From an uncultured Heliomicrobium sp. (lineage in GTDB: Bacteria > Acidobacteriota > Blastocatellia > RBC074): a DNA stretch of 64,000 nucleotides. Of the stretch, positions 1 through 64,000 are shown piece after piece. Numbering within the stretch: position 1 is the first letter of the stretch; each line of letters begins with the position of its first letter. The translations under genes were made by a program, and so were the position numbers. Below the pieces are notes generated by a model. It searched no databases and was not told where the DNA came from. It saw only the letters and a program-made list of their open reading frames with translations. Location of the stretch: positions 1,151 through 65,150 of the forward strand of contig CAYRQB010000001.1 in the NCBI GenBank assembly GCA_964426025.1, written 5' to 3'.

Positions 1-1063
1 GATAGCCGTGAATCAAATCGCGAGTGCGGTCGCCGACGTGGCAATTGCTTTCGGTGAAGCTGATGATTCGCGCCATCGTGGCGATGGTTTCGACAGGGTA
101 ATCGCCGACGGCTGTTTCAGCCGAAAGCATGACCGAATCCGTTCCGTCCAGAATCGCGTTGGCCACGTCGGAGGCTTCGGCGCGAGTCGGGCGCGGTTCG
201 TGCGTCATTGATTCCAGCATTTGCGTGGCGGTGATGACCACTTTTTCGGCGGCGTTGGCTTTGGAGATGATTTTCTTTTGATGGAAGGGAACGCTTTCGA
301 CGGCGGTTTCAACTCCCAAATCGCCGCGAGCGACCATCACTCCGTCGCAGGCGTCAATGATGTTGTCCAGGTCTTCCAACGCTTCGCGCTTTTCAATCTT
401 GGCGATCAACGGTGTGTCCGCGCCCAGAAATTCGATCAACGTTTTGGCTCCGATGCAATCGCGCGCGCTGCGAACGAACGACAGAGCAACGTAATCAACC
501 TGCTGTTCCAGACCGAAGCTCAGATCAGCGCGATCTTTTTCAGTCAGCGACGGCGCTGAAAGTTTCACTCCAGGCAAATTGATGCCCTTGTTTTCCCCCA
601 ACTCTCCATCGTTTAACACGCGACAGATGACATCAGTTGCGCCAACCTGTTCGACTCGCAATTCTATCAATCCGTCGGCGAACAAAATGCGATCACCGGC
701 TTTGACGTCTTTCGGCAAAGCCGTGTAACTGGTCGAAACCACCGTCTCGTCGCCGTTTTCCTCTCCCAGAACATCCTGCGTGGTGATGGTCAGCGATTGA
801 CCGGCTTGCAATCGAATCGGCTGGCCGTCTTTCAACTTGCCTGTGCGAATTTTCGGCCCGCATAAATCCAGCAGGATTGCCAGCGGACGATTGAGTTCGG
901 CGGCAATGGCCCGCAGATTTTTTATCGTCTCGGCGTGGCTTTCTTGCGAACCGTGAGACATGTTTACGCGAGCCACATCCATTCCGGCCAGCATCAATTC
1001 GCGCAACCGCTCGGCGGAACAGGAAGCGGGGCCGATTGTCGCTACAATTTTTGATCTTCTCAT
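1..1063 (-). CDS. pyk: Pyruvate kinase, 3'-truncated by the window edge
   Basis: Reverse-strand translation from the ATG at 1063..1061 gives [14 protein letters not shown]...VNMSHGS...LDLCGPKIR...[10 protein letters not shown], the classic pyruvate kinase N-terminus and catalytic motifs. The frame stays open to position 1. It is absent from the ORF track because no stop lies inside the window. Confidence 0.9.
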
Positions 1064-1191
1064 TTCACAATCCCAGCTTGATTTTGCATCGGTCAAAAAG
1101 GAAACAGGGACGTTCAAGAAGCACGGGCATCGGTTTGATCCCGTTCGTCTTGTTCATCCCTGCTAATACTGTAGCCATTCCGGATGATGGG

Positions 1192-1770
1192 TTATTGTTT
1201 GTCCAATTCGCGCTTGACGGTGGCGGTCAATTCGGCGGCGACCGATTCATCGTGCCCCATGAAATGAGCTACCAGCCTGCCATCGCGCGCGTAAACCAAA
1301 GTTTGCGGCACGGACAAATCCTTCGAATCAACGTATTTTTTGAAAACATCGTCGGTGACCATTCCGACCGGATAAGCGATTTTCATCTGCTGAATGAATT
1401 CGTTGACGCGTTGCGGAGTGGTTTCCGCGTCGTCAACCGCCAGCCCGACTATCTGCAAACCTCGGCTGCTTTCTTCTTCGTCGAATTTGGTCAGCGTGGG
1501 AATGTGCAGCCGCGAATGGCCGCACCAGACAGCGAAGAAATTGACAACGGCGACTTTGCCGCGCAAATCCATCAGGCTGATCTGCTGGCCGTTGAGCAAT
1601 GACAGTTGGCGACGCGCCAGCGAATCTTTAGGCAATTCGCCGATTTTTACTTTCGCTTCGCCGACACCTGAAAGCGTCAACAGAATGGCGACGCCCAATC
1701 CGGCAAAAACTGACAACAGCATCACTCGCCATTGGCGGCGAGTGGAAAAACGGGTAATGATTTTTGACAT
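1192..1770 (-). CDS. TlpA/ResA-like thioredoxin-fold protein, monothiol variant (WCGHS)
   Basis: Track ORF 1192..1776. The N-terminal hydrophobic anchor is LLSVFAGLGVAILL. The active-site region is FFAVWCGHSRLHIP, with CxxS in place of CxxC. The internal ATG at 1770 follows a GAGGTG RBS-like sequence. Confidence 0.75.
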   Translation of the reverse strand: MSKIITRFSTRRQWRVMLLSVFAGLGVAILLTLSGVGEAKVKIGELPKDSLARRQLSLLNGQQISLMDLRGKVAVVNFFAVWCGHSRLHIPTLTKFDEEESSRGLQIVGLAVDDAETTPQRVNEFIQQMKIAYPVGMVTDDVFKKYVDSKDLSVPQTLVYARDGRLVAHFMGHDESVAAELTATVKRELDKQ

Positions 1771-1843
1771 TAGCACCTCGCTAAACGGATGGTGGGGCCT
1801 TAGCTGTGAGACGCTCAGCCCGATTGTTGGCAGCAGGGGTGAT

Positions 1844-2497
1844 TCATTGTTTCTTTGATTTTCCGACTACGGATTTGTTTTGACCGCTTTTGGCGCCAGG
1901 CGCTTTGCCGAGTTGGGCTTCGATGGCCTTTTTCAACCTTTCAAAGTTCGCGGCGTTCCAGCCTACTTCGCGCAATAACATTTTGCCGTCAGCGCCGAAC
2001 AAGATCATTTGCGGCACACCGGCATCTTTCGGGTCGGCGTAATAAGCGCGAACCTCTGTGGTCAGAAAGCCGACTGTGTAATTGATTTTGGCTTTCTGTA
2101 TAAATTGCTTGAGGCTTGCCACGTCGTCCCTGTCTTCTTTTCTGTCTGTCGCCAGCCCCAGGACGGTGAAACCGCGCTGACGATATTTGTTATAAAGCTC
2201 GACAATGTGCGGAGCGTGTTCTTCGCAATGCGGGCATTTCGACCAGAAAATGTCCATCAACACGACGCGTCCGCGCAGGCTGGAAAGCTTCAGATAATCC
2301 TGCTTTTTGGCGACAGCTCCCAGATTCATCGGAACCAGATCAACCAGCATGTCAGGAACGTCGCCCATTCCGTTGCCTTTTGGCAGTTCGGGGACATCCG
2401 ACGATCCGGTGTTTGGCGCGGCGGCAATCACTGCCAGAACACAGACAAGACTCAGCAATCCGGCATTGATAAAAGTTCTGATTCGTTTTCGTAACAT
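1844..2497 (-). CDS. TlpA-like thiol:disulfide oxidoreductase (CPHC active site)
   Basis: Track ORF 1844..2515, whose first codon is TTG. The ATG at 2497 is preceded by GGTG. It has a signal/TM segment [15 protein letters not shown] and the motif [15 protein letters not shown]. It is a paralog of the next gene. Confidence 0.8.
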
Positions 2498-2543
2498 TTC
2501 TAGCACCTGAAACAATTGACGCGGCTAAACCACACAACAGCGT

Positions 2544-3194
2544 TTAACCTTGCCTGGATTTGTTTTGCGCGGGTTTAGCGCTGGCTTTGCTGCCCGGTTT
2601 GACGGTTGGCATCTTGGCAAGCTGGGCTTCGATGGCCTCTTTCAGCTTCTTGCTGATGTTATCGTTCCAGCCGATTTCACGAAAAGCCATTTTGCCGTCA
2701 GGGCCAAACAAAACTATTTGCGGGACTCCGTGATTTCTGCTGTCGGCGTAATAGGCGACAATTTCAGTTGTCATGTAACCGACCGGATAATTGATTTTGG
2801 CTTTGGCCATAAAGCCTTTGACCCTGCCGTCAGATTGTTTGTCGTCTTTGGGATCAGTTGCCAGACCGAGAACTGTAAAACCTTTCGCTCGATATTGGTT
2901 GTAAATCTCGACGATGTGAGGCGCGTGCTCTTCGCAGTGCGAGCATTGCGACCAGAACATATCTATCATCGCCACTTTCCCGCGCAGGCTGGACAGTTTC
3001 AGCTTTTCCTGTTTTGCGCCAGTGGTCGAGACAAGATCAACCATCATTTCCGGCGTATCGCCCGAACCGTCAGCCATAGGCAATTCCGGCACATCCATTG
3101 TTCCGAGCCGCGGCGCTCCGGCAATAACCATAATGGCAAACACAAAGCTCAAGAGCGCGGCATGAAAAACCGCTTTCAACCAATTTTTTGACAT
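2544..3194 (-). CDS. TlpA-like thiol:disulfide oxidoreductase (CSHC active site)
   Basis: Track ORF 2544..3257. The internal ATG at 3194 has an AGGAG about 10 nt upstream. It has the TM segment [14 protein letters not shown] and the motif [15 protein letters not shown]. Confidence 0.8.
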
Positions 3195-3322
3195 TTCTGT
3201 TACTCCTAAGGGAATTTGGGAGCGCGAGCATCCTTGCTCGCACGGTGTCGCGGGCATCTTGCCCGAATCAGATAACCTATTTCGTTCGCAGAACGCGCAC
3301 GAATTGGTAGCTTGCCCGAAGA

Positions 3323-3949
3323 TCAGCGCGCGGCGTTCAATTGTTCAACGACGACTTTTTCCAGGTATTGCATTCTGCCCGGTTGTTCGCCGATCAGATG
3401 TTCGACCACTCGGCCATCGCGCGAAATCACGAAAAGCTGCGGAATCGGCGGAGCGCCTGTTTCGTCTTCAGTGCCTTTCAGAAAGGCCGACGCAATCCAG
3501 GTGTTGTCGTAACCGATCTGGTAATTGACTCCGAACTTTTTGATGAACTCTTCTACTTTATCCTGATCGGATTTCGGATCGGCGGTCAGGCCAACCAATG
3601 CCAGTCCGCGATCCTTGTATTTTTCATTCAACTTGACCAGTTCGGGCATTTGTTTGACGCAAGGGCCGCAGAAAGTCGCCCAGAAATCAACCAGCAGAAC
3701 CTTGCCGCGGTATTCATCCAGTTTGAAGGCGCTGCCGTCCAGTTTGGAGATTGGCACGTCCAAAACATTTTTGATCGCTTCTTCGTTTGCTCGCGGATTT
3801 CTGGCTGCGCTGGCGGTCATCGGAGCCTCAGCGGCGGAAAGCGGTCGCGGCGCAGCGGCTTCATTGCAGCCAAGCGAGAATATCGCTGCGGCAAAGATGG
3901 CGAACGCCAACAAGACCGAAGCAGTGGAGCCAAACTTATTGTCTTTCAT
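3323..3949 (-). CDS. Thioredoxin-fold lipoprotein (CGPC active site), TlpA/ResA family
   Basis: Track ORF 3323..3976, which starts at a TTG. The ATG at 3949 gives [28 protein letters not shown], a lipobox-type signal peptide. The canonical WATFCGPC motif is present. Confidence 0.8.
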
Positions 3950-4133
3950 CGGAAATGCTTTCAATATCGAAATCAATGGTCAATCCGTCGGGTGATTCCG
4001 TCAGCGGGACGAAGTATTCTTCAGAGGCCCAGCGGCCAAGATCAATCGTCTGGCAGCGTTCGGAACAAAACGGCTTCCACGGATTGTCTTCCCAACTTGT
4101 TTCTTTTCGGCAGAGCGGACATCGCCGCGTCAT
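3936..4133 (-). CDS. yacG: YacG-like zinc-ribbon protein (DNA gyrase inhibitor family)
   Basis: Internal Met of track ORF 3936..4292. The product [44 protein letters not shown] matches the YacG pattern CPxC...PFCSxRCQxIDLGxWAxEE..IP. Confidence 0.8.
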
Positions 4134-4440
4134 ATTGCAAAACCTCATTCGGAAACTGGAGAATTTTATTGTCCTCGCAGATGATCTTAGCGAGGCAGGG
4201 CAATGATACAAAATTTCCGGGAAAAATCGAATCGGGTTCATCGCGTGACGCGAACATTTGAAGCCGTGTTCTCCAAATAAAAACGCGCTCAAGTCCGTAC
4301 TCCATTACTTTCGATACGACCTTGTCCAGGCCGGGTACGGATTTGAGCGCTTCTGTGGCTTTGGCGTCCCACGGATGCTGAAAATCTCTGGCTTCGATGT
4401 GCGGAAAAGTTTTCAGCCGTTTCTTTTTCGACTCGCCCAT
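4042..4440 (-). CDS. Hypothetical protein whose 3' end overlaps yacG by about 90 nt
   Basis: 132-aa ORF with no recognisable motif. Codon usage looks plausible, but the overlap with the well-supported yacG makes it uncertain. Confidence 0.3.
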
Positions 4441-4526
4441 AAATTCACCTCCAAGCGTGAAGGTAACACGAGCGAGACGGCGCTGGGTATAGCTTGCTGA
4501 AGTTTTGATGCTGTCGTGATTTCAGA

Positions 4527-5666
4527 TCACGAACGCTGCTGTTTTTCCAGGCTGTGGTATTCCGAATCGAAACCCGATGAGCGTGACGATTTGATCACTC
4601 GCAAAGGCGGAGCCGAATCGTTGCCGGAAATAACTTCGGTGTTTGACGGCAACAGCACCTCAGTCGAGGAATGAATGAGTTCTTCGCTTTCCATCGCGGG
4701 AACGATCTCTGCTTCTTTGAGTCCATGTCTTTGGCTTGTTCCCCTGAAGTTGAAATCGAAAAGGTCTGGCCGATTGAAATGACCTGTCACATCCAGCGTC
4801 AGGCTTTCTTCGCGAATGCGGTCCAGATTGATGCGAGCCAGTATGATCACTTCCGAGCCGAAGGCGGGTCCGGCGACGTATTGGCCGTCGGGCCCGATTA
4901 CTGCGCTGCCGCCGTTCAGGATGAATTCGGCTTCGTCGCTCGGAACGTTGTCGCTGATTTCCAGTTCGGCTGGCAAATCGCTGCGGCGCATGATTCCCCC
5001 GGCGGCGACGACGAAACAGCGGCCTTCGAAGGCGTAATGGCGACTGGCGATTTGATGCATCTCCTTGACCGAAGGCCACAGCGCGACGTGAATGTCTTCG
5101 CCCGCGATGTGCAGAGTCTGGCGCGCGTGCGGCATCCAGTGTTCCCAGCAAATCAAACCGCCGACGCGTCCGACCGGAGTTTCAACCGTTCGCAAACCGC
5201 TGCCGTCGCCCTGTCCCCAGATCAGTCTTTCGTTGAAAGTCGGAACCAGTTTGCGATGCACGTTCAACAATTCGCCGGTTGGGCTGAATGTCAGAATCGA
5301 GTTGTAAAGCGTGCCGCGTCCGGCTCCTTCGCCAACGCGTTCGTGAATTCCCATCACCAAAGTCAGATTGTGGCGGCGAGCGGCTTCGGCCAATGCGTCG
5401 GTAGCGCGGCTCGGCACGGTGATGCTGTTTTCCAGCAATTGCGCGTACAGCCGTTTCATCGGTTGATGATCCCACAGAGCCACATCGCGACAGTTATCCA
5501 GCCAGGCCGGATAACCCGGCAGCCAGGATTCCGGGAAAACGACAAGCTGCGCGCGCCGTTTGGCTGCTTCGGCAATCAACTCAAGCGCGCGGGAGATGCT
5601 TCGTTCCAGATTCAGGTAAATCGGAGCCGCTTGAACGGCGGCCACTACGGCAATGGATTGAGGCAT
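4527..5666 (-). CDS. Carbon-nitrogen hydrolase (nitrilase/cyanide hydratase family) with a C-terminal extension
   Basis: The start is taken at [15 protein letters not shown], the ATG at 5666 with a GGTGAGGA RBS. Family motifs include [12 protein letters not shown] and [11 protein letters not shown], the latter carrying the catalytic Cys. About 80 extra residues follow the core. Confidence 0.85.
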
Positions 5667-6100
5667 GTTTTTCCTCACCTTCTTCTTTATTGGACGGTGC
5701 CAGATTTGTGACGTGTCGGAAACGTCTGAGTCAGGGACACAATTTGCCAAGCGCTAATTATCAGGAAAGGAAGCCGGCGGCATTGATAGATTTGTTTGCA
5801 TTGTTGCCAGCCGGGGCCGGGTGACAGGGGAACGAGGCCGCTAATCAATACCATCGCAGCTAATTTTTCGCAAGGCTTTATTTCCCCAGGCAGGTTTGAG
5901 CCGTCTTCGCGCGAATCGCCAATCCGGCGATTGCCGATCAAAGCTTGCGGCTGTCGGAGCGCTTCGGATAGACTGCCCGCAATTCAAAAACCCTGTACGA
6001 CAAGCTGTCGGATTGTCGTATGAATCGGAAATCATAATCTCAAACTTCAGACCGAAGACAGGCTGGCAGCTTGTCTTACACTTTTAGGAGAAACGTTAAC

Positions 6101-6691
6101 GTGAGCGTCAAATCGGATCGCTGGATTTTGCGTATGTGCCGCGAGCACGAAATGATCATGCCGTTTGAAGAAGGATTGGTTCGCGAAATCGAAGGCCGTC
6201 GCATCATTTCCGCCGGGCTGTCCAGTTACGGATACGATCTGCGACTGGCGCCGGATGGTTTCCGCGTCTTTTCGCCGATTGCCAGCGCGGAAATTGATCC
6301 GAAGAACTTCGACGAAAATTCGCTGATCGAAGCTCCGCCGCGTCGCGCCGAAGACGGTTCGCTTTATTGGTTGTTGCCGCCGCATTCATACGCGCTGGGC
6401 GCGACGGTCGAAACTTTCAACATGCCGCGCAACGTGATCGGCATCTGCCTGGGCAAATCCACCTATGCGCGCAGCGGTCTGATCGTCAACACCACGCCAC
6501 TGGAACCGGGATGGCGAGGACGGCTGGTGCTGGAATTTTCCAACTCGGCGGATTTGCCGATTCGCATTTATGCCAATGAAGGAATTGCCCAGGTGACTTT
6601 TTTTGAATCCGATGAAGATTGCGAAGTCAGTTACGCTGACCGTGCGGGCAAATATCAGAATCAGATCGGACTGGTCACGCCGCGACTTTGA
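6101..6691 (+). CDS. dcd: dCTP deaminase
   Basis: GTG at 6101 follows an AGGAG at 6086..6090. The product [12 protein letters not shown]...SSYGYDLRL...GRLVLEFSN...KYQNQ matches the Dcd family over its whole length. The track ORF begins at an upstream TTG. Confidence 0.9.
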
Positions 6692-6732
6692 AGATCAATC
6701 GTAAACCCTCAACCCGTTTGGAGAACCATTGA

Positions 6733-7197
6733 ATGGCTTCTAGGAAAATCAAACCGGAAGATATTTCGGTCGGGCTGTTGGCCAAAGTTCAACGCAAACA
6801 ACCGAACCTGCCGCGCTTTGTCATTGTGCCCTCTCAATTGTTGACTGATTGGGGAATCAAGGAAACCACGATTGTCGAAGGTTCGCTGAACGGCATTGAT
6901 TTTGGACGCCGTTCGTTGAAACGCTGGGACGAGCAACGCTGGTTCATCGAATTGCCTGACACGGTCTGCAAAAAAGCCCGTGTGGATACTGGCCATTCGG
7001 TCACGCTGGTAATGTGGCTGGCGTTGAACGAAATGCCCGCGGAGTTGACGAAACTGATTGCCGACGATCCGCAGGCGAAATCCAATTGGGAAAAGATGAC
7101 CGCCAGTCAGCAGCGAATGCTGAAAGAACAGGTTGCCGCAGCCATACAACCGGCAACGCGCGAGCGGCGAGCCAGACTAGCTCTGTCAGGCAAATAA
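6733..7197 (+). CDS. DUF1905-like domain fused to a YdeI/OmpD-associated-like C-terminal domain
   Basis: 154-aa ORF. The N-terminal half resembles the DUF1905 beta-barrel. The C-terminal part, NWEKMTASQQRMLKEQVAAA, resembles the YdeI family. Confidence 0.5.
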   Translation: MASRKIKPEDISVGLLAKVQRKQPNLPRFVIVPSQLLTDWGIKETTIVEGSLNGIDFGRRSLKRWDEQRWFIELPDTVCKKARVDTGHSVTLVMWLALNEMPAELTKLIADDPQAKSNWEKMTASQQRMLKEQVAAAIQPATRERRARLALSGK

Positions 7198-7338
7198 GCC
7201 AAAACGAAATCTTCCGAGCCTGATTGTCGGCAAATCGCCATCAGCCAATGTCGTTTGCCAATCAGCGCTCAAGAAGATTTAGCTTTGCCAGTTCGTCCCT
7301 GAGCGGAGCGTCAGGTTATTGGTAACGAAAAAGAGATT

Positions 7339-7393
7339 ACGGAACAGACGGAAATAACGGAATGGACGGAAATTCCCCTTCCGTTTGTTCCGT
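7339..7393. promoter_or_regulatory. Array of six hexamers on a strict 9-bp period: ACGGAA four times, then TTCCGT twice
   Basis: ACGGAA occurs at 7339, 7348, 7357 and 7366. TTCCGT occurs at 7379 and 7388. The array lies about 80-130 nt upstream of the 7473 start. Confidence 0.5.
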
Positions 7394-7472
7394 CATTTTC
7401 CAGCTTTTCATTGCAGGCTTATTCGATGGCCTGAGCAGTTACCCTTTATCAACGAAACAAAGCGAGGGACTC

Positions 7473-10400
7473 ATGTATTCCAACCGGCTGAATCTCAAAC
7501 ATCGGCGAATCATCGCGCTTTCAGTTTTTCTGATTTCACTCTCCTTTCTTTTCTGGTTGGGCAAGAGCGAGGCCAGCCGTACGGCGAATACGGCGGCAGT
7601 TCGCCTTGCGCCCGTGAAGTTGAATCTTCAGTTCGGTGGTAAATGGGAAAAGCGTCTGGCTTTGCAGCGCGGAGAAACTTTCGAGCTTTCGGTCGGATTG
7701 CCATCGCCGTCGTCGTTGCCGCATCACGGGCGCATTGGCGTTCGCTGGGTGCTGGAGAAAGCCGAAGCAGGCGAAGCGTTGCCGATTGTCGCCGGGCGCA
7801 AAACAGATGCTTTCGGCATTTACACAGCGCCGACCACCGATTGGCGCAAAGTCCTGCATGCGCTCGACAGCGATGTTTATCTGGTTTATCGCGCTCCGGT
7901 CGCCGGGCAATATCGTTTGGAAATCGCGCCAATCACCGATGAAGCAAACATCTTCTCCAATCCTGAAAGCATTCGTTGGCGCGAAGACGGCGTCGCGCCG
8001 CAAGCTGTGAATTTCCCCGATAAAACTCCCTGGCCGAACGGCAAAACCGTTCCGCTGAACGTAACGATCAATCCGCTTGATCTGAATGATTCAGCGAAAG
8101 TCGGAAGCTTTGTTGAATCCGAGCCGAACGACACGCCCGAACAGGCACAGGAAGTCACGCTTCCCGAAGGCCCGGATGACAGTAAAGCCATTCAAGCCAT
8201 TCGCATCAACGGCGGAGCCGACGACATCGAATACTTCGACAATGGCAAAGTCGGCAAATCCGGCGACGATTGGTTTCGGCTGAATTTCAACGGCAAAGAA
8301 CCGCGATTGCTGACGGCGAATCTGGCGATTCCCGACCACACGCTGGCGGCGCAGTTGCGGTTTTACGCACTTGATGAAAGCGGCGCGCTCGGCGAATACA
8401 CCGAAGGCCGCAACGAAAACGAACGAACTCACCAGCAAAACGAACAACACAGAGCTTCGATAGTTCGGTTGCTGAAACCGGGCAAAACTTATTTGCTTCG
8501 CGCCGAAGCCAACGCGCCGGGTTATGAATTGGAGCTTCGCGTGTTGAAACCTGCGCCGTATGACGATCCGCGAATGGCTGTGCGACAGGCGGTGTACGAC
8601 CACCTTGGCCAAGTGGATTCGTGGCTGACCAATCGTCCGCGCGGAGCTTCGGTCGAACGACGCATTCGCGACACGGGCAATTTGATGGGCACGCATTGCA
8701 TGAGCTGTCACACGCAATCCGGCGTTTGGGGGACAGCCGGGCCTATGGAAAACGGCTACACGTTGGAAAACAAGCAAAACTTCCGGCGGTTGGTCAACGT
8801 GATGTATGAATCGCTGCGCCCGACCAATTACCTGAAAGACGCGGCGAACAACACCAGCCTGGCTCCGCTGGATGTGGGTGACGGCCCGGCAGGAACGCGC
8901 GTTGCAGGTCACAATGTTTGCACCGCCGAACGTGTCATTCCCGCGCGCAAGCTGCATTCGATGCAGGCGATTCGCGCCGCCAATCACACCATTCAAACCG
9001 CAGACCCCAGCGGCATCAATGCCGCCGGACCCGGATCGAACGTCGGCCAATCCATCGTGTACAACTACGCTGGAGAGATTTTGCGCACGGCTTGGGATCG
9101 CACCAACCATCCGCGTTATCTGGCTGCGCTGGAAGAAAAAGCCGACCGTATGCTCGGCGTTTTGCCGCGTTACAGCGACGACCTGTCGAATCGCATAGAG
9201 TTTTTCAAACGCTACTTCCCGCAGGATTACGTCGCGCAAAACCAGAAAGCGCGGACGATTTATCCCACGCTTCCGCCCGACCCGAAACCGCAACCGACTC
9301 CGACGCCATCAAATGACGGCAAACCGGTTGAACCTCCTCCCGCGATCTTTCCTGAATACAAACTGAAATCAGCCGACGCCGCCGCAAAGCTGTTGGAGCG
9401 CATCGCTGAAACGATCAAAAAAGACGAAGCGCGTTTGCGCGCGATTCAAAATGCAGACGGTTCGTGGGGATTCGATCCGGGCAAGCCCGACGGTGATAAA
9501 TGGAAAACCAACGGCGAATACGATCCGGCTCCGACGGCGTTGGCCTTGAGCGCATTTCACGCGCTGGGCTTCACGGACAAAGACCCGGCGGTTGCTCGCG
9601 GCGTCAAGGCTTTGTTGCGGATGCAAGACCCGTATGGCCGCTGGAACAAAAACGCCCTGACCGGTTTTGTGACGACCAGCTACGTGCTGCACGCGCTCGC
9701 GCGACTTTATCCTGAACAGCCTGTCAAACCGACTCGCGCCGAATTCACGCCTCGCGCTGGCGAATCTTTGCCAGCAACCATCGCGCGCGTTCGAGCGTTG
9801 TCGCACACAGATGATCCCGCGCTGGTGGATTTGATGATTCAGGCTTCGTTGCATCCGAGCGCGCAAGTTCGCGTCTGGTCGGCGATGGCGCTCGGCGGAG
9901 TTCATGACGAACGCGGCGTGCCGACTTTGATTAAACTGATGGGCGATCAGGTCAAGATGGTTCGTGACGCTGCGGCTTGGGCGATGGAACAAACTCTGCT
10001 CGATGACAAAGGTTTCGGCACGGTGTTCGTCGCTTACGAGACGGGCGGCGATCTGACACGCGAAAGCATTGCCAAAGCATTGGGCATCCGCGCCGATGCG
10101 GTGATGACCAAACCGACGTTCAGCAAAACGCGACTGACGGCTTTGCTCGATCGCGCGATCAACGACGACCGCCATCCGGCGGTTCGCGCGTGGGCTGCGC
10201 GTGCGGCGTGGCAATGGTGGATTTGGAATCCGCCTGTGCGTGAGGCGATAAATCAAAGTTGGACGCGGAAGTTGCTCGCCGCCGAATCGAACGCGCTGGT
10301 TGAAAACACGTTCCGTTACCAAAGCCACGCGCTGTTTGTCGTCAATGGCCACAAAGCCAACGGCAGCGAAGAGCATCAATACAAAGAACTGTCCGGGCTG

Positions 10401-11939
10401 TTCAAAACACTTGAGCAGAAATTGGAAGATGCTGCGTTGACTGACGCGGTGAAAAATCGTCTGGCCAGAAGATTAGTGGCGATTGCCGCTACGTTTTACG
10501 CTTCGGCGGGCGGCGACGGCGGCCCCGGTCAGATGGGTTACATCACCGCGGGCAGCACTGAGATGATGGGCAAAGCCGTCTTGCGTTTGTGGGGCAAAAC
10601 CGATGCGGCGAACATTCCGGAACTGCGACTGGTGATGGAAGGCGCGGCCAACGTCGCTTACGAACCTTTGCAGGACAAGATCATTGATTATTCGACGCAC
10701 GGCCCCGAAGAGCTTCGCACGCTGGCCGCCGCCGCAGTCAGTGATCCCAGCGCCGTGACCTTGCCCGCAGTTCAGGAGAAAGTCGAACCGCTGGTTGAAC
10801 AGATTCATCGCGCTGCGCCGGATTACGACCGCCGCCAATCGCTGGCTCAACCAGTCTTGCGATTGTTCAGCCGCGCCAAATGGGCTGTGCCGAAAACCAC
10901 CGAACAGCGCGATCTGCTTTACCGTTTGCTGATTCCCAAACACACAGCCGAACCGGGCACGGCGGAATTGAAGAAGATCATTGACGCCGCCGAAGCCGCC
11001 GTTCGTCCAATGGGTTTGCCGGATGCCGATTGGTACATCGCCGACCGAATGGGCGCGATGCTGGCGACGAACACTGATTTGCACACCGACGAATTGCTGC
11101 GCTTCATTCCCGGCGCGTCGAAAAATCCGCTGACTTCGCACTTCTGGCTGCCTTCGGTCGCCTGGGTCGCTTCGTATGGCGACGAGATTCCGGAAATTGA
11201 TTCCGCCAACAATCAACCGTCCTCGCCGCAGATTGCCGCCGCTCGCGCCCGCGCCATCGAACTGTTCGTGCAGATGTTGCAACCTTCGACTCCGGTCATG
11301 AGCCGCAACATCGCATTGCGATTGGCGAATACGACCGCTCTGCGGCAAGACCCGACTGTGCAGGCCGCGCTGCGGAAACTGGTCGAGACCGAAAAGAACA
11401 ACGTCGCGCGCAATGCTTTGAAATACTCCGATCCGCAAATCTGGATGGCCGAATTGCAGGAAGCGGTGAAGAAAGAACCGCTGGCCGCCAATTTGCTGGC
11501 TGGAAGCCTGAAAGATCAAACTCTTTCGCCGCAATTCATCGCCAGCTTTCGGTACTTCAGCGATTACGTGGCGCCGGAACTCAATCGCAATCAGCGAATG
11601 GATGAAATGTCCTGCATGAAATGCCACGCCGTCGAAGGCCGCGTGCCTTCGATGTATCTGGCCGGGCCGGACGGCAACGGATTCTGGACTGTGCCGAATA
11701 TGCTGAAGAATTATTTGACGCTGCAACAACGCGTCAATCCTGCGGACATCGAAACCAGCAAGCTGTTGCGCAAACCGCTCAACGTCCAAACCGGCAAGGA
11801 AGACGGTCACCAAGGCGGACGCCGTTACACGCCATCCGAACGCGGTTATCAGATCATTCGTCGCTGGGCGCTGGATCAACCGCGCGTGATGCAAAGTCAG
11901 GGAGCGCCGGCCACCGCTCAACCCGGAAAAAACAGATGA
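7473..11939 (+). CDS. Giant secreted/anchored multidomain protein with two CxxCH heme-c motifs, squalene-cyclase-like repeats and HEAT repeats
   Basis: The ATG at 7473 follows GAGGGA, and the track ORF starts upstream at 7362. It has an N-terminal TM/signal IIALSVFLISLSFLFWL. A PPC-like segment (SEPNDTPEQA...GDDWFRL) precedes the first heme motif HCMSCHTQSG. QxxDGSW-type repeats (NADGSWGF, QDPYGRWN) and HEAT-like repeats (VRVWSAMALGG, VRDAAAWAM, HPAVRAWAARAAW) follow. A second CMKCHAVEG motif sits near the C-terminus. Confidence 0.8.
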   Translation: MYSNRLNLKHRRIIALSVFLISLSFLFWLGKSEASRTANTAAVRLAPVKLNLQFGGKWEKRLALQRGETFELSVGLPSPSSLPHHGRIGVRWVLEKAEAGEALPIVAGRKTDAFGIYTAPTTDWRKVLHALDSDVYLVYRAPVAGQYRLEIAPITDEANIFSNPESIRWREDGVAPQAVNFPDKTPWPNGKTVPLNVTINPLDLNDSAKVGSFVESEPNDTPEQAQEVTLPEGPDDSKAIQAIRINGGADDIEYFDNGKVGKSGDDWFRLNFNGKEPRLLTANLAIPDHTLAAQLRFYALDESGALGEYTEGRNENERTHQQNEQHRASIVRLLKPGKTYLLRAEANAPGYELELRVLKPAPYDDPRMAVRQAVYDHLGQVDSWLTNRPRGASVERRIRDTGNLMGTHCMSCHTQSGVWGTAGPMENGYTLENKQNFRRLVNVMYESLRPTNYLKDAANNTSLAPLDVGDGPAGTRVAGHNVCTAERVIPARKLHSMQAIRAANHTIQTADPSGINAAGPGSNVGQSIVYNYAGEILRTAWDRTNHPRYLAALEEKADRMLGVLPRYSDDLSNRIEFFKRYFPQDYVAQNQKARTIYPTLPPDPKPQPTPTPSNDGKPVEPPPAIFPEYKLKSADAAAKLLERIAETIKKDEARLRAIQNADGSWGFDPGKPDGDKWKTNGEYDPAPTALALSAFHALGFTDKDPAVARGVKALLRMQDPYGRWNKNALTGFVTTSYVLHALARLYPEQPVKPTRAEFTPRAGESLPATIARVRALSHTDDPALVDLMIQASLHPSAQVRVWSAMALGGVHDERGVPTLIKLMGDQVKMVRDAAAWAMEQTLLDDKGFGTVFVAYETGGDLTRESIAKALGIRADAVMTKPTFSKTRLTALLDRAINDDRHPAVRAWAARAAWQWWIWNPPVREAINQSWTRKLLAAESNALVENTFRYQSHALFVVNGHKANGSEEHQYKELSGLFKTLEQKLEDAALTDAVKNRLARRLVAIAATFYASAGGDGGPGQMGYITAGSTEMMGKAVLRLWGKTDAANIPELRLVMEGAANVAYEPLQDKIIDYSTHGPEELRTLAAAAVSDPSAVTLPAVQEKVEPLVEQIHRAAPDYDRRQSLAQPVLRLFSRAKWAVPKTTEQRDLLYRLLIPKHTAEPGTAELKKIIDAAEAAVRPMGLPDADWYIADRMGAMLATNTDLHTDELLRFIPGASKNPLTSHFWLPSVAWVASYGDEIPEIDSANNQPSSPQIAAARARAIELFVQMLQPSTPVMSRNIALRLANTTALRQDPTVQAALRKLVETEKNNVARNALKYSDPQIWMAELQEAVKKEPLAANLLAGSLKDQTLSPQFIASFRYFSDYVAPELNRNQRMDEMSCMKCHAVEGRVPSMYLAGPDGNGFWTVPNMLKNYLTLQQRVNPADIETSKLLRKPLNVQTGKEDGHQGGRRYTPSERGYQIIRRWALDQPRVMQSQGAPATAQPGKNR

Positions 11940-11974
11940 CAGTTGAAATGCGACGATGAAGAGGAATTCAGTCG

Positions 11975-13504
11975 TTAAGGCTGTTTGTCTTCTTTGCGGA
12001 TGGGATTGCCTTCCCATTTCCAAACGCCGTCTTCATTCACCAGCGATCGCGCTCCGTTCGGAGCGGTCGGTTTGGCGTTCGTCTTAGGCAGCCATTTGCG
12101 ATGTTCGGCGATGATCCTGGCGAAGCGCGGATTGCCTGCCAGATTGTTCCATTCGTTCGGATCGCGTCGCATATCGTAAAGCTCTTCTGAACCATCGGCG
12201 TAACGAATGTATCGCCAGCGCTCGCTTCGCACAGTGTGATTGTCCGGATTGTGGGTAGTAATGGCAGGCCATGGACGCGAAGCTTTTGCGTTTTTCAGGA
12301 GCGGTTTCAGGCTGTGACCTTCCAGTTCTTTACTGACTGGCAGACCGCTCAAATCGGCCAGCGTCGGATAAAGATCGAGCAATTCCACCGGGCGATTGCT
12401 GCGAGCGCCAACGGAAATTCCAGGCCCTGCGAAAACCAATGGCACTCGCGTTGAACGTTCCCACAAAGAGTTTTTCCCGCTGATTGCTTTTTCTCCCAGA
12501 TGCCATCCGTGATCCGACCACAAGACGACGACCGTGTTTTCGGCCAATCCGTTTTTTTCCAGAGCTTCCAGAACGCGGCCAACCTGATTGTCCACGAAAC
12601 TGACGCTGGCCAGATAAGCCCGAACCATTGGCCGCCATTGATTGGCGGATTGCAACCAGGACAAACGTGGCTCAGGCAATTTCCAGTGCAGATACCAGGA
12701 AAATTCCGGCGTGTCGTTGCGGTCATCGGCTTTGACCGCAGGCATGATCAGTTTGTCGTCCGGGTACAGATCGAACCATCGCTCGGGCGTGTAAAGCGGT
12801 ACGTGCGGCAATCGAAAACCCACGGCCAGAAAGAAAGGTTGCGACGGAGCCGAACGCAATTTTTCAATTGCCCAATCGGCCAGCTTCCAATCGTCGTGGT
12901 CTGAATCCGTTTCGGGGAACATCCCCCAATCCACCAGCCTGTGATTTTCCGGCGTGGTGACGAATTTCTGCGCGGGCAGGTTTTTGTAATTGTCCACCTG
13001 ATCCCAGACGTTGAATTCGTTTTTGCGCTCGGCGACTGGCGGCGATCCGTCGTGAAAGATTTTGCCCGCAGTGATCGTCCGATAACCATGCTGGGCCAGG
13101 TATTGCGGAAGCGTGACCAGATTCTTCAGGCTTTCGACGCGGCGAAACCACGGCTGCAAGGCGTAAACGCCGGTCGTTGTGGGACGCAATCCGGTCAACA
13201 GACTTGTGCGAGAAGGATTGCACAGCGGAGCCTGACAATGCGCGTTGGTGAATAGCGTGCCTCTGCCAGCCAGCCCGTCAATGGCAGGAGTTTGAACCTG
13301 TTGATGGCCGTTCATGCATCCGACCCAGTCGTTCAAATCGTCAATGGCTATGAACAGGTAATTGGGTTTGGTTGGTTGAGCTTGTTTCGTTTTCGATTGT
13401 CTGTCGCTGACAGCCTCTGCGATTTGCAGTGGCTGGATCAACAACGAAGCGAGACAAAGAGCGATGAAAAATTGTTTTGAGAATTTGACGGGGCTTTTGT
13501 TCAT
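11975..13504 (-). CDS. Sulfatase of the formylglycine type
   Basis: It has a signal peptide. The sulfatase signature CNPSRTSLLTGLRP contains the C-x-P-x-R target motif. Further motifs are IAIDDLNDW near the N-terminus and WSDHGWHLGE. Confidence 0.9.
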   Translation of the reverse strand: MNKSPVKFSKQFFIALCLASLLIQPLQIAEAVSDRQSKTKQAQPTKPNYLFIAIDDLNDWVGCMNGHQQVQTPAIDGLAGRGTLFTNAHCQAPLCNPSRTSLLTGLRPTTTGVYALQPWFRRVESLKNLVTLPQYLAQHGYRTITAGKIFHDGSPPVAERKNEFNVWDQVDNYKNLPAQKFVTTPENHRLVDWGMFPETDSDHDDWKLADWAIEKLRSAPSQPFFLAVGFRLPHVPLYTPERWFDLYPDDKLIMPAVKADDRNDTPEFSWYLHWKLPEPRLSWLQSANQWRPMVRAYLASVSFVDNQVGRVLEALEKNGLAENTVVVLWSDHGWHLGEKAISGKNSLWERSTRVPLVFAGPGISVGARSNRPVELLDLYPTLADLSGLPVSKELEGHSLKPLLKNAKASRPWPAITTHNPDNHTVRSERWRYIRYADGSEELYDMRRDPNEWNNLAGNPRFARIIAEHRKWLPKTNAKPTAPNGARSLVNEDGVWKWEGNPIRKEDKQP

Positions 13505-13566
13505 AGCTCTATCCAGTTTTCACGGTTTGGAAGCGCTACCGCAATTTCCATTGGTAAGGAGAGGGA

Positions 13567-13661
13567 TTAGCCATTAACCATCAGCCATTAACCATTAACA
13601 GACAGGGGGCGGTTTTCTTACCCTGACTAATAATGGTTAGTGGCTGATGGTTAATGGCTAA
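13567..13661. repeat. Large hairpin formed by 32-nt inverted arms
   Basis: The arms TTAGCCATTAACCATCAGCCATTAACCATTAA and TTAATGGTTAGTGGCTGATGGTTAATGGCTAA differ at one position. Each arm is built from CCATTAACCAT units. A roughly 30-nt loop separates them, and a T-rich run on the + strand follows. Confidence 0.6.
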
Positions 13662-13727
13662 TTTCGATTTTTAGCTTTTGTTTCATCAGACGTTTACGCA
13701 TTGAATTACTGGTAGCGGAGGTTTGGA

Positions 13728-14690
13728 TTATTTCGCGCGATGGTAATCAATGACGCTTTTCAGGATTTCGTCCAGGCCGAAAGTCGGTTGATAACCGATC
13801 AGATCGCGAATTTTTGAAATGTCCGGGACGCGCCGCATCATGTCTTCAAAACCTTCTTCGTAGGCTTTTTCGTATGGCAGGAAGCTGATGCGCGAATTCG
13901 ATCCTGACAGAGCTTTGATTCGTTCGGCCAGTTGCAGGATGGTCACTTCGTAATCTCCGCCGATGTTGTAAACCTCGCCGACGGCATCGGGGTGTTCGAT
14001 CAATTTCATTAGCGCGCCGACCACGTCGTTGACGTGAGTGAAGCAGCGGCTTTGCGAACCGTCGCCGTAAACGGTGATGTCTTCGTTGCCAATCGCCTGT
14101 TTGACGAAGTTGGGAATGACCATCCCGTAACGTCCTGTTTGGCGCGGGCCGACTGTGTTGAACAAACGGGCAATGACGGTCGGGACTTTCTTTTCTTTCC
14201 AGTAGGCGATGGCCAGAAATTCGTCTATCGCCTTCGAGCAGGCGTAACTCCAACGGCCTTTGTTGGTCGCGCCCATGACCAGATCGTCGTCTTCGCGGAA
14301 AGGAATGGTTTCGCGTTTGCCGTAAACTTCCGATGTCGAAGTGATCAGCACGCGTTTGCGCTTCTTGGCGGCCTGAGCCAGAACGACTTCGGTTCCACGA
14401 ATGTTTGTTTCAATGGTTCTGACGGGACTTTCAACGATCAATCGAACTCCGACCGCCGCCGCCAGGTGATAAGTCGCATCGCACAAATCCACCAGTTCGG
14501 CCATCAATTGATGATTCGTCACCGTGTCGAGCGCGTAATGAAAGCCGGGGTTTTTCTTGATGTGTTCGATGTTTTCCATCGAACCGGTCGAAAGATCGTC
14601 AATGATGTAAACCTCGTCACCGCGTTCGAGATGCTTTTCAGCCAAATGCGAGCCAATGAAACCGGCTCCTCCTGTAATCAAAACTTTCAT
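13728..14690 (-). CDS. NAD-dependent epimerase/dehydratase, UDP-glucuronate decarboxylase or NDP-sugar 4,6-dehydratase-like SDR
   Basis: It carries the Rossmann motif MKVLITGGAGFIGSHL and the SDR catalytic motif YACSK. Overall similarity is to the UXS/RmlB family. Confidence 0.85.
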   Translation of the reverse strand: MKVLITGGAGFIGSHLAEKHLERGDEVYIIDDLSTGSMENIEHIKKNPGFHYALDTVTNHQLMAELVDLCDATYHLAAAVGVRLIVESPVRTIETNIRGTEVVLAQAAKKRKRVLITSTSEVYGKRETIPFREDDDLVMGATNKGRWSYACSKAIDEFLAIAYWKEKKVPTVIARLFNTVGPRQTGRYGMVIPNFVKQAIGNEDITVYGDGSQSRCFTHVNDVVGALMKLIEHPDAVGEVYNIGGDYEVTILQLAERIKALSGSNSRISFLPYEKAYEEGFEDMMRRVPDISKIRDLIGYQPTFGLDEILKSVIDYHRAK

Positions 14691-14710
14691 TCTGTTTTTT
14701 TCCTCAATAT

Positions 14711-14869
14711 GACTTACGCAGGAAAGACAATTTCAACGCAAGGTCGCAAAGCTTCGAAGACGCAAAGATGGTTTTTGGCGAGGAAACGATTCAAGTTGCC
14801 ACAACCAAGATTGCTTTGCGCTTTTGCCGCCAGGCGTCTTTGCGTTAAGGCAGTGACTCTGCGTAAGTC
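14711..14869. repeat. Imperfect palindrome of about 160 bp closed by perfect 11-bp inverted termini (GACTTACGCAG / CTGCGTAAGTC)
   Basis: The terminal inverted repeats are at 14711..14721 and 14859..14869. The inner arms carry repeated CGCAAAG and CTTTGCG motifs that pair imperfectly. Confidence 0.5.
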
Positions 14870-16087
14870 CTGACCGTAACAAATTGCCTGGTCTTGAATA
14901 GCCTGATGTTTCGGGGCTGCGAACAGTCTTTGGATATACTTGATTATGCGAGCTTGGACTGCCCCGACAGTGAACAAGGGATGCGCGAGATTGTCAACGG
15001 AATCTTTTGTGTAAAGTTGGCATTGTAAGGCCATCAGAATATGGACTCATTTTTTGAAATCAGGGCAATCTGGAGCAAAATCATTTTTCTGCTTAACCGG
15101 TAGCAAATAGGAGGTAGCTCCGGTGCAATCCCATATCCCAAGTCAGGTTTTAATTAGTGGAGCGACCAGAACTGGTCAATATGGCGAAAAATCTATTCAA
15201 TGTTGGCCATCGGACAAATCATCCTACGTACAGCATATGGGAGGACCCTCCTATAAAAATTATCGCTCCCGCCTATAAAAAATAGTCCGTGTCACCGATG
15301 CGCAGCGCTTTCCAAAAAGTTATCTTACACTTGTCCCATTCATTACTGCAGAAGTGTGGAGCTACATTTGGTGATTGAATTAACCAATTTAGCGGCAGTA
15401 AGCGGGGCAGTCTCAATAAGTGCATAACTTCAAAACCGGATTCAGTTGGCAATTGATTAAGCGACAAACGAGCGGAAGTTTTTCTCACATCGCATAGTCA
15501 ATCGAATAGCTGCCAAACTGGTTCAGTTCAGCGAAAATACGCGCCCGATTCTGTGACAATCCAGGCATGAACCGCTAACAGTTGTTGTGGGGGCGTTGGT
15601 TTTACAGGCTTCCGAACTGTGCCGGTAGCGGTTTGGTTTTGGGTAAAGGGAATTCACAAATTTTTTGGGCCGAGTTATTGACTGGAAACTCCGGATGGCG
15701 ATCCGGCGATATTCAGTCGCAAAGAGCACAGATCAAATCCAGGATTTAAGCTACGGCGGATGGTTGGTGACGGCTTGGATAAGTAGCTTGCTTTTTAAAG
15801 CAGATGGATTGTTGACAGCAACAAATATCAGGTTCATTTGCCATGAGCCAATTCTCTCTCGGCTAATTATCCCTATAAACATTACGTCGCCAAAGATTCT
15901 CCATCATTTCCAACAGGCCTAACTGGTTTTTCAGTTCAGGCGGAATGATTGGAAAGTCAATATATCGTTTTGAACAACCAGGATGCTGCCTCGGCATGAG
16001 GTTTCCTTCAAGGTTTCAAGTTTGGGCAAGGTGTGTCTTGACGGAAAACAACAAGCCGAACAAGGCATCCGAAGAGAAATAAAACGT

Positions 16088-17944
16088 ATGGGATCAAATG
16101 CATTAGTTATTGGAGCAGGACCTGCCGGTTTAACCGCCGCCTATGAATTGTCGAAACTCGGTATGGGGTCAACCATCATCGAGGCAGACGCACAGGTCGG
16201 CGGTATTTCGCGAACGGTCAATTACAAAGGCTACAGATTTGATATTGGCGGACACCGCTTTTTCTCGAAGGTTCCGGTCATCAACGAACTGTGGCAGGAA
16301 ATTCTGAGCGAAGATTTTCTGCTGCGGCCTCGGATGTCCAGGATTTATTATCGTGGGCACTATTTCGATTATCCGCTGAAAGCTGCCAACGCTCTGGCCG
16401 GATTGGGGCCGGTGGAAGCTCTGTTGGTGATGATGAGCTACAGCAAGGCCAAGATGATGCCGCACGGAGACGAGAGCAATTTCGAGCAGTGGGTTTCCAA
16501 CCGCTTCGGCCAACGGCTGTACGAAATCTTTTTCAAAACCTACACCGAGAAAGTTTGGGGAATCCCCTGCAGCGAAATTTCGGCGGATTGGGCGGCTCAG
16601 CGCATCAAAAACCTTTCGCTCAAAGAAGCCATTCGCAACGCGCTGTTCAGCGCCGCCAAAACCACCGACGGTGAAGTCATCACGACCCTGATTGATCAAT
16701 TCCATTATCCGCGTCTGGGGCCGGGAATGATGTGGGAATGCTGCGAAGAGATTCTGGCTTCGCAGGGAAATGAAACCGTTCACGGCATCAAGGTTGAAAA
16801 GGTTCGCCACCGAAAGGGAAGAGTCGAGACAGTGGTCGGTCGCAACAAAGACGGCGAGATGGTTGAATTCGACGCCGATCATTTCATCTCTTCTATGCCC
16901 TTGCGAAGTTTGATTCGCAGCCTCGATCCGTTACCGCCGGACGAAGTTCTGCAGGCGGCAAACACTTTGCGGTACCGCGATTACCTGACGGTGGTCTTGA
17001 TCGCCAAACGCGATAACGTTTTCCCGGACAACTGGATTTACATTCATTCTCCCGAAGTGAAGATGGGGCGGATTCAGAATTACAAAAACTGGAGTCCGGA
17101 AATGGTTCCCGACTCTTCGCGCAGTTCGCTGGGGCTGGAATATTTCCTCTGGCAGAAAGACGAAGAATGGGATTGGCCGGACGAACAGTTGATTGATCTG
17201 GGCATCAAGGAAGTGACCAAGATCGGGGTAATCGAACCGAGCGAAATAGAGGACGGAACGGTCGTCAGAATGAAAAAGGCGTATCCGGTTTACGATCAGG
17301 GATACAAAGAGAATCTGGAATTGATCAAAAACTATCTGGCGACGATCACCAACCTGCAAACCGTCGGCAGAAACGGATTGCATCGTTATAACAACCAGGA
17401 TCATTCGATGTTGACTGCGGTTTACGCCGCGCGCAACATCGTCGGCGAACAGAACGATGTCTGGTCGGTGAACACCGAAATGGAGTACCACGAAGAAGTG
17501 AAATCGCCGGGACCGGAACGTTCCAGTACAATCGCAAACACAATGGGCGACAGGGCAGTACCGATGCCGTTGAGAGAATCAGCCGGAACTGATTTCTCCA
17601 CCGACGAGATTATTCAGAAAGCCTTTGCCAAACTCGATCCAATTGCGCTTGGCATATCGCTTGGCGCGGTCGTTGGAACGATAATCTTTCTGGCGACGGC
17701 GGCGCTGATTTTGAAAGGCGGACCGGTAATCGGACCGACTCTTGGTTTGCTGCGTAATTACCTGTTCGGTTACGAAGTGAACTGGCAGGGGGCATTTGTC
17801 GGTTTGGCAGAAGGTGGAATCGGCGGTTTCCTGCTCGGATACGTTGTGGCCAATCTAAGAAACTGGGGAATGAGGGCATATGCCCATTTGATACGGCGAC
17901 GCGCCGAATCAAAGGCCCAGCAACATTTACTGGATGAAGTATGA
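16088..17944 (+). CDS. NAD(P)/FAD-dependent oxidoreductase with a C-terminal membrane domain
   Basis: ATG at 16088; the track ORF starts at 15983. The start gives [21 protein letters not shown], a Rossmann dinucleotide-binding motif. The body resembles the amine-oxidase/UDP-galactopyranose-mutase-like superfamily. The last ~110 aa form a hydrophobic two-helix module ([22 protein letters not shown]...[15 protein letters not shown]). Confidence 0.8.
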
Positions 17945-18270
17945 CGACGACAAATTCAACCATGGCAGAAAAAAATCGGACTACTGAAGAAATAAGCCTG
18001 GAAATCATGAGGATTCAGGCTGGCGTGTTGGCGTTGGTGTGCGCAGTCATCGGCGGAATTGGTTTGTTCGCCATGACAGTCTGGCTGTTGATCAAAGACG
18101 GGCCGGGCGCGGGGCCGCACCTGCAATTGCTCGGTCAATATTTCATCGGCTATTCCGTGACCTGGGGAGGCAGCGTGATCGGTTTGTTTTACGGCGCGCT
18201 GACCGGCGGAATTGTTGGATGGATCATCGGCATGATTTACAACCTGGTTGCCGGACTGCGGCGTGGATAA
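17941..18270 (+). CDS. Small two-TM membrane protein, paralog of the oxidoreductase C-terminal tail
   Basis: Its ATG overlaps the upstream stop (ATGA). [48 protein letters not shown] aligns with [44 protein letters not shown] in the preceding protein. Confidence 0.6.
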
Positions 18271-18321
18271 CTATCCGGGAATCAGGAAATCCTTCACCCT
18301 CTAAAATCAATAACTCGCTAA

Positions 18322-20649
18322 ATGCAATCTGAAATAGTCCGACCGATCAAAGATTCAACTTCGGCGGACAGGGGCAGAACTGTCCGAACTCCTCTTCTAT
18401 ACAGTTTGTTGCGTTTTCTAAGCTGGGCGCTGGCCATCGGTTGTTTTGCGTGGGCGGCCAAAGATTCGCGCTTTCGCGATGTCGAAGGTTTTATTCGCGG
18501 CGAAATCTGTTTGCCGATTTCAGCCGGAATCGCGCTGATCATTCTGGGATATTCGATCACCAAACCGTGGCGAAAGGCCGCCGCGTGGTTGGCGCTGGCT
18601 TTGATCGGGCAGGCGACAGCTTTGCAAATGATTGATGCCGGCCCGACGATGCATTACCAGCATTACCGGCCAATTCAATTTCTTATTCAACATTCGCCCT
18701 GGCTGATTGTTTTGTTCGCAGTTCAAGCGGTTCTGGCGCTGGCCGGGTTGCGAAGCCGATGGAGCAGTGTCAAATCCTGGCTCGCGCGCAACTTCAAATT
18801 CTGGCAACTGGCCGGAATCGGCATTGTCTTTGTTGTCACCAGCGCGACGGTTTCACGCGAAGCCAGGCTTTATCTGGAAGAGCTTCCGTTTGCCGCTTTC
18901 GTTCAATTCGTTTGTCTGATCAATCTGGCGCTGGCGGCAATGGCGATTCAGGACGACGTGCTAACGCGTTGGAAATCCGGGATTGAGCGTTGGATCGGTT
19001 GGGAAGCGGACGAGAGCGAAAGATTCGACCGAATTGTCATCTTTGCCGCAATAGGAGTGACAGCGCTTTGCGCGGTCTTGAGCGCTTTTTCTTATCAGCG
19101 GCATCCGCATCTCGGCGACGAAGTTTCCTATCTTTACCACGCGCGTTATCTGGCGACGGGCGTTTTGACAATGCCTTTGCCGTCGGCGCTCGACGCTTTC
19201 AATCTGGATTTGTTCGATTACGACAATGCGCGATGGTACGCCGCGCCTCCTCAAGGCTGGCCATTGATTTTGGCGATTGGCGTATGGTTCAAAGCTCCGT
19301 GGCTGGTCAATCCGCTGCTGTCTGGTTTGTGCGTTGTGCTGACTTACCTGTTGGCGCGCGAACTTTACGACAGACGAACGGGACGATTGTCGGCTCTGCT
19401 GTTGGCGGTTTCGCCGTGGTATGCGTTTGTCGGCATGAGCTTTATGACTCATACGGCATCGTTGACATTTGCGTTGGCGGCTGCTGTTGCTGTTGTTTGG
19501 GCAAGGAAGACAGGGCGAATCCACTGGGCGTTACTGTCGGGTTTGGCGACCGGAGTGGTTGGAATGATTCGCCCGCTGGAAGGCGCAATCATCGGCGGAT
19601 TGCTCGGATTGTGGATCATCGGCGTCGGCGGCAAACGGTTGAAAGTTCCAGCCATCGCCGCCTGGATTTTCGGATGCCTGATCGTCGGCGGATTCATCTT
19701 TCAATACAACAAGACTCTGACCGGCAGTCCGACCAAATTCCCGATCATGGTTTGGGCTGACAGGTTTATGGGATTGAACAGCAATGCGATGGGATTTGGC
19801 GCTGATCGCGGAGCCGGTTGGGCGTTGGATCCTTTTCCCGGTCACAGTCCGCTTGACGCCATCATCAATTCCAACCTGAACATTACCGTCATCAACACTG
19901 AATTGTTCGGTTGGGGCGTAGGCTCGCTGCTGTTGATGACGATGCTTTTCTTTTCGCTGAAGATGCGCAACAGCGATTACCTGATGCTGGCTTTGATCGC
20001 GGCGATTTTCGTCGCTCATTTCTTTTACTGGTACAGCGGCGGGCCGGATTTCGCTGCGCGGTACTGGTTTATGATGATCGTCCCATTGGTTGTTCTGTCG
20101 GTTCGCGGATTGCAGATTCTGGCCAACAAACTGACTGGCGATGTTGACAGAAAACCGTTGAACAAAACCCGGCTGCTGGTTGTGGCGCTGTCTTTGTGCG
20201 CGATGGCGCTGGTCAATTTCACGCTCTGGCGAGCGATTGACAAATATCATCATTACCTGGGCATGCGTCCTGACGTGATTCGTTTGGCCGAGAAAGAAAA
20301 CTTCGGCAAAAGCCTGATTCTGATTCGCGGCAAACATTCACCCGATTACGCCTCGGCGGCGATTTACAACCCGATTGATCTGCGCGCCGATGCGCCGGTT
20401 TACGCCTGGGACAACAACGCCGGTTTGCGAGCCAAATTGCTAGAACAATATTCCGATCGTCCGGTCTGGATTGTCGAAGGCCCATCGTTGACCGGACATG
20501 GTTTCAAGGTTGCTGAAGGACCGTTGACGGCGCAGACGCTGTTGGAACGCGATCGCAAGTCTGCCGAATCGGGGCATTGGCAACCGACTTACGCCGAAAA
20601 ACTGCCAGCCGATTTTGAACCGGCATATACCAAACCTCGCGCGCAATAA
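18322..20649 (+). CDS. GT-C fold membrane glycosyltransferase (ArnT/PMT-like, GT39/GT83-type)
   Basis: 775 aa with about 12 predicted TM segments. The first extracytoplasmic loop contains HLGDEVSYLYHARY, a DE motif. A large C-terminal soluble domain follows. Confidence 0.7.
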   Translation: MQSEIVRPIKDSTSADRGRTVRTPLLYSLLRFLSWALAIGCFAWAAKDSRFRDVEGFIRGEICLPISAGIALIILGYSITKPWRKAAAWLALALIGQATALQMIDAGPTMHYQHYRPIQFLIQHSPWLIVLFAVQAVLALAGLRSRWSSVKSWLARNFKFWQLAGIGIVFVVTSATVSREARLYLEELPFAAFVQFVCLINLALAAMAIQDDVLTRWKSGIERWIGWEADESERFDRIVIFAAIGVTALCAVLSAFSYQRHPHLGDEVSYLYHARYLATGVLTMPLPSALDAFNLDLFDYDNARWYAAPPQGWPLILAIGVWFKAPWLVNPLLSGLCVVLTYLLARELYDRRTGRLSALLLAVSPWYAFVGMSFMTHTASLTFALAAAVAVVWARKTGRIHWALLSGLATGVVGMIRPLEGAIIGGLLGLWIIGVGGKRLKVPAIAAWIFGCLIVGGFIFQYNKTLTGSPTKFPIMVWADRFMGLNSNAMGFGADRGAGWALDPFPGHSPLDAIINSNLNITVINTELFGWGVGSLLLMTMLFFSLKMRNSDYLMLALIAAIFVAHFFYWYSGGPDFAARYWFMMIVPLVVLSVRGLQILANKLTGDVDRKPLNKTRLLVVALSLCAMALVNFTLWRAIDKYHHYLGMRPDVIRLAEKENFGKSLILIRGKHSPDYASAAIYNPIDLRADAPVYAWDNNAGLRAKLLEQYSDRPVWIVEGPSLTGHGFKVAEGPLTAQTLLERDRKSAESGHWQPTYAEKLPADFEPAYTKPRAQ

Positions 20650-20661
20650 CCGAATCAACAA

Positions 20662-21990
20662 ATGCAATCTGTCTTGAACACATTGATTGGCGATTGGCGT
20701 CTGATGCAATCGGCGGAATCGGCGCGTATTTACAGGCGGATGACGATTGTGTTTACGGCGTTGATCGTCGTCGTCGCTGTGACCGGCAGCCTGGTTCCGG
20801 CGGGCATTGGCTGGGACTTCGCCAACTTTTACGACACCGGTCGTCGGATTGTCGCTTGGCAAATCGCCGACCTTTACAACCCTGACAGCCTGATCAACGG
20901 CGCTGCGCCGCAGGGCGGTCTGGCTTTTTGGGGAACGCCGATTTCGGCCTTGCTTTATGCGCCGCTCGGATTGCTGTCGGCTGAATCCTCGCTGCTTGTG
21001 TTCAAGCTTCAAAACACGCTAGCCCTGTTCGCCGCCTTGTGGTTGCTTTATCTGCACAATCGCAAATTCGCCGAAAATACAAACGCGGCTCAATGGCAAT
21101 ACGCCGCTTTGTTCGCCGGACTGGTTCTGCTTTACCAACCCTTCTGGTCTGTTTACCGCGTAGGCGGGCAAACGACTCCGACAGTGTTTTTGCTGTTGGT
21201 CGCAGCGATGATAGGACACGTTCGCAAGCGGTTCTGGGTTTCATCGGCTTGCGTGGTCGCGGCCATTCTGATCAAACCGGCCTTTGTGTTCGTGCTGCTT
21301 CCTCTGGTCGTAACTTCTGGCTGGCGGTATTTGCGAAACACTGCGGTCATTCTTGCCGGTGTCGGATTGGTTTCGTTGTTGATTCTGGGCTGGCAGGTTC
21401 ACGCGCAGTTTTTGCAGATGATGTCGCAGGGACTGAAAAACGCCTACCCGTGGTTTTACAACAGTTCGTTGTACGTCACGGCGGAGAATCTGAAGCTGCT
21501 GGCTTCGCCGCCGGTTGATGCGCGGTTGGTCGGCGTTTCTGTGTTGTTGGTCAAACTGCTGATGGTGACTTTGTGCGCTTATCTGATCTGGCAAGGGCGC
21601 AAACAGAAAATGACCGCAGCGGCTGGGAGGCATTTTGAGTTTCTGATGGCCGTCGTTTTCTGCCTGCTGGTTTCGCAGACGGTTTGGGAACATTACCTGT
21701 CAGTGCTTTTCCTGCTGCTGGCGTACGTCGTCGCTGCTCACAGGCATTTCAGCCTGGGCGCGCTTTCGTTGATCGCTGCCATCTTCATACTTTCCATCGG
21801 ACAAAATCTGATTCTCGTCAATCTTCTGCGCTCGATTCACAATTTCGATTCGGCGTTCGAACTGGTTTCAATCGGACTGTTCAAAAGCGCTCCGTTGTTG
21901 CTGACGGCGATTTTTTTATGGCTATGCCGACGAGAGTTTTTCAACAGTCATCTGGCCGCTGTCTGGGCGCAAACAGCGAAAGAGAAGTAA
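20662..21990 (+). CDS. Polytopic membrane protein, DUF2029/GT87-like putative glycosyltransferase
   Basis: 442 aa and multi-TM. The first loop carries GWDFANFYDTGRR. There is no soluble domain. Confidence 0.45.
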   Translation: MQSVLNTLIGDWRLMQSAESARIYRRMTIVFTALIVVVAVTGSLVPAGIGWDFANFYDTGRRIVAWQIADLYNPDSLINGAAPQGGLAFWGTPISALLYAPLGLLSAESSLLVFKLQNTLALFAALWLLYLHNRKFAENTNAAQWQYAALFAGLVLLYQPFWSVYRVGGQTTPTVFLLLVAAMIGHVRKRFWVSSACVVAAILIKPAFVFVLLPLVVTSGWRYLRNTAVILAGVGLVSLLILGWQVHAQFLQMMSQGLKNAYPWFYNSSLYVTAENLKLLASPPVDARLVGVSVLLVKLLMVTLCAYLIWQGRKQKMTAAAGRHFEFLMAVVFCLLVSQTVWEHYLSVLFLLLAYVVAAHRHFSLGALSLIAAIFILSIGQNLILVNLLRSIHNFDSAFELVSIGLFKSAPLLLTAIFLWLCRREFFNSHLAAVWAQTAKEK

Positions 21991-21993
21991 GCC

Positions 21994-24132
21994 ATGGCAT
22001 TTTCCGAACCTTTGTTGTCAATGTTGAATGTGTCTGGTCAGTCAGACGCTTCGCTACCAGATGATAGTCGAAGGTCTGTCGTCAAAGTCGTGCTGTTTTC
22101 CGGCGGCAGAGGATCAAGAGTGCTTTCACGACGATTGATCAACCACCCGCAGGTCAAACTGACTCTGGCCGTCAACGGTTATGACGACGGAGCTTCAACA
22201 GGCGAAGTCAGACGCTTTCTGGGCGACAGCCTTGGGCCGTCGGATTTTCGCAAGAACGCTTCGCGCATGGCCACTGAACTGCAACGCTGCCAACCGGAGT
22301 TGATCGAATTGCTTGATCTGCGATTGCCGGTCGGATGTACTGATGATGAAGGTCTGACGACTTTGCGATTGCTTTCAGATAAACAAGCCGCGCCGTCAAC
22401 CGATTGGCAAGCGGAGCTTCTGACCAAACAGGAAAAGCTGAACGAAGCCGCGCGGTCAGGGCTGGCGCGCAAACTGAAAAGTTTCGAGCGGGAATTGATC
22501 GAAAGCGGAAATTCATTTTCCTTCCACGATTGCAGTCTTGGGAACATAGTTTTCGCCGGATGTTTTTTGGAAGTCGGAAGGGATTTCAACTCGACCATCG
22601 CCGATTACTGCGCGCTGTTGAATCTGCCGGAAGACCTGATTGAAAACGTGACCACCGGAGAAAACGCCTGTCTGGTGGCGTTGAATCGCGAACACAGGTT
22701 GTTGACCACCGAAGCCGAAATTGTCAGCAGCAAACGGCGAAATCACATCAAGGACATTTACCTGTTCGATCGCATTCCGACGGCGGAAGAGGAAAAATGG
22801 CTGGCGACGGCGACGATTCAACAGATTGACAAGTTCATCGAGCAGCGATCAATCACACCGGCGATGAATCCGCGATTGCAGGCGAAAATCGCCGAAGCCG
22901 ATTTGATCATTTACGCGCCGGGGACTCAGCATTCCAGTTTGTTTCCGTCCTACCTGACCGCCGGTCTTGGCGAAACCATCGCGCAGAATCTGACGGCGAT
23001 TAAATTGCTGATCACCAATTTGCAGGAAGACGCTGAGATTCCAGACAGCAGCGCCGTGGACATCATTGATCGCGCGGTTTATTACCTGAAAGACCGCAAC
23101 ACGCGTTCGCTGCCGACGCCGTGTCTGATCACGCATTATTTGTTGAACGACCGCGAGCAGGGAACGGACGAAAAGCCCTACGTGCCATTGGGCCGGCTGG
23201 AAACTCTGGAAGACCCGCGCCTGGTCAGAATCGCCAATTACGAAGAGGGAAGCACTGGCTGTCACGATGCGTCGAAGGTTCTTTTGCCGTTCATCGAAAC
23301 CGCGCTGCGAACCGGAGAACGTCAAAGCATCGCCGTCTGGTTGTTGGACGGACAGACGCAGAACAAGATAACGCAGACGATTCTGGAAGCGCTGAGAGGC
23401 GGACTTGGGCGATTGCCTTTTTCAATCACTGTCTTTTATTGCAACGACGAATCGTTGCCTTACAGCTTCACCGGTTCGTTGCCGTTTGCCGTTCGCAACG
23501 TCGCCGTCAAAGGCGAATCCGAAACCGACGCCTTCCGCCGAACCCTGACCGATGAAAATTTCGATTACGTGATCCTGTTCGATTCTTCCGGGATGTATCA
23601 GGGCGAAGACATCGTCAACATCGCTTCGCTGCTGACCAACAGGCGATTGGACGCCGTGTGGGGAAGCCGCCGGTTGTCCGTCAAAGACATCCGCGAATCT
23701 TACAAACTGCGTTACCGGCACAATGTCGTGCTCGGCGCAATCAGTTATCTGGGCAGTCATTTGCTCAGCCTGGCATATCTGCTTCGTTACGGGCGTTATC
23801 TGTCGGACACGCTGTCGGCGGCCAGAGCGATCAGAGCATCTTATTTGCAAACCGGGCGATTAGATTTGAAGCATCCCAGTTTCAATCAACAATTGCTGTC
23901 GTTTCTGTTGGCCAATCGAGCCGAGCTGATTGAAACGCCAGTCAAATTCTTTCCGCTTTCGCCCGAAAAAGTTCGCAGAACTTCAATCCGCGAAGGCTTG
24001 CAATCTTTGGTTCTGGCCTTCATCGGAAAACCGAAAGCTATGCGCGAAAAGCCTGGCGCAACCGAATCCGGATATGTCCTGACGGAGCAATCGCCCAAAG
24101 GCGCGGCTTCGCCCGGATCAATACTGAAATGA
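21994..24132 (+). CDS. Fusion protein: N-terminal CofD/YvcK-like (UPF0052) domain, C-terminal GT2-like domain
   Basis: N-terminal motifs are VVLFSGGRGSRVL...AVNGYDDGASTGEVRR and ADLIIYAPGTQHSSLFPSYLTAGLGETI, matching the CofD/YvcK signatures GGGTG, DDGGSSG and ADLIV.GPGSLYTSI. The C-terminal 270 aa contain GT2-like motifs: VILFDSSG, DAVWGSRRLS and SDTLSAARAIR. Confidence 0.65.
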   Translation: MAFSEPLLSMLNVSGQSDASLPDDSRRSVVKVVLFSGGRGSRVLSRRLINHPQVKLTLAVNGYDDGASTGEVRRFLGDSLGPSDFRKNASRMATELQRCQPELIELLDLRLPVGCTDDEGLTTLRLLSDKQAAPSTDWQAELLTKQEKLNEAARSGLARKLKSFERELIESGNSFSFHDCSLGNIVFAGCFLEVGRDFNSTIADYCALLNLPEDLIENVTTGENACLVALNREHRLLTTEAEIVSSKRRNHIKDIYLFDRIPTAEEEKWLATATIQQIDKFIEQRSITPAMNPRLQAKIAEADLIIYAPGTQHSSLFPSYLTAGLGETIAQNLTAIKLLITNLQEDAEIPDSSAVDIIDRAVYYLKDRNTRSLPTPCLITHYLLNDREQGTDEKPYVPLGRLETLEDPRLVRIANYEEGSTGCHDASKVLLPFIETALRTGERQSIAVWLLDGQTQNKITQTILEALRGGLGRLPFSITVFYCNDESLPYSFTGSLPFAVRNVAVKGESETDAFRRTLTDENFDYVILFDSSGMYQGEDIVNIASLLTNRRLDAVWGSRRLSVKDIRESYKLRYRHNVVLGAISYLGSHLLSLAYLLRYGRYLSDTLSAARAIRASYLQTGRLDLKHPSFNQQLLSFLLANRAELIETPVKFFPLSPEKVRRTSIREGLQSLVLAFIGKPKAMREKPGATESGYVLTEQSPKGAASPGSILK

Positions 24133-24779
24133 TCAACGATTTCGATTTGCTGATTTTCGATATGGACGGAGTGCTGGTTGATACGACCAATTGTCATCAA
24201 CGAGCCTTCGCCAGATTGTGGCAGAAATTGGGAGTGGATGGTCCGGCTTACGATGAAATCGCCGGGCGCAAAACGAAAGATGTAGTTTCAGAATTCACTT
24301 TGCATTTGAATCCGACCGAAGCGCAGATCAACGAATGGGTCGTTTTCAAACAAAGACTGGCTCGCGAATGTCTGGCCATCGAAGAGATAGCTTTTGACGA
24401 CAGCGCGGAATCCATCAGCCAGTTGAGCGGCCATCAAATCAGATTGGCTTTGGGAACCGGAGCTTCGCGCGAAACCACTGCTTCAGTGTTGAACCGGCAA
24501 GGTTGGGGAGAGTCGTTTTCCGTCATCGTCACCGGCGAAGATGTGAATGCGGGAAAGCCCGAACCGGAAATTTATCTGGCTGCGATGGAAAGAGCCGGAG
24601 TCGAACCCGACAGAACATTGATCATTGAAGACAGTCAGGCTGGGCTGGCTTCGGCGATTGCATCCGGCGCTTACGCGGCGGTGGTCAGGACGGGCAGAAA
24701 GTCAGAATCAAAACGGTTCGTCGGCAGCTTTCCCGATTTGAAATCCTTATTTACTACTTTGGGGGTGAACGGAGCATGA
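24129..24779 (+). CDS. HAD-IA family hydrolase, beta-phosphoglucomutase-like phosphatase
   Basis: LLIFDMDGVLVDT is HAD motif I with the nucleophilic Asp. GTGASRE and GKPEPEIY are also present. Confidence 0.85.
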   Translation: MINDFDLLIFDMDGVLVDTTNCHQRAFARLWQKLGVDGPAYDEIAGRKTKDVVSEFTLHLNPTEAQINEWVVFKQRLARECLAIEEIAFDDSAESISQLSGHQIRLALGTGASRETTASVLNRQGWGESFSVIVTGEDVNAGKPEPEIYLAAMERAGVEPDRTLIIEDSQAGLASAIASGAYAAVVRTGRKSESKRFVGSFPDLKSLFTTLGVNGA

Positions 24780-25564
24780 GTCGGTTGATGATTATTCCGG
24801 CGGCGGGTTTGGGGTCGCGATTGCAATCGGAAATACCGAAGGTTTTATTTCCGGTCAACGGACGACCGATGATTGATTACCTGTTCGATCTTTATGCGCC
24901 GTTGATTGATCACTTTGTTCTGGTGATTCATCCGTTCGCAGCAGTCGCTTTGGAAAGCCATTGCTCGCGTCTGAGATTGCCGATTGAGTTCGAGATTCAA
25001 TTAGCGCCAACGGGAATGCTGGACGCGATCATGATTTCGCAGGAAGTCGTCCGCCATCATCAACCTGATCAAGTCTGGATCACCTGGTGCGATCAAATAG
25101 CGGTTCGTCGTCAAACCATCGAGCGGTTGGCTGAAACCGCGACTGCGCGAAAAGACGCTGCGGTCGTCATGCCTACGATCATCAAACCGGAGCCTTATAT
25201 TCATTGGGTCAGAAACGAACGCGGGGAAATAGTTGATTTGCTGCAACGTCGCGAAGCAGACGACATGCCTGTGAGCGGAGAAGGCGACATTGGTTTGTTC
25301 AGTTTGTCGCGACGCGCTTATCTGGAATTGTTGCCGCGCTTCGCCGCCGAAGCAGGCATCGGCAGCGCGACTCAGGAAAGAAATTTCCTGCCGTTCATTC
25401 CCTGGTTGGCGAAACAGAAGGACGGCGAAACGGCGGTTTGCACTTTTCCGGCGCTGGATGAAATCGAATCCGTCGGCATCAACACCAAAGACGATCTGGC
25501 ATTGATCGAAAAATATTTGAGCAATGAACACACGCAAGCTTTCAGTCATCATTCCAGCTTATAA
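24776..25564 (+). CDS. IspD/TarI-like nucleotidyltransferase (probable cytidylyltransferase)
   Basis: IIPAAGLGSRLQSEIPKVLFPVNGRPMIDYL matches the PAAGxGxRM...PKQ(Y/F)L...G.P(I/L)L motif of the IspD/TarI family. It is coupled to the upstream gene by a 4-nt overlap. Confidence 0.65.
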   Translation: MSRLMIIPAAGLGSRLQSEIPKVLFPVNGRPMIDYLFDLYAPLIDHFVLVIHPFAAVALESHCSRLRLPIEFEIQLAPTGMLDAIMISQEVVRHHQPDQVWITWCDQIAVRRQTIERLAETATARKDAAVVMPTIIKPEPYIHWVRNERGEIVDLLQRREADDMPVSGEGDIGLFSLSRRAYLELLPRFAAEAGIGSATQERNFLPFIPWLAKQKDGETAVCTFPALDEIESVGINTKDDLALIEKYLSNEHTQAFSHHSSL

Positions 25565-26255
25565 CGAGGAACAGTTCATTGGCCGTTTGCTGGAAAAAGT
25601 TCTGGCCGTTGATTTGTCGCGCTTCAATCTGGAGAAGGAAGTCATTGTCGTTGACGACCGTTCAAGCGATCGCACGGCGGAAATCGCCGGTCAATTTTCC
25701 GAAGTCATTTTGCGAACTCACGAAGTGAACCAGGGCAAGGGCGGAGCAGTCAGAACCGGACTGGCTTTGGCCACAGGAGATTTCGTCATCATTCAGGACG
25801 CCGATCTGGAATACGATCCGAACGATTATGTGCAGATGTTTTTGGCTCTGTTTGAAAACGGCACGGGCGCTGTTTACGGCAGCCGATATATGAAACATCC
25901 GAACGGCGGAGTTTTCATCAACCTGCTGACCGGAAAACATCCAGGACAATCCTGGCCCGCATATCTGGGCGGACAAAGCCTTAGCTTCGCTTCGCTGATT
26001 TGCACCGGACGTTATCTGACAGACACCGTGACTGCGTTGAAGCTTTTCAAACAGGAAGTCATCAAACCGTTGGAGCTTCAGACGAGCGGCTTTGAACTGG
26101 ATCACGAAATTTCAGCCAAAGTCCTGGCCAAAGGTTACAAGATAAGAGAAGTGCCGATCAGCTATTTCCCTCGCAGCAAAGAGGAGGGGAAGAAGATCGG
26201 TTTGAAAGATTGGTTTATCGCTTTGAGAACGTTTTACCGTTTCCGCAGAGGTTGA
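25524..26255 (+). CDS. Glycosyltransferase family 2, DPM1-like
   Basis: GT2 core motifs are LSVIIPAYNEE, VIVVDDRSSDRT and IIQDADLEYDP (the DxD). Confidence 0.85.
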   Translation: MNTRKLSVIIPAYNEEQFIGRLLEKVLAVDLSRFNLEKEVIVVDDRSSDRTAEIAGQFSEVILRTHEVNQGKGGAVRTGLALATGDFVIIQDADLEYDPNDYVQMFLALFENGTGAVYGSRYMKHPNGGVFINLLTGKHPGQSWPAYLGGQSLSFASLICTGRYLTDTVTALKLFKQEVIKPLELQTSGFELDHEISAKVLAKGYKIREVPISYFPRSKEEGKKIGLKDWFIALRTFYRFRRG

Positions 26256-26376
26256 ATTTCTAAAATCCCCACCATTTTTGAACTATGGCTCGTCGAATGA
26301 TTGTAGGGCTGTCAAACTCCAGGTTTGCCGGAAGCCAACAGGCTTATCGAACGCGCCAGTTTGCCGGAGATAACAA

Positions 26377-27486
26377 GTGTGTGATTACGAAAAAGTAAAA
26401 ACAACCTGCGCCCCGCCGGAATCCACGCCCACACTTTCCGTCGTCATTCCCGTCTTCAATTCCAATGAGTTTTTGAAGAAATGTCTGGCGGCGCTGGCCG
26501 AATCGGATTTCGACGATTACGACGTGTTGGTGGTGGATGACGGTTCGACCGAAGCCGTGGAGCCGATTGTCAGGCAGCACGGTTACGAATACATGCGGAT
26601 TGAAGGTCCGGGCGGCCCGGCCAGAGCGCGCAATCGCGGGGTCGCTCGCGTCAAAGGCAAGTATCTGGTTTTCATTGACGCGGATGTTTGCGTTCATTCA
26701 GACACGCTTCGGCGCTTTGCCGAAGTCTTCGCCGCAGATTCGTCCATTGACGCCGTCGTCGGTTGTTATGACGAAACGCCCGCCGATCCGAGTTTCTTCT
26801 CGCAATACAAAAACCTTTTCCATCATTATGTTCACCACAGCAATGGCGGGTTGGTCAGCACTTTCTGGAGCGGATGCGGGGCGATGCGTCGCGATCTGTT
26901 TCTGGCTTTCGGCGGATTCGATGAAGAGCGTTACCGTCGTCCGGCCATCGAAGACATAGAGCTGGGAACGTGGGTCACAGCCGCCGGTTTTCAAATTGTG
27001 CTGGCTCCGCAGGTCAAGGCAACGCATCTGAAGAAATGGACGCTGTGGAGCATTCTGAAAACCGACATCTTCGACAGAGGCGTGCCGTGGATTCGGTTGA
27101 TGCTGCGCGCCGGAGCCGTTGCCAATACGCTGAACGCGAAACCGACTCAGCGATTCTGTGTGGCAATGGTTTGCCTGAGCAGTCTGTTGATGCCGTTGGC
27201 AATCTGGTGGCCGGTGACCGGAGTTATGGCTCTGGTTATGCTTTCAATCGTGACCGCCTTGAACATGGATTTTTATCGTTACTTTGCCGATCATTCCGGC
27301 ATCTGGTTCGCCGTTCGCGTCGTGCCTTTGCACTGGCTTTATTTCTGGTACTGCGGGTTCTGCGTTGTTTGGGGAACGATGCTGCATCATCTGGACGGTT
27401 CGTCGCGAAATCAACCATCGCCCTCGGAAAAGTTGGGTTCCGGCCTTTCCGCCAACAACGAGCGACAACCGACGACTTATAAATAA
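26377..27486 (+). CDS. Glycosyltransferase family 2 with a C-terminal multi-TM region
   Basis: GTG start. Motifs are LSVVIPVFNS, VLVVDDGSTE, FIDADV and GGFDEE. The C-terminal 120 aa are hydrophobic. Confidence 0.85.
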   Translation: MCDYEKVKTTCAPPESTPTLSVVIPVFNSNEFLKKCLAALAESDFDDYDVLVVDDGSTEAVEPIVRQHGYEYMRIEGPGGPARARNRGVARVKGKYLVFIDADVCVHSDTLRRFAEVFAADSSIDAVVGCYDETPADPSFFSQYKNLFHHYVHHSNGGLVSTFWSGCGAMRRDLFLAFGGFDEERYRRPAIEDIELGTWVTAAGFQIVLAPQVKATHLKKWTLWSILKTDIFDRGVPWIRLMLRAGAVANTLNAKPTQRFCVAMVCLSSLLMPLAIWWPVTGVMALVMLSIVTALNMDFYRYFADHSGIWFAVRVVPLHWLYFWYCGFCVVWGTMLHHLDGSSRNQPSPSEKLGSGLSANNERQPTTYK

Positions 27487-27524
27487 ACACCTGACGCCGA
27501 CAGGCGTTTCTTGATTGTTCAACA

Positions 27525-28439
27525 ATGTCAAAACCGAAACTGTCAATTGTCATAGCCTCCTGCGTTGGACCGCCGTTCATCAATCGTTGTTTGCAATCGC
27601 TGGACGCGCAACGCAATCAGGCTGAGCTTGAATTCATTGTGGTTGATCGCGCCGGAGGTGAAATCGCCGCCGGGATCGAACGGGATTTTCCCTGGGTTCG
27701 ATTGATTCATCGTCCGCCGGGCGAAAGCGTGCCGGATTTGCGCCGTCGCGGAATTGAGCAAGCTCAGGCCGATTACATCGCCATCATCGAAGAGCATTGC
27801 GTGGCTCGCGAAGATTGGATTGCCACGATTCTGCGTTGCATTGAAGAAGGCGACCTGAATCAAAAACCTGTCGCCGCCATCCGGGGCGTGGTGGCCGACG
27901 CCAATTACGAACGCCTGATGGATTGGGCTGTCTACTTCACTGAGTACAACTCTTACATGCCGCCGCTGGAACGCGGGACGACAGATGATGTTTGCGCCGC
28001 CAACTGCGTTTATCGCCGCGATCTGTTGCTGCGTTATCTGCCCGAAGAAGGCAGCGGTTATTGGGAAGCCGTGCTGAATAAAACTCTGCTGGACGCGGGC
28101 GAACGTTTTCTGGCCGAACCTGAACTGGTGGTTTATCACACAGGGCCGTTTGGTTTCGGTTATTACCTGTGGCAGCGTTACCTGTTCAGCCGCGCTTTCG
28201 CAGGCGTTCGCAGAACAAATGTTTCCGCCGCATTCCGACTGGTTTATCTGCTGGCCGCGCCGTTGATGGTTCCGTTGTTGTGGGCGCGAACCGCATCGCG
28301 CGTTTATCGCAAACGCCATCGCGTGGACAAATTCATTCAGGTGTTGCCGCATTTGGTTCCGATCACGGCGACTTATGTGTTCGGTGAATGGGTCGGCTTT
28401 CTGGCCGGGCCGGGCGACAGCCTTTCAAAGATCGAATAA
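27525..28439 (+). CDS. GT2-like protein, tandem paralog 1 (DxD replaced by EEH)
   Basis: Motifs are LSIVIASC, EFIVVDRAGGE, DYIAIIEEHC, DWAVYFTEYNSYMPPL and ELVVYH. A C-terminal TM helix is present. Confidence 0.7.
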   Translation: MSKPKLSIVIASCVGPPFINRCLQSLDAQRNQAELEFIVVDRAGGEIAAGIERDFPWVRLIHRPPGESVPDLRRRGIEQAQADYIAIIEEHCVAREDWIATILRCIEEGDLNQKPVAAIRGVVADANYERLMDWAVYFTEYNSYMPPLERGTTDDVCAANCVYRRDLLLRYLPEEGSGYWEAVLNKTLLDAGERFLAEPELVVYHTGPFGFGYYLWQRYLFSRAFAGVRRTNVSAAFRLVYLLAAPLMVPLLWARTASRVYRKRHRVDKFIQVLPHLVPITATYVFGEWVGFLAGPGDSLSKIE

Positions 28440-29440
28440 TGACAGAGCAAACAAAGACCAACGCAGACGACAACGCGCCGGAGCTTTCCGTCGTGGTTGC
28501 CATCATCGCAGGCGGTTCAGCGCCGATGCGCAATTGCCTGACCGCGCTTGAAGCCAGCGCGATGGAACACGGCGTCGAGTGTCTGGTTCCATACGACGAC
28601 CGGTTGGACGGCGTGGCGGAACTTTCGGCGCAATTTCGCTGGGTCAGATTCATTGACGCCCGCGACAAAGTTGACGCTGCGCTGTTCGGCGATTTCAGCC
28701 GCGAACATCACGACATTCTGCGCGCCATCGGCATCAATCAAGCGCGCGGCAGAATCGTAGCCTTGCTGGAAGATCACGCCGCTCCGCCGCCCGGATGGTG
28801 CGGCGCAATGCTGGCGGCTCATCGCGGATCGGAAGCGGCCATCGGCGGCGCGGTCGAAAACGGAGTTGACCGATTGCTCAATTGGGCTGTCTACCTTTGC
28901 GATTTTGGCCGGTACATGAATCCTGTGCCGACAGGCCCGGCTGAATTTCTTAGCGACAGCAACATCTCTTACAAACGACAAGCGCTGGAACAAGTCAAAG
29001 ATCAATGGCAAAACGCCTTTCACGAAACCGCAGTCAATTGGGAATTGCGCCGATTGGGCGAACAGTTGCGGCTCGATCCTGAGATGGTCGTTTATCAGGC
29101 TCGTCACGGTTTGCGGCTGATTCCGGCTTTGCGCGAACGATTTGTCTGGGGACGTTCGTTTGCCGGAACGCGAGCGAAAGATATGAGCCTGGTTCAGCGC
29201 GCGGTTTTCTCCGGCATATCGTTTCTGTTGCCGTTTGTTCTGACGCTGAGAATAGTGCGGTTGGCATTGGCCAAAGGCCGTCACCTGAATCGCATTGTGC
29301 CAGCGTTGCCGCTGGTTTTCGTGTTGCAGATTTTCTGGTCGCTGGGCGAATTGGCCGGTTATGTCACCGGTCGAACCGGCGGCCCTGAAGGCATATCGAG
29401 CGAGAAGGATTCGTATCTTGAGTCAACGTCGCGAACTTAA
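28439..29440 (+). CDS. GT2-like protein, tandem paralog 2 (EDH)
   Basis: The ATG overlaps the upstream TAA (TAATG); the track ORF starts at 28388. Motifs are LSVVVAIIAGG, RIVALLEDHAAPPPGW, NWAVYLCDFGRYMNPV and EMVVYQ. Confidence 0.7.
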   Translation: MTEQTKTNADDNAPELSVVVAIIAGGSAPMRNCLTALEASAMEHGVECLVPYDDRLDGVAELSAQFRWVRFIDARDKVDAALFGDFSREHHDILRAIGINQARGRIVALLEDHAAPPPGWCGAMLAAHRGSEAAIGGAVENGVDRLLNWAVYLCDFGRYMNPVPTGPAEFLSDSNISYKRQALEQVKDQWQNAFHETAVNWELRRLGEQLRLDPEMVVYQARHGLRLIPALRERFVWGRSFAGTRAKDMSLVQRAVFSGISFLLPFVLTLRIVRLALAKGRHLNRIVPALPLVFVLQIFWSLGELAGYVTGRTGGPEGISSEKDSYLESTSRT

Positions 29441-29467
29441 ACAGTAGCAATCGCTTTCAAACCGATC

Positions 29468-30463
29468 TTGAATCACCAGGCAAAAAACGACATCGCGATT
29501 TCCATTTTGATCACAGTGATCAGCGGCAAAGAAACCATGCGCCGATGCCTGAAAGCCTTGCAGCCGCAGGTTCAATCGCTGGTTGCTGAGATCATCGTTC
29601 CGTACGACGAATGGTCAAACGAGATTGGCGATTTGAAAACCGAATTTCCGGCAGTGAATTTTCCCTTTGTCGCCGATTTGGGAATCGCCGCCGATCCGAA
29701 CGTCCCCGCGCATCAACACAGACTTTGCGACCGTCGCCGTGCGATCGGTTTGCAGATGGCGCGCGGACGGGTCATTGCCATGACCGAAGATCAGGTTATT
29801 CCGGCAACGGATTGGGTCGAACAGATTCTGGCGGCTCACGACCGATTGCCCGACGCGGTGATTGGCGGTTCGATTGACAACGTGGTTGATCATCCGTTGC
29901 ATTGGGCCGCGTATTACTGCGATCACGGGCGATACGGCAGTCCGTTGGCGGCAACCGAAGCCGAATACGTTTCCGACCTCAACATCTCCTACAAACGCGA
30001 AGCGATGGAAATCACCCGCGATGTCTGGGGCGAAGCTTACAGCGAAACGAAAGTGCATTGGGCTTTGCGAGAGCGCGGCATGAAATTGCGGCTTGATCCG
30101 ACGCTGAAAGTTTACAAACACCGACCGGAGTTTGATTACTGGCACGCCGTCCGCGAGCGCGCCGAATGGGGCAGAGTTTTTGCCGAAACCAGAACGGTCA
30201 GCGCGGGATTGAAACAGAGGATTTTATTCGCCGCGATGACGCCGCTTTTGCCCGCATTGCTGCTGATGCGCAATTGCAAACACATGCTCAGGCAGAATCG
30301 AACGGCAGTGCAGATGATTTTGGCTCTGCCATTGATCGCGGGGTTTTTGATCGCCTGGTCGTGGGGCGAACTGCTTGGCTACGTTTTCGGCGAACCGCAT
30401 GCCGGTGAGCCAAAAGCTGTGACAAGCGAACTGGCGAATTCAAGAATCTCGAATACCGATTGA
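29468..30463 (+). CDS. GT2-like protein, tandem paralog 3 (EDQ)
   Basis: Probable TTG start. Motifs are IAISILITVISG, RVIAMTEDQVIPATDW and HWAAYYCDHGRYGSPL. Confidence 0.65.
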   Translation: MNHQAKNDIAISILITVISGKETMRRCLKALQPQVQSLVAEIIVPYDEWSNEIGDLKTEFPAVNFPFVADLGIAADPNVPAHQHRLCDRRRAIGLQMARGRVIAMTEDQVIPATDWVEQILAAHDRLPDAVIGGSIDNVVDHPLHWAAYYCDHGRYGSPLAATEAEYVSDLNISYKREAMEITRDVWGEAYSETKVHWALRERGMKLRLDPTLKVYKHRPEFDYWHAVRERAEWGRVFAETRTVSAGLKQRILFAAMTPLLPALLLMRNCKHMLRQNRTAVQMILALPLIAGFLIAWSWGELLGYVFGEPHAGEPKAVTSELANSRISNTD

Positions 30464-31218
30464 AGATGTTTACGATTCTTACTTATCACTCGATTGACGA
30501 CAGCGGTTCGGTGGTTTCCGTCGCGCCGCAAACTTTCGCCGATCAGATGGCTTGTTTGTCGGAAATCGGTTATCGCGGAATTTCAATGCGCGAAGCCGTC
30601 GCTCATTTCAAATCGCAAGGCCGCTGGCCGGAAAAATGCGCCGCGCTGACTTTCGATGACGGCTTCGCCAACTTTTACGACGACGCGACACCTGTGCTGG
30701 CTCGGCACAATTTTTCGGCGACGGTGTTCGTCATCAGCGGTCATATGGATGGTCGCAACGATTGGGCCGAACCGCCCGCCGGTTTGGGTTGGCGCGACAT
30801 GCTGTCGTGGAAACAGGTGCGAGAGTTGTCGGCGTTGGGAATTGAGATTGGCGCGCACACTCGCACGCATCCCGATTTGCGCGCTTTGTCATCCAGCCAA
30901 CTCGAAGAAGAGATCGCCGGTTCATGCGTCGAAATCAGCGATTACACCGGCCAGCAGGTTGAAAGTTTCGCCTACCCATTCGGTTACCTGGACAATTCGG
31001 CGGAAGATGCAGTGGCGCGAGCGGTTCGTTCGGCCTGCACTACAGAATTGCGCAGAGCGAACGACGACCCGCTTCATTTGCTGCCTCGTGTTGATATGTA
31101 TTACCTGCAATCGCCGCGTCAGTTGCAATTGCTGGTCAAAGGAAAACTTGACGGTTATCTAACCATCAGGCGTTGGGGCCGAGCCGTCAAACAAACACTG
31201 ACCGAACGCAGACATTAA
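30460..31218 (+). CDS. Polysaccharide deacetylase (CE4, NodB-homology domain)
   Basis: ALTFDDGFANFYD carries the DD metal-binding motif. ATVFVISGH and IEIGAHTRTHPDL carry the His motifs. Confidence 0.85.
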   Translation: MKMFTILTYHSIDDSGSVVSVAPQTFADQMACLSEIGYRGISMREAVAHFKSQGRWPEKCAALTFDDGFANFYDDATPVLARHNFSATVFVISGHMDGRNDWAEPPAGLGWRDMLSWKQVRELSALGIEIGAHTRTHPDLRALSSSQLEEEIAGSCVEISDYTGQQVESFAYPFGYLDNSAEDAVARAVRSACTTELRRANDDPLHLLPRVDMYYLQSPRQLQLLVKGKLDGYLTIRRWGRAVKQTLTERRH

Positions 31219-31363
31219 GCCGGAAAGCGGACAATAGCCGGAACACGGAAATAGCCGGAACGCGGACGTTCCCGTCCGCAAACTGGTTGGCGGACTTCCA
31301 GTCCGCCCTTCACGCTGGAGTAGATTTCTCAATTACAACATACACGCGGACAGAATGTCCGCG
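31219..31363. promoter_or_regulatory. Three tandem 17-bp direct repeats followed by three GCGGAC..GTCCGC hairpins
   Basis: The direct repeats are gccggaaagcggacaat, agccggaacacggaaat and agccggaacgcggacgtt, spanning 31219..31270. The hairpins are GCGGACgttcccGTCCGC at 31262..31279, GGCGGACTtccAGTCCGCC at 31289..31307 and CGCGGACAgaaTGTCCGCG at 31345..31363. Confidence 0.6.
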
Positions 31364-31378
31364 TTCCAAGGAATGACC

Positions 31379-32533
31379 ATGCAGCTATTAAACCGAGTCG
31401 CAAAACACGCGCGTTTGAACTGGCAGAATCTGGCCATACCGGACGTGACCAGCCCGCCTTTCGTGATCCTGTTCATCAATTCGATCTGCAATATGAAATG
31501 CGAACATTGCTTTTACTGGTCGAGTCTGAACAAACGCGACGACCTGAGCTTTGAAGAAATCGTGGCTTTGTCCAAAGAACTGGGGCCGATTGAAAACCTG
31601 AATCTTTCAGGCGGCGAGCCTTTTTTGCGAAAAGAGTTCGGCGCGATCTGTCGCCAGTTCATTCAGCAAAACGGCGTCAAGGAAATTTACGTTCCCAGCA
31701 ACGGCTGGTACACGGACAAAACCATCGCGCAGATTCGTGAAACGCTGAAGGAAAAAAGCCTGAAGATTTTCGCTATCGAACTTTCGCTTGACGGCATGCA
31801 GGAATTCCATGACCGGTTCCGCGTCGCTCCTGGCGCTTTTGAACATGCGATGAAAACTTACGACGCATTGGTTGAATTGCAACGCGAAGATTCACGGTTG
31901 CAGATTCATTCAATTTCAACCGCAACTGCCGAAAACATGGACGAGATTCGGCGGCTGACGACTTACCTGTACGAGCGTTGTCCGCAAATGTCGCATCACA
32001 ATCTGGCGCTGATTCGCGGCGACCGCAAAAATCCTTCGTTGCAGGGACCGAAGCTGGCCGAATACCAGAGGCTTTACGAATACGTCAAACGTTTGTGGGC
32101 GCCGCGCGAAGAAAGCCGTTACGGCAGCATAGTCGAACCGATGCTGCAATGGGCGAAAGTCAAAACCGCCGAAGAGCAACGGCAAGTCATCCCTTGCCGC
32201 GCAGGAGTGTTGAGCGTGGTCATCAACGCCAACGGCGACGTTGGGCTTTGTGAACAGCACAAACCAATCGGCAATCTGCGGCAGAAATCATTCAACGAAA
32301 TCTGGCATTCTGAAGAAACGCGTCGGCTTAGAGCTTCGATCAGCGCGAAAGAATGTTATTGCACCAACGAAATTTTCCTGTGGCCGAGCATCACTTTCCA
32401 ACCGGTTCAATTGGCCAAAGCCATGATCGGCGCAAAGGTCTGGCGGAAGGCTGAGCCTTTGCCCGTTGGCGAACGCGCGGATTACAACGCGAGCGGAAAA
32501 ATGGAATTGCCGATTTTGCCGATGAAGCAGTGA
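31379..32533 (+). CDS. Radical SAM enzyme with a reduced SPASM/twitch-type C-terminal domain
   Basis: CNMKCEHC is a Cx3Cx2C motif. GGEP is present. The C-terminal Cys residues are CRAG, LCEQH and ECYC only. The start is taken at the ATG at 31379, which has an AAGGAA 6 nt upstream; the track start at 31355 lies inside a hairpin. Confidence 0.8.
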
Positions 32534-32541
32534 ATTTACCT

Positions 32542-32559
32542 GCGGACAAGGATGTCCGC
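32542..32559. promoter_or_regulatory. GCGGACAaggaTGTCCGC hairpin/palindrome 13 nt upstream of the Wzx start
   Basis: It shares the same half-sites, and a following (C/T)TCCAAG, with the hairpin at 31345..31363. Confidence 0.55.
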
Positions 32560-32571
32560 GCTCCAAGATAG

Positions 32572-33843
32572 ATGTTGTTCAAAAATTTCCTATCACTGGC
32601 CGGAGCCGAAATCGCCGCGAAGGCGTTGACCTTTGCGGCGTTCGCTTATCTGGCGCGAGTGGCCGGGCCGGACGGATTCGGTTACATCGAATTCGCGGCG
32701 GCTGTGGTGATGTGTGCCGGTCTGGTCGTCGAACAAGGCTTCAATCCATTCGGCGCGCGCGAAATCGCCAAATCGCCCGAACGGACGAACGCGCTGGTTT
32801 CGGAAATTTTTCTGGTTCGATTGGTTCTGGCAATCTGTTTGTATGTTGGCGTGGTCGTCTTCTCTCTGAGCTTCGATCGTTCGCCGCTGCTGACGCGCTT
32901 GTTGTTGGTTTACGGTTTGAGTCTGTTGGCGATGCCCTTGCTATTGCAATGGGTCTTTCAGGGTCACGACCGAATGCAAGTTGTCGCGGCGATTCAAATC
33001 ATACGGCAGATGGTTTTTGCGGCGATGGTCTTTGGATTCGTTCGCGAAGCTTCGCAAATCTGGATGGTCGGATTGGCGGAAACCGCCGGATTGATCGGCG
33101 CAGCGGCTTTCGGCGTCTGGATGTATCGTTGTCAATTGAACGGCAGAATTCATCTGCGGTTAAGCGTTTCATCCCGGTTGGTTCGCGAAGGCGCGACCAT
33201 CGGATTGAGCCAGATTTTCTGGGTCGTCAAAATGTCCGGCGCGACGTTGATTATGGGTTTGATGGCGACGGCTGAAGACGTAGGTTACTTCGGCGGAGCG
33301 ATGCGGATTCTGATGGCGCTTCACACCTTCGTCTGGCTTTACTTCTTCAATATGCTGCCGACGATGTCCAGGTCCTGGGCGGCTGCGGACGGTTCGTTTG
33401 CCGCACTGATAGCGCGTTCGATGCGATTGATTGTGGCGCTGTCGTTTGTCGGAGCGATCATCTGGGTGATGGCGTCTCCGTTGGTTGTCAGAATTGCTTA
33501 CGGCCAGGCTTTTGCTCCGGCGGGCGTGGCGTTGCAATGGTTCGCGGGCGTTTGCGCTGTGGCGGCCATCAGCGGTCATTACCGTTTCGGTTTGATCGCC
33601 GCCGGACATCAGACCGCAGAAATGCTGACGGCATTGATCGGCGCGATTGCCGCTGTGATTCTGGTTCCGGCTGGTTATTTCGCCTCTGGCGTTGGCGGAG
33701 CGGCGGCGGGATTGTTCATCGGCGAAGTTCTGATCTGGCTCAGCGCGTGGTGGTTCGGGCGAAGGAAATTGCACTTGGGTTCGCGCCGCTTCGACAGCGC
33801 GGCGGTCGGAAGCGCGGCTTATCAGGGTGAGGTCACACAGTGA
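32572..33843 (+). CDS. wzx: Wzx-type oligosaccharide flippase (polysaccharide biosynthesis protein, MOP superfamily)
   Basis: 423 aa with about 12 TM segments. Composition and length are typical of the PST-family Wzx. Confidence 0.75.
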   Translation: MLFKNFLSLAGAEIAAKALTFAAFAYLARVAGPDGFGYIEFAAAVVMCAGLVVEQGFNPFGAREIAKSPERTNALVSEIFLVRLVLAICLYVGVVVFSLSFDRSPLLTRLLLVYGLSLLAMPLLLQWVFQGHDRMQVVAAIQIIRQMVFAAMVFGFVREASQIWMVGLAETAGLIGAAAFGVWMYRCQLNGRIHLRLSVSSRLVREGATIGLSQIFWVVKMSGATLIMGLMATAEDVGYFGGAMRILMALHTFVWLYFFNMLPTMSRSWAAADGSFAALIARSMRLIVALSFVGAIIWVMASPLVVRIAYGQAFAPAGVALQWFAGVCAVAAISGHYRFGLIAAGHQTAEMLTALIGAIAAVILVPAGYFASGVGGAAAGLFIGEVLIWLSAWWFGRRKLHLGSRRFDSAAVGSAAYQGEVTQ

Positions 33844-35435
33844 TTGCAAATCGAGTAGCGGATTGGGAAACGAGTTCGGCATCGTCTGAATCGGAAGCCT
33901 TGTCGCGATTCGAACCTGAACCGTGGCGGTTTACGACGCGCGGGCTGGCCTGGAGATTGTTTCTGACTTGCTGGTTGGTTTACGCGATGCATTTCGCCAC
34001 CAACGTCGTGCGTGAAATTTATCCGGCGCTTTCCATCGGCGATCACTTTTCGTTTCGGGTTGACGAGTACGCCAACCTGCATCCTGATTTGTTTGAAAAG
34101 CCCGGTTACGGTTGGCACATCAACAACAACCCCGGAGCTTCGATGATCGCGGCGATTCCTTACGCCGTTGCGCGTCCGGTCATTGACCGCGTGGTCGAAC
34201 GCGTTCGTCAACAACGCGCGGCCAGCGGATTGACCGAACCGCCCGCTTACAATTCGCCGTGGCCATTGGCGCGAGAATTTTTCAAAGAATCCTGGAAGCG
34301 CGGTTACGACATCAAATTCGGTTTGGCTGCCTTGGTGACTCAGGCTTTGTGCATGGCTCCGATTTCCGCGCTCGGCGTGGTGGTCATGTTTTATGTGCTG
34401 AGACAGGTTTTCGCTTCGGACAAATGGGCGTTGTTGCTGTCGCTGCTTTACGGATTCGGCACGCCGGTTTTTTTCCGCACGGGTTTCCTGAACCAGAATA
34501 TGTTGATGGCGAATGCCGCTTTTCTGGCTTTGGTGGTGATGTGGAACCCGAGCGGCAGTCGGCGATTGACGACGCGAACCAGATACTTTCTGGGCGGCAT
34601 CGGAGGCGGAACTGCCTTGCTCATGGATTACAGCGGAATGGTGATGTTGCTCGGTTTGTTCGCTTACGGATTGATCAAACGTTGGCGCGAAGCTTCGATT
34701 GCCGATTCCGTACGTCACGGCGCGATGTATGTGCTGGGAACTCTGCCGCCGGTCGGTCTGCTGTGGTTTTATCAATGGCGAAGTTTCGGCCATCCGTTTC
34801 TTCCGGCTCAGCATTGGATGCCGAAAGTCGCTTATATCGAACAGGGTTATCAGGGATTCAGTTTGCCGCAACCGGATTTGCTGTTGGCTTTGCTGGCGGA
34901 TTACCGATACGGATTGTTCACCAGTTGTCCGCTGTTTCTGCTGGCGTTCGCAGCCTGGTGGGTGAACCGGCGTCACAGGCAATTGGAAAGCTGGGAATTG
35001 TTTTCGCTGGCGGCGATCAGCGCGGCGCTGTGGATTTTCTTCAGTTGCGTTGGTTATTCGCGGCTGCAATTCAACAGCGGCATTCGATATTTCGCTCCGG
35101 CCTTTCCGCTGCTGTTCATTCTGTCGGCGATTGTGTTGATGCGGTTGCCGAAGATGCCGGCTTACTTCATTGCCGTTGCCGCGCTGACTGAATCGTGGTG
35201 TCTGGCCATGTACAGAGATGTCGAACGCGGACTTGGCGTGATTGATCCGCTGGTCAACGTTTTCATAGGCGGATTCAAATTGCCCGCTTTGACCACGCTG
35301 CAAAATATGGGCGGACAGTACGGCGGATTTTCCGCTCAGGGAGTTTCACCTTTGCCGCTGTTCGTTTTGATGGCGGCGATTCTTTATGGAATTTGGTTCA
35401 GTACCGGGAGCGGTAGCGACCGGGTGAAGTCGTAA
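33840..35435 (+). CDS. Polytopic membrane protein, putative GT-C-like glycosyltransferase or polymerase
   Basis: 531 aa and multi-TM. The first loop contains RVDEYANLHPD, a DE motif. It is coupled to wzx by a 4-nt overlap. Confidence 0.5.
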   Translation: MIANRVADWETSSASSESEALSRFEPEPWRFTTRGLAWRLFLTCWLVYAMHFATNVVREIYPALSIGDHFSFRVDEYANLHPDLFEKPGYGWHINNNPGASMIAAIPYAVARPVIDRVVERVRQQRAASGLTEPPAYNSPWPLAREFFKESWKRGYDIKFGLAALVTQALCMAPISALGVVVMFYVLRQVFASDKWALLLSLLYGFGTPVFFRTGFLNQNMLMANAAFLALVVMWNPSGSRRLTTRTRYFLGGIGGGTALLMDYSGMVMLLGLFAYGLIKRWREASIADSVRHGAMYVLGTLPPVGLLWFYQWRSFGHPFLPAQHWMPKVAYIEQGYQGFSLPQPDLLLALLADYRYGLFTSCPLFLLAFAAWWVNRRHRQLESWELFSLAAISAALWIFFSCVGYSRLQFNSGIRYFAPAFPLLFILSAIVLMRLPKMPAYFIAVAALTESWCLAMYRDVERGLGVIDPLVNVFIGGFKLPALTTLQNMGGQYGGFSAQGVSPLPLFVLMAAILYGIWFSTGSGSDRVKS

Positions 35436-35451
35436 AAGTTCCCGGTAATGC

Positions 35452-36416
35452 ATGGTAAACATGGCGCAACCAGTAACAACAATTTCTGAACAAGCTGAAA
35501 CGATAGCGCAACGAGGCAGATTGCGCGCGTTGCTGATTTCCATGCGTCCGCATCAATGGACGAAGAATCTGTTCGTTCTGGCTCCGCTGCTGTTCGGTCA
35601 AAAGCTAGGGGATTTGAATGCGGTAGGATTGGCGTTGATGGCTTTCGCAGCTTTTTGTCTGATCTCCAGTTCGCTTTACATCATCAACGATGTTGCAGAC
35701 GCCGAAGCCGACCGAGCGCATCCTGAAAAACGTCTTCGCCCGATTGCTTCCGGCGAGCTTACGGTTTCGTTGTCGTTGCTGTCTGTCATTGTTTTGCTGG
35801 CGATTGCGTTTGGAATCGCGGCTTCCATTGGCTGGCGGTTTATGGCGTTGGCCGGAGCTTATGGAGTTCTGACTCTGGGTTATTCGCTGGCTGTCAAACA
35901 CGTAGTGATTCTGGATTGCATGACCATCGCCACGGGTTTTGTTTTGCGCGTGGTTGGCGGAGCGGTCGCAGTCAGCGTTACGCCGACGCATTGGTTGATC
36001 GCCTGCGCTTTTCTGCTGGCGCTGTATCTGGCCTTTGCCAAAAGGCGGCAGGAGATTCTGTTGCTGGCCGAATCGGCGCGCGAACATCGTCAGGTGCTCG
36101 GCGAATACACGGTCAGTTTTCTCGATCAGGTCAACAACATTCTGGTTGGCGCGACGATAGTTTGTTACACGCTTTACACAGTAGCGCCTGAAACCGTCGC
36201 GCGTTTCGGCACTGACAAACTGATTTACGGAACCATCTTCGTCGTTTACGGAATGTTGCGATACATGATCCTGACTCAGAATTCGGCCAATGGCGGCAAT
36301 CCCAGCAAGGCGTTGATCAGCGACAAACCGTTGTTGTTGGCGATCATCGGCTGGGCGATTTACAACGCTTTGATTATTTATCGCGGCGTAATGGTTTCGT
36401 TGTGGGGGCAGGTGCA

Positions 36417-36420
<4 letters not shown>
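35452..36420 (+). CDS. UbiA-family prenyl-phosphate phosphoribosyltransferase-like (DPPR-synthase-like)
   Basis: IINDVADAEADRAHPEKRLRPIASG is the NDxxDxxxD Mg-binding motif. Multi-TM. Similarity is to decaprenyl-phosphate phosphoribosyltransferase. Confidence 0.8.
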
Positions 36421-38164
<1,744 letters not shown>

Positions 38165-38168
<4 letters not shown>

Positions 38169-39160
38169 ATGAAGACAAATTGCGGGTTTCGGTTGTCATA
38201 CCCGCTTACAACGAAGAGGCCGCGGTTGGAGCCGAGGTGAAAAACATCCGCCGGGTTTTGCAACAGCACGGCATCGCGCACGAAATCATAATCGTTGACG
38301 ACGGATCGCAGGATCGCACGGCTGACGAAGCTTTGAAGGCCGAAGCCAGGGTGCTGCGGCATTTGAAAAATCGCGGTTACGGCGCATCGCTCAAAACCGG
38401 AATCGTCGCCGCCAAATACGACATCATTGCCATCACAGACGCCGACGGAACTTATCCGGCTGATCAAATTCCTGAGTTGCTGGAAAAATTGAGGACGGCG
38501 GATATGGCTGTCGGCGCGCGCATCGGATCGAACGTCAACATTCCGCTGATTCGCAAACCCGGCAAATTGATTCTTGGATGGTTGGCCGAACGCATCGCCG
38601 GTCGGAAGATTCCCGATTTGAATTCGGGGCTGCGAGTTTTTCGCCGCGAAGTGGCGACTCAGTACTTTCCGGTTCTGTCGAACAAGTTTTCTTTCACGAC
38701 GACCATCACGTTGGCGCTGTTGGCCGACGATTATACGGTCATCTATCACCCGATTGATTATTACGCGCGGATCGGACGGTCGAAGATCGTCCCGCGTCAT
38801 TTTATGGATTTCATCATGCTGGTCTTGCGCCTGGCCATGCTGTTTCAACCATTGAAGGTGTTTATTCCGGCATCGCTGTTGTTTGGTTTTCTGGGCTTTG
38901 CCAAAGTGGTTTTCGACATTGTTACTTCATCATTGCGCCATCCGACAAACGATTGGTCGGTGCTTTACACGCCGGTGCTTTCAACTTCGGCGATTCTGCT
39001 GTTGCTGACCGGATTGCAATTCCTGTTGATCGGAATGGTGGCTGATGGGGTCGTTCGCCGCATTGCCCTGAACGCGGGACCGATGGCAGTTTCACGAGCC
39101 GTCGTCGCAGCGGAAATGAATCAAGACCAACAACGGGAGATGACTCATATTGCAGAGTGA
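38165..39160 (+). CDS. GT2 polyprenyl-phosphate glycosyltransferase (GtrB/ArnC/DPM1-like)
   Basis: Motifs are VSVVIPAYNEE, EIIIVDDGSQDRT and AITDADGTYPA. Two C-terminal TM helices are present, as in GtrB. Confidence 0.85.
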
Positions 39161-39222
39161 TCTGAATCCGGTTTTCGATCAATGAGCTTCAACTTTCCAG
39201 AGGATCGTTTAACTTAAAAATT

Positions 39223-41121
39223 ATGTGCGGTATATGCGGCGTTTTGCGCCTGAACCCGGAAGCCGAACGCGTCGAACAAACGCTGATTGACAAAATGACA
39301 GATTCTTTGGCGCATCGCGGGCCGAATGATCGTGGGACGTGGTCGAATCATCGTATAAGTCTTGGAAGCCGTCGGCTGTCCGTGATTGACCTTTCAACCG
39401 CCGGCCATATGCCGATGGCGAATGAGGACGGAACCGTTTTCATCACATACAACGGCGAGTTGTACAATTTTCGCGAGTTGAAAGAACGCTTCAAGCTTGC
39501 CGAAAAATATAAATTCCGTTCGCGCACGGACACGGAAGTTCTGTTGCATCTGTACGAAGAACTTGGCGTCGAGATGGCCGAGCATTTGAACGGAATGTTC
39601 GCCATTGCCATTTGGGACAGCCGGACTGATACGCTTCACCTGATACGCGATCACATCGGAATCAAACCGCTGTTCTATCAGCGCGACGAAAACTACTTTC
39701 GCTTCGGATCGGAGATCAAAGCCATCATCGCCGATCCGCGCGTCCAGCGTCGCCCGTCGTTACAGGCGCTTTACGATTTTCTGACCTTCGATTACATCCC
39801 CGGCGAGCAAACGGCTTTCGATGGCATTTACGAAGTTCCGCCGGGTTATTGGCTGAGCGTTGATAAGGACGGGAATTCCAGACTGCAACGTTATTGGCAA
39901 ATCCCCTGGCAATTGGATGAATCGCTGGACGAACAAACGGCCAGCCGTCGCGCTTTCGAATTGATGGATCAGGCGGTCGAACGTCAGTTGGTTGCAGATG
40001 TTCCTGTCGGCGTTTTGTTGTCGGGCGGAATGGATTCCAGCACGCTCGTCGCTTTGATGTCTCGCCACACCTCTGAACCGATTCACACTTATTCCGTCGG
40101 CTTTGAAGATCAAAGCTTCAACGAACTGCCTTACGCCAGAATCGTCGCCAATCAGTTCAACACAGTACAACGCGAGGTGGTCGTTACTCCGCAGATTGTG
40201 CGCGATCTGTTGCCGAAATATCTGAGCTTCATTGACGAACCATACGGCGACGGTTCGGCCATTCCGACCTATTGCGTCTGCGAAATTGCCAAAGACGAAG
40301 TCGTCGTCGTGCTGTCTGGCGAAGGCGGAGACGAGGTTTTCGCCGGATACGACACGCACGCCGCCTACAAAGTCTCAAGTTGGTTCAAACGCGTGCCCCG
40401 CGTCATCAGACAGAAATTGATTGCGCCGATGGTCAACAGCTTGCCGGTTTCGGACAAAAAGCTGAGCCTGGAATTCAAGCTGAAGCGTTTTATCGGCGGG
40501 CAGGATTTGTCTCCGGCTGAAGCTCATATGTGGTGGCGCGTCGTGCTGACCGAAGCGCAGAAACGGGAATTGCTGGCGCCGCAGTTGTTCGCCGATTTCG
40601 ATCCGCAACCATCCGTTCGTCATTTCACTCAGGTTTTCAATCAATCGAAAGCCAATGAAACCTTGTCGCGGTTGATGGAAGTTGATTCGTCGGTTTTCCT
40701 GCCTGACGACCTGATGATCAAAAACGACAGGATGAGCATGGCGCATTCGCTGGAAGCTCGCGTGCCGATGACCGACACTGATCTGATGAACTTCATGTCC
40801 GGCGTGCCGACAAAATTGAAACTGCCGGGATTGCGGAAAAAGAACATCATGCGGCGCGCGATGGAAGGACATCTGCCTCCGGCCATTCTGAACAAGAAAA
40901 AGGTCGGCCTGGAAATGCCCTACTCCCGTTGGTTCAAAAATGAGTTGAAAGAAACTCTGCTCGATTACCTGTCGCCGGAACGCGTCAATGATCGCGGATT
41001 GTTTCAACCGGCGGCGGTCAAAAAACTGATTGATGAACATTTGACGGCCAAACACGATCACGGACGCGCTCTGTGGGGATTGTTGAATTACGCCGTCTGG
41101 ATGGAGCTTTACATCCCTTGA
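39223..41121 (+). CDS. asnB: Asparagine synthase (glutamine-hydrolysing) family amidotransferase
   Basis: MCGICGV gives the N-terminal Cys nucleophile. The PP-loop is LLSGGMDSS. The length is 632 aa. Confidence 0.9.
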   Translation: MCGICGVLRLNPEAERVEQTLIDKMTDSLAHRGPNDRGTWSNHRISLGSRRLSVIDLSTAGHMPMANEDGTVFITYNGELYNFRELKERFKLAEKYKFRSRTDTEVLLHLYEELGVEMAEHLNGMFAIAIWDSRTDTLHLIRDHIGIKPLFYQRDENYFRFGSEIKAIIADPRVQRRPSLQALYDFLTFDYIPGEQTAFDGIYEVPPGYWLSVDKDGNSRLQRYWQIPWQLDESLDEQTASRRAFELMDQAVERQLVADVPVGVLLSGGMDSSTLVALMSRHTSEPIHTYSVGFEDQSFNELPYARIVANQFNTVQREVVVTPQIVRDLLPKYLSFIDEPYGDGSAIPTYCVCEIAKDEVVVVLSGEGGDEVFAGYDTHAAYKVSSWFKRVPRVIRQKLIAPMVNSLPVSDKKLSLEFKLKRFIGGQDLSPAEAHMWWRVVLTEAQKRELLAPQLFADFDPQPSVRHFTQVFNQSKANETLSRLMEVDSSVFLPDDLMIKNDRMSMAHSLEARVPMTDTDLMNFMSGVPTKLKLPGLRKKNIMRRAMEGHLPPAILNKKKVGLEMPYSRWFKNELKETLLDYLSPERVNDRGLFQPAAVKKLIDEHLTAKHDHGRALWGLLNYAVWMELYIP

Positions 41122-41219
41122 ATAAACGACGCTGGCAAGCTCGACTGAAATTGCTACACACAATTGACGAATAACCAAAGATCACAATTATGGCCGACAC
41201 TGAAAAAAGGAGAAGTCAT

Positions 41220-43406
41220 ATGTCGAAGTTAGGGTTACTCATAATTGGGTTGGCGATTCTGGTTGCAGTATTTCCAAAGTCGGAGCCTTCTTTGGAACCT
41301 GCCCCCTTGCAACAGGCTCAAATCACGATTGATCCGAACACCAGTTACCAGACGATTGTTGGTTGGGAAGCAGTGGCTCAGGCCGGACAGGTGCTGGAAA
41401 CAAATTCCGTCACCAACAGATCAAACATCAACCCTGCATTCGTCAATTACAAAAATCAGTTGTTCGATCTGGCGGTCAACGATTTGGGGCTGAACAGGTT
41501 TCGTCTGGAAATCAGAGCCGGTTTGGAAAATCCCGTTGATTATTACACCAGGTACATCAACGGCCAGATTTCTTTCGACAATTTCAAAAACCGATGGTAC
41601 GAGATCATCAACGATAATAACGATCCGCAAACGATAAATCCGAGCGGTTTTCAATTCGCCGAACTGGATTTCAACATCGAGAACGTAATCATACCGATTC
41701 GCCAACGGCTGGCGGCCAGAAGCGAAAAGCTTTACCTGAATCTGAACTACGTTGATTTCACCGCCTCGGCCTTCGAGCATAAAAACTTTCCGGAAGAATA
41801 TGCAGAGTTTATGTTGGCCGCTTTCATTCATATGCGCGACAAATTTGGTTTCACGCCGGACGCGGTGGAAATCATTCTGGAACCCGACACCGGAGCCAAC
41901 TGGAACGCGACGCAAATTGGAAACTGTTTGGCCGCCGCCGGAAATCGTTTGCGAGCGAACGGATTCAATCCGGATTTCGTCGCTCCGTCCTGCACCAACA
42001 TGTTCAATTCGTTGGCATACTTCGATCAATTGATACAGGTTCCCGGCGTCACTCAATTCATTTCAGAAGTTTCCTACCATCGTTACGCGGGAGCGACCGA
42101 CGATGCGTTGCGAGGATTTGCCAGTCGCGGCGCTCAATACAAGATTGACACTTCTCATCTGGAATTGATCGGAGCGACACAAAACGATCTTCATTCTGAT
42201 TTGACGCTGGCGAACAATTCTTCGTGGCAACAATTTGCGCTGGCGTTTCCGTTGGGAGGCAGCGACGACGGCAGCGCTTATTACGATGTCAACGACAGCA
42301 ACCCGGCCAATCCGACGCTGACGATGGGAAGCCGCGCGAAGATACTCAGGCAATATTTCCGATTCATCCGGGCTGGCGCTTTGCGAATCAAAGCCACAAC
42401 CACTTCCGATGTGTTCGACCCGGCGGTTTTCGTCAACACCGATGGCAAGTTCGTTGTCGTAGTGAAAGCTATTGCCGGTGGAAACATCACGCTGCAAGGG
42501 TTGCCAGCCGGAACTTATGGAATCAAATACACCACGCCCAGCCAATACGACGTTGACGCAACGGACGCGACAATCAGCGCCGGGCAATCGTTGAATGCTT
42601 CCATCCCGCGCGACGGCGTGATTACGATTTACGGCAAAACTTTGCCGAGCGTGGTGTCGGTTGATGCCGCCAGTTATGTTCGCGCCAGTTCGCCCGGACA
42701 GATCGAAGCCGCTTTCGGCTCAGGTTTTCCAGCGCAAACAAACGTCGCTGTGTCGGCCAGTTCAACTCCGCTGCCAACCAAATTGTCGAATGTCTCATTG
42801 AAAGTGAACGGCGTTCTCGCTCCGTTGTTTTTTGTCGGCGTCGGAGGCGGTCAAGGCGCAGGAGCTTTTCAAATCAATTATCAGGTTCCGTATCAAACCA
42901 AACCCGGTTTGGCGAGAATTGAAGCGCTGAATAACGATGTGCCGGTTTCAACCGGATACCTGATCGTCGGCGAAGTGGCTCCCGGGGTTTTCACAATTTC
43001 GGCGACGGGCAAAGGGCAGGCTGTGGCAATCAATCAGGATTTTTCGCTCAATGGCGATTCGGCGCAAAACCCGCGCGCGAAGCCGGAAGAGCGCGGGCGT
43101 GTCATAACCTTCTTCGCCAACGGTCCCGGCGGACAATTTACAAATCCGGCCAACGGCCAGTCTCTAACTCCGGTTTCCGGCGAACCCACGCCCGCCAATC
43201 CGTTCTATGCGACTCAAACCGCTCCGATCGTCACCGTCGGCGGCGTGCCTGCGACAGTTACTTTCAGCGGATTGACGCCTGGCTTTGTCGGATTGTGGCA
43301 ATTGAACGTGGTCATTCCGCCAACCGCGCCGGTCGGCAATGCGGTTCCAGTCGTCATCAAATTGAATCGGCGAACGACCAATCTGACCAACATCGCAGTG
43401 ATTTGA
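41220..43406 (+). CDS. Secreted clan GH-A-like glycoside hydrolase with two C-terminal TIGR03437-type soil-associated domains
   Basis: The ATG at 41220 has an AAGGAG 6 nt upstream and encodes a signal peptide. ILEPDTG is a GH-A NEP-like acid/base motif. The C-terminal repeats are IEAAFGSGF...VNGVLAPLFFV...QINYQVPY and TVGGVPATVTFSGLTPGFVGLWQLNVVIP. Confidence 0.65.
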   Translation: MSKLGLLIIGLAILVAVFPKSEPSLEPAPLQQAQITIDPNTSYQTIVGWEAVAQAGQVLETNSVTNRSNINPAFVNYKNQLFDLAVNDLGLNRFRLEIRAGLENPVDYYTRYINGQISFDNFKNRWYEIINDNNDPQTINPSGFQFAELDFNIENVIIPIRQRLAARSEKLYLNLNYVDFTASAFEHKNFPEEYAEFMLAAFIHMRDKFGFTPDAVEIILEPDTGANWNATQIGNCLAAAGNRLRANGFNPDFVAPSCTNMFNSLAYFDQLIQVPGVTQFISEVSYHRYAGATDDALRGFASRGAQYKIDTSHLELIGATQNDLHSDLTLANNSSWQQFALAFPLGGSDDGSAYYDVNDSNPANPTLTMGSRAKILRQYFRFIRAGALRIKATTTSDVFDPAVFVNTDGKFVVVVKAIAGGNITLQGLPAGTYGIKYTTPSQYDVDATDATISAGQSLNASIPRDGVITIYGKTLPSVVSVDAASYVRASSPGQIEAAFGSGFPAQTNVAVSASSTPLPTKLSNVSLKVNGVLAPLFFVGVGGGQGAGAFQINYQVPYQTKPGLARIEALNNDVPVSTGYLIVGEVAPGVFTISATGKGQAVAINQDFSLNGDSAQNPRAKPEERGRVITFFANGPGGQFTNPANGQSLTPVSGEPTPANPFYATQTAPIVTVGGVPATVTFSGLTPGFVGLWQLNVVIPPTAPVGNAVPVVIKLNRRTTNLTNIAVI

Positions 43407-44419
43407 TGGAAACAGGAACGCGGGCATCCCTGCCCGCAAAAATCGAAGCGCGAAGCATCCTGGTTTTCGGCTCATCAGGTTTCATAGGCCGCTGGGTTTC
43501 CCGGCGGCTTTGCGGTCAGGGCACAAAGCCTTTTCTGGTCGTGCGCGATGAGAAAGCGGCAGAGCGAGTTTTCGCCGATTACGAAATCGAGGGCGAGGTT
43601 ATCCGGGCGGATTTGCGTCGGCTGGATTCCGTTGCCGAGATCATAGGTAAGATCAAACCTGACGTGGTTTTCAATCTGGCCGGTTACGGCGTTGATCGTT
43701 CAGAACGCGACGAAGCGATGGCTTATCGAATCAACGCCGAATTGGTTGAAACAATCTGCAAAGCGATGGCGGCGAATCGAAATTCAAACTGGCCGGGTCA
43801 ACAAATTGTTCACGTAGGTTCTGCGTTGGAGTACGGCGAAATCGGCGGCAATCTGGCTGAAGATTCGTCGGTCAATCCGACCACGCTTTACGGCAAATCA
43901 AAACTGATGGGGACGAACTTGTTGACCAGATGTTGCCGTGAATTCGGCATCAGTGGAATCACGGCTCGTTTGTTTACTGTCTATGGCGCTGGCGAACACG
44001 ACGGACGATTGTTGCCTTCGTTGCTGAAAGCCGCAACCGACGGCCAGCCGTTGCAATTGACGGCGGGCGAACAAAAACGGGACTTCACCTATGTCGAAGA
44101 CGTCGCCGAAGGTTTGCTTCGTTTGGCTGCATGTAAATCGCAGGCCGGAGAGATCGTCAATCTGGCGACCGGACGATTGACTGCGGTTCGCGGCTTCATC
44201 GAGACGGCGGCTTCGATTCTGAACATCCCCGAAAACAAATTGCAGTTCGGCGCGATTCCAACCCGCGCCGAAGAAATGCAGCACGACCCGGTGACGGTTG
44301 ATCGTTTGCGGGGGCTGATTGATTGGACGCCGCCGACTGACATCGCCGAAGGAATTCAACAAACAGTAAAGCAGGCGAGACGCCTGATTTACCAGGAGGC
44401 AGTATGCGCATCTTCTTAG
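43406..44419 (+). CDS. NAD(P)-dependent epimerase/reductase (SDR, NDP-sugar modifying)
   Basis: The ATG overlaps the upstream TGA (TGATG). Motifs are ILVFGSSGFIGRWV and YGKSK (the YxxxK). Confidence 0.8.
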   Translation: METGTRASLPAKIEARSILVFGSSGFIGRWVSRRLCGQGTKPFLVVRDEKAAERVFADYEIEGEVIRADLRRLDSVAEIIGKIKPDVVFNLAGYGVDRSERDEAMAYRINAELVETICKAMAANRNSNWPGQQIVHVGSALEYGEIGGNLAEDSSVNPTTLYGKSKLMGTNLLTRCCREFGISGITARLFTVYGAGEHDGRLLPSLLKAATDGQPLQLTAGEQKRDFTYVEDVAEGLLRLAACKSQAGEIVNLATGRLTAVRGFIETAASILNIPENKLQFGAIPTRAEEMQHDPVTVDRLRGLIDWTPPTDIAEGIQQTVKQARRLIYQEAVCASS

Positions 44420-46449
44420 CCGATCTTGGCCATAATCAACTGACTTACAGTTCGGATGTTTATCCGCTGGGTGTAGCCAATCTGGCGACTTACGTTCGCG
44501 AATACCTCGATCCGCGCTATCCGTTGGAGATCAAAATTTTCCGCGAGCCTGAAGACTTGAAAGCTGCGCTGGACGACGGTTCGCCGGATGTGTTGGCGCT
44601 CAGCAGTTATTCGTGGAATCACAACCTGGCGCTGCACTTTGCCGATTACGCGAAAGCTGGCAATTCACAAGTCTTGACGCTGATGGGCGGGCCGAACTTT
44701 CCGCTGACGGCTGCCGAACAGGAAAGCTTTTTGCGCGGAATGTCGCAGATAGACATTGCTGTTCGCGGCCCGACTTACGAAGGCGAGCGCGCATTTCTGA
44801 ACATCATTCGCCGCCTTGCCGAAGTCGGTTGTCAGCGCGAAGGTGTGTTTGAAGAATCGGTTCCGGGCAATATGTGGATTCATCCGCGCACTGGCGAATT
44901 CGTCGTTGGCGGAGAGGTCGAACGCATTCGCGATCTGGATGAAATTCCTTCGCCTTATCTGTCGGGATTGATGGACGATTATTTCAAGACAGGATATTTC
45001 CCGATGATGCAGATTGCGCGCGGCTGTCCGTTCAGTTGCACCTATTGCAATTCCAGCGTTGACGCCAACAGCAAGATTTACGCGCATTCGGTTGAAAACG
45101 TGAAGGCCGATTTGTTGTACATCGCCGAACGCATCCGGCCAGAGGTCACGTTATGCTTTGCCGACGACAACTTTGGAATGTATCAGCGCGACGAAGAAGT
45201 CGCCGATTACATCAGCTACTTGCAGGAGCATTACAACTGGCCGCAGTACTTGCGCACTACGACCGGCAAAAATCGCGGCGAGCGAATCATCAAAGTCATG
45301 CGAAAGGTCAAAGGCCGTTTGCCGATGACCGCGGCGGTACAATCGCTGAATCCCACGGTTCTGAAAAACATCAAACGGGCGAACATCAGTCTGGATACAT
45401 TCGCGGACATTCAGAAAGAAGTCATCGCACAGGGAATGCAATCTTACGGCGAACTGATTCTGAGCATGCCGGGCGAAACCAAAGCTTCGTTTATGAACGC
45501 CGTTCGCGATTTGCTGGAAGCCGGAGTCAAACGAATCTCCGCGCATCAATTGATGCTGTTGCACGGCGCTCCGCTCAGCAATCCCGAAAGCCGCGAACTG
45601 TTCCAATTCAAAACCCGGTTTCGCGTCGTCGCTCGCAACATCGGCGATTACACCGGAACGCCGGTCATCGAAACCGAAGAGATGGTGGTCGAAACGCCTG
45701 ACTTCAGTTTCGAGGAATATCTGGAAGCGCGAGTCTTTCATCTGCTGCTGACGATCTTTTATTACGAAGGCAATTTTGAAGAGCCGTTCGAATACGCGCA
45801 TCAGGAAGGCATCAAGGCTTTCGACGTGATGGTGCGAATGCAGCAAATGCTTGACGAAGCGCCGCCCGCATTCCGGGCGATGATTGACGATTTCCTGCAA
45901 GAAAGTCAGGAAGAGCTTTTCCAGACCAGAGAAGCCTGCGTCGAATGGGCGAAGCAGAATTTCGTCGCGCTGGTTGACGGCAGTTTGGGCGGCAATTTGC
46001 TGAGCAAGTATTCGATGATCGGACGGTTTTATCTGACTCAGGAAGCGATTGAGTTTCTGGAAACGACGATTTCCGCAATGCTTGATGAAGCCGAGCTTCG
46101 ATCGGAACCGGCGGCGCTTCACGCGACGACGGATTATCTTCGCTGCATTTTGCTTCACGTTCCGTTCGCTGAAAACCTGTCGGCCAATCCTGAATGGACG
46201 ACTTCTTACGATGTCGAAGCCTGGCATCGAGACGGTTACGCGAACCATCTGGAAAAATACGATCTGGGTCGTCCGATGACATTCGCCACGAAAGTCGAGG
46301 CCGACAAACGAGCCTTGATCGAAAGCCGTGTCGCCACTTTTGGCGAACATCCATCCGGACTGGGAAAATTCACTAGAACCATGTTTGCGCAGGATTTGCG
46401 CCGCACCACTGTTCGCGGTGAAAGCGCAACGGCAGGAACCGGAGATTGA
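44404..46449 (+). CDS. B12-binding-domain radical SAM protein (class B radical SAM, methyltransferase-like)
   Basis: A GGAGG RBS precedes it. The N-terminal ~150 aa are B12-binding-like. ARGCPFSCTYC is a Cx3Cx2C motif. The length is 681 aa. Confidence 0.8.
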   Translation: MRIFLADLGHNQLTYSSDVYPLGVANLATYVREYLDPRYPLEIKIFREPEDLKAALDDGSPDVLALSSYSWNHNLALHFADYAKAGNSQVLTLMGGPNFPLTAAEQESFLRGMSQIDIAVRGPTYEGERAFLNIIRRLAEVGCQREGVFEESVPGNMWIHPRTGEFVVGGEVERIRDLDEIPSPYLSGLMDDYFKTGYFPMMQIARGCPFSCTYCNSSVDANSKIYAHSVENVKADLLYIAERIRPEVTLCFADDNFGMYQRDEEVADYISYLQEHYNWPQYLRTTTGKNRGERIIKVMRKVKGRLPMTAAVQSLNPTVLKNIKRANISLDTFADIQKEVIAQGMQSYGELILSMPGETKASFMNAVRDLLEAGVKRISAHQLMLLHGAPLSNPESRELFQFKTRFRVVARNIGDYTGTPVIETEEMVVETPDFSFEEYLEARVFHLLLTIFYYEGNFEEPFEYAHQEGIKAFDVMVRMQQMLDEAPPAFRAMIDDFLQESQEELFQTREACVEWAKQNFVALVDGSLGGNLLSKYSMIGRFYLTQEAIEFLETTISAMLDEAELRSEPAALHATTDYLRCILLHVPFAENLSANPEWTTSYDVEAWHRDGYANHLEKYDLGRPMTFATKVEADKRALIESRVATFGEHPSGLGKFTRTMFAQDLRRTTVRGESATAGTGD

Positions 46450-46452
46450 TTT

Positions 46453-47235
46453 ATGGAAACAATTACTCGAATTTCAGACCCTGAACTTTCCTTCGTCATG
46501 CCTTGTTACAACGAAGAGGAGATCATCGGTTACACCATTCCGCGTTTTACCGCTGCATTCAAAAAAGCGGGTATCAAGTTGGAATTGATCGCGGTTGACA
46601 ACGGTTCGCGCGACCGCACTAGCGAAATGATTCGCGAAATGGCGGCGGGCGATCCGACGATTGTTTATCACCGCGTCGAAATCAACGAAGGTTACGGCAA
46701 CGGCGTGCTGTGCGGATTGAAGGTTTGCCGCGCGCCGTGGGTCGGCATCATTCCATGTGACGGACAGGTTGACGCCGAAGACGTGGTTGCCTTGTTCGAC
46801 GCAATCAAAACCACGAACGGAAATGTGCTTGGCAAAGTGCGGCGGCGATTCCGCATGGACGGGCTGTGGCGCAAAGTCGTTTCGGTCAGTTACAACCTGA
46901 TGGTGCGCGCGCTGTGGCCGCGATTGGGTTCGATTGACGTCAACGGCAGTCCGAAGATTTTGCCGCGCGAAGCGATTGAAGCGATGGAACTGAAATCGAA
47001 GAACTGGTTTCTGGACCCCGAGATCGTCATCAAGGCTCATTACATGGGATTGCGCGTTCTGGAATTCAACGTCTTCGCGCGAATGCGCGGCAACGGACTT
47101 TCTCACGTGCGAGTGACGACCTGCTGGGAATTTCTGCGAAACCTTCTGATCTTCCGCTTCTCGCCCGAAATGCCCAAGTGGCGACAATCGTTAAGTTCCG
47201 AACTCAAGTCTGAAAAGACGCGAGTCGCCGCCTGA
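46453..47235 (+). CDS. Glycosyltransferase family 2 (soluble, DPM1-like)
   Basis: Motifs are SFVMPCYNEEE, LIAVDNGSRDRT and GIIPCDGQVD. Confidence 0.8.
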   Translation: METITRISDPELSFVMPCYNEEEIIGYTIPRFTAAFKKAGIKLELIAVDNGSRDRTSEMIREMAAGDPTIVYHRVEINEGYGNGVLCGLKVCRAPWVGIIPCDGQVDAEDVVALFDAIKTTNGNVLGKVRRRFRMDGLWRKVVSVSYNLMVRALWPRLGSIDVNGSPKILPREAIEAMELKSKNWFLDPEIVIKAHYMGLRVLEFNVFARMRGNGLSHVRVTTCWEFLRNLLIFRFSPEMPKWRQSLSSELKSEKTRVAA

Positions 47236-47263
47236 ACGCTATGGAGTTCAAGAAAATTTACTT

Positions 47264-47403
47264 CCCGCGAATCACGCAGATGAACGCGGATATTTAGCGG
47301 AGGCTTTTGATCAGCAGCCCACGTCCTAAACGTTTAGCGAATGAACGGCACTCAAACTGATAAAAGCCTCCTCCTCATTCGCGTTATCTGCGTGATTCGC
47401 GGG
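47264..47403. repeat. Imperfect palindrome of about 140 bp between the GT2 and C-methyltransferase genes
   Basis: The outer arms are CCCGCGAATCACGCAGATGAACGCG and CGCGTTATCTGCGTGATTCGCGGG. The inner arms pair GAGGCTTTTGATCAG with CTGATAAAAGCCTCC. AAACGTTT sits at the centre. Confidence 0.5.
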
Positions 47404-47430
47404 CAGAGTTTTCTTAACAGCTAAATCCTG

Positions 47431-48702
47431 ATGCTTATGGTGAATCCGAAAATGTCAACACGACCTGTTTATCATCGAAGAGAAACCTGCAGAGCCTGCG
47501 GCGAAAAAAGTCTCAGGCTCTTTTTGCCATTGGGTTCGCAACCGCTGGCTAATTCGTTTTTGAAATCGCCGGACGAATTTGCGAACGAACTTTTTTTCCC
47601 GCTGGACACGCATTTCTGTGAAAGCTGTTCGCTGGTTCAAATTCCCGACGTGGTTGACCCCGAAGTTTTGTTTCGTCATTACCTGTATGTGACCGGAACT
47701 TCCGAAACCATCGCCCGGCACAATCGCGATTACGCCAGAGCGGTGACCGAAATGCAGCATCTGGCCGCCGACGATCTGGTGATTGAAGTCGCCAGCAATG
47801 ACGGCAGTCTGTTGAGATGTTTTCAGGAATTGGGAGTGAAAACTTTGGGCGTTGATCCGGCGACGAACGTGGCGGCGATTGCACGCGCAAACGGAGTTGA
47901 AACGATCAATGAGTTTTTCAGTCACGACAGCGCACGAAAGATTCGCGGCGATTACGGCGCGGCCAAAGCCGTCATCGGCAACAACGTTCTGGCTCACGTT
48001 GACGACACACAGGATTTTTTGCGCGGTTGCAAAACTGTCATTGGCCCGGACGGGTTGGTCATCATCGAAATGCCTTATCTGGGCGATCTGCTCAATCGCA
48101 CGGAATACGACACGATTTACCACGAACATCTTTGTTACTTTTCGGTCAATTCGCTGATGCGGTTGTGCGAATCCGCAGGTTTGCGAATTGTGCGGATGGA
48201 TCACGTGCCGATTCACGGCGGCTCGCTCAGAATGCATGCCGGTCACGCCGAAGTTCATCAAGACCATTCGGCGCAAGTGATGGCTTGGGCTGAAGAAGAA
48301 AAGAGCAAAGGCTTCACCAGCTTTGAGCGATATGAACAATTGGCCAGAAGCGTCGAACGCAGTCGCGAAACGCTGCTCGATTTGTTGAACCGTTTGAAGT
48401 CCGAAGGTAAAACCGTCGCCGGTTACGGAGCGGCGGCAAAAGGCAATACGCTGTTGAATTATTGCCGGATCACGACCGATTTGATGCCTTACGTGGTGGA
48501 CAAAAACCCATTGAAATTGGGATTGTTCACGCCGGGCATGCACATTCCGGTTTTGCCGGTTTCGACCTTGCTGGAACAACAGCCGGATTACCTGCTGATT
48601 CTGGCGTGGAACTTTGCCGAAGAAATCATGCGTCAACAAAGCGAATACAAAGCTCGCGGCGGCAAGTTCATCATCCCGATTCCTGAAGCGACGGTGGTTT
48701 GA
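47431..48702 (+). CDS. NDP-hexose C-methyltransferase (TylCIII/NovU-like; N-terminal zinc-ribbon plus SAM-MTase plus C-MT C-terminal domain)
   Basis: ETCRACGEKSLRLFLPLGSQPLANSF is the putative Zn-binding methyltransferase domain. VIEVASNDGSLLR is the SAM-binding motif. The start could instead be 47437 or 47452. Confidence 0.75.
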   Translation: MLMVNPKMSTRPVYHRRETCRACGEKSLRLFLPLGSQPLANSFLKSPDEFANELFFPLDTHFCESCSLVQIPDVVDPEVLFRHYLYVTGTSETIARHNRDYARAVTEMQHLAADDLVIEVASNDGSLLRCFQELGVKTLGVDPATNVAAIARANGVETINEFFSHDSARKIRGDYGAAKAVIGNNVLAHVDDTQDFLRGCKTVIGPDGLVIIEMPYLGDLLNRTEYDTIYHEHLCYFSVNSLMRLCESAGLRIVRMDHVPIHGGSLRMHAGHAEVHQDHSAQVMAWAEEEKSKGFTSFERYEQLARSVERSRETLLDLLNRLKSEGKTVAGYGAAAKGNTLLNYCRITTDLMPYVVDKNPLKLGLFTPGMHIPVLPVSTLLEQQPDYLLILAWNFAEEIMRQQSEYKARGGKFIIPIPEATVV

Positions 48703-48703
48703 A

Positions 48704-49474
48704 ATGCAAGTTGTAATTTTGGCAGGCGGGCGCGGAACGCGTCTGGCCGAAGAAACCTCGATTCGTCCGAAGCCGATGGTGGAAATCGGCGGCAAGCCCA
48801 TGCTGTGGCACATCATGAACATCTACGCTCACCACGGCTTTAAGGATTTTCTGGTGGCCTGCGGTTACAAAGGTGAAATGATCAAGGAGTATTTCCACAA
48901 CTTCTTCATTCATCATAGCGATTACGTCATTAACCTCAGCGACCGTTCGATGGAAATCATCAACACCAACCGGCTGGATTGGCGCATCGGAGCCATTGAT
49001 ACCGGTTTGGATGCGATGACCGGCGGGCGTGTTTTGGCCTTGAAGCGTTTGATCGGCGAGAAAACTTTTTCGGTGACTTACGGCGACAGTTTGGGCAATG
49101 TTGATGTTCGGGCGCTGGTCGAATTCCATCGTTCGCACAAAAAGCTGGCGACGGTAACGGCGGTCAGGCCTCCGGCGCGATTCGGCGAATTGGTGCTTGA
49201 TGGAGATCGGGTCTGCGAGTTCCGCGAAAAACCCCAAACCGGCGAAGGTTGGATCAACGGCGGTTTTTTCGTTTTCGAACCCGGCGTTTTCGATTATCTG
49301 GCCGACGATCAAACCGTGCTGGAACGCGAACCGTTGGAACGGCTGGCAGCCGATGGGCAATTGATGGTTTTCAGGCACGAAGGATTTTGGCAGCCGATGG
49401 ACACGCTGAGAGAAAAACATTTACTTGAATCTTTGTGGAACGAGGGGAGAGCGCCTTGGAAAGTGTGGGAATGA
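48704..49474 (+). CDS. rfbF: Glucose-1-phosphate cytidylyltransferase
   Basis: [38 protein letters not shown]. The length is 256 aa. The ATG lies 1 nt after the upstream TGA. Confidence 0.9.
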
Positions 49475-50445
49475 ATTTCTGGAATCGCCGCAACGTTTTT
49501 GTGACGGGAGCGACCGGTTTGCTCGGTTCGTGGATGACCGAAGAGTTGTTGCAGCGCGGAGCGAATGTCACTTGCCTGATTCGCGATTGGGTTCCCGAAA
49601 GCCGTCTGGTGAATTCGGGCGCAGTTGCGCGAGTCAACGCCGTGCGCGGTGAATTGGAAGATTACCAGGCGCTGGCGCGGGCGCTGAACGAATACGAGAT
49701 TGATTCGGTTTTTCACCTGGGCGCGCAAACCATTGTCGGCACAGCATTGCGCGCGCCGCTTTCAACCTTTGAAGCGAACATTCGCGGCACGTGGAATTTG
49801 ATGGAAGCCTGCCGCGTCAATCCGAAAGTCGAACGCGTGATTCTGGCTTCCAGCGACAAGGCATACGGCGAGCAGGAGCAATTGCCTTACACCGAAGACG
49901 AGACTCTGAACAGCAAATATCCTTACGACGTTTCAAAATCGTGTTCGGAGTTCATCGCAATGTCGTATTTTCACACTTACCAAACGCCGGTGGCGATCAC
50001 GCGATGCGGCAATCTGTACGGAGGCGGCGATCTGAATTTCAATCGGCTGATTCCCGGAACGATTCGCTCGGCGTTGCGCGACGAAGCTCCGATCATTCGC
50101 AGCGACGGCAAATTCATTCGCGATTACTTTTTCGTCCGCGATGCTGTTGACGCTTATCTGACGCTGGCCGAACGATTGCCGGATCAGAAATTCAACGGCG
50201 AAGCTTTCAACTTCAGCACCGAAACGCCGCTTTCCGTTTTGGAGTTGGTGAATCAAATACTAAAGCTGACCGGCAAGACTCATTTGGTTCCGAAAGTTAT
50301 GAACGAAGCCAGTCGAGAGATTCACAAACAATATTTGAGCTGTGAGAAAGCCAAACGCATGCTCGGTTGGCAATCCAGACACGCGTTGGAAGATGGTCTG
50401 CAAGAAACAATCGGCTGGTACAAAAAGCGTTTGGGCGTGAGTTAA
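49471..50445 (+). CDS. rfbG: CDP-glucose 4,6-dehydratase
   Basis: Motifs are [14 protein letters not shown] and YDVSKSC (the YxxxK). An ATGA overlap couples it to rfbF. Confidence 0.9.
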
Positions 50446-50546
50446 TGCGACCACTGATTTGCCGATGAATCTTGTGGAAAGTTCGATGATGACGCAGGAA
50501 TACTTTTTGAAAATTCGCCCCAATGAAAAATGGAGAGTCTGATCAA

Positions 50547-51719
50547 ATGAAAATTGGGGTTGATGCTACCAGTCGCCAAAATAACCGTGGCTATGGCCGA
50601 CACGCTCGCGCCCTGCTGAACGCCTTGATTCCACTGGACAAAGGGAATCAATACACATTGTTTGTTGATTCGGTTGAAACCGAGGACGCGCTTCCGGCGG
50701 AAGCCGATGTCAGGCTTGTGCAAACCGACGCGCCGACCGCGGTTGCCACTGCGGCAAACGGGCGTCGTTCGGCGCTTGATATGCTGCGAATGAGCCGCGC
50801 GATGTCGGATTCGCAATTCGACATGCTGCTGTTTCCTACCGTCTACAGCTACGTTCCGGTGATCAGTCGCGCCAAAAAGATCGTCATGATCCACGACGTG
50901 ATTGCCGAAACGTATCCGCAACTGACGCTTCCGAGTTTTGCGGCCAGACTTTTCTGGCGCAGCAAGGTCGCTCTTGGGCGTTGGCAGGCGGACGCCATCG
51001 TTACGGTTTCGGATTTCTCGCGACAGGGAATTCTGAAGCATTTCAAGACTTCGCCGGAACGCGTCTTCGTCGTTGGAGAAGCGAGCGATCCGGTCTTTCG
51101 TGTTCTGCCCGATCCACGACCATCAGAAAAGCTTCGCGAGTTGGGAATCACCGGCAATGGCCGCACGGTTGTTTACGTTGGTGGATTCAGTCCGCATAAA
51201 AACCTGGATGCGCTGGTTGAGGTCTTCGCCAAGCTTGTCTCTCATCCAACTTTCTCCGATGTCAATCTGGTGATGGTCGGCGAGTACAAGAAGGAAGTCT
51301 TCCACAGTTGTTACGCCTTGCTTAAACAGTTAATCTCGAATCTTGGAATTTCCAGCCGGGTTGTCTTTACGGGTTATTTGTCGGATGAAGAGCTTGTAGT
51401 GCTGCTCAATCTGGCTTCGGTGTTGGTTCTGCCGTCGTTGATCGAGGGGTTTGGATTGCCGGCAGTGGAAGCGGCAGCCTGTGGTTGCCCGGTTATTGCC
51501 ACAACATCCAGCCCATTGCCCGGGTTGTTGGGCGATGGCGGCATTTTCGTCAATCCGGCTGATGATGAAGAATTGGAATCCGCGCTGGTTAAGGTGCTGG
51601 AGTCGGAAAACCTGCGGCAACAAATGCGAGAGGCTGGATTGCAAGCCGCCGCCAATTTGACGTGGGATGCCGCCGCCAGACAAATGATCAGCTTGATGCG
51701 GCAGGTGGCTTCGCAATGA
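50547..51719 (+). CDS. Glycosyltransferase family 4
   Basis: EGFGLPAVEAAACGCPVIAT is the E-x7-E region. The start is taken at MKIGVDATS, which has a GGAGAG RBS. Confidence 0.85.
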   Translation: MKIGVDATSRQNNRGYGRHARALLNALIPLDKGNQYTLFVDSVETEDALPAEADVRLVQTDAPTAVATAANGRRSALDMLRMSRAMSDSQFDMLLFPTVYSYVPVISRAKKIVMIHDVIAETYPQLTLPSFAARLFWRSKVALGRWQADAIVTVSDFSRQGILKHFKTSPERVFVVGEASDPVFRVLPDPRPSEKLRELGITGNGRTVVYVGGFSPHKNLDALVEVFAKLVSHPTFSDVNLVMVGEYKKEVFHSCYALLKQLISNLGISSRVVFTGYLSDEELVVLLNLASVLVLPSLIEGFGLPAVEAAACGCPVIATTSSPLPGLLGDGGIFVNPADDEELESALVKVLESENLRQQMREAGLQAAANLTWDAAARQMISLMRQVASQ

Positions 51720-53005
51720 ATCGTCCGCTCAATTTCCTGCACCTCACTACTTTCTACCCTCCTTACAGTTTTGGCGGCGATGCGATGTATCTTTACCGGC
51801 TGACACATGCACTGGGCGATGCCGGTCACAAGGTTGATGTTGTTCATTGCGTAGATTCGTATCATTTGCTGCATCCTGCCGAACCTGAAATCAAATTTGC
51901 AGACCATCCGAATGTGACAGTGCATGGGTTGCGTAGCGGATACAAATGGCTTTCTCCGTTGCTGACGCAACAAACCGGTCGTCCGTTTTTGAAAAAAGAC
52001 CGCATTAAAGAAGTTCTAGCCAGCAAGCCATATGATGTATTGCACTATCACAACATATCGTTGTTGGGACCAGAAATATTAATGATGGAGCCAGAACAGG
52101 GAAAGGCCGTCAAACTTTACACCACACATGAACACTGGCTGATTTGTCCGACACACGTACTTTGGAAATTCAACAGCCGTCCGTGCGAAAAACCTGATTG
52201 TTTGCGCTGCACGATCCGTGCGAAACGACCACCTCAGTTATGGCGCTATAGCGGTCTTCTCGAAAAGGCCAGCAAGCAGGTTGACCAATTTGTTTCGCCC
52301 AGTCGTTTTACCGCCGGGATGCACGCTGAACGCGGCTTTCCACAGCCGGTAGCGCATCTTCCTTACTTTATAGACCGTGTTGATCAGGACTGGATGCAGC
52401 CTGGCGAGCGTCCTCAGGAAAGACCGTATTTCATTTTTGTCGGGCGATTGGAAGAGATCAAAGGATTGCAGACGTTGATCGAAGTCTGGAAGAAAGTTGA
52501 AGACTTTGACCTCTTGGTAGCCGGAGCAGGCAATTATGGAGAACAATTACGAGCGCAGGCGGCAGACAATCCTCGAATAAAATTCCTGGGCGCTTTATCA
52601 CAGCGACAACTTGGAGCGCTTTATTTTCATGCGCTTGCCTGTCTGGTTCCTTCACTTACTTTCGAGACTTTCGGGATCATTATCATCGAATCGTTTGCTC
52701 GAAAAACTCCGGTTATTGTTCGCGACCTCGGCGCGCTTCCCGAAGTCGCCCAAGACAGCGGGGGCGGCTTCGTCTACCAAAATGATGAAGAGTTGCTGGC
52801 AGCCATCAATCGTCTGGCGGCTTCGCCAACTTTACGCAACGATTTAGGCGAAAATGGATATAGTGCCTTTCTTCGTTGGTGGTCAAAAGAGGCGCATCTG
52901 GACCTGTATTTTGACTTTCTGAAAAAGGCATCCACTCGCAAGTTCGGCTCAGTTCCCTGGGAAATGTCCGAAGTAGAGTCCGATAGCCTGATCGCACCTC
53001 GCTGA
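51716..53005 (+). CDS. Glycosyltransferase family 4
   Basis: An ATGA overlap couples it to the preceding gene. LNFLHLTTFYPPYSFGGDAMY is the GT4 N-terminal domain. ETFGIIIIESFARKTPVIV is present. Confidence 0.85.
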   Translation: MNRPLNFLHLTTFYPPYSFGGDAMYLYRLTHALGDAGHKVDVVHCVDSYHLLHPAEPEIKFADHPNVTVHGLRSGYKWLSPLLTQQTGRPFLKKDRIKEVLASKPYDVLHYHNISLLGPEILMMEPEQGKAVKLYTTHEHWLICPTHVLWKFNSRPCEKPDCLRCTIRAKRPPQLWRYSGLLEKASKQVDQFVSPSRFTAGMHAERGFPQPVAHLPYFIDRVDQDWMQPGERPQERPYFIFVGRLEEIKGLQTLIEVWKKVEDFDLLVAGAGNYGEQLRAQAADNPRIKFLGALSQRQLGALYFHALACLVPSLTFETFGIIIIESFARKTPVIVRDLGALPEVAQDSGGGFVYQNDEELLAAINRLAASPTLRNDLGENGYSAFLRWWSKEAHLDLYFDFLKKASTRKFGSVPWEMSEVESDSLIAPR

Positions 53006-53387
53006 CAGTTGCTGTATATAGACCTCTGCCATTCCATTGGTTATCAAAACCATATAAGACTTCGCTCGCCAGAGTGACTCGTTCTTTGCTTCTGCTAGAA
53101 TCAACTGAATCCCTCAAAAATCAAAAACTCCCTAACCCATAGCATAACTTGGCTTTGAAGCCGCCCTCTCAAGTCTTCCGCATAAAGCTTGGATATTTTC
53201 GACTCCATCGTCTGACAATTATTTTGTGAGTAGGACTTGAAGACTATTAAATGTAGGTAAAAACCTGACAATTATATTGACAGGTGACTACAATGCAGCT
53301 AAAGTCAGTCCGACTTAAGTTGTCCTATTTTTTGTAAGTTTAGTCATCACTTGATGGTGATTACAGATAAACGTCAGTCGAAAAATT

Positions 53388-54209
53388 ATGAAGCGACAGG
53401 TGCTGATTGCCGACTTAAAAGAGTCGGTCAACAAGAATGTTCGTTTGGTCGCCAATGACGATTCTGTATCACTGGTCAGCGAGCCTGAATTTGAGATCGC
53501 GGGTTATGGGAGTAGGACCAGGCCCATACTCGTAAAGCAGTTTAAGTCATATGATTTACAACTGCTTAAGGAAATTGATGCCGCTCGTGAGGATGAGCGT
53601 CGTCGTCTGTCTCGCGAATTACACGACCAGTTGGGGCAAGACCTGGTTGCATTATCGCTGGGGTTGAGATCGCTGAGAAAATCTGCCGCATACGATTCCA
53701 TCACAGGCAGCCAAATAGACGAATTGCAAGGGCTGGTTGATCAGCTTGGGATGCATGTCCATGAAATTGCTATGACATTGCGTCCGACAATTCTTGATGA
53801 TTTGGGATTGCAAATGGCTTTGACGAGCCTTGCGGAGCAATGGTCGCTGAATACCGGCATTGAAGTGAATTGCCGTATTTCGGGATTGGAAAATCAATAC
53901 ATCCCCAAGCCTGTTGAAACAACGATTTACAGAGTCTCGCAGGAAGCTCTAACAAACGTCTACAAACATGCTAAGGCGGATAACGTAGACCTAACCTTGA
54001 ACCGTGATGGCCGTAACTTAGTAGTGGTTATTTCTGATGATGGGAAGGGAATTGACTTTGAAGCTTTGAACAAAGCATCAGGGCTAAGTCATGGGTTGGG
54101 ACTGACCGGAATGCGCGAGCGAGTAACTCTGGTCAATGGCACGTTGAAGATTAAATCATCTCCAAACAAAGGGACGTCAATAATAATGAACATCCCACTT
54201 TTATCGTGA
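53388..54209 (+). CDS. Cytoplasmic sensor histidine kinase (HisKA_3 family) lacking TM or sensor domains
   Basis: RRRLSRELHDQLGQDL is the H-box. The HATPase_c region is LTGMRERVTLVNGTLKI. The N-terminal region is only about 75 aa. Confidence 0.8.
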   Translation: MKRQVLIADLKESVNKNVRLVANDDSVSLVSEPEFEIAGYGSRTRPILVKQFKSYDLQLLKEIDAAREDERRRLSRELHDQLGQDLVALSLGLRSLRKSAAYDSITGSQIDELQGLVDQLGMHVHEIAMTLRPTILDDLGLQMALTSLAEQWSLNTGIEVNCRISGLENQYIPKPVETTIYRVSQEALTNVYKHAKADNVDLTLNRDGRNLVVVISDDGKGIDFEALNKASGLSHGLGLTGMRERVTLVNGTLKIKSSPNKGTSIIMNIPLLS

Positions 54210-54220
54210 AAAGTACACCG

Positions 54221-54880
54221 ATGACCAAGTTAAGGGTCTTCCTTGTTGATGACCATCCAATTGTTCGCAAAGGGTTAAAGGCTCTAATTGACGAGCAGCT
54301 TGATATGGAAGTTGTTGGTGAAGCAGGTGATGGGCGTGTGGCTTTATTACAGGTAAAAGAGTTGCAGCCGGACGTTATGATTCTCGACCTGACGTTGCCG
54401 GATATGAATGGCATACAGGTCATGGAGCGTGTTAAACAGCTTTGCCCTAAGGTAAATGTTTTGGTGCTGACGATTCATGAAGCCAGCGGCTATCTTCGTC
54501 AGTTATTTCAAACGGGCGCAGCCGGTTATTTGTTAAAGAGAACTGCCGGGGAAGAGTTAACGCATGCTATACGGGTTGTCGCAACCGGCGGCGCTTATCT
54601 TGACCCTACTCTTGCAGGCAAGATGGTAACCACGTTGGTGCATCATTCACCTCAGAAGGGCAAAGACCCCGGCGCCCCCAACAAGCTAAGTGACCGTGAA
54701 AAAGAAGTGTTGCGCTTGATTGCTCTGGGTTACAGCAACAAGGAAATAGCCGCGCAACTTGATTTAAGCGCAAAAACAATCGAAACATATAAAGCTAGGC
54801 TGATTGAAAAACTTGGGTTAAGTAGTCGTTCTGAACTGGTCAGATATGCCTTGAATCAAGGCTGGCTCCAGGATGTTTGA
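54221..54880 (+). CDS. NarL/LuxR-family response regulator
   Basis: VFLVDDHPIVRKGL...VMILDLTLPDMNG is the receiver domain with the phospho-acceptor Asp. The HTH region is LSDREKEVLRLIALGYSNKEIA. The start could instead be the GTG at 54206. Confidence 0.85.
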   Translation: MTKLRVFLVDDHPIVRKGLKALIDEQLDMEVVGEAGDGRVALLQVKELQPDVMILDLTLPDMNGIQVMERVKQLCPKVNVLVLTIHEASGYLRQLFQTGAAGYLLKRTAGEELTHAIRVVATGGAYLDPTLAGKMVTTLVHHSPQKGKDPGAPNKLSDREKEVLRLIALGYSNKEIAAQLDLSAKTIETYKARLIEKLGLSSRSELVRYALNQGWLQDV

Positions 54881-54906
54881 TTTGAAAGTTGGCTTGGTTT
54901 TGCCAT

Positions 54907-54966
54907 GTCAGGAAAAACCCTTACTGAGGGGGATTTTCTGACTGTCGGCTCTTTTTTTTCCGACAG
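54907..54966 (+). terminator. Two adjacent stem-loops downstream of the response regulator gene
   Basis: The first is GTCAGGAAAAACCC..GGGGGATTTTCTGAC. The second is CTGTCGGctcttttttttCCGACAG. The T-run lies inside the loop rather than 3' of the stem. Confidence 0.35.
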
Positions 54967-55446
54967 ACAAGTTCGTTAATAAATGAGAGATTATGCTTAG
55001 GTGCCAGGAGACTTTTTTTGCTCCTCCTACAGCGGCTCAGCTCAGGGGGTAGTGACAAGATGTCAATTAGTTATGATCTGGTTATTTGGATGATCAGGTC
55101 TTGTCGCAAACCAGTAGGAAAGCGTGCGTTTCCGAATTGATTTTCGGTGTGTTCGCTATGGCTAAAAGTTTTAGGGAATGTCCGGGTCTCTAACCAATAA
55201 CATTAGGCCAGTTACAATCTTAAACAATACCGAATAACCCTTGGCTCCATCGCGAAGATGGACAACGACGGTCCCCATATAGTCCGAACGAGTTGCCCCA
55301 CATCGGAAGCTCAGAATTCGAACTCTTCTTATTATTACTTAGTAATTCAAGTGTGCATCTTGTAAGAGGTTTATGAATTCGTTCAATTTGCCCCATCGCA
55401 AATAATTTTAGTTTGCTTGTTACACTTTTGAGTTAGGAGGCGAATC

Positions 55447-56163
55447 TTGAGAACAGCAGTTATATCCCCCACGCAGAAACCAGTACGTGTATTGTTGATT
55501 CAAAATCAGGAATGCGTTCGATTTGGTTTGCGTTTGTTGATTGAAAGTAAGCCCGAAGTTGAAGTGATAGGTGAAGCTTCGACATATGCGCAGGCTCTCG
55601 CAGTCATTGAAAGTCAGCCGGATGTTATCCTGCTTGATCATGAACATGGCGGAGATTGCGATATTGATGCTATCCCGAATTTGCTTGCGGCGGCAAAAGG
55701 CGCGCGCGTGCTGGTGTTCACGGGTGAATGGAACCCTGAAGCCCATTACAGAGCATTCGGGCTTGGAGCAATGGGGCTGGTGTTCAAAACCGATTCCCCG
55801 GAAGTGTTAATCAAGGCGATTGAGAAAGTCCACGCTGGCGAAGCCTGGATTGAAAGCGTTACTATGGCCCGTCTTCTCAGAGAGATGTGGCAGGGTAAGG
55901 TCAAAGCTGGAGAAAATCACCATCCCACCCCGGCAAAACGTAACCTAACAAAACTGACTCAGCGAGAGCGAGAAGTCGTTGCTTTAATCGGAGAGCGATT
56001 GCAAAACAAACAGATTGCCGATCGCTTGTTCGTCTGTGAAGCAACTGTTCGCCATCATCTAACGTCAATTTACGACAAACTAAATGTAAAAAACCGCTTT
56101 GATTTGGCGCTCTACGCCTATCAACACGGCCTGGCCAAGCAACCATTGCTTGGCGCAGAGTAA
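55447..56163 (+). CDS. Atypical LuxR-family response-regulator-like protein (receiver lacking the acidic pair)
   Basis: TTG start 6 nt after an AGGAGG. VRVLLIQNQECVRFGL occupies the usual LLVDDH position with N-Q-E. An Asp is retained in VILLDHEHGGD. The C-terminal LuxR HTH is LTQREREVVALIGERLQNKQIADRL. Confidence 0.75.
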   Translation: MRTAVISPTQKPVRVLLIQNQECVRFGLRLLIESKPEVEVIGEASTYAQALAVIESQPDVILLDHEHGGDCDIDAIPNLLAAAKGARVLVFTGEWNPEAHYRAFGLGAMGLVFKTDSPEVLIKAIEKVHAGEAWIESVTMARLLREMWQGKVKAGENHHPTPAKRNLTKLTQREREVVALIGERLQNKQIADRLFVCEATVRHHLTSIYDKLNVKNRFDLALYAYQHGLAKQPLLGAE

Positions 56164-56173
56164 CGAGTGATAA

Positions 56174-56200
56174 GCCGAGTAATAAAAAGCTCGGCGTTTG
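56174..56200 (+). terminator. Rho-independent terminator candidate
   Basis: GCCGAGtaataaaaagCTCGGC is followed by GTTTGG, 11 nt after the stop of the 55447..56163 gene. Confidence 0.4.
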
Positions 56201-56447
56201 GCATTGTATGCACCCATTGTAACTAAGACTTAACAATGGAACGCGAGTAATAAAACAAATATGAGTAACATATTCGCTACCATCTCGGATATCTCTTCCT
56301 TAACTGAACCGGCATTAATGCTTGTTTTAGGAATTGTTTTGTTTGTGCTGGCACAAGGAATCAGGCAGTGGGTGCGAAAGAGAGTCAAGTTATAATCCGA
56401 CGTCTAATTAAAAGATAACTTCAGGCGGATGAATCTAAGAGGAACAA

Positions 56448-58055
56448 ATGGGAAATTTTAGGCCAAGAAATCCTTTTGAATATTTGCGGATTCTGTGGCG
56501 GCGTAAATTGCTTATTATTTTATTCGCCGCTGCAATGTTGATCGCAACATATATTGCAATGGCTCCCGTTCCCAACGTTTATGAAGCGAAAGCCCTGATT
56601 GCCATCGCGCTGCAATCCAGCGACGAGAGAAATGCGGTTGATGTACAAGTCGCGATGGTGAATCAGTACTTGCTGAGCCGATCGAATCTGGAACCGCTGA
56701 TCAATCGGTACGGTCTCTATAACATAAATTCCAGCGCTAATTCGACTGCCAACAGGGATGCGAGGATCGAATCTGCCCTGCAACAGTTACGCAAGGATAT
56801 AGTGCTGGAAACCAAGCTTCGCGATTATTATCCGCAGTTTCCCGAATCTTTTACCATTACTTATCGTCATACAGACCCAGTAATTACACAAAAAGTAACA
56901 AATGACCTGGCTTCGTTCTTTAACAATACGAATGAAATGATGGAAAAACAGTCCATTGAAGAAGCCAAGTCATTGGATACGACCATAAGCGAAATTGAAA
57001 ACCGGATTAAGCAGATAAACCAGGAGCGTTCGGCAAGTCAGTCGTCGGGGAATGTGAATGCTATACGAATGCAGCGGGGCACGCTAAGCGCCACCATTGA
57101 TACCCTTAGTGACAAGGAGTTTGCGCTTACACAACAAATTGCTGAGCAGAAGCGCCTGGTTGCCGAACAGGAGAAAATAGCAAAAGTAACGCCGACAACC
57201 GACACAGCGCGTGGTAGCAGCTCTTACGGAGTGTTACTTGTGCGCAAAGCTCAGTTGGAAGCACAGCTTAAAGATTATCTGGCTCAATACACCGAGAAGA
57301 ATTCAAAAGTTGTTCAAACGCGCTATGAAATTGCTGAGGTAAATCGGCAGCTTACTGCGCTTGATTCCGGGGGAACTCAGAATGGCGCTGCCCCAATTTC
57401 GAATGAAGTCCGCGAATTGCGCGCGCTTCAGCGTGAACAGGCCCGGCTGGAAATAGATTTGGAAGTAACACAAAGAGAGCTTTCCAGGAAGCGAGCGGCC
57501 TTGGCGGTTCTGCCGGATGTAGGCGGCGCGCCGATCGGAGCTATGCCAAATGGAAGTAACCCAACCGGGCTTCCTTCTGAAAGTTTCAAAGACCTTGAGC
57601 TTAACAGGGAATACGGCCTGTTATTCAATCGTTACACTGCCCTGACAGAAAGACGAGATTCGTTGCGGCGCGGAAGTTCCGCGAACAACGGCATTGACGC
57701 CGCACTATTCAGAGTGGTTGATCGTGCCAGCGTCCCTCAGTTCCCGGTTGCGCCGAATCGTTTGAAGATGATGTTGATTGCATTCGCAATGTCATTGGTT
57801 ATTGGTTTGGCAGTTGCCGTAGCAGTTGAGATTCCGCAAATGACCCTTATTCACGATGACCGCGACGTTCAGTATTACCTTGGCGCTCCGGTTATTGCTT
57901 TGATCCCTGAAACACTGACGCCTGCCGAAAGCGGGCGTAAGCGGCGATTGTTTATGATGCGAGCACTTGGGATTTTGTTACTTGCAGCATCGCTAGTGCC
58001 TGTATTCACCATTCTGCTGAAAAAACTGCAAGTATTTCAAATGCTTGCCAAGTGA
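56448..58055 (+). CDS. Polysaccharide co-polymerase (Wzz/GumC/EpsA-like PCP, transmembrane modulator)
   Basis: An AGAGGA RBS precedes it. TM1 is LIILFAAAMLIATYIAMAP, followed by a long coiled-coil periplasmic region and a second TM (LIAFAMSLVIGLAVAVAV). There is no C-terminal Tyr cluster. Confidence 0.8.
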   Translation: MGNFRPRNPFEYLRILWRRKLLIILFAAAMLIATYIAMAPVPNVYEAKALIAIALQSSDERNAVDVQVAMVNQYLLSRSNLEPLINRYGLYNINSSANSTANRDARIESALQQLRKDIVLETKLRDYYPQFPESFTITYRHTDPVITQKVTNDLASFFNNTNEMMEKQSIEEAKSLDTTISEIENRIKQINQERSASQSSGNVNAIRMQRGTLSATIDTLSDKEFALTQQIAEQKRLVAEQEKIAKVTPTTDTARGSSSYGVLLVRKAQLEAQLKDYLAQYTEKNSKVVQTRYEIAEVNRQLTALDSGGTQNGAAPISNEVRELRALQREQARLEIDLEVTQRELSRKRAALAVLPDVGGAPIGAMPNGSNPTGLPSESFKDLELNREYGLLFNRYTALTERRDSLRRGSSANNGIDAALFRVVDRASVPQFPVAPNRLKMMLIAFAMSLVIGLAVAVAVEIPQMTLIHDDRDVQYYLGAPVIALIPETLTPAESGRKRRLFMMRALGILLLAASLVPVFTILLKKLQVFQMLAK

Positions 58056-58086
58056 TGGTTTGACGATGACAAATAGGAGTACCCAA

Positions 58087-58974
58087 ATGGATAAGATGTT
58101 CGAAGTGCTGACAAACAGGAGCACTGAGACCAGAAGTAACGAGCCACGTCGCACCAAACCGTTTCGTGATGAGCCAGATGGTTCAGAGGAGTCAGCGAAA
58201 AGTCAGGCGCTGGAAAAGCTTGACTTCAAATATTACACGATGACCGCACCGGGGACTTCAAAACTTGAAGGGCGAGATTCTGCCTCTCTGTCACCGCACC
58301 GCAGGTCGCTGGCGCAACCCGCGCGCGAAGTGGCGCTGAACCTTTATCACGTCGCGCCCAATCTGGTAACTCTCCACGACCAGGACCTAAGGGCATCGGA
58401 ACAATACGACGTACTCGCTTTGAGATTGATCTCAGCGACTACCGTGCGAATGTTCAAACGTTTGTTAATAACTTCAGCTCAAAAAGGCGAAGGTAGAACG
58501 AGCGTGTTACTTAATCTGGCCGGCGCGTTATCGCGTGCCGGAAAACGTGTTTTGGTTATAGATACGGATCTGTTCAGACCATCGGTCATCCGGTTGTTGG
58601 GCATCGAAACCGAAATCGGACTTGCGGAAGCATTCGGGCGCGATCTGCCGCCGGGCATGGCTGTGATGAGGGTGTTACCTTACGGATTCCATGTTTTGCC
58701 GACGCGAGAAAGAGTTGATAACGCCGTTGAAGTACTCACTTCTCACGCTTTCAGGGAGATGTTGGAGATACTTGAGCCTGATTATGATTTCATCCTTTTC
58801 GATTCTCCGCCATTGTTGGAAAGAGCCGATTCGGGGATGTTGATTAAGCTGGCCGACACGGCATTGATGGTTATACGTCAGGGGGCAACGAAAGCATCGC
58901 AGATGGCGAAGGCCATTGAGTTACTGGCCGAAGAAGATATTTTCGGAGTGGTGCTTAATCGCGTCAATCCTTAA
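58087..58974 (+). CDS. BY-kinase/CapB-like P-loop ATPase domain protein, degenerate (Walker A Lys replaced by Arg, no Tyr tail)
   Basis: AGGAG lies 7 nt upstream. The Walker A region reads LLITSAQKGEGRTS, where the aga codon gives GEG-R-T instead of GEG-K-S/T. Walker A' is VLVIDTDLFRPS. Walker B is FILFDSPPLL. There are no Tyr residues in the last 40 aa. Confidence 0.75.
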   Translation: MDKMFEVLTNRSTETRSNEPRRTKPFRDEPDGSEESAKSQALEKLDFKYYTMTAPGTSKLEGRDSASLSPHRRSLAQPAREVALNLYHVAPNLVTLHDQDLRASEQYDVLALRLISATTVRMFKRLLITSAQKGEGRTSVLLNLAGALSRAGKRVLVIDTDLFRPSVIRLLGIETEIGLAEAFGRDLPPGMAVMRVLPYGFHVLPTRERVDNAVEVLTSHAFREMLEILEPDYDFILFDSPPLLERADSGMLIKLADTALMVIRQGATKASQMAKAIELLAEEDIFGVVLNRVNP

Positions 58975-59090
58975 CGCCGACCGGAATGGATGCCGACCTG
59001 AATGATGTCGGTGGGTAAAGATTCTTCGGTGTGGTTTGCAAAAAACGCCTGGTTGGTGGTTGTCCCGTGGGAAGGTAAGGCAGTTTCGCC

Positions 59091-60473
59091 ATGTTACTGA
59101 GAAGTCGCTCAAGGACTATAAGTCTGTTGATCTTTGAAGGTGTGTTGATATACCTGTGTGGTGTGGCGGCAATCTATCTCAGGTTGGCTGCGGAAGCAGA
59201 GGAGGTACTTTTCAGTAAGCAGGGCTGGCTGAAAATTCTGCTTATATCGGCGATTGTTCAAGGGTTGTTTTACCTGTTCGACCTTTATGATTTTCAGATG
59301 ATTCGCCAACGCACGCTGCTTTACATAAGGATATTGCAGGCTCTTGGGTTAAGTGCGATTACGCTGGCGCTGATTTTTTACCTGGTGCCGCAGGTGATGA
59401 TAGGCCGTGGCGTTTTTTCCGTAAGCTTGTTGCTTATGTTATCCGTCATGTCAGGGTGGCGAACTTTGGCAATGTGGTTATTGGGGCATCCTGGTCTGAC
59501 TGAGCGGGTATTGATTCTTGGCACCGGTGAAAATGCCGTGGAGTTGGCGAAAGAAGTACTTGACCACAGGGAAAAAGGTTATTCGGTTGTTGGTTTTGTT
59601 GGCGACGATCCGCAATTGGTCGGGCAGAGCTTAATCAATCCCTGCGTGATTGGTGTTACTACCGACCTTGAAGAGTTAGCCAGACGTTACCATGCCGACA
59701 GGATTGTAGTAGCTTTCGACGATCGTCGAGGCCAATTGCCGGTTGACACGTTATTGAAACTGAGGCTTGGAACGGAGGTCTTGGTTGAAGATTCGGCTAC
59801 GTTTTATGAAAAGCTGACCAGGAAGATCAATATTGGAACATTACGCCCAAGCGGTTTGATCTTTTCAACCAATTCGTGGTGGATGCCTTTTTATAAGAGG
59901 CCTCGCAAGGTAGCCGATTTTGTTTTGGCTTTGATCGGTTTGTTACTGGCTTCGCCGATAATGCTGATAACCGCAATTGCCATCAAACTGGATTCGGTCG
60001 GCCCCGTTTTTTACGTGCAGGAACGGGTTGGATTGCATAACCGAATATTCAGAATCATCAAGTTTCGGTCAATGTTCATCAACGCCGAAGAAGGCGGGCC
60101 TGCCTGGGCCGGAGAAGCAGACCCGCGTATCAGCAGAGTTGGACGCATTATCCGCAAACTGCGGATTGACGAGTTGCCGCAATTTATCAATGTGCTGCGC
60201 GGAGAAATGAGCCTGATCGGGCCGCGTCCCGAACGCGCAGTTTTCGTCGAATTGTTTGAACGCGATATTCCGTACTACTCGCAACGGCATTTAGTTAAAC
60301 CCGGTCTTACAGGTTGGGCGCAGGTTCGTTACCCATACGGAGCGTCTTTCGAAGATGCCGTTGAGAAACTGCAGTACGACCTTTATTACATCAAAAATCA
60401 GTCGCCTTTGCTGGATGCAATCATCCTGTTTGAAACCGCCAGAATTGTTTTCTTCGGCAGGTTTGCCCGCTGA
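59091..60473 (+). CDS. Polyprenyl-phosphate glycosyl-1-phosphate transferase (WbaP/EpsL/ExoY-type priming transferase)
   Basis: IIKFRSMFINAEEGGPAW and DELPQFINVLRGEMSLIGPRPER are classic bacterial sugar-transferase motifs. About five N-terminal TM segments are present. Confidence 0.9.
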   Translation: MLLRSRSRTISLLIFEGVLIYLCGVAAIYLRLAAEAEEVLFSKQGWLKILLISAIVQGLFYLFDLYDFQMIRQRTLLYIRILQALGLSAITLALIFYLVPQVMIGRGVFSVSLLLMLSVMSGWRTLAMWLLGHPGLTERVLILGTGENAVELAKEVLDHREKGYSVVGFVGDDPQLVGQSLINPCVIGVTTDLEELARRYHADRIVVAFDDRRGQLPVDTLLKLRLGTEVLVEDSATFYEKLTRKINIGTLRPSGLIFSTNSWWMPFYKRPRKVADFVLALIGLLLASPIMLITAIAIKLDSVGPVFYVQERVGLHNRIFRIIKFRSMFINAEEGGPAWAGEADPRISRVGRIIRKLRIDELPQFINVLRGEMSLIGPRPERAVFVELFERDIPYYSQRHLVKPGLTGWAQVRYPYGASFEDAVEKLQYDLYYIKNQSPLLDAIILFETARIVFFGRFAR

Positions 60474-60543
60474 TCGGAACATAAACGCGCGGTGATTACG
60501 AGGAATATGCAGCCGGTAAGTTGGCGACTAGCAGGTGCAAGAG

Positions 60544-61335
60544 ATGATTACAAGGAACAGCTCTAGAGCAATTTTAAGGAGTCTTTTCCTGTTGGCAGGA
60601 CTCGTTGTTTATGTCTGCTTTCCGGTGAATGTCGGTGTGGAAGCGCTGGCTCAATCTGTGGCCGCAAATACGGAAACCGAAAAGCCGCAACCGGCAAAAG
60701 GCGGATCGAACGTCGAATCCGGCGAAGCGATGTTTCAATCAATTTACCGGAATTTTTATGACACTTACCGGTTGGGACCGGGTGACATAGTGGCGGTTCG
60801 TGTTTACGGTCAACCGGATTATGCATTGCCCCAAGCGAAGGTTTCGCCTGTCGGGCGTATCTATCATCCTTTGGTCGGAGAAGTTGAAGTTGCCGGATTC
60901 ACCGTCGGTCAGTTGGAAAAGAGATTGACGGAAGATTTCAGCGAATACGTCAGGGATCCCAAAGTAACTGTTTCGCTGGAAGAAGCTCAAAGCGCCAAAA
61001 TCGGCGTTTTGGGAGAGATCAAATCGCCCGGAATTGTTGTTATGGCCAGGCCGATGACCGTGCTTGAAGCGATCTCCGACAGAGGCGGTTTCAGCGATAC
61101 AGCCAAACGAAATCCGGTAACAGTATTGCGCCGATTAGCCGATGGACGGATGCAGACGATCAAGGTTGATGTTAAACGCATTATGGAAGGCAAAGCCGAT
61201 CCTGAAGAAAACCTGATGATGCGTGCAGGCGATACCGTGATTGTGGACAGCAACCTAAGAAAGAAAATGACTTCGGTGATGTCAGTCGCCGGGTTTGCTC
61301 AATTTTTAACGTTCATTGCCTTCGGGCGCGGATAA
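60544..61335 (+). CDS. wza: Periplasmic polysaccharide export protein (Wza/OPX family)
   Basis: YRLGPGDIVAVRVYGQPD is the Poly_export motif. A signal peptide and an SLBB-like region are present. The ATG at 60544 follows AGGTG; the track ORF starts at the GTG at 60535. Confidence 0.85.
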   Translation: MITRNSSRAILRSLFLLAGLVVYVCFPVNVGVEALAQSVAANTETEKPQPAKGGSNVESGEAMFQSIYRNFYDTYRLGPGDIVAVRVYGQPDYALPQAKVSPVGRIYHPLVGEVEVAGFTVGQLEKRLTEDFSEYVRDPKVTVSLEEAQSAKIGVLGEIKSPGIVVMARPMTVLEAISDRGGFSDTAKRNPVTVLRRLADGRMQTIKVDVKRIMEGKADPEENLMMRAGDTVIVDSNLRKKMTSVMSVAGFAQFLTFIAFGRG

Positions 61336-61625
61336 ACTTTGCCAGTGGTCTTTGTTTTTATACCATTGGCTTTAACCGAATAAGCAGGGTTTTGGTGTGG
61401 GCGCTCATGCCAAAATCTATTTATAACTCAAAAGTGTTACACACACCTGGCTCAAAAAGGTATGAGCTAAGCGAGCGCCCAACCGTAGATAGCAAATACG
61501 GTTTCTCCACCGCTGGCAGTTCAACCCGAGCTGGTACCCACAGGCTAGCTCGACAAAGGCCAGACAGAGTTAAGAAAAAAGCGGTTTTGTAGCGCCACTG
61601 GCCGCCTACCCCACGAAGGTGCCAA

Positions 61626-61961
61626 GTGAATCTGACACAACTGGTTGAACCAATAACATTCAGTGCAATAAAGCGCGTGCGAGTAAATGAGCAAACGCCA
61701 CTTGCAATGTTCGTGCGCGACCGTTTAGCTGAGTTAGGTCTGAAGCAGTCAGAATTCTGCCGGTTGAACGGTTTTGATCAAGGCCTGATGTCGAGAATAC
61801 AAAACTCGATGATAACGAATTTAAGCCTGGAGAGCGTGCTGCGTCTCTCGCTTGGCTTGCATACTTCACCCGAGAAGATATTCAGGCTGATTGACCGTAT
61901 GGATCTTCATGAACTGGTGGTGAAATCGTATTCGGCAGATCATCTGGTCAAAGAAGACTGA
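61626..61961 (+). CDS. Small HTH (XRE/Cro-like) protein, putative transcriptional regulator
   Basis: GTG start. FVRDRLAELGLKQSEFCRLNGFDQGLMSRI has a helix-turn-helix-like pattern. The call is weak. Confidence 0.4.
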   Translation: MNLTQLVEPITFSAIKRVRVNEQTPLAMFVRDRLAELGLKQSEFCRLNGFDQGLMSRIQNSMITNLSLESVLRLSLGLHTSPEKIFRLIDRMDLHELVVKSYSADHLVKED

Positions 61962-62119
61962 GCTTGGAAGCGCCGGGTAATTAGCAGTGCTCGCGCGCAA
62001 GCTAAGGTGATATTGCCGGCAAAAAACTTTCGGTGCCCGCCAATTTTCAGCTTCTGAATTTCGATTCGGAAGAAACGCGACATCAATTGTCGGAACCCAA
62101 TGTCGAGGTTTAACTGAAG

Positions 62120-62983
62120 ATGAGCGACCCTAACTTTCGAATAATACTACTAACACACGGCGCGGATGAAGAAATAATAAACGCGCTAGCTGCTATCGAG
62201 CGAGTAACTCTGGCAGGAGTTATCGTTGAAACAGAAACGACGCGCCGTTACGGTTGGCGCGAAAAATTACAGCGATCCATTCGCTATGATGGTTATTTTG
62301 GCACTTTGACAAAGTTCTGGCGAAAGCTGATCCGCATAAGCAAGTCGCAGGAAGATGGCGGAGCGGATATACAAATAGCTCAGTTGCGATTGAGCGAGTT
62401 GGCGCAAAAACATGGAGTGCCGATTCATTACGTCGCCAATTATCACTCTGAAGAAGCTATAAGTTTGATCCGCGAGGCAGGCGCCGATTTAGGGATTATT
62501 TACGGGACGAACATTCTCAAAGAATCCGTCTACAAAATCCCGCGACTCGGTTCGATCAATCTGCATCAGGGACGAGTTCCATATTATCGGGGCGGCCCGC
62601 CCGTTTTTTGGGAGCTGTTTAATGACGAAAAGGAAGTAGGAATAACCGTTCACTTCGTCGAGCCGAAAGTAGACACCGGCGAAGTAATCGTTCAGGAAAC
62701 AGTCCCGATGACTTACGACTATTCGTACGGAACCGACTATGAATCCTTCATTGCCGATTTTCGTGCGAGGCTGATGAAGCGATGTCCGATCCTGGTGGCT
62801 GAAGCGGTCAAACAGATTGCTGATGGAACCGCCAAGCCCTGGCGACAAGACACTGAGTTAGGACGCAGGTATCGTCTGCCGGTCAAAAGAGAAAAAGACG
62901 AAATGAAACGGCGTTTGAAGATGAGGCAGGTATTTTCTTCTGCTGTGGTGATTCCGCAACAAATGGAGCAAAGAGGCGATTGA
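62120..62983 (+). CDS. Formyltransferase-domain protein (Fmt/ArnA-N-like; putative sugar N-formyltransferase)
   Basis: SINLHQGRVPYYRGGPPVFWELFND fits the formyl_trans_N catalytic pattern (N..H...D). The product is 287 aa. Confidence 0.75.
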   Translation: MSDPNFRIILLTHGADEEIINALAAIERVTLAGVIVETETTRRYGWREKLQRSIRYDGYFGTLTKFWRKLIRISKSQEDGGADIQIAQLRLSELAQKHGVPIHYVANYHSEEAISLIREAGADLGIIYGTNILKESVYKIPRLGSINLHQGRVPYYRGGPPVFWELFNDEKEVGITVHFVEPKVDTGEVIVQETVPMTYDYSYGTDYESFIADFRARLMKRCPILVAEAVKQIADGTAKPWRQDTELGRRYRLPVKREKDEMKRRLKMRQVFSSAVVIPQQMEQRGD

Positions 62984-63996
62984 TGAAACAGGCTGTGCTC
63001 AATTTGATGATGGCTGGCGGTGTTTTCGCTCCTTTTCGTCTGGCGAATCGCAACAAGGTTGTCATTCTGACTTATCACCGTTTCGGCGAAGATGATTCGG
63101 GAACCAGAACTACCGGTCGTCTCTTTGCTTCTCAACTTGAATATCTTTGTAGGCATTATAACGTTGTGCCGCTTTCTTCGATTGCGGAACGAATAGCCAA
63201 TAATGAAGAGCTAATACCGTATTCGGTGGTTATTACGATAGACGATGGATACAGCGATGCGTATGAGATTGCCTATCCGTTGCTGCGTCGTTATGGCCTG
63301 CCTGCGACATTGTTCGTGGTGACGGATTTTGTTGACGGTGAAAGCTGGATTTGGACTGACAAGCTACGTTTTCTGGCCTTGTATTCCGGCACGAAGGAAG
63401 TTGAAGTTACAGTTGACGGACGCCGGTTACGGCTGGGCGGAATGGAAAGAAAAGCTCGACTTCAGGCCGCAGGCAGAATCAACGAATTGCTCAAGCTAGT
63501 GCCGAACGTAGTGAAAGAAGAAGTAATTAACCGGTTTGCCGATGGTTTTGATTTGCCGATTCCGGATTGTGCGACTGAAGAATTCGGAGCGATAAGTTGG
63601 AAACAGGCACGCGAAATGAGCGCCAACCAAATCGAGATCGGATCGCATACGGTTACGCATCCGATACTTACTCAAGTTAACGATGATCAGCTTTGCCGGG
63701 AACTGATCGAATCAAAGACGCGAATCGAAAATGTTCTGGGTAACGAAGCCAGGTTATTTTGTTACCCGAATGGTAATTTCGATTCCAGGGTTCAATCGGC
63801 GGCTGAGCGCGCCGGTTATCTTTGCGCAGTAACCACTCGGCACGGTTTTAACGACAGTAACTGTCATCCGTTGGCTTTTCGCCGAATTGACGCTGACCGC
63901 GATCTGGCGCATTTCGTACAGAGCACTAGCGGATTTGAGCAGGTGAAGAACAGGTTGAGACGAACGGGTTTCAATCCTGTAGGTGTGGAGACGTAG
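62983..63996 (+). CDS. Polysaccharide deacetylase (CE4)
   Basis: The ATG overlaps the upstream TGA, and AGAGG lies 6 nt upstream. The motifs are VVITIDDGYSDAYE and IEIGSHTVTHP. Confidence 0.85.
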   Translation: MKQAVLNLMMAGGVFAPFRLANRNKVVILTYHRFGEDDSGTRTTGRLFASQLEYLCRHYNVVPLSSIAERIANNEELIPYSVVITIDDGYSDAYEIAYPLLRRYGLPATLFVVTDFVDGESWIWTDKLRFLALYSGTKEVEVTVDGRRLRLGGMERKARLQAAGRINELLKLVPNVVKEEVINRFADGFDLPIPDCATEEFGAISWKQAREMSANQIEIGSHTVTHPILTQVNDDQLCRELIESKTRIENVLGNEARLFCYPNGNFDSRVQSAAERAGYLCAVTTRHGFNDSNCHPLAFRRIDADRDLAHFVQSTSGFEQVKNRLRRTGFNPVGVET

Positions 63997-64000
63997 CAAG

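Follow-up and report, generated by a model that had tools for sequence, protein, structure and literature searches.

A partly eroded palindrome of 9-bp-periodic hexamers upstream of a heme/HEAT gene and its possible relation to arrays around GxxExxY genes

What is the array of six hexamers that precedes the gene of a large heme protein in the stretch of 64,000 nucleotides analysed in this study, which is here referred to as the window? A sequence-only reading of this DNA had assigned all copies to a single 9-bp register and had interpreted them either as the site array of an oligomerising regulator or as a small tandem-repeat element. The analysis described below has identified the region 7330–7397 as belonging to a dispersed family of intergenic palindromes, termed class B, of which it is a partly eroded copy and whose repeat pattern recurs around a family of small nuclease-type genes.

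The hexamer array and its surroundings

The positions of the six hexamers in that reading are all exact, with ACGGAA starting at 7339, 7348, 7357 and 7366 and its complement TTCCGT at 7379 and 7388, and the sequence between 7339 and 7393 is ACGGAAcagACGGAAataACGGAAtggACGGAA-attcccc-TTCCGTttgTTCCGT. The common register holds for the forward copies (7339+9k), whereas the change in orientation is a step of 13 bp if measured from start to start or from centre to centre, and the reverse copies are in phase only by the 5' ends on their own strand (7384 = 7339+45 and 7393 = 7339+54). This single change in orientation, which had been correctly recognized, marks the centre of a palindrome. The left arm (7339..7371, plus strand) contains four ACGGAA units with a period of 9 bp, whose spacers CAG, ATA and TGG lead to a super-period of 18 bp. 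It is preceded by a purine-rich outer flank (7330..7338, plus strand) encompassing the AAGAGATT region, where the family consensus is AGAAGAGAGAnn and where the class B arm profile aligns from 7330; the AAGAGATT variant is also present in L095. A centre or loop with the sequence ATTCCCC (7372..7378) is followed by a truncated right arm (7379..7393, minus strand) consisting of TTCCGT-TTG-TTCCGT, which are the two outer units of a full arm, and by the remnant CATT of its outer flank (7394..7397, minus strand; family consensus CATCTCTCTTCT). In the predicted fold, the units of the right arm pair with units 1–2 of the left arm.

The window contains 21 and 26 copies of ACGGAA and TTCCGT compared to about 15–16 expected per strand, and among clusters of any hexamer together with its complement the described array is the densest in the window, with six copies in 60 bp and four in the runner-up. 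First-order Markov shuffling of the window gave maxima of three or four copies and none of 300 shuffles reached five, which bears out the earlier view that the arrangement is not random. There is no further exact match to ACGGAA-N3-ACGGAA in the 64 kb, and Tandem Repeats Finder calls periods of 9 and 18 at the array.

The array is intergenic, located between the stop of a DUF1905/OmdA-like gene (6733–7197, plus strand) and the start at 7473 of the heme/HEAT gene on the same strand, which encodes a protein of 1488 residues with HEAT repeats, a prenyltransferase-like domain and two CxxCH motifs. Its distance from this start had been given correctly and amounts to 80–134 nt. An ATG at 7362, at which an overlapping open reading frame had been noted, is in frame but is not the start, since the identical database protein (P0001, 1488 aa) begins at 7473. 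A scan for sigma-70 promoters returned none near the element, and the sole terminator-like site found nearby (7298–7315) is located upstream of it. The region from 18322 to 63996 is occupied by about 45 kb of genes for glycan and exopolysaccharide biosynthesis, including genes for GT2, GT4, GT87, PMT_2, CofD-like, UbiA, AsnB, radical SAM/SPASM, B12-radical SAM, Wzz, BcsQ-like ATPase, sugar transferase and Poly_export proteins, with a HisKA_3 kinase and two NarL-type regulators (54206–54880 and 55447–56163) embedded in this cluster. The names of database homologues point to an Acidobacteriota MAG (metagenome-assembled genome) of Blastocatellia type as the source of the window.

A dispersed family of intergenic palindromes

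When 185,579 species-representative genomes were scanned for (ACGGAA-N3)x3, at least 120 loci were obtained, compared to about 17 matches expected by chance according to our own estimate from the size of the collection (596 Gb). Among the matches listed, an inverted partner is present for 73 arrays (median gap 44 bp) and three kinds of array can be distinguished. Class B is a palindrome of about 90–110 bp, in which an arm of about 45 nt with the sequence AGAAGAGAGAnn-(ACGGAA-CAR-ACGGAA-ATA-ACGGAA-CAR-ACGGAA) is followed by a loop of 12–45 nt and the complement of the arm. Its hosts are several metagenome-assembled genomes (MAGs) of Acidobacteriota/Blastocatellia together with a few probably mis-binned contigs, and complete copies include L020, L022, L076, L079, L087, L104 and L107. 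Class A, which is found in many phyla, is built from three CACGGAA-NN units and is frequently accompanied by an inverted partner, again at a median gap of 44 bp. The third kind, long pure tandem arrays, accounts for nine of the matches listed and is probably unrelated to the other two.

The relationship of the window array to class B was defined with a profile built from 19 arms of other genomes, from which the window was left out. In a search with nhmmer, the left arm (7330–7371) matches profile positions 4–45 with E=9.8e-12 and the right arm (7397–7379, minus strand) positions 9–27 only, with E=0.01, and there is no further match in the 64-kb window. The window copy has thus kept its entire left arm and just the two outer units of the right. 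The small repeat element of the earlier interpretation is hence real, although it is not a tandem repeat that has grown locally but one copy of a dispersed palindromic family. The density of this family is low and patchy, with one copy in these 64 kb and no profile match in 335 kb of other Blastocatellia DNA from the orthologous loci of the heme/HEAT gene.

Copies of class B are always intergenic and are found between co-directional, divergent and convergent genes, often a few nucleotides from stop or start codons. No neighbouring gene family recurs around the arrays among the matches listed, with the exception of GxxExxY. Open reading frames shared within 2.5 kb of arrays (GT4, VWA, GFO/IDH/MocA, ABC ATPase and SpoU methylase) were dismissed as coincidences because these families are abundant. 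The flanks of 14 class B copies do not contain a consistent direct repeat indicative of a target-site duplication, and no pair of filled and empty sites was found; for such a comparison, none of the fetched orthologous loci offers an OmdA-like upstream neighbour or an alignable intergenic region. The palindromic symmetry stops 9–17 nt outside the first unit, and the loops are unrelated even within the same MAG (L076 compared to L107 and L095 to L104). In class B copies, ACGGAA has commonly decayed to ACGAAA. None of the 18 copies that were read contains a gene between its arms, and a search with the arms as peptides retrieved nine short ORFs devoid of domains, none with PF13366.

The pairing between arms was investigated in nine complete copies with a stem of 45 pairs. 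In this set, 92.3% of the stem cells are paired and double changes are found in 14 of the 45 pairs, values that are not reached in any of 500 shuffles, with controls in which the arms were slid being 43–55% paired. Within a copy, both arms have idiosyncratic spacers and flank bases in common. Since the arms co-vary, the element has been maintained as a palindrome or a hairpin. There is no RNA-type bias among the mismatches of the transcribed strand (22 G.U compared to 18 A.C), and the best copies retain 43/43 and 42/43 Watson-Crick pairs. As judged from these sequences, class B elements appear to be DNA palindromes that arise perfect and subsequently decay, a behaviour that an RNA helix under selection would not fit.

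Several features of the scanned loci were noted in passing. The long pure arrays range from 10 to over 25 units, as in (ACGGAATGG)n (L017 1639–1887, L010 6–119, L039 1505–1771 and L117 7–129), in MAGs of Chlorobiaceae, Gemmatimonadetes, Helicobacteraceae and Lentisphaeria, and could represent microsatellites or coding tripeptide repeats. Inverted arrays of the class A type (aaccACGGAAagc... / ...TTCCGTggtt) are present on contigs of Methanosarcinaceae and Methanobacteriota MAGs (L063 6010–6079 and L024 5595–5647), and the array pattern may thus extend to archaea if the binning is right. In a Prosthecobacter MAG (L068 6790–7484), four copies of a tandem unit of about 222 bp each contain a CTACGGAAyACACGGAAGGCACGGAA array, and in an Opitutaceae MAG (L032 5040–7605) arrays recur every 115–220 bp inside a longer repeated unit; both repeats look satellite-like or BIME-like. 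In L079 (3254–3420), an ATG in the outer flank opens a frame that extends through an entire class B palindrome (MTEQTEITEQTE...PSVPLFPSVPSS) and leads, without a change of frame, into a sequence that by eye resembles the N-terminal end of a hydrogenase maturation protease. Class B-type palindromes are also spanned by short hypothetical ORFs in the database, and these elements therefore create spurious or extended gene calls.

Alternative explanations of the window array

The proposal of an operator, in which an oligomerising factor of the NarL/GerE or RHH type would bind the six hexamers and control the heme/HEAT gene, is in our view very improbable. Short direct and inverted repeats at 80–134 nt from a start codon, the presence of two genes for NarL-type regulators in the window and a leader of the orthologues that contains two CGAAA units 9 bp apart and an inverted TTYCG at a similar position would all be in line with such a role. 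However, a comparison of orthologous upstream regions, which had been suggested as a check, revealed that the array is not conserved. In a set of 86 loci of the heme/HEAT gene at 45–88% protein identity, 82 were scanned and none contains a cluster of three or more ACGGAA/TTCCGT copies anywhere, including about 1.5 kb of upstream sequence, nor was such an array found upon inspection of the upstream 200 nt of six among the closest orthologues. Elsewhere, the same 45-nt arm with its flank and spacers adjoins unrelated genes in all orientations, even directly after stop codons, and the co-variation of both arms at non-conserved positions would be unneeded for the binding of a protein. The two regulators, which had been suggested for footprinting, are encoded 47 kb away inside the polysaccharide cluster, and ACGGAA does not resemble the NarL heptamer TACYYMT. 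The remark that sites with a 9-bp phase would spiral around the helix is a fair account of what a cognate protein would meet, with an element-associated nuclease being a more likely candidate for this protein than a transcription factor. We regard as highly unlikely a further idea, in which an old insertion of the palindrome was recruited as leader or promoter by the heme/HEAT gene of this clade, with the leader of the relatives as its decayed functional descendant and the window copy as a better-preserved or re-expanded version. The nine closest orthologues (L001 160–260, L002 2900–3000, L204–L207 at about 2400–2500, L125 and L126 among them) have different upstream neighbours and share a conserved leader of about 100 nt, in which a near-palindrome GCCGAAAATTTTGTAC is accompanied by a small CGAAAA...TTTTCG hairpin and by a ribosome-binding region with conserved AAGCGAGG, and of which the window retains only the last part. 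In this leader, ACGAAAcgcCGAAAA with its two CGAAA units, a loop and the inverted TTYCG are located at −60 to −100, at a similar distance from the ATG as the window array, and they are conserved in all nine loci while the surrounding intergenic DNA is not alignable. The placement of the window units on the leader in an alignment with MAFFT and the decay of ACGGAA to ACGAAA would both be compatible with a common origin. Conversely, neither profile detects the other sequence, as searches with the class B profile do not recover the leader even at E<=10 and those with the leader profile do not recover the window, and a near-consensus arm of 42 nt is hard to square with an insertion that is older than a protein divergence of 12%. 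The orthologues' leader may be a clade-specific regulatory leader, and it is conceivable that leader and window element are related at this site by ancestry or in regulation, or that the window element had inserted into a leader of this type.

A functional RNA hairpin, acting as stabiliser of a 5'-UTR, as processing site for RNase III or as terminator or insulator between the OmdA-like and the heme/HEAT genes, would account for the stable predicted fold of the window copy (−30.3 kcal/mol, z=−4.3, with none of 200 shuffles as good), for the location of both flanking genes on the plus strand and for the stem co-variation across copies. We still consider it unlikely in light of the mismatch pattern described above, the lack of any Rfam match at E<=1 between 6000 and 9000, and the terminator scan, which does not call the element. 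Its stem is followed by CAUCUCUCUUCU-type sequence (CATTTTCC in the window and CATCTCTCTTCT in the family) instead of a U-tract, copies also reside between divergent genes and the sequence of the units, beyond their pairing, is conserved across phyla. Among other roles in a transcript, a leader peptide (ATG-ACG-GAA...) was rejected, as the ATG is not conserved and is replaced by AAA, AGC, AAC and ATT in other copies, and so were CsrA-type GGA sites and TRAP-like RNA binding, where the inverted arm would sequester the GGA motifs. A local accident, by which replication slippage would have multiplied a 9- or 18-bp unit and inverted copies would have appeared by chance, could invoke the periods called by Tandem Repeats Finder and the pure long ACGGAA-N3 arrays found elsewhere (L017, L010, L039). 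None of the shuffles reaches five copies, and this explanation is effectively refuted by the match of flank, spacers and inverted arm to a profile derived from other genomes.

Arrays around GxxExxY genes and a proposed origin of class B

In the 870 kb of array loci, all three ORFs of the GxxExxY/PDDEXK_3 family among the matches listed are located directly between or beside arrays (L085, L122 and L074). This association was examined in reverse with GxxExxY genes that were sampled independently of arrays. Five metagenomic homologues, which were chosen solely for their long contigs, are all bracketed by inverted arrays of three heptamers with a 9-bp period, often with several tandem copies of the array per side. 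Their units are lineage-specific (CACGGAA, CACGGAT, CGCGGAN and CGCAGAT), and in a motif-free autocorrelation the flanks, unlike the coding sequence, have an excess at lag 9. Among six copies on plasmids and chromids of named bacteria, for which finished sequences exist, three have clear arrays and two more have partial ones. In L219 and L220 arrays bracket the gene, in L216 a full palindrome is located just downstream, and L215, L218 and L217 contain one inverted unit per side, a short array that is only upstream and a direct repeat, respectively. With respect to hosts, units of the CACAGAGGA type are found on one side of the gene in Bacteroides finegoldii (L219, WP_032839887.1) and CTCTGTG units on the other, the flanks are CACAGAGA and TCTCTGTG in Bernardetia, a full CGCGGAT palindrome resides beside the gene in Gemmatirosa, one inverted unit is found on either side in Treponema, the copy from Fusobacteria has a direct repeat and that from Persicobacter an array upstream only. 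Arrays also accompany five of six close proviral homologues, and five distant homologues have none. Matches to the pattern on viral contigs are mostly solo arms of units that do not start with C and that are found without a GxxExxY gene, and probably represent a different phenomenon, possibly of coding nature. Taken together, GxxExxY/PDDEXK_3 genes are bracketed by the same array pattern in many phyla. The common core of the cassette unit is C-R-C-R-G-A, with three or more heptamers at a 9-bp period in inverted arms, and the arrays sit tightly between genes.

The GxxExxY family, in which the catalytic residues E32, D71, E81 and K83 are invariant, comprises about 29,600 clusters at 50% identity, and most of its contigs are 1–2 kb long, as expected for multi-copy DNA. 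An AlphaFold2 model (pLDDT 92) has its nearest folds in Cas4, enzymes of the lambda-exonuclease type and Hjc resolvases, none of which is close. A sequence search of the PDB did not return a match, and PADLOC and PHROGs gave weak similarity to Cas4-like proteins and endonucleases with no clear defence-system or phage family. In a survey of PD-(D/E)XK proteins from 2012 (PMC3424549), GxxExxY/PDDEXK_3 was listed with an unknown function and with multiple events of lateral transfer. We found no description of the genomic context of its genes, including the 9-bp-periodic arrays, in the searchable literature. Some members (P0236–P0240, P0245 and others) are tandem two-domain fusions of 250–277 residues. 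In L213 (700–1000 and 1505–1950) and in the flanks of L208 and L209, five to eight tandem copies of the three-unit array with spacers of 20–40 bp are found per side, forward arrays upstream and inverted ones downstream, and the array modules themselves appear to have been amplified.

How class B relates to these cassettes is less direct. With four units in one arm and two in the other, the window copy follows the cassette plan of heptamers at a 9-bp period in two inverted arms. Its units, (G/A)ACGGAA, share ACGGA with the cassette core but have no leading C and a purine-rich outer end. Class B in general differs from cassette arrays in that it has four instead of three units and complementary spacers, and in that its outer flank is purine-rich where the cassettes have CC/GG. 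A link is provided by L226, where (A)CGGAATAA x3 precedes and TTCCGTTAA x3 follows the ORF and where the cassette unit is ACGGAA preceded by A, as in class B. In light of these differences, the assignment of both to one superfamily rests on the shared pattern and on the bridge provided by L226, and it is weakened because no class B copy with cargo was found; neither the window nor any class B locus contains a GxxExxY ORF. We consider this assignment somewhat more likely than not. No other small cargo family recurs beside arrays.

The explanation that we consider likely overall is that the segment at 7330–7397 is a class B copy with the GxxExxY-linked array pattern that resides in the window as a cargo-less passenger. 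In the proposed mechanism, the arrays would be multi-site ends that are recognized by the PD-(D/E)XK nuclease encoded in the cassette. Class A and the cassettes have spacers that are not complementary and heptamers that are conserved across phyla, and this favours sequence-specific recognition over pairing as such. The cassettes would be selfish units, mobile or homing, that are wedged in between genes of the host, as in L214, and the gene-less arrays and palindromes, which far outnumber the cassettes, would be their cargo-less derivatives, akin to MITEs or REPINs and including class B and the window copy. The latter would probably be an inert passenger. If transcribed, it would form a hairpin of about −30 kcal/mol at 80–143 nt upstream of the start codon, whose effect on the heme/HEAT gene would be a side effect at most. 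It is a tentative extension of this view that the GxxExxY family might be the protein part of an undescribed class of selfish elements with inverted triple-heptamer arrays and many cargo-less palindromes. Such elements would range across Acidobacteriota, Verrucomicrobiota, Planctomycetota, Bacteroidota, Proteobacteria, Gemmatimonadota, Chloroflexota and Spirochaetota, with MAGs of Methanosarcinaceae and Methanobacteriota containing arrays but no cassette.

Among known systems, class B would by analogy work most like REP/REPIN or MITE families, yet it departs from both in the features that define them. REPs and REPINs are stem-loops of 20–40 bp with a terminal GTAG or CGTC tag, and REPs have stems of 8–9 bp, loops of 4–5 nt and an HUH tyrosine transposase as partner (PMC3733652). 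With this system and its RAYT enzymes, class B shares dispersed, non-coding intergenic palindromes that are devoid of target-site duplications and often found as inverted pairs or clusters, and the link to a small enzyme gene with repeats on its own flanks. In contrast to REPs, class B arms are about 45 nt long and composed of 9-bp units, they do not carry a tag and their copy density is low. The gene associated with the wider array family encodes a PD-(D/E)XK nuclease, whereas no RAYT gene was seen in the 8-kb array loci. MITEs such as Correia elements and Nezha are equally short, non-coding, bounded by inverted repeats and intergenic, and they also outnumber the gene-carrying form, but class B lacks a target-site duplication, its internal sequence is not conserved even within one genome and no transposase of a known IS family resides near the arrays. 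Contiguous short units in direct and inverted orientation, with a period below one helical turn that implies cooperative binding of multiple subunits, are further found in arrays bound by RHH proteins, such as the heptads recognized by omega of pSM19035 and the tetramer boxes of ParG, which are operators and centromeres beside their own plasmid operons. Unlike those, class B consists of dispersed chromosomal copies next to unrelated genes with no RHH gene, and the likeness concerns the repeat pattern only. Free-standing homing endonuclease genes resemble the cassettes as small nuclease-type ORFs wedged precisely between conserved, undisrupted genes (compare L214), although they do not need terminal arrays. 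The cassettes may also be likened to intervening sequences of 23S rRNA with small ORFs, where inverted repeats bracket the ORF. The L214 cassette (960–1470) has CGCAGAT arrays and its own AAGGAGG ribosome-binding site and is located exactly between genes for a UvrD-type helicase and a PDDEXK_1 nuclease, an AddAB/AdnAB-like pair, with the following ATG 8 nt after the array.

For the window, our results remove a tempting regulatory annotation, as the array says nothing about the control of the heme/HEAT gene. The copy is most likely ordinary decaying selfish DNA, and the interest lies in the wider architecture, where the follow-up has supplied a concrete candidate for the DNA partner of GxxExxY/PDDEXK_3 proteins. 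If the nuclease recognizes its own triple 9-bp arrays, this would constitute a new route for the propagation of gene cassettes by PD-(D/E)XK enzymes and also a new source of MITE- and REP-like palindromes. In practical terms, such palindromes break metagenome assemblies, create spurious ORFs and can put hairpins into operons.

Two other intergenic repeats were observed in the window. The first, at 13563–13664, is a palindrome with ATTAGCCATTAACCATCAGCCATTAACCATTAAC arms of tandem 7/14-bp units, a 30-nt loop and the near-complement, located between the start of a sulfatase gene (13504, minus strand) and the stop of an epimerase gene (13728, minus strand). Its repeat pattern is as in the array at 7339–7393, with a different unit and period. 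The second, at 31204–31368 between a polysaccharide deacetylase gene and a radical SAM/SPASM gene, consists of four tandem units of 17–18 bp (CCGGAAcGCGGACaatAG, one with CACGGAA) followed by three small hairpins of the type GCGGAC-n5/6-GTCCGC, and its CGCGGAC core is similar to the unit on the flanks of the L213 GxxExxY gene.

Follow-up and report, generated by a model that had tools for sequence, protein, structure and literature searches.

Large exported proteins that carry heme-binding motifs have been described in Planctomycetota, Verrucomicrobiota and Acidobacteriota, and two groups of them are among the closest described systems to the protein presented here. The PVC-type heme-binding proteins, such as Lac161_ORF7, combine a TIGR02604 "membrane-bound dehydrogenase" domain, HEAT_2 repeats and a TIGR02603 CxxCH cytochrome c domain (PMC5342196), and their physiological function is largely unknown. 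The second group is formed by the PSCyt1/2/3 proteins with PSD1-5 (DUF1549/DUF1553) and their DUF1501 partners; these are big exported heme-motif proteins from the same phyla, some of which carry fused F5/8 type C or CBM domains, and their genes are frequently close to sulfatases (PMC5615132).

Here we describe a gene located on the plus strand at positions 7473..11939 of the window, that is, the whole stretch of 64,000 nucleotides of DNA that was analyzed; all the features given below lie on the same strand. The gene is a single intact ORF of 1488 codons plus the stop, predicted to encode an exported di-heme multidomain protein. The frame around it is open from 7362 to 11939, and the ATG at 7473, which follows a Shine-Dalgarno-like GAGGGA and yields the N-terminus MYSNRLNLKHRRIIALSVFLISLSFLFWLG, agrees as the start with the length of the homologues, because these have 1460-1540 residues. 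NCBI holds an identical protein (P0001); 728 homologues were found, and a close relative is encoded in 464 species-representative genomes. The family occurs chiefly in Acidobacteriota (Blastocatellia, Terriglobia, Bryobacterales), with further members in Armatimonadota, Planctomycetota, Hydrogenedentota and Chloroherpetonaceae. Within the close subfamily identity is 64-88% across a class; in the distant subfamilies the paralogues have multiplied and carbohydrate-binding domains have been added, for instance the C-terminal F5/8 type C domain of P0235 and P0248. The 1488-aa protein is a member of a large, widespread and uncharacterised family of soil bacteria that had not been described so far.

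The architecture was obtained from Pfam, AlphaFold2 (models A and B, pLDDT 81-83, pTM 0.83 and 0.72) and Foldseek, and consists of two beta-sandwiches, an alpha/alpha toroid, a HEAT solenoid and a small C-terminal cytochrome c domain. A preliminary description of this DNA had recognized one very large exported protein, explained as a whole by no single family, in which a signal or anchor, a PPC-like segment, CMSCH, squalene-hopene-cyclase-type repeats, HEAT repeats and CMKCH follow one another, and each of these points was borne out by the analysis, with HEAT repeats from residue ~770. It had also considered that the CxxCH motifs might not be conserved in homologues, or that a frameshift might have joined several genes; nonetheless, the motifs are conserved, and more than 80 genomes, which belong to several phyla, contain the gene as one full-length ORF of similar length.

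The two CxxCH motifs, CMSCH (aa 409-413; 8697..8711) and CMKCH (aa 1381-1385; 11613..11627), are ~970 residues apart and include four of the only five cysteines of the protein. From its own composition 3.4e-4 such motifs are expected (probability of two or more, ~6e-8), and any CxxCH occurred in just 55 of 200,000 shuffled sequences. Both motifs are kept in 117/120 close homologues, and two heme motifs are present in 175 of the 177 full-length relatives, including those with ~20-30% identity. On these grounds the two evolutionarily fixed sites are predicted covalent c-type heme sites.

Heme is attached covalently in the periplasm, by the Ccm and Ccs systems. In line with an exported product, residues 1-35 (7473..7577) read as a Sec-type signal peptide or an uncleaved membrane anchor, with a basic n-region (KHRR), an 18-residue hydrophobic core and the sequence SEA; a hydrophobic 15-mer is found at the N-terminus of 160/169 full-length relatives. 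The first beta-sandwich (aa ~45-212; 7605..8108) is all-beta in model B, where pLDDT lies mostly at 76-94 across the greater part of it, and carries the superfamily-invariant patch K126-x-L128-H129-x-x-D132. The second one (aa ~213-358; 8109..8546), which contains the segment EPNDTPEQA...DDWFRL (aa 216-269) and the motifs ExEPND, ADD..Y and DDWF, resembles the collagen-binding domain (CBD) of ColG: Foldseek matched it to the tandem CBD 5iku at 2.6e-7 and to the single CBDs 4hpk, 2o8o and 1nqd with TM-scores (target) of 0.53-0.55. The PPC-like sandwich proposed in the preliminary description is therefore upheld at the level of fold, but not by Pfam, given that PPC stayed below threshold and matched 2/16 members (best E 4.6e-4). 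The acidic pattern of this domain resembles the double Ca2+ site of ColG s3b, and would represent a putative Ca2+ site.

The following domain is an all-alpha alpha/alpha toroid (aa ~359-748; 8547..9716) of about 12 helices in the AlphaFold2 models, with the first heme motif at the N-terminus of one of them. Foldseek related it to class II terpene cyclases (7xqz, 8pak, 3sqc, 1w6j), alpha2-macroglobulin/complement proteins and GH105 barrels, at 3e-5 to 1e-3. C409, C412 and H413 are invariant in the 120 close homologues and in a 29-sequence superfamily alignment. The segment GTHCMSCHTQSG is almost invariant: G406 and residues 409-417 show no change, and T407 and H408 are kept in 118/120. The most conserved part of the protein surrounds this motif (column identity 0.96-0.99 at aa 381-420 and 441-480). 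In both models pLDDT drops under 50 in the loops at aa 389-408 and 449-470, which fits loops that fold around a cofactor, because AlphaFold2 models none. Besides H413, no invariant His or Met was found in the toroid in alignments at 20-30% identity; individual subfamilies may have ligands of their own, for which M444 (close family) and a CH-x-x-H (distant family) are candidates. A Pro-rich variable linker (aa ~600-633; 9270..9371), mostly devoid of secondary structure in the AlphaFold2 models, is an indel hot-spot with lower conservation and many insertions. Beyond it, two QW repeat units of squalene-hopene cyclase (SHC) type (aa ~640-745; 9390..9707) comprise Q659..W665 and Q718..W724, with the sequences NADGSWGFDPG (aa 660-670) and QDPYGRWNKN (aa 718-727). 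Pfam SQHop_cyclase_C matched aa 645-735 above its gathering cut-off (2.3e-8), the family profile matched SHC at 7e-28 with the QW unit aligning to each SHC QW repeat, and Q659, G663, Q718, G722 and W724 are invariant or almost so in the superfamily alignment. These repeats, like the HEAT repeats, are real.

The HEAT/ARM alpha-solenoid spans ~580 residues (aa ~765-1345; 9765..11507) with paired helices throughout the AlphaFold2 models. It was identified by Pfam HEAT and HEAT_2, the latter at aa 789-840 (8e-9, above the gathering cut-off); it has alphaRep matches in the PDB and a karyopherin-like shape (karyopherin-beta2, CAND1 and importins, ~1e-6 in Foldseek), and its conserved patches include AAWQWWxWNPP and DGGPGQ[ML]GY.

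The small cytochrome c-like domain that follows (aa ~1355-1470; 11535..11882) was recognized by Pfam and by profile search. Cytochrom_C matched aa 1378-1439 of this protein weakly (0.076), PF13442 is precomputed on a 1600-aa subgroup of the family, and the best PDB relative of the domain profile is the di-heme cytochrome FoxE (5mab, E 4e-4). C1381, C1384 and H1385 are kept in 117-118 of the 120 close homologues and are invariant in the superfamily alignment. His1446 (11808..11810), in an H-x-G-G loop that is invariant in alignments A1 and A4, is a candidate sixth (distal) ligand of heme 2, as judged from sequence; like the heme 1 loops, this conserved loop has pLDDT below 50 (model A residues 1076-1090). 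The PSCyt1, PSCyt2 or PSD1 identity once considered did not hold: neither PSCyt/PSD nor TIGR02603/TIGR02604 was matched with Pfam or NCBIfam, in the protein or in 22 diverse C-terminal domains. A stray CCP_MauG match (E 0.027) appeared in one of these 22.

The genomic context is not conserved. In the window, the neighbours are unrelated housekeeping genes and one convergent sulfatase gene. The earlier proposal that four TlpA-like reductase genes upstream could serve heme maturation found no support; these genes are on the minus strand (1192-3976), more than 3.4 kb away, and are separated from the gene by those of a CN-hydrolase, a dCTP deaminase and YdeI. This arrangement is not syntenic elsewhere, and no redoxin gene recurs as a neighbour across 85 loci. 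Likewise, neither isoprenoid genes nor partner genes recur in the loci examined. A DUF1501 gene lies directly downstream in 13 loci (~15%), and in a Blastocatellia subclade the gene has as its immediate neighbours a PSCyt2/PSD1 gene on one side and a DUF1501 gene on the other. Since there is no conserved context, no partner or pathway backs a particular substrate.

We hold with high confidence that this is a single gene whose product has an export signal or anchor, two conserved CxxCH heme sites, the family membership described and the stated order of parts. The role in electron transfer or substrate binding suggested in the preliminary description is plausible. The mechanism that we propose is tentative, and the ~970 residues that separate the two motifs count against it. 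The protein would be exported unfolded via Sec, and a periplasmic cytochrome c maturation system would attach both hemes. Heme 1, with His413 as ligand and no conserved sixth ligand, would be wrapped by the almost invariant loops, including R390, R397, D382, T414 and Q415, and may be the working centre, a heme accessible to a substrate or ligand in the toroid cavity; a catalytic or ligand-binding role is suggested because its surroundings are 96-99% conserved and a conserved distal ligand is missing. Heme 2, probably bis-His (His1385 and His1446), would act as a low-spin relay, passing electrons to and from an external redox partner, and would feed heme 1. The Ca-site-like PPC sandwich and the solenoid may serve to bind a partner protein or else a substrate, polymeric or hydrophobic; for a polymer there are hints in the ColG-CBD-like domain, in the F5/8 type C domains of distant members and in the locus L086, where one of these members adjoins genes for a GH78 rhamnosidase, a pectate-lyase-like protein and RhaT. 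Identity and mechanism taken together, the explanation is moderately probable.

A somewhat unlikely alternative is a non-catalytic periplasmic scaffold for electron transfer or docking, in which the hemes only pass electrons and the solenoid and the toroid bind redox partners. Two c-type heme sites, the long HEAT scaffold, the lack of a recognisable catalytic motif, the kinship with FoxE and a close subfamily conserved as housekeeping genes are would suit it. However, a wire whose two hemes lie at either end of a 1488-residue chain would be a poor one, conservation peaks in the loops of the heme that has no conserved sixth ligand, no adjoining partner gene is conserved in the loci examined, and the expansion of the distant subfamilies, with their added domains, is more suggestive of a diversification of substrates.

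LPMOs are fed by cytochrome domains that are fused to CBMs, and by analogy the protein could be a carbohydrate- or polymer-active redox enzyme or helper, in which the toroid and the PPC/discoidin domains bind glycan, while the hemes either oxidise this glycan or pass electrons on to partner enzymes. This reading, which we consider unlikely, draws on the same hints for polymer binding, on a toroid that matches GH105-type barrels about as well as terpene cyclases, on the convergent sulfatase and on the DUF1501 genes; moreover, PSCyt-type heme proteins are likewise near sulfatases and CBMs (PMC5615132), and beta-galactosidase activity has been reported for a HEAT and cytochrome c protein (PMC5342196). 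Nonetheless, the supporting context occurs in a minority of loci, all close kin, no CAZy-type catalytic motif or family match was detected in the protein, and its other neighbours in the window are unrelated.

Still more doubtful is a terpenoid-binding or -modifying heme protein, whose toroid would bind an isoprenoid (a hopanoid, carotenoid, quinone or another) on the outer side of the membrane, with heme 1 as the site where it is oxidised or sensed. In favour of this reading, SHC, oxidosqualene cyclase and drimenyl-diphosphate synthase have homologous QW repeats, the fold of the entire toroid matches that of class II cyclases, and the N-terminal anchor would hold the protein at the membrane, but the DxDD acid motif is absent, the likeness in sequence is limited to the generic QW unit and isoprenoid genes are not recurrent neighbours. 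Identity as a terpene cyclase was rejected, given the lack of DxDD. A protease trap of the alpha2-macroglobulin type or a related protein of envelope defence, with beta-sandwiches and a thioester-type toroid as its building blocks, is very improbable and largely ruled out by the missing CxEQ thioester motif (the toroid cysteines are those of the heme motif and the variable C483): Foldseek does match human alpha2-macroglobulin, CD109 and complement C4 and C5 (4e-5 to 1e-3), and the profile weakly matches insect TEP1 and E. coli YfhM, but the protein has no more than two beta-sandwiches, the TM-scores lie at 0.13-0.3, and the hemes and the HEAT solenoid would be left unexplained. Finally, chance CxxCH motifs or an artefactual fusion of genes, for which no support was found apart from the weakness of the cytochrome c match on the window protein alone, have a negligible probability and are refuted by the conservation described above.

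Compared with known systems, our protein shares with class II terpene cyclases (SHC, oxidosqualene cyclase, drimenyl-diphosphate synthase) the toroid fold and homologous QW repeats; these cyclases are monotopic enzymes of the cytoplasmic face with a beta-gamma pair of toroids and the DxDD motif, whereas the 1488-aa protein is predicted to be exported and has one toroid, with a predicted covalent c-type heme site on a toroid helix instead. The second sandwich has in common with the ColG CBD and Pfam PPC (PF04151) the beta-sandwich fold and the acidic pattern, an N-terminal E-x-E-x-N-D and a D-D; the CBD of ColG is C-terminal to a peptidase, whereas the domain described here is internal. MauG/di-heme cytochrome c peroxidases and quinohemoprotein dehydrogenases pair a reactive centre with a low-spin c-type relay heme carried by a small cytochrome domain, as proposed here, and the likeness is a functional analogy only, with no kinship in sequence or fold detected beyond the stray match. 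The PSCyt/PSD proteins have another set of domains. The layout of the PVC-type proteins is alike, in that HEAT repeats link an N-terminal part, putatively catalytic, to a mono-heme cytochrome c domain at the C-terminus; in the 1488-aa protein, in contrast, the N-terminal part is formed by two beta-sandwiches and a heme-bearing toroid, there is an extra internal heme site, and the solenoid is much longer.

The longest open reading frame on the forward strand of the window spans positions 7362 to 11939, and within it an ATG at position 7473 is preceded by the sequence GAGGGA. Given that the homologues of the encoded protein are 1460-1540 residues long, translation probably begins at position 7473, which would give 1488 residues; the reading frame, the ATG and the lengths of the homologues agree on the size proposed in the preliminary description of this DNA, and all the sequence strings quoted there were found in the protein in the order reported. 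The N-terminus, MYSNRLNLKHRRIIALSVFLISLSFLFWLGKSEA, includes a basic stretch followed by an 18-residue hydrophobic core, and a hydrophobic segment is present at this end in 160 of 169 full-length relatives as well as in this protein, which is predicted to be exported and to carry an N-terminal signal or anchor. A scan for promoters and terminators returned a number of sites not above that obtained with shuffled sequence.

Only five cysteines occur in the 1488-residue protein, and four of these make up the two heme-binding motifs CMSCH (residues 409-413, heme site 1) and CMKCH (residues 1381-1385, heme site 2). Given the composition of the protein itself, 3.4e-4 CxxCH motifs would be expected, and the probability of finding two or more is approximately 6e-8; among 200,000 shuffled versions of the sequence, 55 had even one. 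Among the closest 120 homologues, at 64-100% identity, none deviates at C409, C412 or H413, and 117-118 keep the second motif; in an alignment of 29 distant sequences both motifs are invariant. An exhaustive search of 1.84 billion cluster representatives, using residues 289-1488 as the query, matched 1230 clusters (50% identity) at E ≤ 1e-3 and 77 at E ≤ 1e-30. The distant full-length relatives are 1340-2065 residues long and share 27-33% identity over the matched stretches, or about 20% over the full-length alignment; they carry one CxxCH at residues ~320-580 and the second approximately 100 residues from the C-terminus of the core, with a third motif in a few of them. At least two CxxCH motifs were found in 175 of 177 full-length relatives. 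It had been considered that these motifs could be chance occurrences in a very large protein, or that the region could represent two or more genes joined by an undetected frameshift; since the motifs are conserved in near and distant relatives and the gene is a single open reading frame in more than 80 genomes, neither explanation holds. The conserved CxxCH motifs, together with a segment for export to the compartment of heme attachment, mark the product as a predicted c-type cytochrome, that is, a protein with covalently bound heme.

As the preliminary description had advised, the structure was predicted in segments. Two overlapping AlphaFold2 models were built from an alignment of 57 sequences spanning 26-90% identity: one for residues 36-760 (model B; pLDDT 81, pTM 0.83) and the other for residues 359-1488 (model A; pLDDT 83, pTM 0.72). 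After the signal or anchor, the models place two beta-sandwiches at residues ~45-212 and ~213-358. The best match of model B in the PDB, according to Foldseek, is the tandem collagen-binding domain of ColG (5iku, 2.6e-7), and single ColG collagen-binding domains align to it with TM scores of 0.53-0.55 (0.55 for 4hpk). In contrast, the Pfam PPC domain (PF04151) was matched in 2 of 16 diverse members, with a best value of 4.6e-4, and gave no match in the Pfam scan of the protein itself; hence the term PPC-like, used previously for this segment, is true of the fold and is not a family assignment. The pattern ExEPND / ADD..Y / DDWF of this protein presumably resembles the acidic double-Ca2+ site of ColG s3b. 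The first beta-sandwich also carries a K-x-L-H-x-x-D-x-D patch (KVLHALDSD, residues 126-134, nucleotides ~7848-7874) in which, even among relatives at about 20% identity, K126, L128 and D132 do not vary and H129 hardly does; this patch could be a metal or ligand site.

Residues ~359-748 are modelled as an alpha/alpha toroid of approximately 12 helices, in which heme site 1 is located. Foldseek matched this domain to class II terpene cyclases, namely drimenyl-diphosphate synthase (7xqz, 3e-5), squalene-hopene cyclase (SHC; 8pak and 3sqc, ~1e-4) and OSC (1w6j), and about as well to the toroid-bearing proteins alpha2-macroglobulin, CD109, C4 and C5 and to the alpha/alpha barrels of GH105. The cyclase-type repeats recognized in the preliminary description are genuine: Pfam SQHop_cyclase_C matches residues 645-735 at 2.3e-8, above its cut-off, and the family profile matches SHC at 1.9e-36 when built from the whole-protein alignment and at 7.3e-28 when built from the alignment of the toroid region. 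In the residue-level alignment the similarity is limited to one QW unit (residues ~640-745), which aligns successively with every QW repeat of SHC. For the initial two-thirds of the toroid, where the heme motif lies, no relative by sequence is present in the PDB, and profiles of the heme 1 region (residues 359-600) gave no PDB match except via the QW unit. An identity as a thioester protein of the alpha2-macroglobulin type is dismissed, given that the C.EQ motif is absent and that, outside the heme motifs, the variable C483 is the sole cysteine. An identity as a terpene cyclase was likewise rejected, as the acid motif DxDD (D.DD) is absent from the whole protein and the TIGR01507 model scores 36.7 bits against a cut-off of 431.

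Over the whole protein, conservation peaks around heme site 1, at residues 360-560, with column identities of 0.96-0.99 over residues 381-420 and 441-480. Throughout the superfamily D382, W384, P389, R390, R397, C409, C412, H413, G428 and P450 are invariant in this region. The loops at residues 389-408 and 449-470 have pLDDT values below 50 in both models though they are almost invariant, which we read as loops that would fold around a cofactor unseen by the predictor. In the toroid alignments there is no invariant histidine or methionine besides H413; consequently, heme 1 may be five-coordinate, or may have ligands that differ between subfamilies. What distinguishes this family is that a c-type heme site forms part of an SHC-like alpha/alpha toroid. 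To our knowledge, no c-type heme fixed inside a toroid of the terpene-cyclase type has been described, and we found no literature on this domain combination or on the family.

The toroid is followed by a HEAT/ARM solenoid (residues ~765-1345), supported by the model, by Foldseek and by Pfam. Both HEAT_2 and HEAT match residues 789-840 above their cut-offs (8e-9), the fold resembles karyopherin-beta2, CAND1 and importins at ~1e-6, and the sequence matches alphaRep proteins at 9e-25, so that the HEAT repeats noticed earlier are real. Within the solenoid, conservation is unusually high in the patches AAWQWWxWNPP and DGGPGQ[ML]GY. At the C-terminal end, ~120 residues make up a small helical domain built around CMKCH. 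Pfam Cytochrom_C matches residues 1378-1439 weakly, below its cut-off (E 0.076), and when 22 diverse C-terminal domains were compared with Pfam and NCBIfam, the matches were to cytochromes and all sub-threshold, including Cytochrome_CBB3 in 4 of the 22 (best E 0.11); a match to PF13442 is precomputed for a subgroup of the family with 1600 residues. The profile of the 22 domains matches the di-heme cytochrome FoxE (5mab) at E 4e-4. H1446 is invariant and lies in an H-x-G-G loop that is conserved yet has low pLDDT; judged from this conservation, it is the obvious candidate ligand for a bis-His low-spin heme 2.

In a scan that took one genome per GTDB species, a close relative was found in 464 species-representative genomes. 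The best 80 of these 464 belong to Blastocatellia and other Acidobacteriota (Terriglobia, Ca. Versatilivoraceae, Bryobacterales, Solibacter), Armatimonadota and Chthonomonadales; further carriers, according to their source names, are Gemmataceae and Chloroherpetonaceae, and more distant members occur in Armatimonadota and Hydrogenedentota. Across the class Blastocatellia the identity is 64-88% over ~1480 residues, and the family is under strong purifying selection. There is no family model for it. We consider it very probable that these proteins form a genuine family of exported di-heme proteins, widespread and strongly conserved, which had not been described previously. Six of the loci with relatives (L006, L008, L009, L010, L023 and L035) come from MAGs titled 'uncultured Heliomicrobium sp.' or 'Heliobacteriaceae'; their genes are 89-90% identical to the gene studied here and to those of Blastocatellia MAGs, and the taxonomic labels of those records are probably wrong.

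Upstream of the gene, and on the same strand, the window carries a dCTP deaminase gene and a YdeI-like gene, preceded by a CN-hydrolase gene on the reverse strand. Beyond the latter, also on the reverse strand (1192-3976), there are four tandem paralogous genes for thioredoxin-fold proteins of the TlpA/AhpC-TSA/redoxin type, an unusual four-fold array whose products, of 194, 223, 237 and 217 residues, each have an N-terminal extension. The suggestion that these four reductases could serve the heme maturation of the protein did not stand: they lie on the opposite strand, other genes intervene, and the synteny was not found elsewhere. Downstream, a sulfatase gene (PF00884, 1.4e-50) at 11975-13504 on the reverse strand is convergent with the gene, with 35 nt between the stop codons, and a long cluster that resembles those for envelope glycan biosynthesis occupies positions ~15983-58055 on the forward strand. 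This cluster includes genes for a flavin amine-oxidase-like protein, two PMT_2/STT3-like glycosyltransferases, GT87, CofD-like, GT2, radical SAM/SPASM and B12-binding radical SAM proteins, an asparagine synthase and Wzz.

No neighbour is shared between the window and four long contigs with relatives, and no universal neighbour was found among 85 loci in which open reading frames were called and clustered, nor among nine loci looked at singly. The commonest neighbour family is DUF1501 (13 of the 85 loci), which belongs to the same alkaline-phosphatase/sulfatase superfamily as the sulfatase of the window. In close relatives from Blastocatellia (loci L008, L011 and L030) the DUF1501 gene starts 4 nt past the stop codon, and in loci L011, L040, L065, L073 and L081 a PSCyt2/PSD1 gene overlaps the start by 9-38 nt. 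The order PSCyt2/PSD1, the gene studied here, DUF1501 is an apparent operon, confined to a subclade of Blastocatellia, in whose genomes the gene sits within the normal PSCyt/DUF1501 pair, the classic 'planctomycete' pair. Two distant members have a C-terminal F5/8 type C domain; one of them, from Hydrogenedentota (locus L086, 6588-18672), has a pectate-lyase-like gene on one side and a GH78 alpha-L-rhamnosidase gene on the other, with a rhamnose/fucose-isomerase-like gene and RhaT nearby. In another locus (L090) two convergent paralogues of a distant subfamily (8001-12311, forward, and 12330-16304, reverse; 1436 and 1324 residues, 34% identical) both have the two-CxxCH architecture, which indicates paralogue expansion in some lineages.

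The observation of a single large exported protein that combines these elements is confirmed, and its interpretation is partly supported; a role in extracytoplasmic electron transfer or substrate binding is plausible. In the mechanism that we tentatively favour, on the evidence of conservation and fold, heme 1 in the toroid would be the working heme, catalytic or ligand-binding, and the C-terminal heme 2 would act as a relay that serves it; the beta-sandwiches and the solenoid would be the parts that hold a substrate or a partner. A more specific version, which we regard as rather unlikely, is that a 'heme-toroid' with a distally open covalent heme would oxidise or cleave an extracytoplasmic isoprenoid or glycan held in the cavity of the ring, that the bis-His cytochrome at the C-terminus of the same chain would recharge it, and that the HEAT solenoid would clamp both redox domains, constituting a new class of heme enzyme domain. 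In soil, Acidobacteriota rank with the most abundant bacteria, and a good part of their redox biology outside the cytoplasm is still to be learned. If the heme of the toroid proves to be catalytic, a new scaffold would be added to heme enzymology, and there would be a way into the PSCyt and DUF1501 families, no less obscure, that flank the gene in some genomes.

The likeness to the giant heme proteins of planctomycetes, acidobacteria and verrucomicrobia, pointed out in the preliminary description, stands as a shared theme but not as family membership. Neither PSCyt1, PSCyt2 nor PSD1 (PF07635, PF07583 and PF07587) was matched at E ≤ 1 in the protein or in the 22 C-terminal domains, and the PVC-type models TIGR02603 and TIGR02604 gave no match in the protein or in the C-terminal domains of the 22 members; the NCBIfam scan of the protein added nothing specific. 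Of the Pfam domains named for scanning in the preliminary description, SQHop_cyclase and HEAT_2 were found in the protein, and PSCyt, PSD and PPC were not. Of the kinds described so far, the closest are the large exported heme proteins from PVC bacteria and Acidobacteria. Among the 'PVC-type heme-binding' proteins, with the architecture TIGR02604-HEAT_2-TIGR02603, one has been reported to hydrolyse lactose (PMC5342196), and the PSCyt/PSD proteins are often encoded in the neighbourhood of sulfatases, with occasional fusions to CBMs or to F5/8 type C domains (PMC5615132). The protein described here has their general theme in common, with its predicted export, its HEAT repeats and a cytochrome c-like domain at the C-terminus.

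Follow-up and report, generated by a model that had tools for sequence, protein, structure and literature searches.

Why does a flavoenzyme end in a membrane module that is encoded a second time, as a free-standing protein, by the very next gene? The question is raised by two plus-strand genes of the window, the whole 64,000-nucleotide stretch of DNA analyzed here. The first gene (positions 16088 to 17944, stop codon included) lies in a frame open from 15983 to 17944, and its start was placed at the ATG at 16088 because of its homologues and of a 100%-identical 618-aa database protein (P0275). The 618-aa product combines a catalytic domain resembling UDP-galactopyranose mutase (UGM) (residues 1 to 460; 16088 to 17467), recognized by phmmer, Foldseek, and invariant residues; a poorly conserved linker of low confidence (about residues 463 to 504; 17474 to 17599); and a C-terminal membrane module, here called T (residues 505 to 618; 17600 to 17941), defined by alignment, hydropathy, and AlphaFold. 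AlphaFold gives residues 463 to 513 a pLDDT of only 31 to 40, and both the length and the sequence of the linker vary across three family alignments. The second gene (17941 to 18270) encodes a 109-aa mini-protein, the M module. The preliminary description of this DNA had noted an ATGA overlap of the two genes, which is read directly at 17941 to 17944 (...GAA GTA TGA / ATG ACG...).

The same description held that the last ~110 residues of the enzyme resemble the 109-aa ORF that follows, and pairwise alignment bears this out. Enzyme residues 505 to 592 align without a gap to mini-protein residues 14 to 101, with 28 of 88 positions identical (32%) and 50% positives, and composition-adjusted BLASTP of the C-terminal 144 residues of the enzyme with the mini-ORF gives an E value of 2e-13. 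The Smith-Waterman score of tail against mini-protein is 135, compared to 34.3 ± 6.6 in 2,000 full shuffles (z = 15.2) and 41.2 ± 9.0 (maximum, 93) in shuffles confined to each transmembrane or loop block (z = 10.4). Since the score stands out even with the hydrophobic blocks kept, the likeness does not reflect generic hydrophobic composition. A two-helix, glycine-rich membrane hairpin had been proposed for both copies, and hydropathy and AlphaFold agree on it: each consists of a first transmembrane helix (TM1), a short loop helix, and a glycine-rich second helix (TM2). In T, an amphipathic pre-helix is followed by TM1 (residues 518 to 542), the loop with its short helix (543 to 565), TM2 (566 to 592), and a basic C-terminal helix (593 to 618); M comprises TM1 (about residues 27 to 50), the conserved loop (51 to 76), and TM2 (77 to 101). 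TM1 is strongly hydrophobic in each module (Kyte-Doolittle, 2.4 to 2.5), and the best-conserved stretch common to T and M is the loop between the helices, K-(D/G)-G-P-x-x-G-x-x-L-x-L-L-x-x-Y-x-x-G-(Y/F)-x-V-(T/S)-W-x-G. The AlphaFold model of the full-length enzyme is only moderately confident (pLDDT, 71.8); that of a related protein with two modules in tandem shows TM1, loop helix, and TM2 in each module (pLDDT, 80.8).

Homologous loci, in which the same pairing of tail and mini-gene was sought, contain it across several phyla. A tail-bearing enzyme gene directly followed by a mini-gene is found in Acidobacteriota, Nitrospirota, Binatia, Chloroflexota, Calditrichota, Phycisphaerae, and others. 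Loci retrieved via the mini-protein include 67 intact pairs, the remainder being contig edges or frameshifted assemblies, and in 65 of these 67 the genes are spaced approximately −17 to +60 bases apart. Look-ups begun from the enzyme, in a Phycisphaerae locus (L095) and a metagenome locus (L096), likewise place a mini-protein homologue directly downstream (58 to 65% identical). M homologues form 639 clusters, 62 to 92% identical across phyla; the tail as the query of a word-indexed protein search returned only five short C-terminal fragments. The arrangement of enzyme, tail, and mini-gene is thus a conserved cassette and not a local accident. Identity is 0.55 within T, 0.59 within M, and 0.31 between them, the T/M split is recovered in 200 of 200 bootstraps, and all 136 nearest neighbors (136/136) fall in their own class. 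These two clean, separately conserved clades point to a single old duplication, so that the earlier view of the module as duplicated into the next gene holds for the paralogy but not for a local event, the duplication being old and family-wide. Recent gene conversion between tail and mini-gene is rejected: the two copies of one locus are as distant as T and M are overall, with no homogenization.

The modules reach well beyond this gene pair. A profile search recovers 915 cluster representatives. Both window copies show the features that define the family, namely TM1, the loop motif K-x-G-P-x-x-G-x-x-L-x-L-L-x-x-Y-x-x-G-Y-x-V-(T/S)-W-x-G, a glycine-rich TM2, and a position adjoining or fused to an enzyme of the PRK07208 type. 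Association with the enzyme is seen in every examined context long enough to show the neighbors. Pfam gives no match for mini-protein, tail, or tandem pairs, for the window copies even at E ≤ 10, and a Foldseek search of the tandem-pair model against the PDB finds nothing below an E value of 1, so no known fold can be assigned. Judged by their sequences, the T/M hairpins are an undescribed family of small membrane modules. Among the best 150 of the 915 representatives, about 18 to 20 are tandem-pair proteins of ~130 to 230 aa. Other proteins join two modules to the N terminus of the enzyme (P0230), two modules to a GT2 (P0175), three modules to one another (P0130), or three modules to a Wzy_C domain of a Wzy-like protein (P0126). 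Free tandem pairs adjoin tail-less enzymes (484 to 494 aa), a GT2, and a deacetylase, and free single T-class modules also exist, with the T-specific cytoplasmic helices retained. M has one invariant histidine and T none, and neither has paired His/Cys or another cofactor-binding motif. With at least five architectures and no Pfam entry, the family is of use for annotation. Some systems carry three modules, so the stoichiometry may vary.

What does the catalytic domain do? It had been described as an FAD/NAD(P) oxidoreductase; the name is too generic, the nearest relatives being eukaryotic-type UGMs, most of whose active-site residues are kept. The domain is a clear member of NCBIfam NF005548 (PRK07208.1-4; 724.5 bits against a cutoff of 389; E = 5e-218), with protein residues 4 to 475 matching model positions 5 to 475 of 488; the model ends there, and linker and T module are extra. 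NF005548 is named "hypothetical protein" or "NAD(P)/FAD-dependent oxidoreductase," without an assigned function, and our literature searches for PRK07208, for membrane-anchored UGM, and for UGM with Nitrospira or Acidobacteria returned no account of the enzyme family. Pfam matches are Amino_oxidase and NAD_binding_8 (52.6 bits against a cutoff of 21.9), and VIGAGPAGL at residues 7 to 15, invariant in two family alignments, is the N-terminal FAD-binding GxGxxG motif. Against the PDB, phmmer finds the UGMs of Aspergillus fumigatus (AfUGM) and Trypanosoma cruzi (TcUGM) at E values of about 1e-22, compared to 4e-5 for protoporphyrinogen oxidase, and Foldseek finds 3ukh at 1.3e-24 and 4dsg (TcUGM) with a TM-score of 0.81.

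Residues G54-G55-H56, R172, W316, Y318, R328, Y399, R428, Y434, and N436 are invariant in 25 to 34 family members. They cover equivalents of G61/H62, R176, Y317, R327, R423, Y429, and N433 in the TcUGM active-site list used (G61/H62, R176, N201, Y317, R327, Y395, R423, Y429, and N433; PMC4192007). DIGGHRFFS aligns with DVGGHVIFS of AfUGM (G62-H63), the G-G-H histidine loop whose role next to the flavin of UGM has been described (PMC4192007, PMC3624792). R172, R328, and R428 align with the catalytic or diphosphate-binding arginines R182, R327, and R447 of AfUGM, and Y434 and N436 align with its Y453 and N457 inside the motif R-Y-x-N-Q-D-H-S. The equivalent of TcUGM Y395, which like Y429 binds the diphosphate, was left unaligned by phmmer, and a search of the C-terminal enzyme segment against the PDB, made to place it, returned only noise; the invariant Y399, in A-Y-P, is a candidate only. 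Positions that contact sugar or uridine differ (AfUGM Q107 is K98 and N163 is T153), and the region of AfUGM N207 (TcUGM N201) aligns with an insertion that holds no conserved Asn. These replacements mean that the substrate may differ from UDP-galactose. Both Pfam GLF (PF03275; 17.9 bits against 26.3) and TIGR00031 (29.3 bits against 303.75) score below their cutoffs; these models rest mainly on bacterial-type UGMs. Taken from sequence and structural models, the 618-aa enzyme is most likely a non-redox, pyranose-to-furanose mutase.

Which neighbors does the cassette keep? A membrane GT2 of 369 aa (26377 to 27486, plus strand), assigned by Pfam as Glycos_transf_2/Glyco_transf_21-like and carrying C-terminal transmembrane helices, has a same-strand homologue in 44 of the 49 related loci that span 15 kb or more; the homologue lies immediately upstream of the enzyme in ~25 loci and immediately downstream of the mini-gene in ~10. 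The membrane GT2 is the conserved third member of the cassette. In the window it is separated from the mini-gene by a clade-specific inserted block (18322 to 26255, plus strand; Pfam, NCBIfam), which encodes a GT-C (775 aa), a GT87, a CofD-like/GT2 fusion, a HAD phosphatase, a nucleotidyltransferase, and a small GT2. Homologues of the block occur in only 5 to 12 of the 49 large loci, and this ~8-kb block does not interrupt the gene order of L095 and L096. It had been suggested that the module tethers the oxidoreductase to the GT-C enzymes that follow; the two GT-C genes have homologues in only 8/49 and 7/49 loci, within this clade-specific insertion, against 44/49 for the GT2, and GT-C tethering is rejected on conservation. 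The rest of the extended operon (30460 to 38168, plus strand; Pfam) encodes a polysaccharide deacetylase, a radical SAM/SPASM protein, a Wzx-type flippase, a 531-aa protein with hydrophobic segments (48% identical to a 543-aa protein of L096), a UbiA prenyltransferase, and a PMT_2 GT-C, in the same order in L096 and L095, the UbiA gene being found in the window only. LPG_synthase_TM occurs in only 9 of the 49 large loci. Genes for glycan synthesis make up the gene context throughout, and no phage genes lie near.

The upstream gene is divergent, with a gap of ~1.4 kb before the enzyme gene. That the enzyme gene is the first of its operon is therefore plausible for the clade of the window but does not extend to the ~25 loci in which the GT2 gene precedes it. 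The leader contains an invariant 23-nt element, GCTGCCTCGGCATGAGGTTTCCT (15985 to 16007, plus strand), ~80 to 100 nt before the start codon, identified by blastn and an alignment of 10 Blastocatellia loci. This alignment shows no covariation in the element, no Rfam family matched the leader, and promoter and terminator scans of it did not rise above shuffle expectation.

How might these parts work together? We give about an even chance to a model in which T and M together build a hetero-oligomeric platform in the membrane and thereby link the UGM-like mutase to the membrane GT2. The flavoenzyme would contract the pyranose ring of a nucleotide-sugar to the furanose form, and a flexible linker of ~40 to 50 residues would join its cytoplasmic catalytic domain to the T hairpin in the membrane. 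The mini-gene, probably translationally coupled, would supply the second hairpin, M, the old paralog of T. With an N-in/C-in topology, the two may come together in the inner membrane to give a hetero-oligomer of four or more helices, which would keep the mutase next to the GT2 on the cytoplasmic side of the membrane. The thermodynamically disfavored furanose donor could then pass straight to the GT2, which would start a Wzx-type surface-glycan or glycolipid pathway. The UGM equilibrium strongly disfavors the furanose product (PMC3624792), which provides a rationale for coupling mutase and GT2. A homo- or hetero-oligomeric anchor had been envisaged from the start, and a T-M hetero-oligomer is a good inference, because natural proteins carry two or three tandem copies of the module, fused to the enzyme family or to its glycosyltransferase. 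The GT2 of P0175 has transmembrane helices of its own, so there the module pair is not required merely as an anchor. The best-conserved part of both modules is the predicted periplasm-facing loop, a counterpoint to the platform in that simple cytoplasmic docking leaves its conservation unexplained.

Other readings account for parts of these data. The tail could be a passive membrane anchor, the role of the mini-protein unrelated, and their likeness due to common descent without partnership; many flavoenzymes of the amine oxidase/protoporphyrinogen oxidase/CrtI fold act at membranes, and TM1 is strongly hydrophobic. We consider this very unlikely, since the mini-protein roughly matches the tail in degree of conservation and its gene is always adjacent and often overlapping across phyla, since tandem and triple fusions and free pairs beside tail-less enzymes occur naturally, and since a nearly invariant 26-residue loop motif is not expected of a mere anchor. 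It is also unlikely, if less so, that the catalytic domain carries out true redox chemistry (as an oxidase or desaturase) on a lipid or a lipid-linked compound, like protoporphyrinogen oxidase, phytoene desaturase, or HpnE, with modules that let it reach this substrate or a quinone-type membrane electron carrier setting the flavin redox state. The protoporphyrinogen oxidase of Myxococcus xanthus is nearly as good a fold match as UGM (TM-score, 0.75; E = 3e-24), which counts against the UGM assignment; Amino_oxidase is, as counted here, the only Pfam domain above cutoff, and databases call the family oxidoreductase or protoporphyrinogen oxidase. Bacterial UGMs moreover require an FAD-reducing system, still unidentified (PMC3624792), so that even a mutase could conceivably use a redox link in the membrane. 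Nevertheless, the sequence match with UGM has an E value 17 orders of magnitude lower than that with protoporphyrinogen oxidase, the UGM-specific histidine loop and the three arginines and one tyrosine that hold the sugar diphosphate are all invariant, the modules lack cofactor-binding motifs, and the gene context is glycan synthesis throughout.

The modules themselves invite two further explanations. Tail, mini-protein, all 18 tandem-pair proteins scanned, and all 10 single-module proteins scanned match NCBIfam NF037947 (holin_4, "bacteriophage holin") across its full 75 positions, with a best E value of 1.7e-18. Class II holins have two transmembrane helices and an N-in/C-in topology, as is predicted for the modules. 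It is nonetheless extremely improbable that the modules came from a prophage and act as holins or holin-like pores: tail (residues 516 to 592) and mini-protein (residues 28 to 101) score 28.1 and 28.9 bits, far below the 70-bit cutoff, the ten single-module relatives score 23 to 46 bits, no phage genes lie nearby, and covalent fusions tie the modules to enzymes of biosynthesis. Lytic holin function is rejected: three family members run by tblastn against 50,697 phage genomes have no match at E ≤ 1, PHROGs give none, and BFVD folds yield none below E = 1. A tentative possibility is that T and M make up a small translocator: at least four bundled helices would carry the lipid-linked (furanosyl) product of the GT2, or some other intermediate, through the inner membrane, in a role comparable to that of the small flippases GtrA or ArnE/ArnF. 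Joining the modules to the enzyme or GT2 would then merely keep the steps together. Conservation that peaks in the predicted periplasm-facing loop and glycine-rich TM2 and not in cytoplasmic parts, the occurrence of modules as pairs or triples, the P0175 pair fused to a GT2 that needs no anchor, and the minimal cassette of GT2, enzyme, and modules, which has no other obvious flippase (LPG_synthase_TM being present in few loci), all favor such a role, and remote kinship to a family named for holins, small oligomerizing membrane proteins, is consistent with it. On the other hand, neither Pfam nor Foldseek (none below E = 1) reveals likeness to known flippases, a Wzx-type flippase is already present in L096 and in the window operon, the GT2 does not belong to the classical polyprenyl-phosphate-sugar synthases, and two or three hairpins with few polar membrane residues are a weak candidate for a substrate path. 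In a broader and similarly speculative form, T and M may be a holin-related family recruited to glycan biosynthesis as an obligatory subunit, either a furanosyl-lipid translocator or an activator or gate of the eukaryote-like mutase that hands its product to the GT2. If true, this would amount to an unrecognized membrane-bound "furanose metabolon" in Nitrospira, Acidobacteriota, and other environmental phyla.

How cells draw the unfavorable mutase equilibrium forward, and how they keep the flavin of bacterial UGMs reduced, is still poorly understood. A mutase-like enzyme bound to the membrane by a paralogous module pair near a membrane GT2, as in the platform model, suggests substrate channeling, and function can now be tested for a family that databases list as no more than "oxidoreductase," "protoporphyrinogen oxidase," or "hypothetical." The cassette occurs commonly in Nitrospira, which are key nitrifiers, and in soil Acidobacteriota, whose cell envelope glycans are, to our knowledge, almost unstudied.

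Set against known systems, the catalytic domain shares its fold and, along its full length, ~21 to 23% identity with eukaryotic-type UGMs (A. fumigatus, 3UTE/3UKH; T. cruzi, 4DSG), together with GxGxxG, the G-G-H loop, the three arginines, one of the two diphosphate tyrosines, and R-Y-x-N-Q-D-H-S. The UGMs known to us are soluble and have no membrane segment; unlike them, this enzyme carries a linker and a two-helix module and has a paralogous partner gene. Proteins of the holin_4 family are also small and have two transmembrane helices, but the T/M modules differ in their glycan context and in their fusion to enzymes. The Arn pathway combines small paired membrane proteins, the ArnE/ArnF heterodimer, with a GT2, a PF01522 deacetylase family enzyme, and a PMT_2-type GT-C, and the window operon encodes members of each of these enzyme families. 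ArnE/ArnF and GtrA are likewise small paralogous membrane proteins found side by side with such enzymes, yet they have four transmembrane helices per chain where the T/M modules have two, and no homology is detectable. In mycobacteria and other bacteria, the UGM gene glf adjoins that of a galactofuranosyltransferase of the GT2 family, as the mutase-like gene and GT2 do here; Glf is a soluble bacterial-type UGM without a membrane module, whereas the enzyme of this cassette is eukaryote-like and appears to be tied to the membrane by a pair of modules.

The open reading frame of the enzyme runs from 15983 to 17944 on the forward strand, followed on the same strand by the 109-aa mini-gene at 17941 to 18270. 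The ATG at 16088 is the common start position in all homologues, and a protein in public data (P0275) has 618 aa and is 100% identical to the window enzyme, in agreement with the length given in the preliminary description; the ATGA overlap it reported is also present, the junction reading ...GAA GTA TGA overlapping ATG ACG.... The two-helix membrane module at the enzyme C terminus (T) and the mini-protein (M) align over enzyme residues 505 to 592 and mini residues 14 to 101 without gaps (BLASTP with composition adjustment, E = 2e-13, 32% identity, 50% positives). The pair reaches a Smith-Waterman score of 135, whereas full shuffles average 34 ± 7 (z = 15) and shuffles within each TM/loop block 41 ± 9 (z = 10). 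By these measures the similarity goes beyond generic hydrophobic composition, which the preliminary description had named as what would refute its observation, and the observation is confirmed.

Mini-protein homologues comprise 639 clusters (62 to 92% identity). When one genome was scanned for each species, 186 genomes proved to contain relatives, and the 80 best loci belong to Acidobacteriota (Blastocatellia, Pyrinomonadaceae), many Nitrospira and Nitrospirales, Binatia, "Deltaproteobacteria," Calditrichota, and Rhodothermales; separate look-ups met the cassette in Chloroflexota (Limnocylindrales) and Phycisphaerae. Metagenome-assembled genomes supplied most of the loci, and a number of taxon labels in the scan are doubtful ("Heliomicrobium," "Enterobacteriaceae"). 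In 67 loci, mainly fetched via the mini-protein, the mini-gene directly follows an intact tailed enzyme (~600 to 680 aa), with a spacing of about −17 to +60 bases in 65 of them; where no intact pair is seen, the locus is a contig end or a long-read assembly with frameshifts. Both look-ups started from the enzyme (n = 2) likewise showed a mini homologue as the next gene downstream. In sequence comparisons, tails separate cleanly from minis: T-T pairs have a mean identity of 0.55, M-M pairs 0.59, and T-M pairs 0.31, the T|M split appears in 200/200 bootstraps, and all 136 T and M sequences have a nearest neighbor of their own class. The T-M distance inside one locus equals that overall, which rules out gene conversion between T and M. 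The cassette is thus a conserved unit and not a local duplication; the clean classes and equal within-locus distance show that the duplication is older than the spread of the cassette and that T and M are each under their own purifying selection.

Both modules consist of a strongly hydrophobic TM1 (Kyte-Doolittle maximum, 2.4 to 2.5), a 26-residue loop, a glycine-rich TM2, and a short basic end. Conservation is highest in the loop, K-(D/G)-G-P-x-x-G-x-x-L-x-L-L-x-x-Y-x-x-G-(Y/F)-x-V-(T/S)-W-x-G. Compared to M, T has an additional amphipathic helix before TM1 and a basic C-terminal helix of ~25 residues. The AlphaFold model of the full-length enzyme has moderate confidence (pLDDT, 71.8), with a low-confidence linker (463 to 513) and tail helices at 505 to 512, 518 to 542, 550 to 557, and 566 to 617, while that of a natural tandem-pair protein (pLDDT, 80.8; pTM, 0.62) contains TM1, loop helix, and TM2 twice. 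Since the catalytic domain must be cytoplasmic, we infer that each hairpin is N-in/C-in with the conserved loop outside, and the basic C termini are consistent with this topology.

No Pfam family matches the modules, but searching exhaustively with a profile of the mini alignment retrieved 915 representatives at E ≤ 1e-3, of which 333 reach E ≤ 1e-10, in several architectures. Besides the window type (enzyme-T plus M), one enzyme carries two modules at its N terminus (P0230), and a locus of this type (L090) has a free single module upstream and a deacetylase and GT2 downstream. Free tandem pairs (~200 to 227 aa) occur beside tail-less enzymes of 484 to 494 aa, as in the gene orders single module, tandem pair, enzyme, GT2 (L091) and enzyme, deacetylase, GT2, small ORF, tandem pair (contig of P0143). 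Other chains combine a GT2 with two modules (P0175), three modules alone (P0130), or three modules with a Wzy_C O-antigen-ligase-like domain (P0126). By class-specific HMMs, free single modules belong to the T class, as does the first module of P0130, and both halves of tandem pairs are mostly of the M class. Of the evidence available, the natural fusions argue most strongly that the modules act together and are functionally tied to both the enzyme and GT2.

The enzyme matches only the generic Amino_oxidase and NAD_binding_8 families in Pfam, and source databases name it "NAD(P)/FAD-dependent oxidoreductase" or "protoporphyrinogen oxidase." Its top PDB sequence matches are eukaryotic-type UDP-galactopyranose mutases (UGMs; E of about 1e-22, ahead by 17 orders of magnitude), the match to Trypanosoma cruzi UGM (TcUGM) spanning residues 12 to 456. 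Foldseek with the enzyme model gave E = 1.3e-24 for Aspergillus fumigatus UGM (AfUGM; 3ukh) and a TM-score of 0.81 for TcUGM (4dsg). The functional residues of TcUGM (PMC4192007) were mapped through alignment to AfUGM: G61/H62, R176, Y317, R327, R423, Y429, and N433 correspond to window G55/H56, R172, Y318, R328, R428, Y434, and N436, invariant in 25 to 34 family members, including an N-terminal-fusion variant with 37% identity. The equivalent of Y395 was not placed by the alignment, with invariant Y399 a candidate; N201 has no clear counterpart, and AfUGM Q107 and N163 are replaced. Based on sequence matches, fold, and mapped invariant residues, we read the enzyme as a putative UGM-like nucleotide-sugar pyranose/furanose mutase, whose sugar may be other than galactose. 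Tail-less second paralogs of PRK07208 type, 27 to 28% identical to the window enzyme, lie just upstream of the tailed enzyme in some related loci (L082, 4161 to 5615; L076, 1207 to 2046).

The conserved partner of the cassette is a GT2. The window copy (26377 to 27486) has C-terminal TM helices, and a same-strand homologue is present in 44 of the 49 loci that span 15 kb or more; it immediately precedes the enzyme in ~25 and immediately follows the mini-gene in ~10. The 8-kb block between mini-gene and GT2 (18322 to 26255) is found only in the window's clade and encodes a GT-C (775 aa), a GT87, a 712-aa CofD-like/GT2 fusion, a HAD phosphatase, a GlmU-N-terminal-like nucleotidyltransferase, and a small Dol-P-hexose-transferase-like GT2. 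The two GT-C genes after the mini-gene have homologues in only 8/49 and 7/49 loci, and a Phycisphaerae locus (L095) and a metagenome locus (L096) lack the block in what is otherwise the same operon, with enzyme-T, M, GT2s, deacetylase, radical SAM/SPASM, Wzx, a 543-aa protein, and PMT_2. These findings therefore do not support the idea of the preliminary description that the neighboring GT-C enzymes are what the module tethers the enzyme to.

Other genes of the window also deserve mention. The 712-aa fusion at 21994 to 24132, with a CofD ("GAK system CofD-like") N terminus and a GT2-like C terminus (weak AglJ-like match), looked unusual to us. A PF01522 polysaccharide deacetylase, often followed by radical SAM/SPASM (30460 to 32533), lies beside the UGM-like enzyme and GT2 and recurs in L095, L096, L090, and the P0143 contig, although only ~12 of the 49 large loci have a homologue; this recurrence suggests that an N-acetylated sugar is deacetylated and then further modified. 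Between the Wzx flippase and PMT_2 GT-C, a 531-aa protein with several hydrophobic segments (33840 to 35435) has no Pfam or NCBIfam match and is 48% identical to an L096 protein in equal operon position. A Wzy-like polymerase or ligase is one possibility, of interest because P0126 joins three T/M-type modules to Wzy_C. A UbiA-family prenyltransferase overlaps the start of the PMT_2 GT-C (35452 to 38168), and a HAD phosphatase lies earlier (24129 to 24779). The mycobacterial decaprenyl-phospho-ribose/arabinose route uses a UbiA-type phosphoribosyltransferase, a phosphatase, and GT-C arabinosyltransferases, of which we take this set to be reminiscent.

Upstream, the intergenic region 14691 to 16087 contains an invariant 23-nt core at 15985 to 16007, GCTGCCTCGGCA(A/T)GAGGTTTCCT, kept ~80 to 100 nt before the enzyme start codon in 10 Blastocatellia loci, the remainder of the 1.0- to 1.4-kb gap between divergent genes not being conserved. 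It includes a small invariant hairpin (CCUC-GGCAA-GAGG) with no covariation found and no Rfam match, and could be an operator, promoter element, or 5'-UTR motif.

How might the modules work? We give about even chances to a model in which T and M would assemble as a hetero-oligomeric membrane platform. Through its flexible linker the mutase would be kept close to the GT2 at the cytoplasmic face, where the furanose donor, disfavored at equilibrium (PMC3624792), would be consumed at once. A translocator is a less probable role for the modules, kept alive because their best-conserved part is the outward-facing loop and because one GT2 carries a module pair although it has no need of an anchor, both fitting poorly with pure docking. 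We consider it unlikely that the enzyme is a true redox enzyme or acts on a lipid substrate, a reading favored by the near-equal fold match to Myxococcus xanthus protoporphyrinogen oxidase (Foldseek TM-score, 0.75). Quite improbable, given the module fusions and the level of conservation, is a passive anchor next to an unrelated mini-protein. A holin function is nearly excluded: every module tested matches NCBIfam "holin_4" over its full length, but nothing similar occurs among phage genomes, PHROGs, or viral folds.

The literature searched, with incomplete coverage, describes neither a UGM-type enzyme with a membrane module nor the module family itself. A pathway of known kind, furanose mutase plus glycosyltransferase, would here have a new, dedicated pair of paralogous membrane modules. 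The catalytic domain resembles UGM in proposed working, fold, and residues. Formally, the domain agrees with UGM only in part and is a firm member of PRK07208.1-4 (NCBIfam, 724 bits), a family without assigned function. Compared to "holin_4," the window copies fall far below the cutoff and stand in a biosynthetic gene context, and their full-length matches make a remote common origin likely.

Follow-up and report, generated by a model that had tools for sequence, protein, structure and literature searches.

A widespread protein fusion of a YvcK/CofD-like domain with a degenerate copy of a polyprenyl-phosphate-type glycosyltransferase

Results

The locus and its genes

The window analysed here, a stretch of 64,000 nucleotides from an uncultured member of the Blastocatellia, carries an operon-like run of genes around an open reading frame of 712 aa, which the initial annotation had described as a UPF0052 domain joined to a GT2-like catalytic half. 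The features considered are:

18322..20649, + strand: another GT-C-type membrane glycosyltransferase, PMT_2/STT3-like, 775 aa, lying upstream within this operon-like run
20662..21990, + strand: GT87-family GT-C glycosyltransferase, 442 aa (PF09594, E 1.4e-14)
21994..24132, + strand: target ORF, 712 aa, YvcK/CofD-superfamily domain fused to a degenerate GT2 domain of the polyprenyl-phosphate-glycosyltransferase type
22072..23313, + strand: N-terminal YvcK/CofD-like domain, about aa 27-440 (PF01933), carrying a helical insertion (about aa 88-175)
23314..24063, + strand: C-terminal GT2* domain, about aa 441-690, GT-A fold of DPMS/ArnC/GtrB type, D-S-S at the DXD position
24129..24779, + strand: HAD-IA hydrolase, 216 aa, sugar-phosphate phosphatase/beta-phosphoglucomutase-like, accessory part of the module
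24776..25564, + strand: nucleotidyltransferase (NT), 262 aa, GlmU N-terminal-domain type
25524..26255, + strand: intact small GT2 (GT2s), 243 aa, DPMS/AglJ-type polyprenyl-phosphate glycosyltransferase

The stop codon of the GT87 gene and the ATG of the target are separated by 3 nt, the target TGA shares an ATGA with the HAD start codon (24129-24132) and the HAD TGA shares another with that of the NT (24776-24779), which agrees with the 4-nt translational coupling proposed initially; the NT and small GT2 genes overlap by 41 nt.

The fusion is genuine and widespread

The 712-aa protein is a genuine, widespread fusion of a YvcK/CofD domain, of a type likely to bind UDP-sugars, with a degenerate copy of a lipid-carrier glycosyltransferase. 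Scoring of 8000 candidates gave 1771 homologues at E<1e-5. Of the best 120, nearly all were 660-716 aa long with about 90% coverage or higher; the exceptions were a small number of shorter entries and two longer proteins that also contain GT87. A single HSP spanned both domains in 79 of 80 loci from related genomes of several phyla. An assembly or frameshift artefact is excluded because both halves share one frame in these genomes, and assembly error or chance is far from sufficient to account for the architecture. The name in the public database is 'CofD family protein', all named family members come from uncultured genomes, and our literature search found no paper describing the architecture, which is thus uncharacterised and unstudied, as initially supposed, though widespread.

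The N-terminal domain resembles YvcK more than CofD

The N-terminal assignment was confirmed by PF01933, which matched aa 32-386 (E 1.8e-15; 57.3 bits against a Pfam cut-off of 30). The motifs GGRGS, NGYDDGxSTGE and ADLIIYxPGTQxSSLxPSY, annotated initially in the forms GGxG, DDGxSxG and ADLIxxxPGxxxxSLxP, were invariant across 38 homologues. The domain is the most conserved portion of the fusion protein and contains many invariant polar residues, those invariant in both distant clades being G37, G38, G40, N61, Y63, D64, G66, S68, T69, G70, R73, G81, P82, S83, D84, R86, K87, R110, G183, N184, N218, T220, E240, P309, G310, T311, S314, S315, N342, D346 and H424. The retained Asp, Ser, Thr and Gly motifs are those that surround the metal-diphosphate site in the superfamily.

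The best structural matches of the domain were of YvcK type (2hzb, 2o2z and 2q7x). A search of structures with the family profile returned 2hzb and 2ppv at 6.5e-23 and no CofD or FbiA structure at E<=1, and Foldseek gave 8.5e-10 for YvcK versus 1.8e-4 for CofD. Judged by profile and modelled fold, the domain is nearer to YvcK/GlmR, which bind UDP-sugars, than to true CofD. Among NCBIfam models the top score was that of the GAK-system CofD-like protein (TIGR04357; 79 bits over aa 31-389), but this lies far under the cut-off of 340, the target belongs to a separate superfamily clade, and GAK-system models matched none of the neighbouring ORFs searched. The YvcK family model (TIGR01826) scored 48 bits against a cut-off of 196, and the NCBIfam CofD equivalog did not match at E<=0.01. 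UDP-Glc and UDP-GlcNAc are ligands of YvcK (PMC5482804); its UDP-sugar residues Y265 and R301 could not be placed in an alignment with the target, whose model is of low confidence at aa 375-425. Charged and poorly conserved, the insertion at aa 88-175 is no obvious lipid pocket.

The C-terminal domain is a degenerate GT2

The GT2 identity of the C-terminal half held at the level of fold, with matches to DPMS, ArnC and GtrB, but not by PF00535, which found no match on the 712-aa protein at E <= 0.01; NCBIfam AglJ matched weakly (E 1e-4, aa 503-630). Its description as catalytic was not upheld. The N-terminal nucleotide-binding motifs NE and DDxSxD are absent, the C-terminal PRxxxGxSK-type motif is altered in the window's clade, and the DXD position reads ESS in 51 and DSS in 13 of the 80 loci, while an intact paralogue is encoded by the next-but-two gene. 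GT2* is a degenerate paralogue of the polyprenyl-phosphate GT2 of DPMS type encoded at 25524-26255 and, in the window's clade, is probably not the catalyst. It nevertheless carries the invariant motifs F(D/E)SSGMY, DAxWGSRRLS and GRYxxDxLS, and three residues of its acceptor-side motifs, D605, E647 and R559, do not vary in either clade; such strong purifying selection may reflect a new binding or catalytic role beyond docking.

Relatives with fused GT2 domains fell into three classes. The first has a canonical DAD and no separate small GT2 nearby (L084, L086); an intermediate class has a PSDGEY variant, keeps NE and DGGSxD, and is accompanied by a separate 245-aa GT2, GtrA and PMT (L085, L087); the window's class has (D/E)SS together with a separate GT2. 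The free small GT2 is 44-49% identical to the canonical CofD-fused GT2 of class-1 relatives, whereas GT2* shares 19-29% with intact GT2 paralogues, a difference consistent with a duplication after which the fused copy decayed.

Partner genes and conservation of the module

The HAD-IA phosphatase call was borne out (PF13419 at 9.5e-28; TIGR01509 at 60 bits against a cut-off of 29.4), the best PDB matches being the TM_1254 carbohydrate phosphatase and beta-PGM. The gene was found in 19 of 58 close loci and, since it is missing from about two thirds of them, its role is not obligatory; among distant relatives it was present or fused in all four loci examined (L084-L087). The NT had been assigned to the IspD/TarI type, an assignment that did not survive: PF01128 (IspD) reached 25.8 bits, below its cut-off of 27, over aa 5-54 only, whereas the full-length likeness is to GlmU (PF12804 at 2.9e-16; TIGR01173 at 5.7e-22 over aa 5-255; GlmU in 17 of 17 PDB sequence matches). 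An HMM check gave no CofC (PF01983) match. By homology, the NT is probably a sugar-1-phosphate uridylyltransferase.

The small GT2 keeps the canonical PAYNE, DDxSxD and DAD motifs, matches PF00535 at 1.3e-32 and aligns with the P. furiosus DPMS (5mlz) at 1.2e-19 over aa 3-241, covering the catalytic domain and interface helices; it is probably the catalytic partner of the fusion protein. The NT and small GT2 lie within 3.5 kb of the fusion gene in 57 of 58 well-flanked loci, and a GT87 gene is directly upstream in 15 of these 58. The GT87 protein is the probable consumer of the lipid-linked sugar. The upstream position of the 775-aa gene (PF13231 at 1.3e-8; NF047440 at 1.7e-10) is conserved in Blastocatellia loci, and the commonest other neighbours of the family are GT-C or polytopic membrane proteins. 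No GtrA-type flippase gene adjoins the target in the window.

Parts of the module also occur as single chains, namely NT-CofD-GT2 (P0145, P0149, P0165), HAD-NT-CofD-GT2 (P0162, 1148 aa, Nanoarchaeota), NT-CofD (P0224), HAD-NT (L086), NT with the small GT2 (L002) and GT87 fused N-terminally to CofD-GT2 (P0029 and P0033, 1165-1172 aa). The NT-CofD-GT2 and HAD-NT-CofD-GT2 chains, which belong to distant relatives, strongly reinforce the earlier proposal of a joint role for NTP-transferase and CofD-like domain.

Discussion

The reading that we tentatively favour is of a cytoplasmic module that produces a UDP-sugar and charges polyprenyl phosphate with it, for use by GT-C enzymes in periplasmic glycosylation, with the YvcK-like domain docked through a pseudo-GT2. 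The family physically couples a YvcK/GlmR-type domain, which would bind a nucleotide-diphospho-ligand, to a DPMS/ArnC/GtrB-type polyprenyl-phosphate glycosyltransferase. The fusion protein and the GlmU-like NT, joined in the ancestral state by a sugar-phosphate phosphatase or mutase of the HAD-IA type, would form a module on the cytoplasmic face. The HAD protein would optionally supply sugar-1-phosphate, the NT would convert this and UTP to UDP-sugar, and the intact 243-aa GT2 would transfer the sugar to polyprenyl phosphate, the presumed lipid acceptor; the polyprenyl-P-sugar would then be flipped, and the adjacent GT87 and PMT_2-like GT-C enzymes would decorate an envelope glycan with the sugar. 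GT2*, being without donor- and metal-binding motifs, is most likely a pseudo-enzyme through which the YvcK-like domain is held at the active GT2, in a putative hetero-oligomer, and at the membrane. The YvcK-like domain itself most likely binds UDP-sugar and controls or channels how it is used. The type of GT2 and the GT87 and PMT_2 neighbours point to a polyprenyl-phosphate-linked sugar donor for GT-C enzymes rather than direct polysaccharide elongation.

The locus recalls three-component periplasmic glycosylation systems composed of a polyprenyl-P GT2, a flippase and a GT-C enzyme (GtrB/GtrA/GtrV, CsbB/GtcA/YfhO, ArnC/ArnT, DPMS/PMT and Ppm1/PimE), since an intact DPMS-type GT2 lies beside GT87 and PMT_2 GT-C enzymes and GtrA adjoins in the distant loci L085 and L087; in mycobacterial Ppm1, too, a cytoplasmic synthase is fused to a membrane partner. 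PimE, a GT87 enzyme, has 12 TM helices and both termini in the cytoplasm (PMC12041525). However, these systems have neither a YvcK/CofD-like domain, nor a dedicated NT or HAD, nor a degenerate second GT2, and the GT2 of the target locus lacks TM helices of its own. YvcK/GlmR/CuvA (UPF0052, TIGR01826) is the best profile and fold match to the N-domain, has GGxG, DDGxSxG, PxxD(I/V/F)R(K)N, SLGN, PGxxxxS and N-x in common with it, and binds UDP-Glc or UDP-GlcNAc, the kind of product expected of the GlmU-like partner. Yet YvcK stands alone (about 320 aa), lies in a yvcJ-yvcK-whiA context and acts on GlmS, whereas the target domain has an insertion of about 75 aa, a GT2 fusion and a glycan cluster with GT-C enzymes.

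A possible but less likely alternative is CofD-type catalysis. The N-domain would then be a phosphotransferase at which, as in CofD/FbiA, a hydroxyl or phosphate attacks the beta-phosphate of an NDP-activated compound made by the NT, releasing NMP; the resulting lipid-linked donor, with its sugar-1-P or phospho-X group in phosphodiester linkage, would be transferred by the GT-C enzymes. Polyprenol or polyprenyl-phosphate would serve as acceptor, or else a polyprenyl-P-sugar made by GT2s and held by GT2*, whose conserved non-canonical site could bind such a lipid-linked acceptor, and the HAD protein could trim leftover phosphate. The invariant D64, D65 (DD) and D84 (GPSD) lie in motifs taken, by motif and not by superposition, as equivalent to those of Asp45 and Asp57 of FbiA, which coordinate the catalytic metal and the beta-phosphate (PMC7253369). 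The obligatory NT pairing or fusion parallels CofC-CofD, the HAD-NT-CofD-GT2 order within one chain resembles a pathway, and the CofD-like domain is better conserved than GT2*. However, profile and fold both group the domain with YvcK and not with true CofD, the motifs do not discriminate because they occur in YvcK as well, the NT is without CofC or IspD/TarI signature, and the charged, variable insertion offers no evident place for a lipid. We know of no phosphodiester-specific partner or product. The phospho-polyol or phospho-acid decoration first suggested is likewise weakened because the NT is GlmU-like and unlike IspD/TarI or CofC, and the other initial suggestion, a possible nucleotide-sugar-sensing domain built into a glycosyltransferase, would account for the data no less well than CofC/CofD logic. 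The conservation of the CofD-like domain and its constant NT company, for their part, are no less compatible with a catalytic step than with a sensor.

It is improbable that GT2* itself is still active, with a metal-independent or differently liganded donor site for which the YvcK-like domain would be the donor-binding half, yielding two lipid-linked sugars or a lipid-linked disaccharide. Its strong conservation within the clade, the invariance of D605, E647 and R559 and the motifs kept by the intermediate class would accord with activity, but the window's clade has lost NE, DDxSxD and DXD alike, its PRxxxGxSK-type motif is altered and PF00535 does not detect the domain. Slightly more doubtful still is an accessory uridylyltransferase, in which the YvcK-like domain would make UDP-sugar from sugar-1-P and UTP, as is reported for Listeria GlmR, and raise the local supply for the attached polyprenyl-phosphate glycosyltransferase. 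Purified GlmR was reported to make UDP-GlcNAc, the D40A/D41A/N198A triple mutant being about 100-fold less active (PMC10128056), and the DD pair is invariant as D64 and D65. Nevertheless, a dedicated GlmU-like NT adjoins in 57 of 58 loci, often in the same chain, which would make a second uridylyltransferase redundant, and the N198-equivalent position, mapped by alignment only, appears to be Ser. Nothing beyond the public name speaks for two genes run together by a missed stop or frameshift, or for an F420-pathway CofD (LPPG:FO transferase): the former is refuted by the uninterrupted frame and by an identical protein (P0001) in the public record, and the latter by the lack of any match to the CofD equivalog or to CofD/FbiA structures. 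CofD/FbiA (LPPG or EPPG : FO phosphotransferase) works with CofC, whereas the target has no F420 genes nearby, F420-biosynthesis families matched none of the neighbouring ORFs searched, all matches there were glycan-biosynthesis genes, and FO cannot be the acceptor.

Some observations sit uneasily with the docked, UDP-sugar-binding module that we favour, namely the unalignable Y265/R301, the missing adjacent GtrA, the mostly absent HAD and the strong conservation of GT2*. A physiological precedent for it is found in Listeria, where the loss of GlmR is suppressed if a wall teichoic acid decoration pathway that consumes UDP-GlcNAc is blocked (PMC10128056). If the YvcK-like domain indeed gates the use of UDP-sugar, a direction of control that we infer, decoration would be coupled to nucleotide-sugar supply.

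The fusion protein and its distribution

The initial annotation had described the 712-aa protein as a single polypeptide joining a CofD/YvcK-like domain to a GT2-like half, and neither a missed stop codon nor an assembly artefact accounts for it, since 79 of the 80 best loci gave one HSP across both domains and a contig end truncates the remaining one. The database also contains an identical protein, and the top 120 database homologues were nearly all 660-716 aa long at a coverage of about 90% or more, with a few shorter entries and two longer fusions to GT87. An exhaustive representative search returned at least 1,480 cluster representatives (E below 1e-30 for 389), and a scan of one genome per species found relatives in 534 species genomes, the best 80 of which are the basis of the locus counts reported here.

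The hosts include Blastocatellia, the lineage of the window itself, with 86% identity between the target and the protein of a Blastocatellales MAG, as well as Vicinamibacterales, Gemmatimonadota, Nitrospirales and Eisenbacteria. More distant relatives were found in Bdellovibrionota, Magnetococcales, Moraniibacteriota (CPR) and Nanoarchaeota. The module comprising the fusion, a nucleotidyltransferase (NT), a small free GT2 and sometimes a HAD hydrolase extends over Acidobacteriota, Gemmatimonadota, Nitrospirota, Bdellovibrionota, CPR bacteria and DPANN archaea, and all of its named members are MAGs, with no cultured organism among them. Public annotation of the relatives goes no further than "CofD family" or "YvcK family" protein, and the literature search found no paper on a CofD/YvcK-glycosyltransferase fusion, in agreement with the initial view that the architecture is uncharacterised.

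Genomic context

The target gene belongs to a tight run of genes on the + strand, from about 15.9 to 29.4 kb of the window:

Genes around the fusion in the window (coordinates, strand, product)
15983-17944, +, FAD-dependent oxidoreductase, first gene of the run
18322-20649, +, PMT_2/STT3-like GT-C membrane glycosyltransferase
20662-21990, +, GT87 GT-C enzyme
21994-24132, +, target ORF, 712 aa
24129-24779, +, HAD-IA hydrolase
24776-25564, +, NT
25524-26255, +, small free GT2, 243 aa, followed by three further GT2 genes

The proposed translational coupling was seen as ATGA overlaps at both junctions, target/HAD (24129-24132) and HAD/NT (24776-24779), and the spacing between the GT87 gene and the target is 3 nt. 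The NT and small GT2 genes overlap by 41 nt (25524-25564) in different frames, and in locus L002 (14237-15703) a single 488-aa protein combines the two. The overlap could be the trace of a recent fission or fusion, or the GT2 start may have been annotated too far upstream.

The stretch between about 13.7 and 53 kb is as a whole a glycan-biosynthesis island, with epimerases, dehydratases, a Wzx-type gene (32572-33843), a polysaccharide deacetylase, two radical SAM enzymes, a sugar C-methyltransferase, a UbiA-family protein with another PMT_2, an asparagine synthase, and GT4 and GT2 enzymes. When compared with three-component glycosylation systems, GtrA was absent from the window, while a GT2 and two GT-C genes do adjoin.

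The oxidoreductase (15983-17944, +) is a 653-aa protein assigned to PRK07208 (NF005548, 724 bits); its signals of similarity to UDP-galactopyranose mutase are weak, and its hydrophobic C-terminal tail of about 100 aa gave only a sub-threshold holin_4 match. Its gene overlaps by 4 nt with a 109-aa ORF (17941-18270, +). Both are kept upstream of the module in Blastocatellia loci, where the oxidoreductase shows 73-88% identity, and similar amine-oxidase/GLF-like genes also occur near the module in Gemmatimonadota (locus L003). The enzyme may act on the sugar nucleotide or the lipid-linked sugar. Because the 109-aa ORF, the oxidoreductase tail, a 531-aa ORF and a 738-aa ORF had no significant Pfam match, none of them was called a flippase. 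Elsewhere in the island, a UbiA-family prenyltransferase (35452-36420), a PMT_2 GT-C (36402-38168) and a GT2 (38165-39160), all on the + strand with overlapping ends, look like another lipid-linked sugar system that is distinct from the first and recalls decaprenyl-phosphoribose-type donors used with a GT-C enzyme. A 509-aa sulfatase-family (PF00884) protein (11975-13504, -) is encoded just upstream of the island. A 1525-aa ORF (7362-11939, +), which combines HEAT repeats with a segment similar to the C-terminal part of squalene-hopene cyclase (terpenoid cyclase/prenyltransferase repeats), appears unrelated to the fusion module.

The N-terminal domain resembles YvcK more than true CofD

The N-terminal domain matched PF01933 (CofD) over aa 32-386 with 57.3 bits (cut-off 30; E 1.8e-15), and relatives scored 72-120 bits. 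The UPF0052 motifs initially reported were recovered without variation across 38 aligned homologues (GGRGS, NGYDDGxSTGE, GPSDxRKNA and PGTQxSSLxPSY). At the family level, the YvcK/GlmR model TIGR01826 reached 48 bits in two partial stretches (cut-off 196) and the GAK-system CofD-like model TIGR04357 reached 79 bits (cut-off 340), with no match to other GAK-system models among the neighbouring ORFs searched.

In FbiA, Asp45 and Asp57 coordinate the catalytic metal and the beta-phosphate (PMC7253369), and D64/D65 and D84 of the target, which fall in the presumed corresponding motifs (by motif matching rather than superposition), are invariant. Since YvcK carries the same Asp motifs, their conservation is equally expected of a binder and of an enzyme. 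YvcK binds UDP-Glc and UDP-GlcNAc, and the UDP-sugar-binding residues of B. subtilis YvcK/GlmR are T14, N218, Y265 and R301 (PMC5482804). In the alignment, which reaches two of these positions and in which the correspondence of numbering is putative, the Asn of the CNV motif of YvcK, taken as N218, is matched by the invariant N342, and the position of the P-loop Thr (T14) is occupied by R39. A helical insertion of about 75 aa (approximately residues 88-175) is charged and poorly conserved except for R110 and P112, and the structure model is of moderate quality (pLDDT 72, with aa 375-425 below 50). At aa 423 of the target (window about 23260-23262; alignment A1 columns 440-450), a G-x-H-D-A motif, possibly the counterpart of a C-terminal RHD motif of YvcK, has an Arg before the invariant His in most members. 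This Arg is replaced by Cys, Thr or Tyr in the protein of the window and in those Blastocatellia proteins that are closest to it. If this residue is the counterpart of B. subtilis GlmR R301, ligand binding may differ in the sub-clade of the window.

The partner enzymes

The NT had been assigned to the IspD/TarI type, which did not hold: PF01128 gave 25.8 bits, under the cut-off of 27 and over aa 5-54 only, and the TIGR00453 match was partial. The protein aligns instead end to end with the GlmU uridylyltransferase domain (TIGR01173, E 5.7e-22, aa 5-255 on 3-243), its score staying under the equivalog cut-off for want of the acetyltransferase half; all 17 PDB sequence matches were GlmU, and the Pfam search gave no CofC (PF01983) match. 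It is therefore classified as a putative GlmU-type sugar-1-phosphate uridylyltransferase domain. For the hydrolase, the HAD-IA assignment was upheld by TIGR01509 (60 bits, cut-off 29.4) and an FDMDGVLVDT motif, with 85 bits against the 189 of the beta-PGM equivalog.

The C-terminal half of the fusion was confirmed as having a GT-A fold, but the expected PF00535 match was not found at E<=0.01, and an AglJ model matched at E 1e-4 only. The family profile of the fusion matched DPMS at 1.7e-14, and the fused half shares 26% identity (E 2e-13) with the free GT2. In this alignment, the DAD of the free paralogue falls on D-S-S, and the DXD position across the 80 loci reads ESS in 51, DSS in 13 and other variants in 3, with no regex match in 13; the NE and DDxSxD nucleotide-binding motifs are likewise absent from the fused half in the alignments. 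The free GT2 retains PAYNE, DDRSSD and DAD and has the features of a polyprenyl-phosphate GT2 (DPMS/AglJ/GtrB), matching the Pyrococcus furiosus DPMS 5mlz at E 1.2e-19 (aa 3-241 on 22-247, interface helices included) and the AglJ model at 2e-26, under the equivalog cut-off.

Alignment of distant relatives revealed three states of the fused GT2. In class 1 (proteins P0162 and P0167) it carries canonical PAYNE, DDGSxD and QDADLEY motifs, with no separate small GT2 nearby in loci L084 and L086. In class 2 the motif reads FPSDGEY, NE and DGGSTD are retained, and a separate 245-aa GT2 comes next (L085 and L087). Class 3, the clade of the window, has F(D/E)SSGMY, has lost NE and DDxSxD, shows an altered C-terminal motif, and nearly always has a separate canonical GT2 alongside. 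Free GT2 proteins share 44-49% identity with the class 1 fused GT2, while the fused copy of the window shares 19-29% with any of them. As judged from these alignments, the simplest history would be that a polyprenyl-phosphate glycosyltransferase was duplicated, the free copy keeping catalysis and the fused copy losing its donor-binding motifs. The fused half is nevertheless under strong selection (invariant DAxWGSRRLS, GRYxxDxLS and ExP), and the CofD-like domain, whatever its own activity, evidently must stay attached to a GT2-shaped partner.

Conservation of the module

Among the 58 close loci with at least 3 kb of flank on both sides, the neighbourhood survey supported the association of these genes, with the NT in 57 and the small GT2 in 57 within 3.5 kb; HAD was found in 19 and GT87 in 15. 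The components also occur fused to each other in several arrangements:

Fusions among module components (architecture, proteins or loci)
GT87-CofD-GT2, P0029 and P0033
NT-GT2, L002
NT-CofD-GT2, P0145, P0149, P0165 and others
NT-CofD, P0224
HAD-NT adjoining CofD-GT2, L086
HAD-NT-CofD-GT2 as a single 1148-aa chain, P0162 from a Nanoarchaeota MAG

HAD is present or fused in all four distant loci examined (L084-L087), from which we infer an ancestral unit with four activities and the loss, or relocation, of HAD in many Acidobacteriota. Apart from these genes, the module is most often accompanied by polytopic membrane proteins (GT87, PMT_2, a borderline DUF2298 and a 689-aa family that lacks annotation), and radical SAM/SPASM enzymes and sulfatase-family proteins also recur. 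The 689-aa family (L082:10983-13052, -), with related genes in 24 of the clustered loci, is second in frequency only to the core genes among the neighbours and had no Pfam match; it has in common with a 606-aa neighbour of borderline DUF2298 score an NP(F/Y)F.GEPLPYYW motif (see also L027:11856-13676), from which we guess that it may be an unclassified GT-C family. Sulfatase-family (PF00884) proteins of 600-630 aa lie near the module in 11 loci (L001 and L002 among them) and could be LtaS/EptA-like phospho-substituent transferases rather than sulfatases. A radical SAM/SPASM enzyme is encoded in the window (31355-32533, +), and a related 385-aa radical SAM protein occurs in 16 of the clustered loci, while the Nanoarchaeota locus L084 has two radical SAM enzymes and L086 has one. 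Further genes in the window encode a B12-binding radical SAM enzyme and a sugar C-methyltransferase (44404-46449 and 47431-48702, both +), and L084 has a B12-radical SAM enzyme and methyltransferases; this company suggests that the decorated sugar is unusual.

Proposed function and alternative explanations

The nearest characterised relative of every component handles a UDP-sugar or loads a lipid carrier: sugar-phosphate phosphatases/beta-PGM for the HAD-IA protein, GlmU for the NT, YvcK/GlmR for the N-terminal domain, and DPMS, ArnC and GtrB for the GT2; the genes alongside encode GT-C enzymes. For this reason we tentatively favour, at somewhat less than even confidence, a module working at the cytoplasmic face to load a UDP-sugar onto polyprenyl phosphate, with the YvcK-like domain gating or channelling the process. 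The module would make the UDP-sugar and move the sugar to polyprenyl phosphate, and the lipid-linked product would be flipped and then used by GT87 or PMT_2-type enzymes for envelope glycan decoration. In the clade of the window, the 243-aa GT2 would be the catalytic transferase, to which the fused GT2 half probably docks the YvcK-like domain, itself probably binding the UDP-sugar and gating or channelling its use. In this reading the architecture, its conservation, the fusions, the motif decay and the homologies are directly shown, and the ligand, acceptor, complex and direction of regulation are inferred. GtrB has been solved as tetramers and octamers, according to PDB entry titles. Both termini of PimE, a GT87 enzyme, are cytoplasmic (PMC12041525), a topology consistent with the soluble domains of the GT87-CofD-GT2 fusions lying on the cytoplasmic side. 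Loci L085 and L087 have the classic layout PMT ... HAD, NT-CofD-GT2, GT2, GtrA; compared to three-component GT-C systems, the module would add a conserved YvcK/CofD-like part and a probable pseudo-GT2. Of the two interpretations offered initially, a nucleotide-sugar-binding domain built into a glycosyltransferase fits slightly better, and the CofC/CofD analogy less so.

CofD-type catalysis forming a phosphodiester on a polyprenyl-linked acceptor would agree with an NT that is obligatorily paired, a domain order resembling a pathway and an N-terminal domain that is very highly conserved, but we consider it rather unlikely given the closer kinship to YvcK and an NT resembling GlmU rather than CofC or IspD. 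A little more doubtful still is that the N-terminal domain represents a new class of glycoconjugate phosphotransferase, which would direct a CofD-style attack on the beta-phosphate of the UDP-compound made by the NT, releasing NMP, with a polyprenyl-linked acceptor held by the fused GT2 half; the product would be a phosphodiester-linked lipid-linked sugar donor or a retaining-configuration polyprenyl-P-sugar, installed on the cell surface by GT-C enzymes. It is improbable that the fused GT2, conserved as it is, remains active through a non-canonical donor site. Listeria GlmR has been reported as an accessory uridylyltransferase whose activity falls about 100-fold in a D40A/D41A/N198A triple mutant, and its loss is suppressed by blocking the UDP-GlcNAc-consuming teichoic acid decoration pathway (PMC10128056); the same role for the N-terminal domain would be redundant with the adjacent NT, and we regard it as slightly more improbable again. 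An artefact and an F420 enzyme are both refuted. NCBIfam equivalogs and similarity to solved structures did not place the domain in CofD/FbiA, and the neighbouring ORFs searched encode glycosyltransferases, epimerases, radical SAM enzymes and Wzx instead of F420 biosynthesis proteins (cofC/fbiD, cofE/fbiB, cofG/H/fbiC).

Three known pathways were also considered and rejected or placed lower. GpgS/MpgS chemistry (glycosyl-3-phosphoglycerate synthase with a HAD phosphatase) gave weak matches and comes after the polyprenyl-phosphate reading, DPMS, ArnC and GtrB scoring better and GT-C neighbours being pervasive. GmhB/HddC-like heptose logic, a phosphatase followed by an NT, had nothing in its support, the HAD protein being of class IA and not IIIA. 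The pentofuranose three-component system (PMC11127046), with gPRT-HAD enzymes, a MATE flippase and GT136, was inapplicable.

Implications

YvcK/GlmR is a conserved protein that matters for cell-envelope integrity and virulence, and its function is disputed between a UDP-GlcNAc-responsive regulator of GlmS and an accessory uridylyltransferase. The fusion family ties a YvcK-type domain to an NT and a polyprenyl-phosphate glycosyltransferase, sometimes in one chain, and may thus serve as a natural "Rosetta stone" for the partner of this domain, which would be a UDP-sugar en route to a lipid carrier. The fused GT2 also illustrates clearly how a glycosyltransferase paralogue decays into what is probably a pseudo-enzyme scaffold, and the module would give the three-component periplasmic glycosylation systems of the textbooks a fourth or fifth component that had gone unrecognised. 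If CofD-style catalysis were true, it would open a new route to phosphodiester-linked glycan decorations, and a phosphotransferase activity would define a catalytic chemistry for the YvcK branch, which has long been debated.
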